Shown here: positions 1-64,000 of the stretch, one piece after another
How the letters are laid out: every line of letters begins with the position of its first letter
Position numbering within the stretch: position 1 is the first letter of the stretch
Assembly (NCBI GenBank): GCA_051362555.1
Contig: CM120640.1
Span: forward strand, 62,040,788-62,104,787
Reading direction: 5' to 3'
DNA: 64,000 nucleotides
Origin: Lingula anatina
Taxonomy: Eukaryota > Animalia > Brachiopoda
Notes under the pieces: model-generated
Told to the model about the DNA's origin: nothing
Seen by the model: only the letters and a program-made list of their open reading frames with translations
Database searches by the model: none
Made by a program: the position numbers and the translations under genes

Positions 1-815
1 TAGTTTACCTTTAGAGAATTAGTTGTAGAATTGAGTTTTGTCTTACACAGTTTACTGACGTAAATGTGACATCTCATAAATAAGAAATAGTAAATGATAC
101 AAAATGAACAAAGATAAATATTGATATGATATTTCGACATTTGAAATGTGATATACATACATTATAAAGCATACCCTTAAATCATACGTGTACAGATACT
201 ACTAATATCAATCGAGTGTCAGAGTAACTGAGAGAAATTGAAGGGAACTGAGAATATTTTCGCCAAATTTTATGTGAGGCAAACATGTTTACTAAGTGAA
301 TTTGCTCGCGGCTTCGAATATCATCTAAGAAATAAAATGACTGAAAGGCCTACCCGGTAAATCGACATGTTTGCTATAGTAAATTTCTGCTTCATTTTAT
401 AGCAACCTTACTAGTAAACTTTATCCTATAAGAATACAGGCCAACATAATATGAAAACAAATTGATTTTAAGAATTTTTGAAATCCAAATACCACCCTTT
501 TAATTTATAGAAACAATAGTAACATACTAAACGTCGTTAACTAAAATGAAGTAGCATAAACGTCGTGTCATTTTTTTTATTTAACTTGATTAAGTAAGCA
601 GAAATACATTTATACTACTTAAAAAAAATTAACATTCCTTTTTATCATGGATGTATATATTTAAAGAAAGCGTAGTCCTACTTAACCATAACTTCACACA
701 GGTAAATGGATAATAATCTTAGAAAAATTCTTTAATGTCCACAGAGTCCTTCATATTGGCGCAGTGGCAAACTGGTTAACTGGATAAACGCCTAAATCAT
801 GCTTTGAGATAAGGT

Positions 816-1641
816 TTAGGTTAGCAGCGCCAAACATGACACTAACAACATCATCCAAATTAAACCTTTACCAATACCGCCACAATTCTTTGAATCTGAG
901 GGCTTAGCGCTGGCTTTTTCCTGTACAGGAGTCGTGGCTTCATCAGGACAAGGACACTTCGATCCTGGGCGTATCCGGACAGGCCCCCCTTGAACGTGAA
1001 TAGTCACATCCTTCAGAGCGTGTACAATGTCAGTCTTGAGACGCTGGATCATCTGAAGACCTTCGTTGTAATCAGCCAAAACTGCCGTGAATCTGACGAG
1101 TCCATAAACCGAAATGACATCTCTGCCCATCTGCTCGTCTTTTATTTCCGTGCAGTTTATCAGAGGTCCAGTCCATCCTACCAACTTCATATGCTCCTTC
1201 AGCTGTCTGTTACGTATCAGGCTACTACATGCAAACTGGTTATTCAGGCGCCAATTCACGGGTTCAAATTCAAGGAAAATGTCATATTGGAGCTTCGTGA
1301 GGTTGTACAAAATGGCCCGACAGTTCTGACCATCAAAGACGAAACCAAGAGGACAGATTATCGGTTGTACTGTTGGCTGAAATATATCAAAGACGTTGGC
1401 CATTCATTTTAATTATCGCTCGAGTGGAGTGTGTGTGTGTGTGTGGTGGGGTGGGGTGATTAGCATTATGCTATTTTAAGCATTTTACACAGCCTTAGTG
1501 GTGAAAAATTGACGTGAAAGTTTCTTATAAAAATTTATTATTGTTTTGAATGGTGCCTATGCCAGTGTTGAAGTACTTATAACTCTGCTGGGTTTCATCT
1601 TCACGAAATCTGTATTGCTAGCCTAAAGAGAGTGGCAATAA

Positions 1642-1676
<35 letters not shown>

Positions 1677-4600
1677 TCACTTTGGTCGTTGATAAGTGAA
1701 ATGTGCGCAAGTCACTTCCTATTATCAGAAGTGACGCTCTAAATTTGGATATGATAGAAAACTAGGCCCTTTCTTTCGAACATTCTAATTTCTTATTTTA
1801 ATCAAGCGCAAATGTACAGCTTCAAGATGCACATTGTTTTTTATCTTTAAAAATCGGACAAAGACCAGTAAAAGAATAGTAAAAGGGATTTGCGTATTAC
1901 TTCTGACAAAATTAATGAGTTTGGGGTCCATTATGTGCCGTTTGAGCTCGCAGATTTATTCAAAATCTAAAACTTTTTGCAAATTATGTAAATGTTTCAT
2001 GCATAACATTTTTACCATTTAAGATACAAAAATAACAAAGGGCAAACTTTGTAAACTGGAGTAGTTTTAGCCGTAATTTTAAGACTGAAAAGTACTAATA
2101 TTTATTTTTATGTGAAATGTGATGTTCGCAACACAACCTGATAATCACATCGGAGACACTGAAAACGTCTGAAAGGTTTAACAAAATTTCAGTCATCTTT
2201 TCCTTTGAGTATATTGTTTTGTTAGAATATCTTACTATTTTTACAGTAATCTAGAGGGGATAGAGGGACTTAAATGTACTGCGACAAGCTAGTTTACGCA
2301 GAATACATGTACGACCTAGTCTGAATGTACGGGCACGTGTAAACGTAGCTAAGATACACAGCTGACACTCATTATATAAACACCCGCGCACATATGCACA
2401 CACACACAACACACACACACACACACACACAAGTCAAATTTAAACAGCTGCGATCAGGTATTACCGGTAGCCTGAGTGTGGAAACACTGCTCTCCTCATC
2501 AGCATGATCTCCAGTGAACAAAAAGGCGCTAAAGCTCATTCCGAGGAATCCAAACTGACTCGAATCTAATGACGTCTCCCCTGCGGAATCATCTAAAACG
2601 GCACAAAAATCTATGTCATCCTACAGCAGCAACTGATAATTGTTCTTTTAGCAACATGGTTCAGTTAACTGTCTACATGTAGAAAGGGCCTGGGAACCTC
2701 AATGATCGTTTTTGGGGCGAAAATTATAATTTACGAGATTCCATCTTATCCTCAATGGTTTTCCACTATTTGCCCACCATCACCTGTCTAGTTCTAAAAT
2801 AAGAAATACACAATGGACATCGGTTTATAATACTACTTCTTTTCTTCACTTGGTTTCAGCTGAAAGAATGGTTATCAAATCGTATAAAAAACCCACATTA
2901 TTTGTAAATGAAGAAATATATGTGTACCTAGGGGTGAAAGCAAAGCCTTCATGAAAACTAAGTATAATGGAAAGCTTGAGGATAACAAAATGCCCTAAAA
3001 TATTAAATTTGCTCTTCGTCCATTTGACATTTTTTAAAATGTTAAGGCTTACACGTTTTTTCGGCTTACACAGTTGTTGGATTACAAAGTTTTTGGCCTC
3101 TTTGCAACCCCACAAACTGAAATGTGTGCACTATTTGTTTGGAAATTATATTTCAGGCGTACACATTACGTTAATATCATTAATCAACACTATTCAATGT
3201 TTATCACTAACCCGCTTCATTTCTTTTTAGAGTGTAGCCTAATTCAATAAATGGGATCAAATTTCGAACATCATGCTCGAGTTATTATTTAAATCGGTTT
3301 AGATCAAGAAGACATAACGGAAGTGCGTTATTGAGCCTACGTTAATAAGCCTAGCAGAGGTCATACCAAGGAATCATCAAGGAGTAGTTGAAAGGTTTTT
3401 GATGAATAACATTGCAAAGTCTCCCATCAGTATTATAAGACTTCTTTATTTTGATTTTTACCTTAATCCCGTTTCCATAAGTAAAATGTAATATAAAATA
3501 TTTGTATAGCATGATATATTAGAAATGTTTCTTAATGCAATGGGATTTTTCTTTTAGCCTTCTCCTATCATAATATTGGGAAAGCTCGGATTAAACCGAG
3601 ATGGTAACCTCCGACAATTTATAGTCAGTCCTCGAGATAGGTGTTAGAGAAGTTATTTTTTCTGTTGCATTTTGGAAGATCTAACTATGAGTAAAAGCAT
3701 GCAAGTTTGAGAATAAAAGGTACTTTTTGTATCCTCAAACTATTATTTTCTCTCTAACAATTTTGGTATTGCTAATAAAGTGTGGATCTTGTCTTACCTG
3801 AACAACGGCTCACACCTGTGTGACACATAAGGCAGTGGTAGTTCTTGAATACTGAGATGTCCCACCTATTTATATAAAGAACGGGGTTGGTGTACGAAAG
3901 GCATGCATCTTTCAGTGGAGAGTCTAATGGATATGGATATGAAGCACGTTGCATGCTGCCATTAACGAAAGTATAAGAACAAGGCTCTGAAGTTTCATCC
4001 TCGCTCGCGATACAGGTTCTTAGTTGCCATTCTTTGTGTGCAGCGAAATGCCCGGTACACCTATCATTTGCTAATGTCTTTTTTAGGATACACGAAGAGG
4101 ATGTACATTGCAAAAAAGGTTCGAACCGCTGGTTACTACAAACTATTTCGAACCCCCAAGGCACCAGGCCGTTCTTGATACCGTGGCACAGTGCGCAGTA
4201 TTTGTTACTGTAAGTCAAAAATGTCTTTGGGTCGGTAACTGGCTGGTACTGGGATAAGTCTTCAATTTGGATGATACCGGAAGAATTAGAGCATTTCAAA
4301 CGGTCCATGTCATTAAGCCAAGTGGAAGGACATTGGTCCACCATCCAGAAACTCAATTCCGAGTGCAAAAAACGCGTCTGACGCAGTTTAGGGCTATTTC
4401 TGCAAGAGGACATTTGCCGAATAGAACGAAAGTCGGGTTCCTCAAAACGACCCTGGTGGTCTCCATCCAACTGCGTTTTGTTATATTTCGAGACGGGAAA
4501 ACTTCTGAAAGGGGTCGCTGGTGAGTGAAGTTGGGTTTTGTTAACCGCATTCTGTGTTTGGTTACTGACAGAAACAGAACGTAACGCAGAATGGGCCGCA

Positions 4601-4884
4601 CTGTCACCGACAGACATTCTGGTGGAAGCCACGCATATCTGTGTTGGGTCCAAGGCGCCGTGGCAGCAATCGTCGAAGATGTGGCAAAGAAAGTCACAGT
4701 GACAGTGAACTTTAAAGTAAAAGATTTTGTAACCGCTTGTGCTTTGCCCACACACCCATTTATAAGGCTGGAGAGTAAGTTCTAGACCACTTGGTGAAGT
4801 TTCCTCGTGATCAACTTGATTCTCCGCAGCACTGGCTGTGGAGCCTGCAATAAGCAGCATCGCCAAGCGTAGACATGAATTCAT
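816..4884 (-). CDS. Secreted/membrane-anchored Cys-rich protein with a somatomedin-B (SMB)-like domain, ~591 aa, 3 coding exons; resembles the ectodomain of invertebrate SMB-containing GPCR-like proteins but ends in a single hydrophobic tail
   Basis: Exons 4884-3798, 2592-2465 and 1376-816 have GT-AG boundaries and compatible phases (1087+128+561=1776 nt, in frame). It starts with a signal peptide (MNSCLRLAMLLIAGSTASA) and contains the SMB-like motif CHCDFLCHIFDDCC. It also has two PV..(Y/F)xNxxCxxC motifs (PVTDPKTFLTYSNKYCALC; PVLY..FKNYHCLMC), CPLGFVFDGQNCR, and a C-terminal hydrophobic tail (GLIWMMLLVSCLALLT). Confidence 0.8.
1646..1675 (+). repeat. Poly-T tract (intronic)
   Basis: About 30 consecutive T visible. 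Confidence 0.9.
2398..2430 (+). repeat. (CA)n microsatellite (intronic)
   Basis: Directly visible dinucleotide run with one interruption. Confidence 0.9.
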
Positions 4885-5569
4885 TGTGTTTCTGGCGAGC
4901 TGTCTCCACAAAGCAAAAGAACGTCAGGAGAAGTGGCGCAATCTGAATTGTGTTACAAAATTTATAATGCTAGGAGAATGTTATGAAAGTCGTGATAATT
5001 ATATACATTGCACCTAACCCAACTGAAATTACTAGATTATATTACTTTTTCTGCTAAAGACTAATAATTTAACTGGTCACTGATGATTTTTCATTGCGTC
5101 CAATATATGGACATAATGAAGGACGCAAGCAGTGTTAAATAGATTCTTATTGGAATATGTTATGTGTATGTAAAAACTATTTCATACATTTCAATTATCA
5201 CCATTCTTCTACAATATAAAACATAGATGATAAACATCGAAAGTACCTATCAAATACAGAGATACTGAAAATCTATCTTGATGGATGCTGTAAATGTGAT
5301 GCCTAATATCGGGCGTTTAAATTTCTCCGATTTTACAATAATTTTGTTATGTTTGTAGATACAACCAGCAACTTTTTTCATTTAATAATGAACAATAGCC
5401 CACGTTATTAGACCTTTTTACCCAAAACACATTTGGTTTAAGAGGGACTTTGTGTGAAACAGTGTCTGTTTTTCACGCTGTTATATACTAGGCAGTTGTC
5501 ATATTTTTTACTTATTAAAGCTAAGATAAGATAATTACTCAGCGAAAAAATATATACAATATACAATAT

Positions 5570-6000
5570 CAGGAATAAATTGTCCGTTGTATTATAAACT
5601 GTAAAACTAGTCAGAAAAAAGTAATTTTAAGACTGTCATATATGATAATTTATTAAACACAAGCTGGAATGTTTTGTACCCTTAGCTTTTGGGCACTGCT
5701 GCCATAATGACCGTAGAAGGAAAACCATGTTACTTATGATTCTCAAACTTACTGAAAAGATTCATAGGACTGAAAATGCAGCTTGAGTTGGAAAACCAGT
5801 CTGACTGCATTCAATTCTCTTCTGGAAGCAATGCAGTTCTTTTTGAAGTTTTCATTTTTCATATATTGGCATTTTGTGGGAGTTCGTTAAAATTCACCCA
5901 TTTCTGGTAAAAACTTTCAATTTCCTTACACGTATATTTGCCTTTTTCAAAATTTTCATGGTGTTATCTCTCCTCCTGCATTTGCCATGGTTTTTTATCA
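5570..6000 (+). repeat. Diverged fragment of the repeat family found inside the ACSBG intronic HINE-like elements
   Basis: ttgggcactgctgccataatgacc...aaaaccatgttactt...ctcaaacttac resembles 58340-58520 and 61780-61860. Confidence 0.55.
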
Positions 6001-6359
6001 AGGTGAACTTCCATAAACTTCTATTTCATAATGGTTTTTAATGAATATTGCGGCTATTTATTATTCTAATATAAGCTTTACCGACGATAACAAACTGAAA
6101 TTGAGAAAGTAATAAAAGCTGTGGCAAGACTTAACATTGCATCCAATCAAAATGAAATTACTACATTAGGCGACTACATGTATATCTACTTAAGACGAAC
6201 AATAATTTCTACTTAACTGGTCACTGATGATTTTTCATTACTTTCAACACATGAGGAACGCTAAGTAGATTCTTATGAGCACCACTCAAACCAATTGATG
6301 CTAGAATGATCTATGTAAAAATGTTATTTCATACCTGTCGCCCTTTTGTGAGATATACA

Positions 6360-7200
6360 TATACGGGGGCGTGAGGGGGGGAACAAAAGTATTGCACCAT
6401 TTTAATGAAGGTAAACAACGACTAGGTTTGTTAGATTTTTCAATGAGTATTTTATTGAAAACTGGTAATGTCAAGTTAGTATCTTTACTACAGGTTTACA
6501 GACCAATGCTTTGTCCGTACACCACGCATGTTATTATGACAGTATTAATATTTTGCAGGATATCCACCTGATCTCAATATGGCCACCATACTTCTGGACA
6601 AAGACTGATAACTGTTCAGTAATTTCCTGGGGGCTACGTTGGCCCAGGCTCTCTAGACATTTTAGATTAGAACATTTCTGGTAGAGAAGCGATCCTTTGC
6701 CACTTGATTTCCAAGTTATTTTTATTCGGGTTTGTGTCTGGGGATTGGGCAAGCCAATCCGCCCTGTTAATGCTGTTAAAGCCACTCTCGTTCAGTATGC
6801 AGGTAGTTCTGACTCTGTGGGGTGTGGTGTTATCATTTGTTGGGAAATGAACTGATTATCCCTGTTCTCAAATATGTTTTCTATCGAAGTGCTGGTCCAG
6901 AATGTCAAATAATGTAACGCTTGTGGGTCAGGTCTTCATGCATAAACCCCAGTTCACCAATGCACCCTAAGCCATTACTAAAGTGAACTGTCTAGCGAGA
7001 TGCATATTATCTGGCAGAAAAGAAGTGGATAATGCTCCCATACTGTCACTTGTCTACCTAAGTTGTTAGCAGTGAATATGCATGGTCTCATCAGAAAATA
7101 CAGAATGGCATCAGTTCTGACCTACGGTCCATGCGTCCTTGCATCCCATGTCACTTTTCTTCGTTTGTTTACCAAGATGATAAGTGCTTTTCTCCTGGCA
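6360..7200 (-). pseudogene. Degenerate Tc1/mariner-superfamily (Tc1-like) transposase relic with one TIR-like end
   Basis: Minus-strand translation across stops and frameshifts gives, in Tc1 order: ARRKALI..NKRRKVTW, WTVGQN*..VFSDET (~7084-7130), GRQVTVW, VMA*GA, GELGFM..YI.DIL, DNTTPHRVRTT (~6810-6835), DWLAQSPDTNP (~6727-6760), KYGGH. A Tc1-like terminal sequence (aacaaaagtattgcacc) lies at ~6382-6398. Confidence 0.8.
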
Positions 7201-7976
7201 ACACTTTTTACGAACGCACCACCCCACCCCACCCCAAGTCATATAGCGTACTATTCACACAAATGGCCCAATACGTAGGCCTACTTTTGTCACCCTCCCC
7301 TGTAGATGATATAGTTCCATGTTGAAGTTAATTGTAGGTACATTGATCACAGGCTTCACAGCGTGTATGTTTGATAATCTTAAATAAGAATAGATCTACG
7401 ATTATACGTTTTTGCATCGTGAATATTAACTCAAAGGTAGTGACTTTAACTTAAGTTTTGTTGCAAACGTAATAAAACGAATTGACGAAAATTACAAACT
7501 GAATTAAATTCAATATCCGTGGAATGGTTTATTTCTGTTTTATTTATTCATTAGGCTATTGTTATTTATTATTTATTTGAATTTTTATCTATGTCATTAT
7601 TTATTTATTTTTATATCCTATTATTTTAAAGAAATAACAACTTTTCAGTTTGGCACAAAAATGGATTTCCCCAAAGTACAAAGGATAATTTTCCCATACT
7701 TACCAACGATTAATAGATTACAGATTAACTTGCGATAACCGCCGATTTGGTGGAAAAAATAGAATTAAATATATTTCCATTTTTTTTTTTTAACAATGTA
7801 TTCATTGTGAAATGTGGATCTCATATGGATATGACTTGCTATGTATTTTAAATGTACCTTTAAACAAATGTGCTATACAGTAGAAAAAATTGTCATGAAG
7901 CAGGCGGATAGGCTACATACATTGTATCTGTGAATATCTAGGCCTACTTAAAATCAATCCGTTGCCCTGGTAGAGG

Positions 7977-8047
7977 CAGTGGCGTATTTAGAGGGGGTCA
8001 GGGGGGTCCTGATCCACCCCTTTCAAATAATCCTGGATCCGCCCCTG
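7977..8047. mobile_element. Tiny hAT-like MITE remnant (CAGTGGCG...CGCCCCTG)
   Basis: Termini cagtggcgtattta / tggatccgcccctg. Related remnants lie at ~39381-39569 and ~41460-41502. No clear TSD. Confidence 0.45.
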
Positions 8048-9362
8048 TGCCCTCTACCATACCCCCTCAGACTGAAACTAAGTCTAATAATATCTGACAT
8101 AACATTTCTGGTATAAAACGTGTGGCGGCTTTTGGTGCTTTAAAAATGTTGCTGCGCCATCTATTGACAAAGTCTACAGACGAACAGACAGACAAAGGGA
8201 AAACAAATGTGCTGAACTGGATTACATAGTTGAAAGGTAGTTCTTCAGTCTTAGATTTAGTCTTCAAATTGACGATTATAGTAATGCAATATACAGATCT
8301 TGATGAGTGATGCTTACGTGGTCAAAACAAAAGCTGGAATTCATTATTTATTACTTTATTGGTAACGGGATTAGGGTTTTCGGTACTGGCAAGAACTTGG
8401 AAGTTTGACGAAAAAATGCGAAAATATAAGGTTTTTGCTGCTTTTACCACTAGCTGCAGGGGGCAGAGTTTTCTTTCGGATGGAATTTTTCATATTATTT
8501 CCACCCTGTTGCTCGTTCGTTTGCTTGGTAGCACACCATTCGGTACTTGTGCAGTGTCCCCCCCGGTCTCCCTACCCTATAACTGTCTCATTTTCAATGT
8601 TAATCAGAATTAAGTTTTGTGTTTACTGTGAGACTGTGATCATTGTCTCTGCTATTCAGATAAATAAGTTTGGAAATTCACTATTTTTTTTACATTAAAC
8701 CTTTTAAGCTCTTTGCCCATTTTACACCAGCAGTGGCCATGGCTTTCATAATATTTGAATGGCATGTTCAGTTATGTTCAATTAAATGCATATTAAATTA
8801 GTAAATAAATTGCCAAACTGATTCTTTTAAAGAGATCATTGAAAGTCACTGCACAAATTAGTTTAGAGAAGATACTGAAGATCAGACAGAATATATATAT
8901 TGTCGGGAGTGGAATACTGCAAAGTGCCCAAAATTCATGCGTTAGCACGGGTGTCATTTAGCACTGAAATGAACCATATGACCCCGAGTGAGACCTTAGT
9001 TTTATTTTAAGCATCCCAATCTACCCTTGTCTTGAACTCCACACAATGTTTATAAATATGCTGTTTGAGATGTGTAGAGGAGAAATAGTTTAAAGCAAGG
9101 TTAGGATATCATTCTGTGTCATTTCTGTGTTTAGTGAGACCCCTTTAGCCCTGCTATTGATGATTTTTGATATGCTGAAAGCTTGGTATTGCATAAAATC
9201 TTCACTTTTGCATTTAGATTTATGTGCTCGTAATTTATAAGAAAAGGTTACTAGTCATACTTTAAGCCTTTTCTCCTATGAAGATACTTATATAAACTTT
9301 TCTACAAATTTATTTAAGAATGATATGATGGTTTAATACCTTTTATTTGGTTCTTCTGTTAG

Positions 9363-12159
<2,797 letters not shown>

Positions 12160-13686
12160 CATCACATGGCACATCACTGAATCACATTCTTCATTACCAA
12201 TTTAAAACTTTTGTGAACACATTTTTACTATGTCATAGCCTCCATTTAACAGTATGTCATCCAACTGTCCTACAAGGATTGCTTAGTCATCATTCTTACT
12301 TATCAGGAATATTTAAGAGGCGAAAAATGTGGGTATGAATTTGTTACGGTGCTTGAAAGAAGACGTGTAGTAAAGAGAACTTCACTAATAGCAGCCTTAC
12401 CATGAATCTGATTTTAGTCATTTTTACTTTCATAGACACTTGTTTAATACAAGTTCTTTTTTATGGATTTAACATATATTATTAAATCAATGCAAAACTA
12501 TGTCAAATCTTATTTCAGTTGCTTTTTCTTCATTTTACTATCTGTTGTAGGATTACTACTAGGATCAGCAGTGTGAATCTTTTATCATTTTACTTGAAGA
12601 AGTCTACAAAGTATACCAACAGTTTGTTCACAGTCAGCAAAGTATCTGTTTGATGATATAATTAAAATGTTCATTTTGTCTTCACCATGAGGGTGACAGT
12701 GGAGAGGACACATGATAGTAATTTCTCCCACAGCAATAGCTTTGTGGATGTACATGTGCATTATTCTTGTGCTTTCCTAATGCATAATGTAAAATGTTGA
12801 GTTTATAATAGGGGATATCCTTGTTTGATAGTACCGAAAGATTACTTTTATTGTGTATCTGTTGAAAATATGTATTAAAGAAAAACTTCTTTTTTGTTTT
12901 GGGAAAGGCAAAAAGTCCTTTCACAATCTGTACATATTATATGTTCCCCTAGTAAAATTTTTCTTTATATATTTTATGGTAAGCAGAATGCTTCACTGGA
13001 GTTAATCATGTAAATAACATTAAATAGGACAACAAGCTATCCCTTATGTTGCTTTTATAGAAGAAAAAGTGAAAAAGAAACTTTAAAAGATTACTGGTAC
13101 ATTTTGAATTTTAATAACTATTTTATAATTACTACTATGTGATAAAATTAACCTGGGTTATTTGAAGAGGGGACCTCTTGTGATTTTTTTCCTTTTATCA
13201 AAGGTAATTATGGTTTGAATATATTTAAGTGGGGATAACGTACCAATAAGTTAAAGTGAAGGACCATAATTGAAATTGTTCAACAGAGATTACTATGTGA
13301 ACAGTTTCGCGTCATATGTGCTATTCTGACGGATAAATATAACAATGTTTGACAAATCATGGTTCATTCATTTGAAGATATTTCTTCTATGTATAGTACC
13401 TCTTTTAAGCTTGAATTTCGAACCAACGTAACAAAGTGGAATTGATAAAATGTTAAAATTAACAATAGATTAAAATTTGTCAGATGTGTGGGTGAAGGAT
13501 CTCGTTCATGGCGCATAATGGCTGTATTAAGGAGAAAACGCCAGTTTATTTTCACGAAATACATATTTACACATTTCATTGCCTGGGTAAAGGACTACTA
13601 AACGCTTTCAAAATATATCTTAAAAAGTGCAATACAGATTTTGAGGATGTGAAGACATAAAGGTCTTATCGAAAATTTGGGATTTA

Positions 13687-14219
13687 TACTGACAGTCAAT
13701 GAAAACGCATCAGAAAACCTTTTTTGTATTTTTTTTAACGAGAATCGATTCCAACCATTAAAACGAGTACAAATGCACTTGTTTGGTCATAAGAGAGTGG
13801 GCTGACCACTCTGATGTTTAAAATTTCCGCTTCAGTGATTTTGTGACCAGCTGTTACAAAATCGCGTTTTCCTGTCTCGTGATTGGTGTGAATTAATCAG
13901 GTTCAACATATGGTGATTAATTAATCCTATTTAAGGTAGTCACCAAAACCAGTGTGACACATGACGAAAAAGTTCAGTGATGCTACGTCTGACACTGAAA
14001 GAGTGACTGCGGGCCCTGGGGATGCTGGAGGATGGGGGGAACCAAAGAGATTTGATTACGCGACCTTGCATTTTAATGATCTTTTCTGACCTTTATTTCA
14101 CCTTGTGTAACTGAATAATGGGTCATATTTCACACGTAAAACTCTTATTTTCTTAATGTGCCAAAGGAACAAAAATATTATTTGATAAATAAATGATGCG
14201 TTTTCATTGACTGTCAGTA
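13687..14219. mobile_element. Non-autonomous Tc1/mariner-type MITE (~530 bp) with TA target duplication
   Basis: Perfect 28-nt inverted repeat including the flanking TA: tatactgacagtcaatgaaaacgcatca at 13685-13712 versus 14194-14221. No internal ORF. Confidence 0.85.
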
Positions 14220-14830
14220 TATTTGTAAGTCTGAACTATTTCCGATGACTCGTTTCTGTTTATTTGTTTATCGATTATACCTGAAACGGGAACCCTGCGC
14301 TTAATTTAATCTCTAATTATAAGTAGCAATTCATAATTCCTTTTCCACACATTTACATCACTCCAATTTACACCACTCCATTTACAACACACCAAATTAT
14401 ATTTTGGCATTCATAAACAACATTTTTTTTAGCGTTTTGCAACTCGTACGTTTTATAACTTTCCACCCGAGCCATCTAAGACAGCCACTTTAAACTGTAA
14501 TTAAAATCATGCATAGCCAATTAAGATTTGTTCATTTATAGTTATCTAGACTCCGCATTATCTTGAAAAGGTAGGCTATAATTAAATTGTGAATCATACA
14601 AGAGGAATAGGTAGATAATGCGAGAAGCTGATAATACAATAGAAAGCCGTCAGAACACTAGACTGTGTAGTAAACGTGAATAAGGCTTTTAGATATAAAC
14701 AAACCACAAAGATAAATGATAATGTCCTTTGCCCGCCTCAGTAGATGGCATCCGTCACGGAAGAAATACAACAGCCCATTTTGTTTTTAATTCGATGACT
14801 GTGAATTCATTACTTTAGACACGTTGAGAC

Positions 14831-14914
14831 TCATTCAAGATGGCGGGTTACCTTTGAGGAGACCAGACATTATCCACAGTCCTTATTTTCATCTCAAAGA
14901 CGGAATACAAATAG
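14831..14914 (+). promoter_or_regulatory. Putative core promoter / 5'UTR exon of the MINPP1-like gene (Inr-like TCATTC, YY1-like CAAGATGGCGG, 5-codon uORF)
   Basis: TCATTC at 14831, CAAGATGGCGG at 14836-14846, uORF MAGYL* at 14840-14857, and a strong donor AG|gtaagt at 14914/14915. The gene's ATG at 16579 sits directly after an acceptor (ctttttag), so an upstream exon is expected. Confidence 0.45.
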
Positions 14915-16578
14915 GTAAGTGACTTTTTTTAAATGAAAAATGTGTTTATTATCTAAAACTTTTGCTATAGTTTTGAAAACAGGTGTGCGTTGTCTTTATA
15001 CATCAGTACTGTGCATAACATCCTATCCCTCCATGGTATGAGCATTATTTCAGACCCTCATATACTTATAAGGTCACAAACGTCTGCATTTGTTTATGTA
15101 ACTTTACACTTCGTCCGAAACAGGGCGGGTATCTCGGGAATATATTGTATAAACCTTCAGTATAGATCACGTAAGTCAAAGATGTCAGTATTCGCTGACT
15201 GTATATATATGTGTTTCTTCAACTTGGGGCCGCTAAACCGTTACAGTCATATCGTGTACTGCTCTGTTAGTCATGCAAAATGGATATCATTTTAAATGAG
15301 GAAAAATTTATTTCAAGATCAACGTATTTGTTGCTCTTTCTGCTCAACGCGATTCAAGAAATATGTACCAGACGTAGTCTGTACCGTGTGTAGTCTAGTA
15401 TTTCATTGAAAGAAAACGAAGACAAAAGTAAACTCAGACGCAGCAACAGTTGCGAGTAAAAAGTCTTCTCATTCCCCAAATTCTTGTTAAAATCCATTGT
15501 GTTTTGAATGGTTTGTCATATTCATATTCATATCACGTGAACATGTTAAAGAATGGTTGAAGATATGCCGACACTTTGATAACGACGACCGTCGGACTGA
15601 TGCGTGACATGAAAGATCGCTGTCTGGGGAACTCGGGACTGGTTTTTAGTTTGCTGACAAAAATTAAGGACACCGGTTATAATGGGCCATTTCCTTTAAA
15701 TATAAGTGGGACCCCTTCTGCTTTACACTTGAGAATATCAAGAATCTATGACAAAATAGTTTTGTTAGTGGTTGAAGTGCAGTTGTGCTTGATAATTCCT
15801 GTTATTAATAAATAATTTTTCATAGCATGGACAGAAGAGCCGTGAAGAAAACGATGATACATGTATCACTCGACACTTTACCTACATGTACAGTGTATGT
15901 AAAAAAAAAAAGAGTGACTAAAACTTACTGTGTATGTAAAAGAAGAGTGACTAATACATATTTTAATGTGGCCCAACATCACCTTGGCTGCCACAGAAGA
16001 GTGGGCCTATACATGTTCTAGTATGATTAATATTATCTTAATTTATGGGCATTGGGCACGTACGGTAGGCCAAATATCATTATTGAGATTTTATTTCTCC
16101 ACGACTAAAATGGTTTTTATCTCACTCTTGTTGCAAGGGAATTCGAAAATATATCTTATCTTTCAGGTCTCAGAGATCAAAAACTTTATAAGGCCTTTTC
16201 ATGACAGTACGTACAATTAATTGATATGGCGTACCTATCGTTAGCATATACAATTAACAATGACGTTAGAGTGTTGGCATGCCCTTTAAAAGTGTCATTA
16301 TTTTCCTTGGTAGTTTTGCAGTTCTACGAAATTGTGTCAAGCGGTTTTTAATTATTGTGCCTTGCATATAATAATGAAATAACCGTAGTCTACTGTTATA
16401 TAAAAGTCCTTCTGCCTCCCCCTTTAAGCAAGTGTAAATTTTTCGACAGACACCTTCAGTTTTTTATTTATACGAACTGAAACTATTTTCAACTTTTCCA
16501 CAATTGATATTGAAAATAAGTAAGCTGTTAACGTAATTATGTAGAGTTAAATGATCATTCCGCCTATATGCTTTTTAG

Positions 16579-19500
16579 ATGGAATCCTGGGGTATCCTGT
16601 GTGCAGTTGCCTTGCTGTGTATATTGCCAACAGTCCATCCTGAGAAGAAATTGCTATGTTACATGACAGAAGGCGACGAATGCGGTCCTCACAATGGCAA
16701 ATGTTACGTGTCATTCAATGGAACACACGTTTTCATCTACCATAAAAACAAGGAGTCGCTAGAGTTCAGCATGGAACTTTCAAGAAACGACTCAAACTCG
16801 AAAATCTCAGCGTGTCCGTTTGACGAAACAACGGAGACATGTTTTATACGCACCACCACTGTACAGGAGGGCGCTACTGATCCAGACTTCTACATCTACA
16901 ATGGCACTTGGGTTGAAAAGTATGAAGGTGCATTTGATTATAAGGACTGCCCATGTGACGGCTATCATAATTATGAGAAATCTTACAGGTTCTATGGCTT
17001 AAAAACGTCTTACAACCAAGTTTACTGGGCACATTACGATGTAGCCGATGCTCCACCGGACGCTGGTACCAGAGCCAACGAAACCATTCCAGGTACCGCT
17101 CAGATACATAGTGGACACTTTTATTCATTTGCCTACGTGTAGACTTAATTTTCGTTAAATTTTACAATTGACGTCAAAATATATTTGAATAATATACACT
17201 TGACGTCAAAATATATTTGAATAATATATTTCAATCCTTTATTCAAATTTTTGAACATTAATTTTTAGCATGCTGCTGATTTTTGATTAGTCAAGTTTCA
17301 TTTCATTATTTCAGCAGGTTCATGTTTCATCTAAGAATTTCCCTTAATTCTTGACTTCACAAAATAAAGTTATATGTAATCAACTTAAAGGATTATACAT
17401 GTATACAAATGTACCTGTTTATTGATATTTTAGATATTTTAAAATGTCTCTTCTCACATTAACCTTATTCTCAAACTGCTTATTGATATTGCTCATTCAC
17501 CATTTGTCATTTCCTTTGTAATATTCAAAACCATTTATTGAGATTCCATCAGATTCCATCATATTGTTCTGCCAGTGGTCTTATGAGTGTCATTGAACCA
17601 TCCATGCACTTTAATGCAACACATAGCCTATATAGTAGGACTATAACATGTACTATTTGTTTGTCTTTTGAACACTATTTTATCAATTCTGAGGAAAAAT
17701 AATTTTCAGTTAATTTCATTATATTTCAGGATGTGAACCCGCATTCGTTTGGTATCTGGGTAGAGAAGCGGTGGAATACCCTCCCTCTGATCTAATCTCG
17801 AAAATGATAAGGAAGCTACCGACCATACGAGACACAATTCTTAAAGCCGAGCCTGCAACGCGTTCTTTTGAACAAGAGGCCAATCCTGATAACAGTAAGC
17901 ATGCTGTAATTTTTTTTACAGTTCAAAGTATTTATATTGCACTTTCTTCACAAAGAATTCTATCTGTGTATTTCTTTGAATTTCTTACAAAGATTTTTGT
18001 TTAAACTGCTTCTCGTTATATTTCTGCATACTTTGCAAATACTGAATAACGGGTTCAACGCGAGTTCAATAATTTAGTAATAGAAGCTATATTAAACCTA
18101 AACGTGACTACATCACGTGCATGCACGGCTCGCTCTGATCTAGTCCTCAAATCGAATTTGTTCCACGGGTTCTGTTCTGTGCAGGACAAGAACCTCTCGA
18201 TCCAGTTTCGATCTAAACGCAAGAATAGAGCGGTGACTAAAATGTTCCCTCCTCCAAACTGCCCACTGCAATAATGAGCATGACGCAAATGCTACACGCT
18301 GTTTGATGGCATAATGGCTCACTGTGAGCCAGGTGCAAGGCCCGACAGCAAGCAGTGCGTGAATGCTGGCACTACGTAACGATAACATGCCTGTTTATTG
18401 ATATTATTGACATTGTTCGCGTGCGATTATCACGACTGTCAGTTTTGCAATCGAATTTGGTCCCTGGGTTTCGCAATCAAAACTGAGAGTCGTGATAGCC
18501 GTTCACAAACAACTATGTTTTCATGTTATTTCTTGACTGCCTGAATGGCTGTTATGCCATCTATATTGAAAAGTAAATCATGCTTGCATACTTGTAAAAT
18601 GTCAAACAGCTTGTTGTCTTGCAAGCCCAAGGGCACCCAATCTATCGTGTAAATTAAAACACGTTTATAATATCGACGAATATCGGCGAATCCCAGGGAG
18701 CACAGTGGGCTATGTACCCCCTCCCCTTAGCTTTTACCACTCTTCTTCCCACATCAAAAGCAGTATAACAACCAAAATGAGACAAAACCAAGCAGTTGTT
18801 CCTTCCCTGTGCCCTATAAACCCCAGTAGAACATATAACAACTATATAATAGTTGCCGAGAGATGCGAGATTGAAAAAAAACTTGCGCTCAAAGTGAAGA
18901 ACCATCTCAAGTTATTTTGCAACAGCTGCTTTTTTTTTTTACTTTATTTGATTACATATCTAGGTAAGTGGTCATTTTCATTTCAGATACCATGTGCTGG
19001 GTGGACCTGGAAAGATTGAGGGCATGGACGACCCTACAGAAACCCAGGTTCGTTGACAAACCTGGAAATAAGGCTGTTGATGTTCAGTATGGAGGGAAGA
19101 TTACGTACGATCAAATATGGCATCTTTTTCAGATAGGTGAGCAATCGTAATCTATCGATGCGGAGAAGCCATACATATTCTGGCAACATCCGCGGGTACC
19201 TTCTGCATATTTTTCTTGACGTTAGGAAAACTGGCCATCCCCTATATTTCAAATCTTAAGTACATGTATTTTAGATATTACAGGACTGTTTCAACAATTA
19301 TTGACTCCAACCATTTTGTAAAAATGTGACGAGCAAGAATCCAACCGACAGCTGGGCTGCGTAACTCACTGTCTTGGTCTTTTGAAAATTTTTTTGAAAG
19401 TTGATTAGGAAATCTAGAAATGCTGTTTATTTTGCTTCAAAAATTGTGTAGACGAACATGAAGTATGATTTTATTGAAAAAAAAAGACGTTCAAAACATA

Positions 19501-22500
19501 AATAAGCAGGGGCAGTTACTGCAATAAAGCGCCAAGTCTTTGAAGTTCAATTTTGCCATAATAGATGGTGTGTGAAATTGGCACCGTTAAGTGTCCACTC
19601 AAAGCAGACTTGTCCCGCGTTCGTTCGTATTAGATAAAGTGTAACAGTTATTTGATCCCTCCAGGATAGCTGTATTTTACAGTAAAACTGACAAAGTTAG
19701 CTTCTCAAACGAATAGAGAGTGGGATTAGTTCACGTCACCAGAGATATGCAAAATTTAAAAAGTGATCTTTAGAGTAACGCCGCAACTTACATACCTAAA
19801 TGTGTCTTTTCACATTTCATTTTATTTTGATTTTACTAGGATTGAGACTCAGAAACCGGTTTCCAAAGCTGCTTGCTTCATTCAACAGGACACTTTTCAA
19901 CTTCAAAACCGCTGATGTGGAAAATATACGGGATAGTGGATTGGAAGTTGGGGCAGGCGTTTTTAATGTCACAGGTAGAATCTTACTTTCAATCGTAGTG
20001 TTTTTTCACGTAAATTTATGCGTTCCAGGAGAATAATTTTATTGAGTTAAGGCTTCAAAAACAGCGTTAAAAGATACACATGTAATCAACTTACTTTTTC
20101 CAGGTCTGTGGTTTGTAGAAAAGGATAGAAATCGGCGTAAATTTCTATCAAAAGTTCCCTTCGAAGCTGTGGGTCAGTCAGCTGATCACCTACTGTCTTA
20201 TCACACCAGTTGTTACAAATATTTTAAGGTAAATACAAAAATATTGTATTTTTTATGATGTTCTCTGAAAACTTAATACGTGTCGCCTAAGTTTGCTTTT
20301 AAAGATAAGAATCAATTTTTACCGTTTTTAATTGATGGTTCGATTCTCTAACTATAATTCATGTACAGATTCTAAGTGGGTTAATGTCTGCTTAATTGCC
20401 ATTTGTTCTTTGCATTTCGTTTAAATTTCAATTACGGAAGCGATTATGCAGATAAACACAGATATCCCATTTCCAACTGTTTAAGCCAAATCTGTTACGT
20501 TACTACTGAACTTGAGCAAGATTTGATTGTCAAGGCTTGCAATTAGTGTATATCTTATTTTTAGTTGATACATTGGACTAAATCGTTTTTCAACCCCTTG
20601 AGCGTAGCTGTAGGTCAAATCATGGCTAGATTAATTAATGAATGCTCCACCCTATTTCGTGCTAATGGTTACATATATATGGAATCGTGTCTCCAATCTT
20701 TTGTTAGACGTGTAATGCACTAATCAACCGAAATGTAGTCAATGTACCGTGTTCTACTGTCGTGATCTTTAGTTTATCCTAACACTGTCTGTCGCTATCT
20801 ACTGGGTAGGCAAACTGATTATCGACTCCTATACAACGTCCAGTCAAGTTTAGTCGAGGATATTCAATTACAAATTGAGGCATCCAGACTGACGGTCTTT
20901 CTTGTCAATTTAAATAGAAAAAGCACCCATTTTCCATTAAGAGTGCCTGGGTGATAATTATAAGTTCATGTGGGAAATAAAAGAAACATCAATTTGCCCT
21001 TGCAAGTAAATACCTCCGAATAACACTACATACTCACACAGACATCCACAATTAAGTTGCTTTCTAGTAGTTTAGCTGTTAAACAAAGTATATTATGGCG
21101 TGCGTTATACTTTTTACAGCTGTAATTCCACCGCTAGCTAGCTCAGGGTATCGCTCATATAATTGTAAATGCTATCCCCTCTTTTTAAGCAATCAAGCTA
21201 TGTACAACAGGAGGAGAAATTTATGAACAGTGTTCCCGTTCAAAGGATGATACAAGGTCTGAAAAAACGACTGGGACTGAAGCATTTATCGTTCGGTAAT
21301 ATCACTCTTCTTTTATGTATTTAATTATAAATGAAGACGGGGAATAAGATCTTTGAGTCACACATCATAACAACTGTAGTATATATACATATTTTTTGGA
21401 GGGGGGTGGAGGGTGGCAAATCTTAAAATAAAGTTTTGTCGTCATTTTTAGAAAAAAACTAGGATAACTCGATTCAAATACATGGAATTAAAAACTGTAA
21501 ATTGCAGGCATTGTGAACAATAATTGTAAATATTAAATATCATTTCAAAGGTGACGCAAGATTAGCATATGAAGCCTGTCGTAGTGAGGATGTGTTGTAT
21601 GAGAAGGGGGGAGACTATGGGCCGTCTCCATGGTGTGCGATTTTTACCGAAGAAGACCTCAAGGTGATGGAATATATGGAGGATTTAGTAACGTACGCCA
21701 AAGTTGGCTATGGCAGAGCCATAAACCAACTGATGACTTGTGAATTAGTCGATGATTTGGTTACCTATGTGGAGTAAGTATACTTTGATCGAATCAAGTT
21801 GTGGCTTGTACCTGTTTTTTTTTTTTTTTAGACTGAGATATTTTTATATCGAGTTCAGCAAAATAATAAATAAAAAAATTAACAGCGCAATTGTGCACAC
21901 CATAAATATAGATCTGTAACCAATTCCAAACTACACAAATATGGCACTCTAAGAAATGGTCATATTTGAGAAAATTAATCAACTAGTTTGGTAGTATTAA
22001 AAGATCTTCAAGACGCCAGCTTAATTCGCATTATAATCTTATTTCAGGCAAGTCAAAGAAGGAAAGATAAACATGAGTGGAGTATTCCGGTTTGCGTCAA
22101 AAGATGTGCTTCTGTCTTTCTTCACAGTAATGGGCCTTTTCAAGGACAAGTTGGCCCCGGTAGCTGGAAACTACGAGACGCAAAGAGATCGCAAATGGCG
22201 AACAAGCCTTATTGCTGGTTTTGCTTCCAACCTTCAGGCTGCCCTCTATACTTGTCCCATGGATCCCCAAACCAATAAAACAAAGGCATACGTTCAAATA
22301 ATGGTTAATGAGAAGGAAAGATTGTTCCCAGGTTGTGATTCAGCTTTCTGTGATTATGATATTTTCTACAAAAAACTGAAGCCTTTTGCACAAGCTTGCG
22401 ACTTTCAGAGGATATGTGGAGATATTGAAGTGTCTTGGAGAAGGAGCGCCGGTTTTTCTTTACATGCTTCTGCTCAAAATGCCATGTATTTGTTGATGGC

Positions 22501-22543
22501 TGTACTTACATACATCTGCATCTTCAAAAGCCATCAGGTTTAA
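16579..22543 (+). CDS. MINPP1: Multiple inositol polyphosphate phosphatase 1-like protein (histidine acid phosphatase fold), ~637 aa, 8 coding exons; catalytic motifs degenerate (probable pseudophosphatase), extra N-terminal Cys-rich module, GPI-like C-terminus
   Basis: Exons 16579-17092, 17730-17894, 18987-19136, 19840-19974, 20104-20228, 21190-21295, 21551-21773 and 22048-22543 (1914 nt, GT-AG, phases compatible). MINPP1 hallmarks: YGLKTSY, GCEP, MCWVDLERLRAW, GLRLRNRFPKLL, DHLLSYHTSC, SPWCAIFTEEDLKVMEYMEDL..Y.K.GYG..IN...TC.L..D, MGLFKD, RKWRTS..AGFASNL...LY.C, VQIMVNEK..FPGC...CD, CDF..IC. Confidence 0.9.
17168..17229 (+). repeat. 32-bp tandem duplication, each copy carrying a palindromic CRE (TTGACGTCAA)
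   Basis: ttgacgtcaaaatatatttgaataatata at 17168 and 17200. Confidence 0.8.
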
Positions 22544-23342
22544 GTCATCGAAAACAACTTAAAACTTCAACGGCCATTAATTAGTTTAACTTGTGGTCGG
22601 GTATGACTTTTCAATGGATGTCATAATTATGCAACATGCAAATAAAGACTGATGACATTAATATAGTGTTAAGGATTATGGACCTAGGTGCTAGCAATTA
22701 ATGTTAAATGAAAACCCAAATATCGTTGAACGCCTACTACCACGTAAATGTTGGTCTTTCCTTATACACCAGTATTTAGATGTACTAATGGATTATTCAA
22801 GAGCATAAGCAAAAACACCTTTTTCATGATGATATTTTCCTCTTTAAAGAAAACATGAAACTGAGTGCCTTCTTCTGGCAAGCGCTCTTCTTAAAACCCT
22901 TATGATTGTCATCAGTATGTCAAGTGTTACGCTCGTGTGACATGGATTAAATTTGGTATTTCCTCAAAGAATAATTATGTTCTTTATAAAAATCTAATAA
23001 CCTGTCTATTATAGTCACTAATGTTTAAGTCATTTATTGGTTATCAGAATGGCCACAAATTAAGTAGCTGATATGTCCATGTGCACCTGTCTATCATTAG
23101 TAGAGCACTTTGAGATGCTTAATGCAGGTTTCGTAAAAATACTGTTGATTAATTTGGCCCATTTTGATTGGATGTTACCTAATTCAAGATTTACAATAAT
23201 TTATTAAGATGAAAATGCTTGTTTCGAGCGTCGCCAATAGCATAATTCAAGTTTTTTTTTTCAAAATCGGTCAACTGTAAATAACATAACAATGTGCAAA
23301 CAACATTGGCCATTTCCTCACAGCAGAAGGTGCGTGCAGCAC

Positions 23343-23435
23343 TGACGTCACCGAAACCGCTTCTAGGTCATGTGGTCAGCCAATGTGGTGATGGGGCTAC
23401 ATATATAACAAACTCCCAGAAAGCTTGGTCAAATA
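23343..23435 (+). promoter_or_regulatory. Candidate TATA promoter with palindromic CRE and CCAAT box
   Basis: TGACGTCA at 23343-23350, CCAAT at ~23380-23384 and TATATAA at ~23403-23409, followed by a possible short 5'UTR intron (donor ~23473, acceptor 23545) and a signal-peptide ORF. Confidence 0.55.
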
Positions 23436-23591
23436 ATAGAGAAATTAACAAAAGAGGGGCATCTGCAGTGAGGTATTCCTGTTATTCGCCCTAGTCTTTC
23501 TCAACATCTTCAAACCGCCAAAGAAAAAAGTATTTACTTTTCTAGTAGTCGACAAACCATATTTGCAATGAAGGCGATGCGCTCGGTGAAA

Positions 23592-25864
23592 ATGAGGCAG
23601 ACAGAGTCGATAGTATTGATGTTGTTATTTTCCAAAGTGGTACTGATTGGTGCACACCCATTGCCATCAAATCCAGAACACTTTTACAATGGCATTCCTC
23701 AAGAAACGTTTCAAGTATTCCTTGCAGATGGAAGAAGACAAATAATTGAAACGGCAGACAAAACGGAGCAAGGTGGGTTTGGATCATTTTCTATTATTAT
23801 TTTTTTTTGTCATAACTCCGTTATGAATGTTATCTGCACGTGATCACTATACATTGAATGCGCAGAGATGGTGCAGTTGGCATTCAGGATAAGTTAAAGT
23901 AAACGCATTAACAATCCGTTTTCATGAAGTATTTCACGCGAATAATTCACACAACTACCAGTCTTGAAAAGCGCCGAAAATGCCGGATTGATGATAAAGA
24001 GGGCAAGATGCTCGTGGTTCTATGCTGATAAGGTTTAAGTACTTATAATTGGTCACCCCATCGTTTTAAAACATTGTACTTTAGTATGGTAGCTTTCGCA
24101 GACATACTTTCAGTCATAGCGGTTAATGGGAACACATTAGAGAAAACGACAGAAGAATACCTATAAGCATGTCACGAAAAAAACTGCAAACACCTATACA
24201 TGGGTCACAATAATTGCCAAAATCGAATTAGCTCTTTTTTTTTTCATTTCCTGATTAAATGTTGAATCTTAACCCGCAGAGAATTGTTATTGAACAACTC
24301 TCCCCAACTGGGATAATCAAATGCCATGTTAAGGATACATGTAAGTCAAAGAAGCGTACGGTTTTTGTTTGCGAAGTGGGCGCTATTCGCATCTACATAT
24401 TATTGAATTACTCATTTTACTTAGAAAAAGAAAGAAGCAACCCCACTAAACCACATAAAAACAGATAATGCATTTGATCAAAGTACAGCCCATATGTCGG
24501 TTGACTGCCAAGCATTTTATTTGGAAGTTTGTGTTATGTAAAACAACAACTTTCCAAATTTGATGAAGTGATAACGGCTCAATGTATTTATTACATACTT
24601 TTGAGGTAAAATGAAATACACTTAAGAATCATCTGAAATTCTCCCGCCTTCTCATAAACCTGATGACCATATCCTAATCAAAGGGCTATTTAAAAAGCTC
24701 ATGCACATATAAAAACATGGCCCATATATAATGTATAGTACTGTACATATCTCTTGAAAGTGTTTCATAGTTTTATGAGACCCTAACGGTTCAAAGAACA
24801 CGGAAATCCACTTTCTTTAACGGTGCTTTGATTTCAACTATATTTGCAGTAAAAACACCTCCAGATTCCAAATTGATATCCTATTCTTAAGGCACTGGCC
24901 AATAGAGAATTACATCATGTAAATAACTGCAAACAGACACGAGTTTTGTGTCCTGTGATAGTGATGTGATTTCAGCGGCGGGTCTAGGACATCTGAAAAG
25001 AAGAAAAGCAGATTTTGCACCACCCCCCCCCCCCCCCCCAATTAAAATAGTTTTATTAGCGCAGTACTTTTGAGAGCTCGGAACTGCCTCTTTGCTCCCC
25101 TGTTGGAGAAGACAATGGGGGTGGATAGACAGACCATCATGTTTTGGAAAAAGGCGAGCTACATGTACCTATGGGTTTTTATCTATTTTATATGAATATA
25201 TCGAATGACCAGTGATATGACATGAATTCGAAATGATACAATCGTTGATCATCAAATGCAAATCTGTTGGTCATGTTTTCAATGTAGAGCTCCTGTTACA
25301 CTTGGCTTGCAGCCTCTTGCAGAACGTATTTTGTGTCATTCTCAAGGGTTGTAACACTGTAAGCAACGTGATAGCCAAGACTGAGATTTATTGGGAAGGT
25401 TGTATTTCCTGTGTTGTAAACTTGATGGGCACAATACGGCTGAAAATATGCATATGTAGACACCCAACAATAACCTAAACTCTTTGAAAACTAATTGCTG
25501 GACAAATAACGCCCTATTCAAAGGTGGGGTTCTTCATTGTCATTAAGGCATTCATGTGTAAATTATCTTTATTCCAATAGTCCTTAGTAGTTTACAATAT
25601 ATCTTAGAGGTAGATTATTAGAATGTTTTAAAGCTACTAAAAACATAGCTTATTTTGTTTTTAATGATGGTTGCAGACAATTACCAAGGCCAGATACCAA
25701 GACCTGCTCCTCTCAAAGATCTCGTGTTTTCACGTGCACGGCGAATGTGGAACAAATCCAGAAGTGGCAACCAAAGCTCACGGTGTCGGCTGTGGCTCGA
25801 AGGCGGAGCAGCAGGATTTTTCAAAATTGGCTTCAAATTATGCGACCACTTACTAACTGTCTGA
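23592..25864 (+). CDS. Candidate orphan secreted prepropeptide (~166 aa, 4 exons) with basic cleavage sites and two Cys pairs
   Basis: Exons 23592-23772, 23962-24032, 24280-24340 and 25677-25864 are GT-AG and phase-compatible (501 nt). Signal peptide MRQTESIVLMLLFSKVVLIGA-HPLP, then ...MIKR|ARCSWFYADKRIVIEQLSPTGIIKCHVKDT...FSRARR|MWNKSRSGNQSSRCRLWLEGGAAGFFKIGFKLCDHLLTV*. Exon 1 is well supported; the downstream exon choice is tentative (weak acceptor at 23961). Confidence 0.5.
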
Positions 25865-26366
25865 AATATTTTTTTCTTTTGTAAACTGCATCACAGTAGA
25901 AGACCTTGATACGTTAACTTTTTTATTATTATTACCAAACTTGCAACCTGAGGGTTGGATAATTACAATCATTGCATCATAGTTGAATAAAACCACTAGT
26001 GAGTAAGAATAAAGGAATATTAAAACACATATGTAAACAAATTTAAAACACAATAACTAAAATGCAAGGTTAAAAAAGAAATAAAAGTGTATCAGTTAAT
26101 TTTGAACTTGTATATCTCACTTGTTATAAGTCACTCATTGATCGTTTGGTTTTAATTTCAGGTCTTTTGAATGTCTCCTGTTCCCTTAATGAATATGCCC
26201 TCACTACAATACGATTAGGCAGAAATAAATTAAGACATTTTATTATACAAAGCCAAGTGTCTTTAAATTAATTAAATTACTATCACTTAACAATGTATCA
26301 CAATTAAACAATTTGGGAAAATACCTGAAATGTGCATCGGAACTAAGATTAATGTCAATCTGGTTA

Positions 26367-26411
<45 letters not shown>

Positions 26412-26425
26412 GTTGTTGTTGTTGT
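26367..26425 (+). repeat. (ATT)n/(GTT)n microsatellite
   Basis: Directly visible. Confidence 0.9.
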
Positions 26426-26790
26426 TTGTATCAGTAGTAGTTATTGTAGTCATGGTAGTTGATTAGATATAACTTTATATTGTCACTGTTTTATATTCTG
26501 ATGAGCGGTAGGGCTTAAAGGTTTAATAAATTGAAATTGAAATTGAATTGACATTTTGTTTTGGTTGTAAAAGATAATGCAATCTATGATCCGGTTCATT
26601 TGATATACTAAAAAACAATTTTTTGCATGCATTGTACTTACCACCTCAGTCATTTCTAAAATGATTAAAAATGATAATCTCTTTATTAATTGTCTTTTAA
26701 TTTTTCATATCTGTCAACGCCAGAATTAAATGTGATTTATACATTTCTTTGTATTTTCATTATACTCATCTTTCTACTTTGGTGGTTTAA

Positions 26791-27132
26791 AGGGATAACA
26801 ACTGTTCATATAAGATTCGAAATTCCACAATAAATACATTGTGAGCCACATATACAATAACGTAATTAATAATATAAATAATAATGTAATATAATGTAAT
26901 AAATATCATTTTACCTCCAAAACGGCGGTTATCGCGATTATTCTGAAATTTTGGTTTTCCAACGCCCCACGCGGACCTTCGTAGATGGCTAACCTCTGTA
27001 ATTATCTCTTAAGACATTTAAAAAACAATCGCCTTAGTTTGAATGGATTCAATAACCATTGGTAAGTATGGGAACTTTACTCCAGGAAAACCCCTTTTAC
27101 TCTTCCCGCCTAAACGAAGAGTTGTTATCCCT
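26791..27132. mobile_element. Non-autonomous TIR element with TTAA target duplication and AGG termini (Kolobok-like)
   Basis: Perfect 18-nt inverted repeat tttaaagggataacaact (26786-26803) / agttgttatccctttaaa (27120-27137), with TTAA on both sides. Confidence 0.7.
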
Positions 27133-28006
27133 TTAAATACCGGTAGATAAAGAGCTACAGTTAAAAAATGATTGTTATCCCCTTGCAGCCGAAAGACGCT
27201 ACGCACTTTAGAATGGTAAGTAAGCCATACGGCGCGGTTATACCGCTATAATACACAGTGAGGATATCAACATATGGCCCATCATTCTTTTTACAGTCAT
27301 TTGGATCCCGAAGCGCGGGTCCGGATTTATGTGTAAGCAGGCTCAGCACGCGTAATGATCCGGGCACCAAGCTACCAGAGTAAGAAATATAGAAAATAGA
27401 GAAAATTTGATAAACATTATATTTAGGCGGCAGAGAGAACAGAACAAAATATCGAAGGATATATGGGAAGCATAAAGCAATGGTATTTTAAATGTGCAAA
27501 GCATGCCTGCAACAAGTTACGTGTATAAGGGCTAAATGTCGAAGCATATACCTAAAGACACCATTTTCAGTAATTTGATTTTAAATTTCTGTCAACTGCT
27601 CTTGAATCAATTGAAAAAACAACAACAAAGTCGGGAGATGATGCGCTTAGTGCAGTAAATAATCAATAATTTGACATAACTGTTTCTTGCTGGGATGGCA
27701 ATATTCATGTCAACACAACTGGAACTCTTTGACGCACCAAGCCACATCCTTGAAGGTGAGAAGGTGAAACCAATTCAATCCACAAGGAAACCAATTGAAG
27801 TAAAAATGATCATATGAAATGTGCTCCTTTCAGGCCCTGCCTCATCGGGAGTTTCTTTTGCACAAAATTTTTTAAATAACAGTTTTTTGAAATAATAAAA
27901 GCTCTATCTTAAAGAGCCGGTAGACAGCTGGTTCCGATCTTTATTTTAAGGCTTGAAATTTATTTTGTTTTCATCTAGGATATATCTGTAGTATCACTAA
28001 AATTAT

Positions 28007-30137
28007 CTATCGTCTCAAGAAGACGGCAGCCGCAGCGGTCAAAACGGCAAGCAGACGACAGGACGACCGACTGGATATGGCGGTGTTACACAGGTCGCTA
28101 GTGCAGCATTCAATAGACGCCCCAATTGTCGCTGTTAGACAGACAGAGGAGCAGGACCGACTCGCAGAATTGCCATAAACCACTTTCTGGAAGTAAAAGT
28201 GTAAGTGGAATCAATATTGTCTAAAATTCTAATGCTCCAAGGACCTACCCTCTACCAGGGTGAGTGATAGATTTTTTACAGATATTCACAGATATGTCTC
28301 TAGCTAGATAGCTGGTCATTTTCAACTCAACTCAAGTTACTATATAAGTTACTATAAGTAACTGGCTCGCGCTGCCAGTAATTACGCCGCGGGATATTCA
28401 GGGCACAGACCGTGATCATAAGATACCGCGAATAGAAAATAGATTTTTAGAAAATAGACTTTCCATGTGAACGAAGCCTAAGTGCTCCACTTACAGCTAT
28501 CCTAATATATATCAGGAACATAAATCAGACTGGGAAAACCTGCGGGGATTAATATATTAGCATTTGCACGGTGATAGAAGCATGTGCATTTTGCGAGTGA
28601 GATATGTGCAGGAATTTACCTTAAGATAAAATTGGATACACATTGGATAGACATTATGCTTGCACGTGTGCTGTAGTTAACATGGTGTTTACACACATTG
28701 CATAAACTGCTGATAACACAGCTCTCCTGTTCTTAACGCAAAATTACCACTTCAAATGAGTGACCCAATTGGCATTTCATCTAAATGTACAAATATGTTC
28801 CTGTGTGTGAGAGAGAAATACATAACTATAAAAATGAATACACGAATAAATATACAAATATATTAGTAAAAAGATTAGATACCGTGCACGATCCAGAACA
28901 AGTAGTCGTATTAGGCTTTGAGAATGTATTGAGCCAACTCCACTCCACGCCACATCTACTGTCCGTAGCGGAGGTACAGCTGTAACATTCAACAGCATCT
29001 GTCTCTGGAAGAGAAGAGACAATTTAAGAGCATTGGCAGTTGTGCTTTCATGAATATTTTCTTGGACGTACTGACACTGATTTACGATCATGAATTGACC
29101 CTTTTGCTGAGTGGGAATCATCAGAAACTCTTTTTCTCAGAGAGCACATTTTTTTATTTTATGGAAATTTTTAACCATTTGCAGGGGAGTTATATGGGGC
29201 AATTACGTTATTTACATGGATACAATGTAGTTTTATAGTGTATTGTAGTCAATGTCATCCTATTGTATAGATAAAATTGTACTAAATATTGTGTAGTACA
29301 TACAAACAGTACATATTTACTATACATGCTGGTGCATCGGCTACAATAAATATCTTATTCTCATTCACATTTCAAGCATGGCGCGAAAGGACCTTGGGCA
29401 GACATTTCAAATTATTCAAAGTACACTGGTCAGCGTGACGTAAATAAACAAGAATTTCAGGGGGAAAAATCATGGCTGTAATTGTGCTGAATTTTAAATA
29501 AAGACCACAACGTTCACACCGGAGTCAGTATTTACAGTGGATATTGGATCTGGAAGTGACATTGGGAAAAGATCCAATTTGACTCGGAAGTCCTCACGAT
29601 AGACTGATTATTCAAAATAAATATGAAGCAGGTACTATTTCAGATCCTCAGTTCGTTCCCATTTGACATAGAAATAGAAATGTTTTAATGGATAATAAAA
29701 AAACTGTCAAACCAACAAATACTGGCTAAGATAAAATATTAATATAAAAAATATCATGTCAACCATGATTCTTTTATGAAATTTATCGAAATTGTGTGAA
29801 AGGAGAATTTACAGAATCTCCCATTCTCTTGGTTATTCAAGTTATTTACCAAGCCAAAGTGGACTTCCGATTTTTATAACTGAACTGTAATTTAATTCTA
29901 AAAATAAAGCAGTGCGCTTATAAACATACTTTTACGACAATTTTATTTGTCATACTTTTTACCTTCAGTTGTTTGCAGAGAAACAATTCATCGTCGGTTC
30001 AACCGTAGATTATAAGGTTTTTACCTGTAACTCCTTAATGTTTTTCTATCCTATCCTATTTTACAATATTTACCTGGAATGGACATCAGCACAACTCCTA
30101 GTAACAAAGACAATATAACACATGTAGACTTGTCCAT
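28007..30137 (-). CDS. Ly6/uPAR three-finger-fold GPI-anchored protein A (quiver/sleepless/CD59-like), 121 aa, 3 coding exons
   Basis: Exons 30137-30074, 29004-28883 and 28186-28007 (366 nt, GT-AG). Translation: MDKSTCVILSLLLGVVLMSIPETDAVECYSCTSATDSRCGVEWSWLNTFSKPNTTTCSGSCTKVVYGNSASRSCSSVCLTATIGASIECCTSDLCNTAISSRSSCRLLAVLTAAAAVFLRR. It has a signal peptide, a 10-Cys LU pattern with CYxC and CCxxDLCN, and a hydrophobic GPI signal. Confidence 0.9.
29510..29826 (+). repeat. Dispersed ~320-bp repeat, copy 1 (intron of Ly6 gene A)
   Basis: acgttcacaccggagtcagtatttacagtgg...gaatctcccattc is highly similar to 40179-40496. Confidence 0.88.
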
Positions 30138-30439
30138 GGTAAAAGCGTATGTTGGGGAAATGTACTCGGTAATTTTATCTGTGTTGTTCAAACCGGCGTC
30201 TGATATATTTCCCTGGTTACCAACAACAGAGTCAAAGGATTACGTGATAGGTCCATTTTATGCCAGCTAATAATGTGTGCAAGGTCTTATCATTCGGTCC
30301 GTGGTACACAGGATACTTGACTGACTGAGGGGAACCTTGGCAATATCGCAGTAACCAAACAAACACGTAGACCTACCTTTATGGTGATAGGCGACAGTTT
30401 ACACCCCCTCTCTTTATATATATATATTTTTATATATAT

Positions 30440-30443
<4 letters not shown>

Positions 30444-30485
<42 letters not shown>
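30444..30485 (+). repeat. (GA)n microsatellite upstream of Ly6 gene A
   Basis: Directly visible. Confidence 0.9.
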
Positions 30486-30486
<1 letters not shown>

Positions 30487-30588
30487 ATTTCAAGAGCACA
30501 AATTAATAATCTGTTGTGTTGGTCAGAGAGTTACGCATCTTGCAGGCCCCTTTATTCATCTCCTTGCAAGACGTGATGCGAACAATTC

Positions 30589-30644
30589 ATTTTCATTTGG
30601 ACAACAATTACAATTTAAAATAAAATTGTTGTCCAAATGAAAAT
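30589..30644. repeat. Perfect 21-bp inverted repeat with 14-nt loop (hairpin/cruciform)
   Basis: attttcatttggacaacaatt (30589-30609) / aattgttgtccaaatgaaaat (30624-30644). Confidence 0.85.
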
Positions 30645-31000
30645 AACTCGATATGTTCATTACCCGACTCGGGAACTTGCCTACGCGTCTGGTGACCTCC
30701 ACGCTAAGTTCACTTTATAGCAAAAAAAAAAAAAAAAAAGATTTTCTTGGAAATGTCAACACTTCCTTCAATCACCAAGGTAAACCATTTCCAAAACTGT
30801 CCACAGAATTAAGATTCATATATTTTTTAATGAGTTCTGTGTTACAAGATTTTGAGTAATTCTCGTAGATGAATACTGGCAAACTCGAGGAGATCGTAAC
30901 TTTCCCAAAGGATTAGATAGGCTAAAACTTGCTGAAATTTCCAGGGGTATTATCATTATTATAAGGCGCAGTGTTTGACTTTAATGATGCGGACTGTAGT

Positions 31001-31220
31001 GGTGGCAAGAACGTGGCTATCTTCTTAACCGATCAAGATATACCAACATGTTGCTTATCAATAAAAAAAAACTTATTTTAACAGCGCTATATATCCTTAT
31101 GTAACTATTACGTTATGAAAAAAGGATATGAAATGAAAAGCTGCTGAAATAAACTTTTATTGATATGCAACATGTTGCCATAACTGGGTCAATTAAGAAG
31201 ATAGCTACGTTCCTGCCACC
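31001..31220. mobile_element. Fold-back/MITE-like element with ~66-bp imperfect inverted arms
   Basis: ggtggcaagaacgtggctatcttcttaa...caacatgttgcttatcaataaaa (31001-31066) pairs with 31154-31220. Confidence 0.7.
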
Positions 31221-33131
31221 TCACCCTCATCCACATCCAAGTCTGAGCGATTGCTTACGAATATTAAGATAGGAGGTTTTTGATAACTCCTCCTCGGTTT
31301 GTACAGATAAAAAAGTTCACATTGCTTTCGACACTGGGGAAACAATTTACTTCGTTTGAATTTCATCATCTGGTGCTTTCATTTTATTCAAGAATTTTTC
31401 TTAGAATGTGTTGTTGAAAACATCTTCGAGTTTTTCTTTGTAAGATTAAAGTGCAATGTCCTAAAAGCATGTTAATATTTAATTTGAATCGATTCGTTGT
31501 TGTTGTTGCAGTCAACAGTCAATATTTGTCGACAGCTGGCTAATTCAATAAGAACAATCAAACTGACGTGATTATATGCTTTCATCTTTGTTATCAATTC
31601 TCTTTTTCACCCCAAGAAATTATTGTGGGGAAAGTCTAAAGCGAAACTAACTTGAAGGGCACGTCATGCTGTCGCCTTCCCAAAAGGCATTAGTGCATAT
31701 AGCCTAAGTTCCCTTATTTTTTTTTTTCAAAACAAATATAAAACCAGTTTTAGCTTTTGAAAGTCTCTATGGAAATTTGAATATATCGTGAATTGTTGAT
31801 TACATCTTTGGCAAGCCCTTGCGCAAACTATTTGTAATTGAGACGTGCCCCGCTTCTGAAACTTTTCTTCTAGTTGCTATAGCAGCAGTACAGAAAAGTA
31901 TACAAATTTGCATCTTTTTTCTTCAAAAATATATCGTAAAGCCTCTAGGGCTGTTTGCGAATAGAGAGAACAGCTTGCATTTATTAACATGTTGAGTACT
32001 CTCAACAAAAATCTGTATGCAACAATATTCTGTAACTAAGATGTTTATTTCACAAACAAAACAGATAAAAGTGTTTTATAGAAGAGGTGCTGAAAATTAA
32101 ACGATACGCTTATAGTACAGTCGCTGCTCCTCTTCACCGTAATCTAGACCCCTTGTAAATTATTGAAATCTATTTAACTTGTATTTTTAAATTTTTGCAA
32201 TCATTCACTTAAGCATTTCTTAAGCATTAAAGCTTAGTTTTTTAATCTTCATTATCGTAAAACTTGAAATAAGCCCATGCGTGAATCCCAAACACCTTTG
32301 CAAGTAAGATAAGTCTTGTTTTCAAAATTCTTTATAATTTGCTTTAACTTAAAATAACAAAATTCTCATCTTTTTAATTCTATCTCCAAAAGTATTGTGA
32401 AAAGACAATAACGCTTTTTGATCCGTATAAAAATCCCATATAAACTCAAGTACAAGTTGACATACAAAATATATACTTTAAGGGAAACTCCATGGGATTT
32501 CCCCGCCAAAATGGATTTTCCCGGGGAAATAAGTAATTTCCTCATACTCACGAATCATTTATCTATCCCACTCTGCACTTGGATTCGACCTTAAATCAAT
32601 TTATAAAGGTTGATTTAGTTAAAAGGATGGCCAGTCTTTATAACCAGCGACCATCTTCCTATAAGGTTCCCTATAAATTTCAACATCGATAATGCTCCAG
32701 AAAAAATATTGAAGGGGTTAAATTGTTTTAAAGGTGTATGCAAGGTTTATTAAACTGTGGATGGCAAAATTAATCATTTGAGAGGGGGGGGGGGGTTCAA
32801 ACCCATGGAGTGTACCTTTAAACTGCATTTAATCAGAATCACATCTACATAAACAAAGTCTGGCTGGAGTAGTTAAATCTGTACCCATACAAATTCATCT
32901 TACGCTTTATCAGATTTATATCCAGAAAGGATAAGATCTTAGATATGAAGGGACACTGCAAGGGTATGTTCTGCCAAATCGTCATATCATCATTTTTATT
33001 AATGAAATCTTGTTTTCAAATTGCGTATGAAAAAAACGCTGAAATTTGATTATAAATTAGAGTCAAAGCATTTCACTAAAAAGTAGCGTCTTGGATATGT
33101 AAGAAAATGAGTTCCGCTTCCCTTTTCAACT

Positions 33132-36100
33132 CTACTCCAAAAGGAGTCTCCAGAGGGCAGCTACAATGGCGACCATTACAGCCAGCAGACGATAGGCAGG
33201 CAGGCTGGATATGGCGGTGTTACACAGGTCACTGGTGCAGCATTCAATTGACGCCCCTATTGTCGCTGATACACACACAGGGGAGCAGGATCGGGTTATC
33301 AAATCTCCAACTACAATTTTCTAAAAAAAAATTAAGTCATCAATACAAAAAAAAAACAAAAAATTATAACCCTTAAAAGTTTTCACAGTGTTCGTTGCAT
33401 GTTTATGGGGCTGTCTTAAATGAAAAAAATCATCAGTTATCTCTATTTCTATGTAATCACCGAATTGCTTTATGATAGCTTGGTCCAAGGTAATACAGAT
33501 TTCGATGAATGAAGTGAATAACAATATGCAAGCTGCTTGTTTGAAAAACAAAATAACAGCGTAATTTTTTTCTGGAAAATTATGCCGCTTTACTTGTTAA
33601 TATTATTAGTGAACATTAGATAAATAATAACACAGATAAATGGAAACGTATAAATCTGACGAACTGATAAGAGTTACATAGAATTCTGATAAAAAAATTC
33701 ATATAATTTGTCAGCTGATAGATTTTTCTTTACGCTAAAAAAGTGTGTGGGGGGGGAGGGGAGAGAGGAGGTATTTAAAAATCCACGAAAAGTCTTTGAT
33801 AATATACCACGTTATTTCATTTCCAAAATTAGGTCTTTTGGTAAGAAGTCCATGTCCGCGAATTCTTATTAAAAAATTCATATAATTTGTCAGCTGATAG
33901 ATTTTTCTTTACGCTAAAAAAAGTGTGTGTGGGGGGGGGGGGGGGGGGGGAGGGGAAAGAGGAGGTATTTAAAAATCCACGAAAAGTCTTCGATAATATA
34001 CCACGTTATTTCATTTCTAAAATTAGGTCTTTTGGCAAGAAGTGCATGTCCGCGAATTCTTATAAAAAAATTCATATAATTTGTCAGCTGATAGATTTTT
34101 CTTTACGCTAAAAAAAGTGTGGGGGGGGGGGGGGGAGGGGAGAGAGGAGGTATTTAAAAATCCACGAAAAGTCTTTGAGAATATACCACGTTATTTCATT
34201 TCTAAAACTAGGTCTTTTGGTAAGAAGTCCATGTCCGCGTAACCCCCCTTCCCCCCCTCCCCACCGCTTAGTCCATATCTTATAATTACCGTGCATGATC
34301 CGATGCAGGTGGTGGTAGGAGGAGGTGACAGGGTGGTCGTCCAGCTCCACGCACCACACTTATCGTTTGAAGCCGAGTTGCAAGAGTAACATTTAACTGC
34401 TTCTGTCCCTAAAATTGACAAATTTATATTTCTGATATTAGGGAAAAGGGATAAACTCTGTTCATGAACGTAATGTTAACAAGCGTTCTCCTTCTTTGGT
34501 ACATTTATTATAAAAACAATGATGAAAACTAGACAGCAAAGCTAACAAACACACATACACACATCAAACAAACAAGCAACCAAAAAAGCTACTTTATTAA
34601 AAAAAGGGGAAAGAGACAAAGTCATTAAGCAATTTTGAAGTAAAATAAAAGTTTGGCCGTTAAAGGACGAACGTCACAAAAATACATGTTTTAAAAAAAT
34701 CCAAAAAATTCAATTAAAAAATTATCTGAACATGTCAGTTTTTGAAAGGAACCTGCTCTATTAGCATACACAGTTTGAAACTTAATAGGCTTATCGTCAA
34801 AATAATGTAAAAAAAGAACTTTTGTTAAAATAATCCAATCATGTTGATTATCGAAAGGAACATTTCTAACCAAACAATGCTACTCAGTAAATTTAAAACA
34901 AAAATATGCTTTAGCAGCAATAGGAACTCATACTGTTTATTACAATTTAGTTTAGCTCTTATTTATATAATATATATCTTAACCATTTTCATCTATAAAC
35001 TTCTTTGTATTTTATGTTGTACAGTCTATTGAACATTTTATGGATTTTAGACTTGAAATAAATAAATATATTATTATTATTATTATTATTATAATTCGGA
35101 CATTGACAGCACGTATACGACACGTACAGGCAGCGATTAGCATAATCACACAGGTGTACAGTATTTATAAACATACATGTCTGTATAATTCTTATCTTTA
35201 CGACATAATATACCATTTACCAGGACCTCAGATTAATTATGTGCCCTTTTCTCCAGCGCTTGCACTTTTCCTTTTAGGAAGCAAGTTACATACAGTGTAT
35301 TCCCATATTTTAATATCAGATATCAAATACAAGCATATGAAACTGTTTTGAATAAAGACAAATTGTCCTTGGTGATCAGCATATTTTTCTCTTATTTTAA
35401 GTCTTAAAAGGATAGCTAATGTATTTTGAGATAATGCATTTGAAGATGGAACATGTATGAAAATTTCTTCAGCAAAAAAAAAAAAAAAAAAAAAAAAAAG
35501 TCATTAAGTTCAACCTAGTGCAATGAAAGTGGAAATTTTATATTAATTTTGGAAGTTTTTATTTATGTATTTTTTACATTTTTACACACTTTGTGAATTC
35601 TTACTAGCGCCCATGCATATGGACTTCCTGTGCATGTATACTTGTACCATTGTTTTGAAAATAAAATTATATCCTGTTGTTTTTTTACCCTCTATTTTTT
35701 ATTGAATATAAAAGAGGTAACTGTTCATATCAGCCCAAAATGGATTCTCCTGGAGTAAATGACAATTTCCCCCTTCTTACCAATAGTTACTGGGGTACTG
35801 AATCAGTTTTGACATTCAAAATTAGTCGATCTGTACTGTAATTTTTTAATTTATTTTAATATTTCAAAAGATTATTACAGAGTACAGCCACCATGTGATT
35901 GGATGGCAAGAACAGTTTCCTAAATAATTGTGAAAACTACCATTTTGGTGGTAAAATGGAATATATATATTGTATTCCTATGGGTTCTTTACACTATTTA
36001 TTCTTAAATGTGAATCTCATAAAAACAGTTGTTAACCCTTTAAAATATTCATTTAAGAAACGATGAATTTGTCTGTGCAAAATAAAGAAAAACAACTTTG

Positions 36101-37302
36101 TTTTATTTTAAACTTAATTTTTGGACTCAGAAATGTTCAATTACCTACATAATTTCATAAGTAACATTGAAACATATGCAAGGTACATGTACCGGTAGTA
36201 GGGCATAGAAAAAGAAGGTGCAACAATATTAAATTTACAAGTTAGATATAAAACTCACTGACACGCATTGTTTGACTATCAATTGAAAACTGTAATAATA
36301 TCCAAAATAACCGGTGATAATCGCCAAAATAAAGTACATCTGCAAATGTAAACAAACGCCGAGTTGGGCCCGTCTTGGGTCATGGATGACGCAAAACCTG
36401 GATTTTGCACGATTTTTGGTACAAAAAATTCTGCAACAATTTTTTCCAAAGATGGATTTTAATGATTTTTTATACATACAATATTGATTAAAAGATACGT
36501 TATCTCTTATCCGGAATTTCCCGCACACTCTCTAGTTGAGGAATAGTGGCCAAAGTTACGATGTTGCCAAGGTCAAATTTTACCGCTCAGTGCGACTTTG
36601 ACGAACGCAAGCTCACTCTAAACGACAATATTTCATTAGAAGGCTACGTGAATATGAAATCTACATACCCCACAATCATAATATCGTATTAGACTTGCTA
36701 AGTATGCATTTATTTAAAGTATATAGCCATTTTTCGACCAAGTTTAATTTTTTACAAAATGTGAGCCCGACGTTACGTCCTGGCGCGAGAAAACGACGTT
36801 ATATCACTCCGCATCGACAGTATGTGTCCTACTGTGTGACCTGGCAGAGGGTAGCCAAACAAAGTTTTTCAAATGTTGTCACTGATGACGCAAAAAGAAT
36901 GCTACGTTAGTAACATTCATGTGTTCGTGCCTTTGTGTTCCATTTGAAATAATATGTTCGTGCAGGACTTGGAACATTCTTAACGGTTGCAATCACATGT
37001 ATGAGGTGAATCTCTTTACTTCCCTAAGAGTTACCAACAATCATACATTGAAATGGGAAATAAGAAATAATTCGGATATTGAAATAAAAGTTAACGCGAT
37101 GGTCGACTCTTTTCTTGGCATTCCATCGTGCTTCACTGGTATAACTTTCCCCAAACTCCCCTTAATACCAAAGTTGCCGTTTGGCTCACAATCAAGCTTT
37201 TCTCAAGAAAAGCTGAAACATTTTCGAAGCAACAGTGTAATCCCTACCTTGAACAAAGAAAAAAGCACACGCCAAAATCAGTAGTAACACTCTTTTGTCC
37301 AT
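33132..37302 (-). CDS. Ly6/uPAR three-finger-fold GPI-anchored protein B, 120 aa, 3 coding exons; tandem paralog of gene A
   Basis: Exons 37302-37248, 34408-34290 and 33320-33132 (363 nt, GT-AG, same phases as gene A). Translation: MDKRVLLLILACAFFFVQGTEAVKCYSCNSASNDKCGAWSWTTTLSPPPTTTCIGSCTKIVVGDLITRSCSPVCVSATIGASIECCTSDLCNTAISSLPAYRLLAVMVAIVAALWRLLLE. Confidence 0.9.
33690..34240 (+). repeat. Tandem repeat, 3 x ~180-195 bp, with variable-length poly-G tracts (intron 2 of Ly6 gene B)
   Basis: ttcatataatttgtcagctgatag recurs at ~33698, 33877 and 34071; units differ mainly in G-run length. Confidence 0.92.
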
Positions 37303-39383
37303 CTTCGAAGTCAAATTATCAAACAGCCGTGAGTTCCCACTCAAACTAGATGACACCAATATAATGCGTCGTTGATCAAGGTCTCTTTTTCTCAAATGAT
37401 TCACTATGAACTACTACGCATGCTCTATACTTAGCAAGAGGCCATAAAACAAAAATAACCCACGAACTAAACCAGTTTCGGTTCCTCTTTCATTTTCTGC
37501 GAAAACGGTTGGATTAATGTTTGCATAATACAAAATTGATTGAAGGCTGTCGTGTTATCACGTTCAATACCATCTATTTTTTAGTGTAAGGGCCTACCGA
37601 TATTCATCTGTGATAATCATGCAGGTGTTACAGATTGGAGTTTAAAAAGCACACGCCAAAATCAGTAGTAACACTCTTTTGTCCATCTTCGAAGTCAAAT
37701 TATCAAACAGCCGTGAGTTCCCACTCAAACTAGATGACACCAATATAATGCGTCTTTGATCAAGGTCTCTTTTTCTCAAATGATTCACTATGAACTACTA
37801 CGCATGCTCTATAGGGTAGACCGGGGCTAAACGCCCAGTCGGGGTCAAACGCCCACCCGCTTTTTTTCAGGTATTACGTATAAATACGCGTCTCGTGATG
37901 TTTTGTCCACTTCCGATTTCCAGCAGACTTATCCTCCATGACGGAGATGACCACAAACTAAAAAATAAGCATTTTATGATAATTTGTTCATTTTTGCCTT
38001 GTTTACTGTTATTTAGCCTTTTCCTTAACATCAGTGACACCACCTACCAAATGCACGAATTCAAAAAACTTTGTTGGTGACAGAAAGGATGGTATCAGAC
38101 CTCCATACAAGTTTTGATGAAGTCAGATTGTATAAAACTTTTCCCGACGAATTTTGAAAAAATATACAAAATATCAAAAGGCGTTTTGCCCCATATCAGC
38201 ATGGGCGTTTTGCCCCCTTTCGTTTTTAAATAAAAAATAATTCTAAAAAGATGCGGAAGTGTTCTTTCATGCACGTTTTTTATTGTATATCATCAGTTAT
38301 AACACTTATAAGGGGAAAAGCCAAAGCAAGTGGCTGTACTAGGAACTTAATTTTGGAAGTATCACAGTGCCCTGTCGTAAAGAGTAGAATTACAGCTCAT
38401 TCTGAATAAACATGATGGGTATTTTTATTATCTCAGTACCCCAAAATATTATATGTTGCTTTTAAAGGCTTACTAAGTTGTCTCGTAGAAATATAATTTT
38501 ATTTTATTTTGCTTTGTACAAAGGCGGGGCATAACGCCTATAGTTTGGGGCAAGACGCCCACGGTGGGCGTTTAGCCCCGTGGTGCGAGGCGTAATGCCC
38601 CAGCCATGGGGCAAAAAAGCCGATTTTAAAATTTACCTATTTTTTACCTATAAGGTTTTTCTTTTGTTTGTTTCCAAAAGTGTTAGTATCAGTTTGTAGT
38701 CTAGTCAGCCCTTCATAGTTAACACCCACTTTGAACGGTCTATACCTTCAGCAGGGAAAATTGTGATGTTTCTTGCTTAGGGGGGGCGTTTAGCCCCGGT
38801 CTACCTTAGCAAGAGGCCATAAAACAAAAATAACCCACGAACTAAACCAGTTTCGGTTCCTCTTTCATTTTCTGCGAAAACGGTTGGATTAATGTTTGCA
38901 TAATACAAAATTAATTGAAGGCTGTCGTGTTATCACGTTCAATACCATCTATTTTTTAGTGTAAGGGCCTACCGATATTCATCTGTGATAATCATGCAGG
39001 TGTTACAGATTGGAGTTTAAAAAGCACACGCCAAAATCAGTAGTAACACTCTTTTGTCCATCTTCGAAGTCAAATTATCAAACAGCCGTGAGTTCCCACT
39101 CAAACTAGATGACACCAATATAATGCGTCGTTGATCAAGGTCTCTTTTTCTCAAATGATTCACTATGAACTACTACGCATGCTCTATACTTAGCAAGAGG
39201 CCATAAAACAAAAATAACCCACGAACTAAACCAGTTTCGGTTCCTCTTTCATTTTCTGCGAAAACGGTTGGATTAATGTTTGCATAATACAAAATTAATT
39301 GAAGGCTGTCGTGTTATCACGTTCAATACCATCTATTTTTTAGTGTAAGGGCCTACCGATATTCATCTGTGATAATCGTGCAG
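37261..39383. repeat. Tandem triplication (~384-bp unit) of the Ly6-B promoter, 5'UTR and start of the signal exon
   Basis: aaaagcacacgccaaaatcagtagtaacac... starts at ~37261, ~37645 and ~39020. Copies are nearly identical; the middle copy is interrupted by a transposon. Confidence 0.95.
37814..38806. mobile_element. ~1-kb non-autonomous DNA transposon with 22-bp TIRs and subterminal repeats, TA-flanked (Tc1/mariner-superfamily-like, pogo/Fot1-like)
   Basis: ggtagaccggggctaaacgccc / gggcgtttagccccggtctacc, with multiple internal gggcgtttt/tagcccc-like motifs. It is absent from the sister copies of the triplication. No transposase ORF. Confidence 0.9.
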
Positions 39384-39763
39384 GGGGTCCTGATCCCCCC
39401 CTTCGATTTCTGGTCCCCTCTTGAAATAAGGATTTTGACTAGCTGAATCATAGTTCTAAACTGTACCAAATGGCAGCGTTTGACCCGGGCACTTCAGCGA
39501 ACCCCGAACCTCACGCCAAGTATCGCATCCGCGGCCCCCCCTTCATATAATCCTGGGGGTCCGCCCCTGATCATCACATGTTTGCATGTAGCTACATGTT
39601 TGCATGTATCCAAACCAGAACAGAACATTATAATCTTTATCATTGTTGCGAGAAAACTTGCAATTCGTGGCACACATTTTTATGTGATTATAGGCCTATA
39701 ACATGTTTTACTCTTACATTTTCGATAAACCAGATCTGATAGCTTGGTCAAGATTGTTAGCAA

Positions 39764-39836
39764 AAAAATAAAATAAAAAATAAAAATAAATAAAATAAAA
39801 TAAAATAAAATAAAATAAAATAAAATAAAATAAAAA
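39764..39836 (+). repeat. (TAAAA)n pentanucleotide microsatellite
   Basis: Directly visible. Confidence 0.9.
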
Positions 39837-40178
39837 ATTCATTAGTTCCATCACATTTTTACAAGTTAAAATAAAAATAGAAAGTAATAAAAAGAAAAGA
39901 AAAAAGGGCTATCAACTAACAATATCTACAGTAGTCACATAAAAATATGCTTATGTATGGTGAACATTTTTTGAAAAAATAAATCTGTTATAGTTATAGT
40001 CATACCCTAACAACATTCAATACTGTGACATTTAGTATTTTGCAAATGTAAATGTACGTGTTTTAACATTATTATCATGTAAAAATGTTGTTTTAATGAG
40101 CATATTTACAAAAAAGGAAGAAATAATAAATGAAATATAAAGTAAAAAATATAAAGAGAAATAAAATAACAGAAAATC

Positions 40179-40496
40179 ACGTTCACACCGGAGTCAGTAT
40201 TTACAGTGGATATTGGATCTGGAAGTGACATTGGGAAAAGACCCAATTGACTCGGAAGTCCTCACGAAAGACTGATTATTCAAAATAAATATGAAGCAGG
40301 TTCTATTTTTAGATCCTTAGTTCGTTCCCATTTGACATAGAAACAGAATCATTTTAATGAATAATAAAAAAGACTGTCAAACCATCAAATACCGGCTAAG
40401 ATAAAATATTAATATCAAAAATATCGTGTCAACCATGATTCTTTTTTGAAATTTATCGAAATTGTGTGAAAGGAGAAATTACAGAATCTCCCATTC
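40179..40496 (+). repeat. Dispersed ~320-bp repeat, copy 2
   Basis: Matches 29510-29826. Confidence 0.88.
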
Positions 40497-41607
40497 CCTA
40501 TCAAAATCAAAGAAAAAAGAAATTAAGTAAAAAGAAAAACAAAGGATGTAAAAAAAAAGAAGGTTTTCACTGTTACTCACACTAAAATTATTACTTTGTT
40601 CTTTATAGGATTCATAAACTTAACTGCACTTTAAACATTTTCTGACATTTATCAAGGTCTTTTCGGCTCACATTCATTATACAGATTTAAATAAATCTTT
40701 TTCCGAATGCAAGATAACAAAGACGAGATAATTGAACAAAACCAATGTAAGAGTATGTAGATAAAAAAATTCCATGAAATATTAGGGATGTCTATTCTTT
40801 CCATTATATCACATCTGTTCATCATGCAAGTACTATGTAATTTTTTCACGTTGTTAACGTTGTTACAATACAGTGTCCGTTTTACGACTGGAAGACGAAG
40901 ACTGGTGAGCATAGAAAGCATTAGGTGCTTCTCAACTACCGCAATGATCATTCTTATTGTTGCAGTAGGGTTCTGGCTGCATCGTGAAAGATATCGACGC
41001 CACTACCTTCTCGCCCCCCCCCCCCCCCCCCCCCCCCACCACCACCACCAAAGAAATTAGGCAAATTTCAGTTTTTTCTGCTTAAGCTGAAACCATCGAA
41101 TACATCATTCACTATTAAAGCAGCCCAAGCACCCCGCATACGGTGAGCAATTGGCGCGCGCAAACGGTGTATTTTGGTGAGATTTTTGCCTCTCGCGCAG
41201 CTGAGCAAAATATCTCACGTGTTTGATATTTTTGGCCTCTTGAGGCAAATGGCTCAGCGTGTGCCGATTGCTCAGGTCAAGCCAACAATGTGCATGTGCT
41301 GGGAGCCGGAAACAAAGAAAAATGGCAGCCCCCAGCGAAGTCAACAAAAATGTACACAGTTATAGTTAGTCTGATTGATTAACCTGGTCACCATTTTCCA
41401 TTACTTTCAGGTATCCATTACTCAGGGAGCTGAGGAGCGCGAGCATCGTTCCGAACACCTCCCCCCCTGCTTTCCTTTCAAATAATCCTGGATCAACCCC
41501 TGGTAACGTATGTATCATGTGAATAATTTTTACAAATCGTTTGCAGACAACTTCCCTCTTCTGTCCCATTTCTATTTTATTGTAGCATAATATGCAGTAG
41601 GCCCCTA

Positions 41608-41864
41608 AACTAGAAAAGCACTCTAAGAGCGCAGACCTCCGCCAAGACAGCAATTATTGATTATTATTGATTATTGGTTGATTATTGATCTGGATCACCA
41701 CCAAAAACTAATCACTTCGTTTTTTCTAAGTTAACCCTTCTCTGACCTACCCTGAAAATTTCATCAAAATCGGTCCATAACTTTTCGAGTTATGTTGATG
41801 ACAGACACACAACACAACAAACAGACAAACAGGGGTGAAAACATAACCTCCTTGGCGGAGGTAA
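41608..41864 (-). mobile_element. Short Helentron-associated non-autonomous element (HINE/DINE-like)
   Basis: On the minus strand: 5' ACCTCCGCCAAGGAGGTTATGTTTTC hairpin/subTIR, a GTTT/GTCT microsatellite, the subterminal inverse cttggcggaggt, a 3' hairpin gcgctcttagagtgc, and a CTAG end in T-rich context. Confidence 0.75.
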
Positions 41865-42496
41865 TTATTACTTTGCATCTGCTCTGTCCAGAAAAAAACA
41901 ACAACTTTTCATGTTGCTCAGGTGTAATGTTATATGTGGTGATTAATGCCCTAATTGGAAGTGATATTGCTTACGCTTACACGTAGAAATCACCCCATCA
42001 ATGAGGTGATCATCATGGTAAATATTTATGTCACGAGGTCTTTACTACCCGCGGTAAAGATAAATAGGTCAATTTGACATCACGCAACCTGATTGGATAA
42101 ACCGTGAGAGCAATGCTTTTGATTGGCTAAGGTGAAGAGCCATTTATTCACAGCCTCCATGCCTGAAGGTAATACACACACGCCGTGTCATCATTTCTAG
42201 TAAATGAACGTATACTGAAGATTAAAAGTTGAACACCGTAAGTTTTTCCCACTGTGCATGTGTTGTGTACGAAAAGATTTTGAAGGTTATAACTTAACTT
42301 TTGGTGTGAATTCTTACATCATGGGAGCACGGCTCTCTGTGTGCTGCAGCGTGGCTCATTCATTTATTTTCGACTGGCTGTAGTGTAGATCGAAGATGCG
42401 CCTTATGCACACTGTTTCCAGTATGTTTTGGTGCCTAATGGTAAAACTGATTGAAATAAGCAAGTTTGGCCTATAGTGAAAATTTGGAAAAATACA

Positions 42497-43616
42497 CAGG
42501 GGCGTAACTAGACCTTTTAAAATTGTACGCACAGATTTTGAAAATTCCCAGGATTATATTCCGTGAAAAATACACTGAATTTATGCAGGCCTTCCCAACT
42601 ACCAGACTCGGCACCTACGGGTCCAGAATAAACCGGTATATCTGACCACACTACCCGTTTTCAAGGTGTGTGTCAGATCGCATAAAAGAGTATCATACCC
42701 TATCACAAATTCTGTAAGCCTACCTGTCATCCGGGTATCGCGCCTCGTTTTCGTCAAGTAGGAGTCGTATGAATACAACAGACGACTCCCTCAATCAGGG
42801 GGTGGAAACGCGCGACTTATATGATTAAGACGAGCCTAGCCGTCAGTACCGGTTATTGTTTTGTGACCTTGAGGAGCAATTAGGTTTGGTCGTTGCGGCA
42901 CGCATGAACAGTAGTTGAACTACCACACCTGGGTCTTTTGTTTTTGACAACTGTTCACTCGTCATCGAGGCGCTTGTTCAAGACTACAGGCTGATATCTA
43001 CTAGTAGGCCTACTACCACAATACTTAAGTTTTCTGTCCGTGCGTACAAACCCTGAAAAAGGACAGCCTCGCTGACGAGAACAATGGACGTTTCTCACCC
43101 CTCTCTAGGATTACCCCTGCCCTCAATCTCGTCCATCCCGGTAGTCATGAAAATATTTAACCCCCGACAGAATATGCTTCCGCTATCAAAATTAGGTCTA
43201 CTTTTCTAAATTAATATATAAGTTTGCAAGTTCTTATTTACAAAACATAATTGGCTATGTCCGAACCTAAATTTTATGTTAAAAATTGCGGTAGGGGCCT
43301 ACTGTCAGATTTTAGCATAAACAGAGAAAATTGCAGCAGCGCATGAATCTAGAAGAGATGCACTACTTTCCAACCCCGCTTAGGATCATTGCTATCACAT
43401 CGCGCACCAGGCAAAATCGGTGTGGTTGCTGATACTCTGTAATGCGATCTGACACACACCTTGAAAACGGGTAGTGTGGTCTGATAAACCGGTTTATACT
43501 GGACCCGTAGGTGCCGAGTCTGGTAGTTGGGAAGGCCTGTTATGGAGAATAATATCATGGTTGGCTCAAAAATTGTACGCACAGTGCATCCGTGCGTATG
43601 CCTGGTTACGCCCCTG
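42497..43616. mobile_element. hAT-like MITE (CAGGGGCGTAAC...GTTACGCCCCTG) with 5-bp TSD, carrying a nested element
   Basis: 12-bp TIR; ATACA duplicated at 42492-42496 and 43617-43621. Confidence 0.8.
42586..43539. mobile_element. Nested non-autonomous TIR element (~954 bp) with ~110-bp TIRs and 5-bp TSD
   Basis: caggccttcccaactaccagactcggcacctacgggtccag... with its inverse at ~43431-43539; TTATG duplicated at 42581-42585 and 43540-43544. Confidence 0.9.
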
Positions 43617-44412
43617 ATACATGAGGTACAGGAACATCTCTTTAGTAAATCACACATGCAGAATGCCAGGCAGTCCCTTCCAGCTCACCTGTGCAGTGGC
43701 ACGGGCACTGGTAGTACAGTGGTACTGATAGGTGTAGCACGTACAGAAGGAGTGGTGTGTGTGTGTGTGTGTACGTGTGGTGGTGGCACTGGTGGTGGGG
43801 TAATCGAACGGATCAAAACATTGTGTCTATTCGGAGAGCCTAGAGAAAAGCTGAATAGGTAGATTATCTAACATACTGTTGAGTTTTTCAAAAACCTTAA
43901 TTGGTTAATGATTACATAAATCACACAAAATGACTATAGTCTACCACACTAGTTTATCATAATGCAAAAATATTTTAATGATGTAGAATTTTCAATAAAT
44001 CTTATGAATTTGCCACGTATACACAATATCCTTTATTCAGTTATCAGCCATAGGGTGACAGCCAAGTATATGTGTGTACTAGTAGGTCAGTGGTATGTGT
44101 TGGTAGTATTACTTTTCACATAACCTGGCTTACCTACTGTAGGTCTTTAAATAACAGAAATTTGGAGATGAAATCTCGTCACAATAGATATATGTCAACG
44201 CACGGTATGCTTTACCGCCCAGTTCTCAAAGGGGAAATCCGAGATAGTCTTGAAACGAGGATGACGACGGTGTGTGATGTCACGCGTGAATAGAAAAGAC
44301 TGGATGAAATGCAGCTCAAGTCCAGAAAAATGTCGCCATTTTTTACGAAAATTTGCGAGACTTTCTGCCACAATGATACAAGCAGATAATGTAAAAGCTT
44401 TAATATTCTTAC

Positions 44413-45133
44413 CCTTCAATCCATAATGTGGAAGCAGAACAAAATGATCGTACCCATCTAATCTATGCATACGTTCAGGAGCAAGGGCTGCTATATGACT
44501 AGAGTTGAAATACTTAAAGAAGTTCCAGAGATCAACAAAAGGTCGCAAAAATAAGATATCTGTGTCCACATACAGCACGGAATCAACATCCTCCAAGAGA
44601 GTCTGCAAAGAGAGAAATTGGATCCAGTTGCCGTCTGCAGGTTTAAAAATTGTTTTCAAAAATACTCATCAGAATCAAATACTTAAGAATTCCTTTAAAA
44701 CTGACCCAGACCACAACTCCACTCCCTGCTTCCAAACATGAAACTAGTGGTGGGAAACAACTGCCTCTACTGCTTGGGGTTTTATCTGTTCATGAACCTC
44801 AATACTTATAAATTCATTTTTGTTATATCACCATTTAAATCGCCATTCAAGATTAAAATCTAATTTTCAAACGAATATAACAAATTCCAAGTAATGGAAT
44901 TTATCTATCTCTTAAAGTTAAGTGAAAGAGTGTATTAGAACAGACTGGATAAATGTATTGCAACCGACACATTTGGTGATTTGCCAGCTTACCGGTAAAA
45001 ATAATCTTTGAGTGACACATGGTTTATTTGCTTTTAAACTCTTCCATTCTTCAAAACTGTTTTCCTCAGGGTATGTAATAGGATAAAGCTGGTAGGTAAA
45101 TGTGTCCTGTAAAGCAGCTGTCCATTTGTCCAA
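44413..45133 (-). pseudogene. GXYLT1: Glucoside xylosyltransferase (GXYLT/shams, GT8)-like partial gene; two conserved exons only, possibly a truncated paralog or pseudogene
   Basis: Exon 45133-44993 (LDKWTAALQDTFTYQLYPITYPEENSFEEWKSLKANKPCVTQRLFLP) and exon 44602-44413 (TLLEDVDSVLYVDTDILFLRPFVDLWNFFKYFNSSHIAALAPE...HYGLKG) are GT-AG and in phase, with the DxD motif intact. A possible type-II TM exon lies at ~45864-45670 (GFYIIIIIVLGLCVIIFID). The expected flanking conserved exons were not found. Confidence 0.75.
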
Positions 45134-48100
45134 CTGTCCAAGAAATAAAAATTCCGAACAATTGTTTACAGTTTATAAACTATTTTTAAAAATAATGGAA
45201 TATTCCAACAGAATATTGTTTCTGCGATTTCAATAATTAAGTTCAAACTAAGACAAAATGTATTATTCAAAGAGCTCATTTGTGTTCTTTTATAATTCCT
45301 TGCTCTACCTTCAAGCAACAGTATATTAGAGAATTTTTTCGTTTGGGTTCCTTCTGGTGATCAATGATATTAATTTGGCAAATTATTGGCATTTTAACGG
45401 GAAAAGTTAATGCCATGTTTAAGGAAGCATGGATAAGAGAAAAAAGAAGAGTCATCCGAAGGCAATAAAGTGCCATTAAGAATAAAAAAAAAACAATTAA
45501 CATCTAGCGTAGCTGCCAAGGACGGCATCTCATGACAATCGTCATTTTTCACCTTTGGGCGGAAGACAACAGCAGCAGCAAAGTGTTTAGACCAGAGTTA
45601 TTTCTTTTTCGTTATTGCGAGGATTCCATTTGTTTGCAGACCAGTATTCATTCCTGATGGTGCCAGAGTAAGTTACATTTGGTCTGCCTCTGTTAGCTTT
45701 TCCTCTAGAACTTTTCCGCCAGAACTTGCACAAAGACGTCGGCAGCTACGCTTTCTCTGAGGAACACTAGACTGGTTCGTTTCTTGACAATTTACATGCA
45801 CATTGTCTATGAAAATTATTACACATAAACCCAAAACTATAATGATTATGATATAAAACCCTTCTGAAAAAAAGAATAGATAAACTAAATAAATAAATAA
45901 AAATAGTAATACAAAAAAACTGGTTGTTTTTACTAATAGTGATACTATGGTTTCAAACTATGTTTTTTGTTGAATTGTGATTTTAATGCTTAAATTGAAA
46001 TGTCATATTCCTTATTAAAACAGTGAATGTGTCTTTTGTTTGTTTAACAAATGTCATGCTTTGCCTGAAAACTTTATTATTTATCTGTCAAACTTCTTAA
46101 GTAGTAACTTCACCTTTGAGACTGTTTTTAAAACTCAATTTTCTCCCAGGGCAGTGAAATTAACAAGGTACATGTATTGTGTTGCAATCCAAACTGCAAA
46201 GCATTCAAGGAATACAAAGGAGGGGGATGTCACATCAAAACTTTTATAAAATAGCATACAGAGTGTCTTGATATACACCATGCATTTTTACAGCACATGT
46301 TCCAAATGACAGCCATAGTACTGATGACATGCTTGAATTTGACAAGTGAAGTTGTCAATCACCTTGACACACTCTTCTTTCGATATGGTACATTCTGTAT
46401 AAAATGCATCCTTTGAGCCAGAGACATCAAATTAACATCTTTTTAATTGTTACCATATTAATTTCCAGGACATGTAATCTTGTCTCAGTTTCTTCTCTCA
46501 GTTATAATTTTTTATCATATTAATGGGTCCCATATATATTGAGACACTGAGTTTGTAACATATAAACTCAAGCAAATCCAAATGCAAAGAAAATGACATT
46601 TAAAAAATCTGTATCATGCAGCTTTTCATGGTGTAAGGGCAGTGAAAAGAAAAAAGTGTTTGAATGAATTGTTTGTACAATATGAGGTGAATTTGACATG
46701 ATATGAAAGAGAACATATAAAAATGTGAGCAACATTGTTTCATGGGGGAAATTCCCACTGAAGATTTGCCAATTTATCATTGAATTTTTTAAAGGTAATA
46801 ATTAGACTAGTTCTGCAATGGGAAAAAATTTACTACTTAGGTCCTTTTTTTACTTTCAGTGATTAGGTATGAATAAATTTTTGAATTGACTAGCTTATCA
46901 GTCTTGGTTATTTACTTGCTCCAGCCTTGACTTGGGGACAGCAGACTGTGTTTGCTTTGTCTGCCATTGAAAGTTAGTCCTTGAATAGAGTCCAAGGAAC
47001 ATGTGGAAAGCATGCACTGAAAGTCTGCGACACAGTTTTGAATGGAAGTTGTATTTCCTTTTTTTCTTTGGGGGAGGGGGGGGGTATAAGGTATGGATAT
47101 TTGTTAAATAAAGCCTGATGGTCCTTTTCTTTTAAAAACCAGGCTATTGGAGATGTGTATCCAGGCAACTTTCTTAATTATAACATCTGATGCTCATTGA
47201 AATTTTTTAACTAAACATGATATTTTTATATGCTAAAAAGCATCAGTTCAGAATTCCAACAATATACAATGATATCAGACATTCTCTTATACTACATGGG
47301 TATTTGTTTACCTAAATTGTGTACCTTCCAATCTGTTATAATATCTACTCGCCATAGGTGAAACATAGGTGAGTGCATTAGTAGTGCATGTGATACCCAC
47401 GTCCCTTTCTATCAACCAAAGTATCAAAAATTATTAGGTTAAAAAATTTAGCCTGATTGGATATTTTTAGACATAAGGCAGAAGTAAACACTGTCACATG
47501 AACACTTTTTTTTTTCAAAATTTTCTACTTTTTAAGAAGACCTGTCAGAATTTTTATGATGAATAGATATTCATGTTTATGCAATTATCTTGACTCTTTA
47601 GGACTTAAATGGAAGTAAGATTAAAATCAATGTTTTTTTCATTTGAACATACCAACCATAACCATGTTAATATCCTTTATGTATTGGACCTTTGTCATTA
47701 ATATGGATGGATTCATTTTTATACAAGGCAGTAGGGCAAAGCTAAAGTGTTAGTGAATGCTTAAGTTTTTAAAAGTGAGTTCCATATGGTTTGAATAAAA
47801 TAAGATGTAACACATTTCTTGGATAACTGGTATGTTATTTAAAAGATAAAATAAAGCAGATTCATCTTTTATTTTTCAAGTATGAAGTCAATCCAGATTT
47901 CAAGGGAATGTTTGAGAAGACTGAAACTGAAAGTTTTTGTCCCCCTCCCTCCCCATCCCCGCCCTCAGTATATGTCATGATATGTCTCCATGTTATCAAG
48001 CTTCCATCTACATGTTACCTTGTTTGTAGAACTCAATCAAAGTGTCCTTAAGACACACCTCCCTCCTCAACTGGACTTTGGTTTTGTGTAAGATCAGGCA

Positions 48101-49071
48101 ACCAGGGGCAAAGTTCATGCATATATGTTAAATCCTCAGTTTGATTCACTGTATGAATGTTGATTCATCAGCATTAAGTGAGCATAGCTCCCTGTAACCG
48201 GAGAAAGCTTTCCAGGTCCGTGAGTATTCACTTTTGATTTGATGTAGTTAAAATTTTTGGGTAGTTTTCTTAAAAGGTCACAACTTGGGAAATTTCATGA
48301 CAGTAGTTACATTTGCAGGTAAATTGATCATATATTCTTGAAACGACCAAATTGACACAACTTCATATGTTTTGGGGGGACTTTTTAGAATACTTCCTCT
48401 CCCCCTTTATAATGGCTGCATGAATTGATAACCAGAGTTCATACGTAGAGAAGGTACAACTTTTTGACTATTTTGCTTAGAATCTAGTTTAAAGGTTGAA
48501 CTGATATCCTTTGCCTTTGTCAGTCACGATTTACTTTTATGTCAACATTTCTTAAAGCAAAGAAATTATGCATGTTTGCTGACACAGCATCAGAAGTCAA
48601 AATCCCCTTTACAGGTGAGGTTATTACTGAGCCCATCTTTGGTTTAGCATAGGTATGTGGTCAAGATAAACACAGGTCCAATTCTAAAGGTTTTTCACCT
48701 GGATGCACACCTGGCATTTAAGGTTTGTAGTCTTGTAAGATGAAGAACTGGGTTGATATATCATTGAATTTATGTGCACTGATTGCTAGGTACATGGTGA
48801 CAAAATATCAAAATGTGGATGCTGGTTCATACAGAGCTCTTATTCAGTTCCTTTTATAACTACCTTGAAGCCATTATCAATATATGGGCCCTAGTAATAA
48901 CTACCTAGTTAGTGCATTAATTGTCTGTATATCTCTCTGTTGACCAGGAGATATGTGGTAGTAAGTGTCTCTGTCTGTACACACTGTGACAGTTATCTTG
49001 TTAAAACAACATAGTGTAGACATGACGAGAGGTTGGTAAAATTAGGGTCAGTAATGAGTGTGATGACTCAT

Positions 49072-49345
49072 TTGGCTGTCCCAGTCTTGCCACACCCCTA
49101 AGCCTGCTAAGCTGTCCCAATCAGGCCACACCCTTGGGCTCTCCCAGTGTTGCCAAACTCTGAAAATGCCCTACTGCTGTCACACCCTTAGGCTGTCCCA
49201 ATGATGCAACATCCCTGGGCTGTCCCAGTGATGCCACACACCTGGGTTGTCCCAGTGTTGTCACATCCTTTAGCTGTCCCAGTGTGCCCCATCCCTAAGC
49301 TGTCCCAGTGTTGCCACACCCCTGGGCTGTCCAAATGTTGCCATT
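49072..49345 (+). repeat. Degenerate ~29-33-bp minisatellite (ggctgtcccagtgttgccacaccc...)
   Basis: gctgtccca core repeated about 9 times; it explains the spurious ORFs at 49188-49413. Confidence 0.85.
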
Positions 49346-50305
49346 CTGAATTGACTGTCAAGCATGACACTTGTCATTTGGTGATACTTGTCATTCAATG
49401 GCATCACAGATGAAGATTATAACGTATAAATTAATGTTTGAGTGTGTTTATTGGGGAAAGTGGAGGACTGCAGATAGTAAATGTGCCCGCATTGATCTAC
49501 AAGTATACATGTAGAAGCTGTATATTGCACATGTATACGTGCAGTGTGGGATAAGGTTTATGTATGTTGTACAAGTATTTGTGTATATCTTCAAGTAATA
49601 ATGAGGAGACGTGTGTGTGTTCTGCAGTGCAGGTGTGATTAATTGTATTGTATGTAATGAATATTTGAAATGAATATATAGCATGAGGCATATGTTAGAA
49701 TCTTATTTCTGCATATTTAAATAATATGTGTTTTGCATTTTGATTGAATATGCACAAGCAGCTGTCCAAAGGTGATAGCACATATGTTTAAAGGCAACTT
49801 TATTGAAACAAAACTTTTTTTAGTGATAAAAAGTACATAAGAAATGGGTGAAGCAAGTTAAACTGATGCCAGAAGCTTTTGTCTTGAATCCCTATGTACA
49901 TATTATATCATATGCTTCAAGTTATGGAATGAAACTCTTGATTGATCTGATATGCACTGGGTCATAAAACTATTGATTTATCTGAAATGTGTTGAACATG
50001 TTAGTGATTTAAAAGCTCACACAAGAGACAGTGCATCATTAAGACTGTACCACATAAAGATCGCTGTCTCCTCATTATTACTTGAAGATATTAATTAACA
50101 AATCTTATTGTAAGTGCACTCTGTTTGACGTCAATGTTCTGGTGTCCAACAAGACCATCAGTTCAAGACACTATTTGTCTAGTTTTATTTATCTGGTCTT
50201 CATATATTTCATTATTATTTTTTTTCCAACAGATAAAGAAGATCTATATGTAAATGTTACACAGCTAGATTCAATAGAGACAGAAAGAAACAAAGGTCCA
50301 AGAAG

Positions 50306-53300
50306 ATGTCTACTGAGGCTGAGAAGCCATATGATCCTAATGACACAGTCCAAAGTATGAATTCAGTTGGAGAAGGGGATACGTCAATTTCATCGGAAAA
50401 AGTAATAAGTCCCACAAAGAGGTATGATATGTATATGTCAGTGTTTTCACCAGTTTTGTTTTGGAATAAGTTTAAAGATCATGTCTTCCTCTAAAATTCT
50501 TTGAATTTTAACATATGCATGAATATTTATTTAGTGTTATTCAGTTGTTATATTTACTTTCTATAGTTTAAAAAATCATATAACCAATTCATTTCAAAGT
50601 ATTCTCTGGTTAAACAATTAATGATTCTTCGTGTGTTGGTCAAAGCTAATGTCTCCATAAATAATATACCTATTATTTTTTCCACAATCTTCAGGGCTGT
50701 TCAGTAATATCATTCATTTTTTTTCAACAGGCCAAACAGTCTCAGTTAATGTGTATAAAATGCATATAAATCCTTAATGGGCATGAGTTTTATTAAGGGA
50801 CAAAGTTACTCTCTCTACTCCTTTTCTAGTTTCTTAATGAACTTCATTTCCTTGGACACAAAGTAAACAAAATATATCCACATACTTTACCCCCAGTTTG
50901 TTATAGACCTAAGTCAAAACTAGTGCTGGACTTTTGGGCTTACCCAGGCTTACCCATCCTATTTCAATCTCCATTTTTTATCTAAAGCTGAGGTTTCTAT
51001 ACATATTATGATGGTAATTTGTTCAGAACATCATGCAGAACATGCATGGTCATATTAAAGTCATTGTGGGGGTGAACCTTGGAGTGAGGAATGAATACTT
51101 TTTGATCTTGACATGCATTAAAAGCAGGGTCAATTTAAACTGAAAATAGTCTAAATGATGTCACCAAGTGCCTAGTCCTCTACAGGGGATTCATTTGGCA
51201 TCCCATATGATAACATTCTATAACATTAAATATTATGTTAAGGACTCTGGTTGTCATGCCAAGTCAGTAACACCAAATCCAGTTTGTGGAAGATTTTGAA
51301 TTAATAAGTTGTTTTATCCAAGTCTTTAGGTATAGTTCATATTAATTGTCCAGTCAGTGTCGCATAGGGGCAACTATTGACCACACTGAATTAGTAACTT
51401 TCATTGGATTTCATTGCATTTGACCTCACCCATGGTTACATACAATTTGAGCTCACCTAAACATGCAATCAGTCTTAGACCCCATTCCCATAGATTTTAG
51501 ATCGATCTGTGGGGAGTCTCACAAGATTACTGTCAGCTTAGCCGGCTTAAGTGTCTGTCCCGCCTACTTAAAGCTGTAAGGGGGTAATTAACTATGGTGC
51601 GCGCTCGGCTGACTGCAATTTAGCGTAAACCCCCAGGGAGTTAGGTCAATCTAAATCTAAATCTCTGGATCGATATAAATCTCTGGGAATGCACCCTTAT
51701 ATTCCACATATGCCGCACTGGGTAATAACATTGTAATTTTAGCTTTCAGATATAATATAAATATATGGATCTATTCAGCACATGTATCCTTACCTTAATG
51801 ATCAGTGAAGTAGATGAGATATTATTTCATGAAAATGATTAAATTGCTACAGCAATTAAAAAAAAAAAAAGAAAACTGACTCCTTGAAAGGAGTGACAAG
51901 AAATTGGGATGTATGGTTCATTTTTGTTTTGGGCAAAGCGTATGATATTCTGCTGATCTGTGTAACCTGCTGGTAGAATTTAAGTTGCCTGTCAGTGAAA
52001 TTTTAATGCAAACATGAAACATGTAACACAGTTTCCAGTGCACTGTGCACTTGTTTGATGTACTAGTTTTTGATAAGGTAAGGCAGGTTATTGGGGTCAA
52101 TGATAAGCACCAGTTAGGGCAAAAAAGATCCATCAGTGGATCTACCCATATGCTGTAAGATGTAATGCTTGAAAGAATATTATAATGACTAATTTTTTAC
52201 AGAAAGTCAAATGATTTAGATCACTTATCTCTGATTCTTCAATTTAAATGCATTGAAATCCATTTTGATAATTATTTAGCTAAATAGGCTACAGTATAGT
52301 AGATTATTAAGCTAGCATTCTTTTGTGCACATGTAAAAGAAAATTCACTCTGACCAAAGAGAAAAAAAATGGGCTCAAGATAACTTTAATATTTTATGAT
52401 TTCCACCAATTTCAAATAGATTCACTGAAAAATAAAGCACAGGCTAACTTTAATGCTACAGTCAGCAGGGTTATCAGGGGACATCTATCTGCTAGTGTTT
52501 GACTAAGGTGTATATTACGGCCTCTGACCACACGAGGTCCAAGTTGCCTGGCAGCAGAGACGTCCATATTGGGCAAGAGCTCACCTTGCTAGGACCACTT
52601 CTTGAACTGGTGGGGCATATTTTTACAAAGAGTTCAGATTCTGGCAACTAGAGCTTAAGGTTAAACTTTTGATTAGTACATGTAGTTGTGGGGGATTTTA
52701 AAAGAGGGGAGGGAGGGAAAGTATTAAGCTGTTTACTATAAAGAGTTACACTTTTTTGGTGTGCAAGGAGTCCAAGCAGTGATACTAGCAGTAGATGGCT
52801 GTAAATTTTACTCCACGTCATATTTGAGTTAGTGTTTACGTGTCTCATAAACTTTGGTCTTTAAGTGTAGGTTGAGCACAGGCGATTAAGCAGCCTGAAC
52901 CTCTTGTTTTCTCATGTTTTTTCAGTGTATGTGTACTTAACTATAATCCCTGTCTACAGATAAAGTAGTGTCTGACATCTGTGCCATGGTACACTAGCAT
53001 GTGTGCCAAAATGTATGCCTGTGCCAATGACATATGACAAGGTTATATAAGGGAAAATTGGGGGGGGGGGGGAACCCTTCAGTTTATAATTAATCAGTAC
53101 CACCAGCGTGTACGCTGGCGGTACTCATGGTTTTAGTCTCGGCCCGTCTCGTACAGCTCCGTAAGCTCCGCCGGCTCCATTGGCTCCGCAGGGTGTTGTG
53201 GGATACAAGTCACCGTTACCGCTTCTCCTCCTAGACCGCAAGGACCTGTGTCCCCATCTCTTGGATTTAGGTCACGTATAATCTCAACTTGAACCCCCTG

Positions 53301-55915
53301 GTATTTTTGTCTTAGTCGGTGCTTTGGCCTGGGCGTGACGCTCGTTGAAACACACCCTTGTCAAAATTTTGGAAAATTCAATGCTAAATATCCCCCAAAC
53401 CGAAGGAATTATGGGAAAAATTACTACAGAAGTCTGACCGAAAGTCATATGTGGAGATTCCAAATATGCCCTAAGATTTGACTTTTGACCTTTATTTCAA
53501 GGTCAAACGGGCCAAAATTTTCTAAAAATGGGACTTTTCTGCAAAAAAATATTTGTTTGTACCAATTTTCAGAATCTACATAGACCTAAGCTCTCATATT
53601 ATGGTGAGGGGTTACAATCAGGGTCTCCTTTCATCTTTGAGAGTTTGGGGTCAATAGGTGCATTTTCATGGGAGAAGCGGCCATTAGATATGAAACTGAA
53701 AACTCTCTCAAATTCTGGAACCGTAAATGCCAGAGACCTTTTGAATTTTGCAATTTGTAGGACTTGTCAAGCACAATACTGGAGGTGGTGTCCACATTTT
53801 TGTTTTCAATACGGTTTAGGCGTTGCGCTATATAAAAAAGTACAACGCAATATTCAGTGGTGAAAATAAATTGTGAATTACTCCAAAATTAGCAGAGATA
53901 TGCCCATAGTTCCTAATGAACTTGAACAGGAAGTCATATACTGGCAATCTAACTGTGACCTTGAAATTGACCTTTGACCTACTTTTCATTATGAACTGCA
54001 CTTTGCAATTTTTCTGATCTTCATATCTCCAAAACTGGCAAAGATATGACCATAGTTACTATTGAACTTGATTAGGAAGTCATATACATGCAATCTTACT
54101 GTGACCCTGAAATTGACCTTTGACCTAATTTTCACCATGAACTGAACTTTGCAAATTTTCTATCCTTTATATCTCTAAAACTGGCAGAGATACACCCAAA
54201 GTTACTGTTGAACTTGAATAGGAAGTCATATACTGGCAATCTAACTATGACCTTGAAATTGAGCTTTGACCTACTTTTTATGATGAACTGCACCTTGCAT
54301 GTTTTCTGGCATTTATATCTCCAAAATTGGCAAAGAAATTCCCATGGTTACTATTGAACTTGAATAGGAAGTCATATACTGTGACCTTGAAATTGACCTT
54401 TGACCTACTTTTTCACCAAGAACTGAACTTTGCAAATTTTATATCCTCTATATCTTGAAAACTGGCAGAGATACACCCAAAGTTACTGTTGAACTTGAAT
54501 AGGAAGTAATATACTGGCAATCTAACTGTGACCTTGAAATTGAGCTTTGACCTACTTTTTATGATGACCTGCACCTTGCATGTTTTCTGGCATTTATATC
54601 TTCAAAATTGGCAAAGAAATTCCCATGGTTACTATTGAACTTTAGGCCTACCCAACTACCAGACTCGGCACATAAGGTTCCTGAATTAACCGGTTTATCG
54701 GACCACACTACCCAGTTTCAAGGTGGGTGTCAGATCGCATTTCGAAGTATCAGTCAGAAAACCGACAGGATGAGCCCTCGGTAGTCCTACAAAAATTGTT
54801 CTGGGGTATGATACTCCTTAATGCGATCTGACACACACCTTGAAAACGGGTAGTGTGGTCCGATATACCGGTTAATTCAGGATCCTTATGTGCCGAGTCT
54901 GGTAGATGGGTAGGCCTGAACTTGAATAGGAAGTCATATACTGTGACTTTGAAATTGACCTTTGACCTACTTTTTCACCAAGCACTTAACTTTGCATATT
55001 TTCTTGCCCCTCATATCTTCAAAACTAGCAGAGATATGCCCATAGTGTTGCCCAAGGTTTACTCTTTTGTCAGCATACTACACATGCAACATTGATAACA
55101 CATTTCAAGGAAAACCAATAGGTCTATTGTCTAGAAAATCACAGGAGTGATCAATGTTAGGAAAATACAGGTCAATTCCAAAATCTGCATGATTGGACCA
55201 TTTTTTTTTTTTTTTTTTTTTTTACATATTTTGAGAACTCTTGTTGATTGCATTTTATAGAGCTTGTTAAGCACAAGACTGGAGGTGGTGTCCCTTTTTT
55301 TATTTGGTTTTCCATACGAATGTGCTTACTCCAGCTGGTGGTACAATATCTGGAGGCGGTATCGCCTCTCTGATCCTCTAGTTATACATTTTTTCTTGCT
55401 GAGAAACCATGCTGTATTTTTCAGCCTTAACATGTCAAAGAACAACAACTATGGGGATAATGGAGCCTATATAGAAAGAGATAAGTCCAAATTGACCAAT
55501 GGTGTCAAGGAAGAAGAATCGGACCCCCCACTTACCAATGGGCATTCTGACTCCCAATCCCAGGATGGACCTGTAATGAACGGTATTAATGGTGAGGGTG
55601 ATGAAGAAAATGGTGCCATTGATGGTCACGACAAAGAAAAAGAAGAGGCAAAGACTAATGAACAGAATACTTCACCTCCAGAGGAAGAAAAGAAAGTAGT
55701 TGAAGAAGCCGAAATAACCGTTCAGACACCCCCGGTTTGTTCAGGAGAACCCACTGCAGGGGACAACCAGCCTAAAGTAACCTATAGTGCCACTTTCACC
55801 CCCAAAACAGAAGGGGACCCAGGAGATGGCTTGATATACGGTACGACCTTCCGAAATATAGATAAAACTGGATGATTATAACTGAAAGCTGTGGAGTCCT
55901 GTGGAACTGGTAGAC

Positions 55916-55958
<43 letters not shown>

Positions 55959-58900
55959 GCAAAACATGTAGCAAAATCTTCAAGACCATATAGAAAGTGT
56001 TTCCTTCTGCTGAAGGAAAGTACATTGATAAAAGTTTAAGTTTCTTGAATTGTCTCAGTATTAATTTTATATTTATCAAAACTTGATGAAAGGCACCCAA
56101 TGGGCCAACCGGCTATTGAGTTCCCAGCTAGTTATTTCACACTTGAACAAATGCTTATCATGTAAAATACAATTTATAGCTATTTAAATAGCATGTTTAC
56201 TTTAAAGCCTATTTTTTATGCGTTTATTATTATTGGATTAGATTAAACTTGGAAGCTATGACATGGTTCAAGCAGGGTTTTACTTTCAGAAGGCATATTT
56301 TTAAAGAAAAGTAAAACATTTTATTATTGCATATGTAATAGATACTATAAAACGGTTATCTTATTTAAGTGTATAACATAGCAAAGCTTTTGATCAAAGC
56401 TTATTTCATGTGAAGACATTGGGTATATTGTGAGTTCACTCATGTGTTATAGTGAGTATTGTCCAGTTTCTTTAGAGGAATTGACCCTAATTATTTCAGG
56501 AATGGACGAGTTAGCTCCAGCTGACAGTTTCCGTGTGTGGCAGCGTGATGCAGCCGTGAAGCTCCAGGTTGATGAGGAAGCCTCGGAGAAACCACTCACT
56601 ATCATGTCAGCATTTGTGGATGTGGTAAAGAGAATACCTAACAATACTGCTCTAGGTAGGACCGAGTGATCAAAATGGTACCATTCTGTTGAATGTAAAT
56701 TCAAAATTGCAAGTAAAGAAAAATGATGGAAATTGATTGGTTTGCAGTTTTATTTAACATACAGTTATGTGATATTTTGCCATATACTACTCACTACTAC
56801 AAGCATATACATGCAGTATCTAAAGCTTTTTGAACAGAGTTTCCATAGCAAGATACCATTCAGTCTTTCCACTTACTTATGTCTTTTTATGTACAGACAC
56901 AGGTGTGTCTGTACATATTGCCATCACCTGCGTCTGTCGTCGCCGTCCCTGTCGCCGTCGCCGTCGCCGTGCACTTTCATCGTTAACACGATAAGTGGAA
57001 GACAGTTTTACTTTTTGGCTTTATATTTACAGAGCTGATGAATATTCATAAAACGCAGGTCAAGTTCGAAAATCAGCATGTTTGGGCAATTATTGTAGTA
57101 TTTATGCTGTGTTTTCACTTTTTAGCATATATGCAACACTGTTAACACATTTCAAGGAAAACCGATAGGCCTGTTGTCATGAAACTCACAGGAGTAATTA
57201 ATCTTACTAAAACGCAGATCAAGTTCGAAAATCGGCATGATCAGGCCACTATTTTAGTAGTTATGCTGTTTTTTTCACTTTTCAGCATATGTGCAACACT
57301 GTTAACACATTTCAAGGAAAACCGATAGACCTGTTGTCATGAAACTCACAGGAGTAATTAATCTTACTAAAATGCAGGTCAAGTTCGAAAATCAGCATAA
57401 TCGGGCCATTATTTTATAAGTTATGCTGTTTTTAAACATTTCCTCAGATTCAATTCTTAGGCATGTTAACAGTCTCATTATTTAACTAATAAGATTCGTA
57501 AAAGTGTTTGTTTGACATTTCCTGCATCTTTACAACATTGTTAGTTGATTATGTAAAAATGATGGTAAACTTGTTATCATGTATTGTATAATAGAGTTTC
57601 AAAAATGGAAATAAACTCATATCATTGCAGTTTGTCAGATTCATTCATTCACTATGTTCAGAAACTCAGAATGGAGGAAATTGGACATTAAACACTGTTC
57701 TGTTGATATTTTTCCCATCTCATCAATTTTCTTAGTTGATCATATATAAATGGCAGTAAATTGTTAATTTTGTTATATGTTAAAAAATTGTTAAAAATGG
57801 TAAAAAAACATTTCAAGACAGTGCTGTCTTGTCTACATTTTGGCATTTTCAAGGTGTGACTTTGAAGTTCCTTTGGCCTGAAGACCTTTGCTAGGAACAT
57901 TTTCTGAATATCCATGATACTAATATTTTATTATTAAAAATTGATGGTAATTATCCTGTTAAACATTATGTAATAGTGCATCAAAATTTGAAGACACCCC
58001 TATTTTGGACACTGCTCCCATGATGACCATTTAAGGAAAACCATGACACTTACTGTTCTCAAACTTACAGGAAGAAACATGGGACTTAGATAAAGCTTCA
58101 GTGGGCAATGCAGACTATTTGGTAAATTTTTTTGGCAGTTAATCAGTTTTTTGTGAAAATTTAATTTTTCACATATTGGCATTTTCAAGGTGTGACTTAG
58201 AACCTCCACGGGCTTGAAGACCCATGCTAGTCACATTTTCTGAAAATCCATGATACGGATCTTTTATTATTAAAAACTGATGGTCATTATGCTGTTAAGC
58301 ATTATGTAATATTGCATTAAAATAGAAGAAAACACAATTTTGGGTGCTGCTGCCATGATGACCATTATGGGAAAACCATGTTACTTATGACTGTCAAACT
58401 TTCAAAAAAGAAACAAAGAACTAAAATGCAGCCTGAGTTGGAAAAGCAGTCTAATTGGCTTCTTTTTCTGGAAGTTATACATTTTAGTGAAATATTCATT
58501 TTTATCATGTTGGCATATTCATTGTGGGACTCGAAGCTCCCATGGACATGAAGCCAAATGGTAATCAAATTTTCTACATGTCCATGCTATTTATAGTCAA
58601 TAATCAAAAATTGGTGATAATTATTCTGTAATTTATTTTGTAATGTTACATCAAAATTGACAAAAATTTTTTTGCACTGCTACTACAAACATTATGAAAA
58701 GAAAACTATGTTACTTATTATTATTTTCAACTTACAAGTATGATTTGTAGGATTGGCATGCAGTTCAAATTAGAAAGCCAGCTCAAATGGGTTATCATTT
58801 ATTATTGAATTTAAGCAGTTCTATGTGAAATTTTCATTTTTCTCATTCTGGCATTTTCAAAGTGTGAACTTAAACTCCCATGCGCCTGAAGCCTTACGCT

Positions 58901-61900
58901 TGTTACACATTTCACTTACATTGGTATTACCTGTTGAGCATAATTAAAATTTGATGTTGAATTTGCAGTTAAGCATAATGTACTTTTGCATCAAAATTGA
59001 CAGTAGCCTGTTTTGTGCATTGTTATTGTCTGCTTTTTGTCTGTACATTTGACAGCTTTGCTGCCTTGTTTTGTTTTTTTTTCGCACTTTCCTCAGCATA
59101 TAGTCCTTATAAGTAATACATCTAATTGACTAGACTCATGCAAATAAAGGAAGATTGGATAATGACATATTTATTTCCCCTGTAGCAACCAAGGAAGGGG
59201 AGGAGTGGAAGACATGGTCATACAGACAGTACTATGATGATGTGAAGAGAGCAGCTAAATCATTCATTAAGGTACCAACTTAACTTACGTATTGGCACAA
59301 TGTGAAAATGTAGTTTGTAAAAATGTTTTCAAGTGAAAAAAATTATATCGCATTTAAGAGCTATCATAACTGTATCAGTGTGAGTATATATATATAAAAA
59401 TATGATATGTATCACCTGTTCCTGATTATGTTATTTAAATTAGAATAATTAATGTTTCAGCTTGGTTTAGATTCATTTGGAGGGGTTGGCATTTTAGGAT
59501 TCAACTCACCGGAATGGTTGATCTCCAACCTTGGGACAATATTTGCAGGGTAACTTGGGGAAATTTTTTTCATGATGGCATAAATTAAATTTCTTATAAA
59601 AATAATGAGACATACCCTAAAATTACCTAATTCGCATCCTAGCACAAGTAATAAATGTGTTAAAGCATAATTTTTACTTAGGGTATTTATGTGTCTCCAG
59701 GCATATAGGACATGTTTAGTGGAATTAACAACACCAGCGGTGAGAATTTGCATGTGCGAAATGCCTTATTTTCATAATGAAGAATCTAATATAGTATTCA
59801 GAATTTTACACAGCACAACAATGTATTGATATTGTGATTATATTGTTTTAGTGGTTTGGCCACTGGGATATATGCCACCAACTCCCCCGAGGCCTGCGAG
59901 TACATCATCAGTAACAGTAAGACCAATGTAGTGGTGGTAGAGAACAATGTTCAGCTGCAGAAAATACTGAAGATATGGGACAAAGTGCCCCACCTCAAGG
60001 CCGTAGTGCAATATAAGGATGAAGTTGCAGAGAGAAGGCCAAATGTGTACTCCGTATGTCATCAACTTGAAATGAATTTTCAAAAAGTGGTTGTGTATCC
60101 ATATAAAGCATTGAAGCATATGTATTTTGTTTTAATATTTCTTTTTGTGATGGTGACTAGTTTTAACAAATTTTTATAGAGAAAAATTATCACCACCACT
60201 AAGCTGACTAACGCATTCATGCAATTTTGTACAAGGTCATCTTCTCTATCACATTAAGCATGGTTTGCTTATTCCTTTGGACTTGGTAGAATTGTCATGT
60301 AGAATGGAATATTCCTTGTTATTAGCAATGGTGTTACTATTTTTCAAACTTTTGTTCTAATAAATGTTTTAATTTTAGTGGCAAGAGTTTATGGACCTTG
60401 GCAAGGAAACAGCAGACAGTGTTCTAGTGGAGAGAATAAAGGCTCAGAGACCAAACCAGTGCTGCACCCTTATTTACACAGTATGTTTTTATGTCCACAC
60501 TTGATCTTAATACTTATTCCTTTTTATGTACAGACACAGATGTGTCTGTACATATAGCCATCATCTGCGTCTGTCGTCGCCGTCGTGCACTTTTACCGAT
60601 AACACGATAAGTGGAAAACCATTTTACCTTTTGACTTGAAACTTGCAGAACTGATGAATATTCATAATACGCAGGTCAAGTTCGAAAATTAGCATGATCG
60701 GGTCACTTTTAGGGAATTTATGCTTTTTTTTCACTTTTTTCAGCATATATGCAGCACCGATAACACGATAAGTGGAAAACCATTTTACCTTTTGCCTTGA
60801 AACTTACAGAACTGATGAATATTCATAATACGCAGGTCAAGTTCGAAAATCAGCATGATCGGGTCACTTTTAGGGAATTTATGCTGTTTTTTCACTTTTT
60901 TCAGCATATATGCAGCACCGATAACACGATAAGTGGAAAACCATTTTACCTTTTGACTTGAAACTTACAGGACTGATGAATATTCATAATACGCAGGTCA
61001 AGTTCGAAAATCAGCATGATCGGGTCACTTTTAGGGAATTTATGCTGTTTTTTCACTATTTTCAATATAAATACAACACTGATAACACAATATAAGAAAA
61101 ACGGATTGGCCAATTGTAATCATACTCACAGGAGTGGTCAATCTTACTAAAACGCAGGTTGAGTTTGAAAATCAGCATAATCAGGCCATTATTTTAGAAG
61201 TTATACTGTTTTTCACATTTCCTCAGATTCAATTATTAGGCATGTTAACAGTCTCATTATTTAACTAATAAGATGCCTAAAAGTGTTTGTTTGATATTTC
61301 CTGCATCTTTACAACATTGTTAGTTGATTATGTAAAAAACATGGTAAACTTGTTATCATGTATTGTGTAATAAAGTGTCAAAAATGGAAATAAACTCATA
61401 TCATTGCAGTTTGTCAGATTCAATCATCCACTATGTTCAGAATCTCAGAATGGAGGAAATTGGACATTTAACACTGTTCTATTGATACTTTTCCCATCTC
61501 ATCAATTTTCTTCATTGGTCATATAAAATGGCAGTAAAATGTTTATTTTGTTTTTTGTTAAAAAAGTGTTAAAAATGGAAATAAACCCATTTCAGAACAG
61601 TGCTGTCTTGTTTACATTTTGGCATTTTCAAGGCGTGACTTTGAAGTTCCATGGGCCTGAAGACCTTTGCTAGTCACATTTTCTGAATATCTGTGAAACA
61701 AATATTTTATAATTAAAAATTGATGGTCATTAAGCTGTTAAACATTATGTAATATTGCATCAAAATTTGAAGAAACCCCTATTTTGGGCACTGCTTCCAT
61801 GATGACCATTTAAGGAAAATCATGTCACTTACTGTTCTCAAACTTACAGGAAAGAAACATGGGACTAAAATACAGCTTCAGTAGGCAATGCAGTCTGTTT

Positions 61901-63225
61901 GGTATTTTTATTTATTTATTTATTTATTTTGGCAGTTAAACAGTTTTTTGTGAAAATTTAATTTTTCACATATTGGCATTTTCAAGGTGTGACTTTAAAG
62001 TTCCATGATCTTGAAGACTTTTGCTTGTCACATTTTCTGAATGTCCATGTTACTAATATTTTATTAATAACATTTGATTGTCATTATGCTGTTAAACATT
62101 ATGTAATGTTGCATCAAAATTTGAAGAAACCCCTATTTTGGGCACTGCTCCTATGATGACCATTTAAGGGAAATCATGTCACTTACTGTTCTCAAACTTA
62201 CAGGAAAGAAACATGGGTCTAACATACAGCTTCAATAGGCAACGCAGTCTGTTTGGTAAATTTTTCTGGCAATTTAACAGTTTTTTGTGAAAATTTAATT
62301 TTTCACTTATTTGCATCTTTATTTTCTGTTCTTTGTCTGTACATTTGACAGCTTTGCTGCCTTGTTTAAAACAGTTTTAGAAAAATGTTGACACTGTTTT
62401 CATGTGCTCATGCAGTCTTAGGTAATAGTATTGTTGGTCCACGTGTCTGCCTGTTCATCATCAAAAAAATATATATATTTGTTGTGCTCCAATGTAAATG
62501 CTAAAAGTGATAACTTAATGTGATTTGGTGTGTTGATGGGCTACATTACCTATTGTTTCTGAGCTGTTTCTGCCATCCAGTATATCTGCCATAGTTTGAT
62601 GAGCAGTAATAAGGAGGGTCATGTAGTTGCACTTACTCAGTATTTATGGCTTTTCTGCTGCACCGATTGCCACTAGTAAATGAATGCAAATTAAGTGTTA
62701 TTATATTAACAGTATTTCATTACCATCTATATTTGTTTTTATTTGTACTGTAAACACTTTTCCACTTGCATTATTAATTTTTTAAGCAATTTAAAATTAA
62801 TAATAACATTTGCAAAGCAAAATAATCAAATTCTCAAAAAGAATTGCAGTGAATTGTATTTTCATATTTTGTGGTGATTTCCAATTTTTTATTTACAGTC
62901 AGGGACAACTGGAAATCCTAAAGGTGTTATGTTGAGCCATGACAATGTAAGTATTAGCTGATATGGGCAGGGTTTTACTTTGGTTAGTCTAGTACGGTTT
63001 CATATTGTAGAACACAAATCCTTTAATCAATCTGAATTGAATTCAGCTAGTATGAAGAGCTAAAAAAATTATACATTTCTATTTGAATATTCCAAGTGGT
63101 GACCACCAATGTGGGCCCTAATGACAGAGGATACTTATCTGTGTGGGACAATATCAGCCAGTCTGCAAGACTGTTCATGTCACATTGCTGGTATTGACTG
63201 TTTCCTAGCATTAATGGTTCATCTT

Positions 63226-63274
<49 letters not shown>

Positions 63275-63697
63275 AAACCATGTCTGACTCATGAAATATG
63301 AAGGAGAGTGATAATAAAATATATATATTTCAAAAGATAGTTATAAAAATGTCCTTATATATACTTTTAAATGAGTATTCTGGTATCTGAACTTAGAACT
63401 TAGATGGTAGTCAGTTTGTTAACCAGGATGTATGGATTCAGTTCTGACAGGCAGCTGCTGTGTATGTTAGAGAAAAATAAATTCATTCACACAGTTGTAT
63501 TACTATTATTAATATTATATATATTTCAGTATACTTGGTTATCTAGAAAGATCGTTGGAGCAACCAGGCTTAAGTTTGGTCAAGAGGTTTTGGTCAGCTA
63601 TCTTCCCCTCAGCCATGTTGCTGCCCAGATTGTGGATATCTATGGACCTCTCATAGCTGGAGCGGCTGTGTACTTTGCCCGACCAGATGCTCTCAAG
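50306..63697 (+). CDS. ACSBG2: Long-chain-fatty-acid--CoA ligase, bubblegum family (ACSBG-like); 5' part, continues beyond the window
   Basis: Exons 50306-50421 (tentative first), 55425-55840, 56500-56655, 59186-59271, 59461-59549, 59852-60053, 60379-60480, 62899-62946 and 63530-63697, all GT-AG and in phase. Motifs: WKTWSYRQYYDDVKRAAKSFIKLGL..FGGVGILGFNSPEW, GGLATGIYATNSPEAC, NQCCTLIYTSGTTGNPKGVMLSHDN (AMP-binding P-loop), VSYLPLSHVAAQIVDIY..., YFARPDALK. Confidence 0.93.
51478..51696. mobile_element. PIF/Harbinger-like MITE with TTA target duplication
   Basis: Imperfect TIRs cattcccatagattttagatcgatc / gatcgatataaatctctgggaatg; TTA at 51475-51477 and 51697-51699. Confidence 0.6.
53090..55383 (+). 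mobile_element. Helentron/HINE-like non-autonomous element (~2.3 kb) with internal 146-bp tandem array
   Basis: subTIR gtaccaccagc (53097) / gctggtggtac (55334), 5' hairpin ccagcgtgtacgctgg, gctcc microsatellite-like tract, 3' hairpin gaggcggtatcgcctc and a CTAGTT end. gaacttga anchors at 53918, 54064, 54210, 54356, 54491 and 54637. Confidence 0.75.
54643..54918. mobile_element. 276-bp deletion derivative of the 42586-43539 TIR family, inserted in the 146-bp array, 5-bp TSD
   Basis: Same TIR sequence. AACTT is duplicated at 54638-54642 and 54919-54923, while neighbouring repeat units show the empty site (ttgaacttgaatagg). Confidence 0.92.
55918..55958 (+). repeat. (ATT)n microsatellite
   Basis: Directly visible. 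Confidence 0.9.
56875..59072 (+). mobile_element. Helentron/HINE-like element family 2, copy 1 (ACSBG intron)
   Basis: 5' hairpin atgtacagacacaggtgtgtctgtacat, a GTC/GCC microsatellite, ~160-bp tandem units (56982, 57141, 57301), a second class of longer diverged repeats, then 3' subTIR tgtctgtacat followed by hairpin gacagctttgctgcc and a T-rich end. Confidence 0.78.
60513..62367 (+). mobile_element. Helentron/HINE-like element family 2, copy 2 (ACSBG intron)
   Basis: Same 5' hairpin, microsatellite and 3' end as 56875-59072; 161-bp units at 60598, 60759, 60920 and 61081. Confidence 0.8.
63227..63272 (+). repeat. (ATT)n microsatellite
   Basis: Directly visible; source of the poly-I/poly-L spurious ORFs. 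Confidence 0.9.
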
Positions 63698-64000
63698 GTA
63701 AGGTTATTGAAGTGGGGTTGTGAAGATGTTATTTCAAGAGAAATTTGTAGTGTGGTTTGGTAAAACAATATGTCATTCCATTCATTCTTTATCCACCCAA
63801 GGAATGATGCAGTGTCATTAATCTGTTCTGATATAATTATAAATATACATATAAATCTATAAAACTGGAAGACTTGGGAGGGGAGTTTGTTTATAACAGG
63901 CAATATTTCCTTTGGTGGGGGTCGGTTTTGATTTTCAAGGAAAACTAAACATAGCATAGCTATTCACTTCAAATCCTATATGTAACAAGAAATTTTATAT

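Follow-up and report, generated by a model that had tools for sequence, protein, structure and literature searches.

Gene structure and transcription

The window analysed, 64,000 nucleotides of Lingula anatina DNA, carries on its plus strand a gene with eight coding exons. All introns are of the GT..AG type, and the exons join into an open frame of 1914 nts encoding 637 amino acids. The stitched protein is identical to L. anatina XP_013399528 (P0001), annotated as ‘MINPP1’. Coding exon 1 (16579..17092) comprises a signal peptide predicted by hydropathy (aa 1-~20), a Cys-rich N-terminal extension (aa ~21-135, 16639-16983) for which no relatives were found by the searches described below, and the MINPP-type motif YGLKTSY (16993-17013). 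A degenerate motif I lies in exon 2 (17730..17894), flanked on both sides by read joints, and the hinge motif GxLTxxG is present as GKITYDQ in exon 3 (18987..19136). Exon 4 (19840..19974) contains the substrate-binding Arg region, and exons 5 (20104..20228) and 6 (21190..21295) continue the open frame with read joints. Exon 7 (21551..21773) encodes part of the alpha-domain with the PWC motif and matches His_Phos_2 by itself. Finally, exon 8 (22048..22543; stop codon 22541-22543) carries a degenerate motif II, KWRTS and a hydrophobic C-terminal tail (aa ~619-632) resembling a GPI signal or a membrane anchor.

RNA reads showed that the gene is expressed and that all seven coding introns are spliced (7/7 with read joints, introns 1-4 being seen again in a second read set). 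The reads also revealed a non-coding 5′ exon (14794..14914, start approximate) whose GT donor at 14915 is spliced to the acceptor just 5′ of the ATG, with joints to 16576 in runs X8 and X9 and read depth mainly in bin 14794-14990. The intact frame and splice sites claimed in the original prediction were thus borne out, and its count of eight exons holds for the coding part, but a ninth exon had been missed. The 3′ UTR (22544..~22900, end approximate) was traced by read depth extending into bin 22696-22900 in run X4; polyadenylation-type signals lie nearby (AATAAA at 22641, ATTAAA at 22946). Read counts varied strongly between runs, which carry no tissue label, with only 0-0.6 reads per million in four of the eight. 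No second, tandem copy of the gene was found within the window. An alternative exon supplying an intact RHG motif was sought in all six frames of the window with a motif-I profile, which matched exon 2 alone (E 6.9e-10; next best 0.43). Nor was one found in the RNA reads, whose joints were only the canonical exon 1-2-3.

Replacement of the catalytic centre

The catalytic centre of MINPP consists of His45, Arg44, Arg48, Arg142 and HAE, and a GxLTxxG hinge motif has also been described (PMC7762957). Four of the five core residues are replaced in XP_013399528 (H184E, R187E, R305N and H490S) and the first Arg (R183) alone is kept; the protein is therefore likely a pseudophosphatase. BLASTP against an intact Lingula paralog aligned RHGYRYP with REAVEYP, ERTRMS with ENIRDS and FAHSAT with FASKDV. 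Motif I (17762-17782) accordingly reads REAVEYP, lacking the nucleophilic His and the second Arg as originally proposed; R183 and P189 are kept, whereas H184E, G185A and R187E are changed. Also as proposed, the substrate-binding Arg region reads TADVENIRDS, which could be placed at 19908-19937, and the third phosphate-binding Arg is replaced there (R305N, codon at 19923). The proposed change of FGHAE to FASKD (22091-22105) is correct, but it is the second His that is lost (H490S, followed by K491), while the acid column still holds an acid, Asp492. Taken from the sequence, XP_013399528 differs from an active MINPP1 in the RHGxRxP His, the third Arg and the second His, and agrees with it in the proton-donor acid column (D492).

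The replaced positions are otherwise strongly conserved: His in 98/101 homologues at H184, Arg in 95/101 at R187 and in 89/101 at R305 (BlMINPP Arg142), and His in 92/101 at H490. All five core residues are kept in 85 of the 102 aligned rows. The acid column is more variable, with E/D in 35/101 homologues and Ala in the intact paralog. XP_013399528 keeps 37 of the 46 columns in which at least 80% of homologues agree; the nine changed ones comprise six active-site or hinge columns and three conservative hydrophobic swaps. The hinge Gly, present in 100/101 homologues, is Gln here (G269Q, codon 19112-19114 in exon 3). Neither this hinge change nor the distinctive N-terminal extension had been noticed in the original prediction.

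We then considered the charge of the pocket. Counted by alignment column, the balance of K/R over D/E at nine pocket positions was +1 here, +5 in the intact paralog and at least +3 in 95/101 homologues. The basic-to-acidic swaps proposed earlier are real for H184E and R187E; however, three basic residues (K142, R183 and R524) remain in place and K491 has been added, which could leave the protein some affinity for phosphate.

Predicted fold, N-terminal extension and localisation

The stitched protein matched Pfam His_Phos_2 well above the curated cut-off (E 2.4e-16, aa 273-560, 60.5 bits versus 23.6), and the structural Cys and Trp are shared with MINPP1, in line with the first reading. The AlphaFold model, of mean pLDDT 80.3, superposed on BtMINPP (4FDU) over 374 residues with a VIA Z of 32.9 and an rmsd of 3.3-3.4. 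The two-domain histidine phosphatase branch 2 fold (alpha/beta plus alpha) is thus predicted to be kept intact.

Ahead of the YG.KT motif there are 138 residues, against a median of 36. The additional Cys-rich segment of ~115 aa is acidic (20 D/E versus 11 K/R). It gave no Pfam family for exon 1, no usable feature match in the Atlas (TM 0.42 or less) and a best E of 2.8 against PDB sequences. A wide fold search reached a best Z of 2.3, on a poor single-sequence model (pLDDT 37). A candidate internal repeat, FNGTHV / YNGTWV, was rejected as chance: 879/2000 shuffles were equally good.

The protein is predicted to be secreted and membrane-anchored by virtue of its signal peptide and hydrophobic tail, a localisation derived from hydropathy only; it also has nine N-glycosylation sequons. 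The hydropathy profile fits a GPI anchor signal (small-residue omega site and tail) and equally a single transmembrane tail. Such a tail is not peculiar to this copy, occurring in 40/102 rows including the intact paralog.

Relatives and independent degenerate paralogs

XP_013399528 belongs to the MINPP1 lineage by sequence and tree. Its named top matches are MINPP1, MINPP1-like or hypothetical proteins, and Atlas clusters scored MINPP1 at 0.93-0.94. The separate RHG-intact MINPP1 whose existence in Lingula had been in question is XP_013417862, 32% identical and carrying RHGYRYP, the third Arg and HSA. In a 40-row tree it is the sister of the query at 88/89, a moderate support; this grouping is unstarred and the query branch is long (1.54).

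REAVEYP-type orthologs, looked for in relatives, were not found outside Lingula in representative and word-index searches. Among the best 150 of 1245 matches of a 50%-representative search, nothing else exceeded 37-38% identity; relatives above 50% would be hidden in the query's own cluster. The word-index search retained three of 7996 candidates of near length (XP_013399528 itself and two at 29%), none of 977 shorter candidates, and XP_013399528 alone among 201 longer ones. Since no ortholog outside Lingula was found, constancy of the replaced residues is seen in Lingula samples only.

In alignment A1, nine of the 101 homologues deviate at the catalytic core, by two to four of its five residues, the deviations in P0088 and P0102 being partly alignment gaps. 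Degenerate arthropod ‘MINPP1-like’ proteins include those of Penaeus (XP_042884956, XP_042857369 and XP_042858143), Spodoptera (XP_022831181), Callosobruchus (CAI5819599), Chrysoperla (XP_044732086) and Wasmannia (XP_011699298). In contrast to XP_013399528, they carry other substitutions and occupy separate tree positions. A single origin was rejected: grouping the query and eight of the arthropod degenerate forms as one clade gave a p-AU of 0.005. Such degenerate paralogs have separate origins in shrimp and insects, which suggests that the extracellular MINPP1 scaffold has repeatedly been reused without catalysis.

Purifying selection

Compared with a divergent population, the coding sequence showed 30 synonymous and 16 nonsynonymous differences (pN/pS about 0.14-0.21, or 0.27 if seven unlisted differences are all counted as nonsynonymous). 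The excess of synonymous differences was clear (binomial p 1.8e-7 or lower). No indels were listed in the reads, and motif codons were constant apart from synonymous third positions. XP_013399528 is thus under purifying selection, its ratio being far below the value near 1 that the original prediction had associated with ordinary decay.

Comparison with known systems

The closest known system is MINPP1/MINPP itself (PF00328; BtMINPP 4FDU, BlMINPP 6RXD-G and Lingula XP_013417862), from which XP_013399528 retains the fold, YG.KT.Y, PWC, KWRTS, FASN, the structural Cys/Trp, a signal peptide and a hydrophobic tail resembling that of the paralog. Unlike these, it has neither the nucleophilic nor the second His, keeps only one of the three catalytic Arg and has lost the hinge Gly.

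A functional precedent is given by XcAP-1 to -3 (PDB 8GDL), pseudoenzymes of the acid phosphatase type from flea saliva; they lack both His, do not hydrolyse pNPP and act as binders of amines and leukotrienes (PMC10728186). They belong to the same superfamily branch and are secreted, and the second His is Ser in XcAP-1, as in XP_013399528. However, the XcAPs are soluble proteins of about 40 kDa with the first His changed to Gly, and match our model with a Z of 21.4 and 16% identity. Their own paper sets them beside prostatic acid phosphatase, while the scaffold of XP_013399528 is that of MINPP1, with His changed to Glu, a predicted membrane anchor and the extra N-terminal segment.

Possible function

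XP_013399528 combines the features of a pseudophosphatase: loss of catalytic residues, expression and purifying selection. We infer a loss of activity and a binding, adhesion or scaffold role. The best explanation, to which we give a probability of roughly 0.7 (0.72), is a conserved, spliced MINPP1 paralog acting as a likely secreted, membrane-anchored pseudophosphatase whose old cleft would bind a non-phytate ligand. Duplication would have left XP_013417862 with the enzyme role, and the XP_013399528 copy would have given up both the phospho-His nucleophile and the Arg residues that clamp the scissile phosphate, its pocket becoming E184/E187/N305/S490/D492. The signal peptide, nine sequons and hydrophobic tail would direct it to the cell surface or secretory lumen. 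There, the more acidic pocket may prefer a cationic ligand (amine or divalent metal) to a polyanion. A second contact surface could come from the new N-terminal segment.

A further reading is possible but doubtful: the charge-inverted carboxylate site E184/E187/D492 would bind Ca2+ or another cationic ligand, or support metal-dependent chemistry, and together with the new Cys-rich domain would turn MINPP1 into a lingulid-specific surface receptor or mineral-handling protein. It would then stand among several dead MINPP1 paralogs of independent origin in invertebrates. Also improbable is a dead enzyme whose retained affinity for inositol phosphates, polyphosphate or some other anion would make it a trap or buffer, or which would modulate the active paralog. 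The basic residues described above and the fold, intact by prediction, are compatible with this, but two of the three scissile-phosphate Arg are lost, one of them to Glu, the nucleophile site is itself Glu, and the pocket-column charge falls well short of that of the paralog.

A rewired enzyme, in which E184, E187 and D492 would bind a metal or supply a carboxylate nucleophile for another hydrolysis, is unlikely. Carboxylates do occupy three catalytic-site columns, the acid column being Asp versus Ala in the intact paralog, but we know of no metal-dependent member of the histidine phosphatase fold. Within this fold, a phospho-enzyme can be formed on an Asp; in E. coli AGP, however, the His-to-Asp swap alone costs about 10^5-fold with the other residues intact (PMC8938923), and XP_013399528 has in addition lost two Arg and the second His.

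A particular form of the binding role, that of a structural or regulatory matrix protein in the calcium-phosphate shell of Lingula, we consider improbable. The acidic N-terminal segment and the uneven expression between unlabelled samples would fit, as would expression of vertebrate MINPP1 in chondrocytes passing to hypertrophy (PMC12580751). However, Data S1 of PMC13425148 lists 54 Lingula shell-matrix proteins and XP_013399528 is not one of them; the list is short, and such lists miss low-abundance proteins. The accession occurs 0 times in that supplement versus 18 for a control accession. In the Lingula genome-paper supplement text searched, which uses its own gene ids and thus weighs little, no MINPP1 or MINP1 term occurs. 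As for a decaying pseudogene, assembly error or mis-spliced model, the long branch and the few or no reads in half of the runs are outweighed by the intact frame, complete splicing, absence of listed indels and unchanged motif codons, and decay fails because of the low pN/pS, leaving this reading with next to no probability.

In RefSeq and UniRef, XP_013399528 bears the name multiple inositol polyphosphate phosphatase, a label that probably misstates its activity. The literature searched, with subscription journals lying mostly outside it, yielded no account of a catalytically inactive MINPP1 paralog. The weight of the finding is tempered by the experimentally shown XcAP precedent in the same superfamily branch. 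The Lingula pair, one member intact and the other 32% identical to it with its pocket wholly remodelled, allows non-catalytic roles of MINPP1 to be tested directly.

Catalytic residues are replaced in a spliced, full-length MINPP1-family gene

Eight spliced exons with GT..AG boundaries at 16579-22543 (+) of the window form a 1914-nt frame encoding 637 aa (hereafter the query). Among 201 candidates returned with exon 8 alone, a single protein, P0001 (XP_013399528.1), matched the query, and its sequence is identical to the spliced translation. The gene is thus already annotated, under the name of an ordinary MINPP1 ('multiple inositol polyphosphate phosphatase 1 [Lingula anatina]'). RNA reads further revealed a non-coding exon with its 3′ end at 14914, spliced to just upstream of the ATG and therefore giving nine exons: the original prediction of an 8-exon gene was right for the coding exons, their frame and splice sites and wrong for the exon total. 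The 3′ end of this 5′ UTR exon varies between alleles (14896-14914) in the RNA-read runs X8 and X9, with two joint forms before the ATG. The 90% cluster of P0001 also includes two unrelated Lingula PCGF3 proteins, apparently a clustering artefact.

PMC7762957 describes the MINPP catalytic centre as made up of His45, Arg44, Arg48, Arg142 and HAE; the hinge reads GxLTxxG. We aligned the query with 101 roughly full-length homologues chosen from 151 matches, leaving out fragments and tandem fusions. R183 is kept, while E184 replaces a column with His in 98/101 homologues, E187 one with Arg in 95/101, N305 one with Arg in 89/101 and S490 one with His in 92/101; all five core residues are present in 85 of the 102 rows. 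Forty-six columns show at least 80% conservation among the homologues; of these the query keeps 37 and an RHG-intact Lingula paralog, P0005, 45. The nine changes are H184E, G185A, R187E, G269Q, R305N, H490S and three hydrophobic swaps, so that what is lost lies mainly at the catalytic site. The three degenerate motifs sit in the window exactly where they had been predicted. Replacement of the catalytic motifs holds for H184E, R187E, R305N and H490S but not for the proton-donor acid column, which is filled by D492 and carries an acid in only 35/101 homologues. D or E occurs at either HD/HAE column in only 44/101 homologues, and many RHG-intact invertebrate MINPP1s, including P0005, have no acid at this position (HSA, HSG). 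On three tested features the query departs from an active MINPP1. Replacement of the core residues, together with the ~10^5-fold cost of a single His-to-Asp change in a related enzyme (PMC8938923), argues strongly that the query lacks normal phosphatase activity.

Relatives of the query

By descent and fold the query belongs to the MINPP1 lineage. The proposed search for a separate RHG-intact Lingula MINPP1 yielded P0005 (XP_013417862, also named MINPP1), the second-best non-self match among those listed, which is 32% identical and carries RHGYRYP and FAHSAT as well as the third Arg. In trees built without the motif columns the two proteins were sisters, both in a quick 102-row tree (SH-aLRT 90) and in a careful 40-row one (88/89), where the query formed a long branch; this sister relation is moderately supported. 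Among the database matches listed, none from outside Lingula is an ortholog sharing the query's substitutions, and the open-access literature searched yielded no description of a dead MINPP1 paralog, though subscription papers could hold one.

At least two core residues differ in nine other rows, degenerate ones being named from Penaeus, Spodoptera, Callosobruchus, Chrysoperla, Wasmannia and Anticarsia. Arthropod 'MINPP1-like' proteins P0088, P0094, P0107 (Penaeus), P0046 (Spodoptera), P0102, P0052, P0037, P0154 and P0055 differ at two to four core residues; such proteins fall in separate clades, with at least three in Penaeus japonicus, and are probably a recurring set of pseudoenzymes. A single clade of the query and eight degenerate rows, a motif-defined group tested after the trees were seen, was rejected (p-AU 0.005). 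Tandem MINPP1 proteins with two or three domains (P0004, P0007, P0008, P0010, P0012) may be gene-model fusions; in those of Adelges one domain or more has degenerate motifs.

Fold and possible function

The query matched Pfam His_Phos_2 with 60.5 bits, and its predicted model (mean pLDDT 80.3; aa 23-119 below 50) resembles fungal phytases and bacterial MINPPs (Foldseek E 2.5e-17; VIA Z 32.9, rmsd 3.3, 374 residues). Hydropathy indicates a signal-like stretch at the N-terminus and a tail at the C-terminus, the latter common to the paralog and 40/102 rows, and there are nine N-glycosylation sequons. The YG.KT motif is preceded by 138 residues (median 36); this Cys-rich, acidic N-terminal segment, whose model is unreliable, had no match in Pfam, Atlas, PDB sequence or fold searches.

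We favour, with a probability of about 0.72, a pseudophosphatase that is folded and displayed at the surface and that would bind something other than phytate in its cleft; we infer its ligand, its location and the role of its N-terminal segment. Pocket charge (K/R minus D/E over nine columns) is +1 in the query versus +5 in the paralog and at least +3 in 95/101 homologues, which favours a cation or an amine as the putative ligand; retained anion binding is unlikely. Rewiring into a carboxylate or metal enzyme has a lower probability still. By analogy, a pseudophosphatase of this kind probably acts in the manner of the XcAP pseudo-acid-phosphatases of fleas: these are without both His, show no activity on pNPP, and have amines and leukotrienes as ligands (PMC10728186).

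Lingula mineralises calcium phosphate, and a shell-matrix role is therefore attractive. It is nevertheless quite improbable: none of the 54 shell-matrix proteins of PMC13425148 Data S1 is the query (supplement and main text also searched), and the PMC4595640 supplement text searched contains no MINPP1 term. Vertebrate MINPP1 is expressed in chondrocytes, yet knockouts have normal bone (PMC12580751).

Expression and constraint

RNA evidence came from eight of nine listed runs, covering ~6-30% of the reads in each. GT..AG read joints confirmed all seven coding introns, introns 1-4 being found again in a second read set. In X4 nearly all of the depth had its first mate on the minus strand, as expected for RNA from the plus strand if the library was of the usual stranded type. 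Query-gene reads per million read were 13.5 (X4), 13.8 (X7), 6.6 (X8) and 12.4 (X9) against 0.56 (X1), 0.08 (X2), 0.6 (X5) and 0 (X6, no test by itself), figures that come from two read sets over differing stretches and from runs carrying no tissue label; they suggest tissue- or stage-restricted expression. The listed read joints include none to an alternative exon. A motif-I profile built from the other 101 proteins matched only exon 2 when the window was searched in all six frames (E 6.9e-10, the next match having 0.43), so that the alternative RHG exon named beforehand as a refutation appears in neither place.

Reads of X7, X8 and X9 carry many differences from the reference. Pooled, the three runs give 46 listed coding differences, 30 synonymous and 16 nonsynonymous, and a pN/pS of 0.14 unweighted or 0.19-0.21 transition-weighted (p 1.8e-7 or lower versus neutrality), rising to 0.27 if 7 further weaker differences are all nonsynonymous. 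A decaying pseudogene, for which a ratio near 1 was predicted, is accordingly highly improbable. Split by region, the core has 21 synonymous and 10 nonsynonymous changes, aa 1-135 have 5 and 1, and the tail has 4 and 5; exons 1-5, with a complete difference list, give 20 and 4, and listed differences in the motif segments (V186, V303, S309, A489) are all synonymous. As these differences lie within or near one species, the constraint shown is current and says nothing of its age.

Other genes in the window

About 1 kb downstream of the query gene, an ORF at 23568-23843 (+) has a signal-peptide-like start and no Pfam match. Two long ORFs at 816-4923 (-) (383 and 195 aa) encode a Cys-rich secreted or membrane-like protein and, like an exon with a YVDTD motif at 44195-44665 (-), which we take to resemble a GT8 xylosyltransferase, have no Pfam match at E 0.01. 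Pieces of a Ly6/uPAR three-finger (Quiver-like) gene at 33189-34475 (-) gave weak Pfam matches to QVR and Activin_recp. Finally, 55261-63763 (+) carries a multi-exon AMP-binding enzyme (Pfam), which resembles an ACSBG-type long-chain acyl-CoA ligase.
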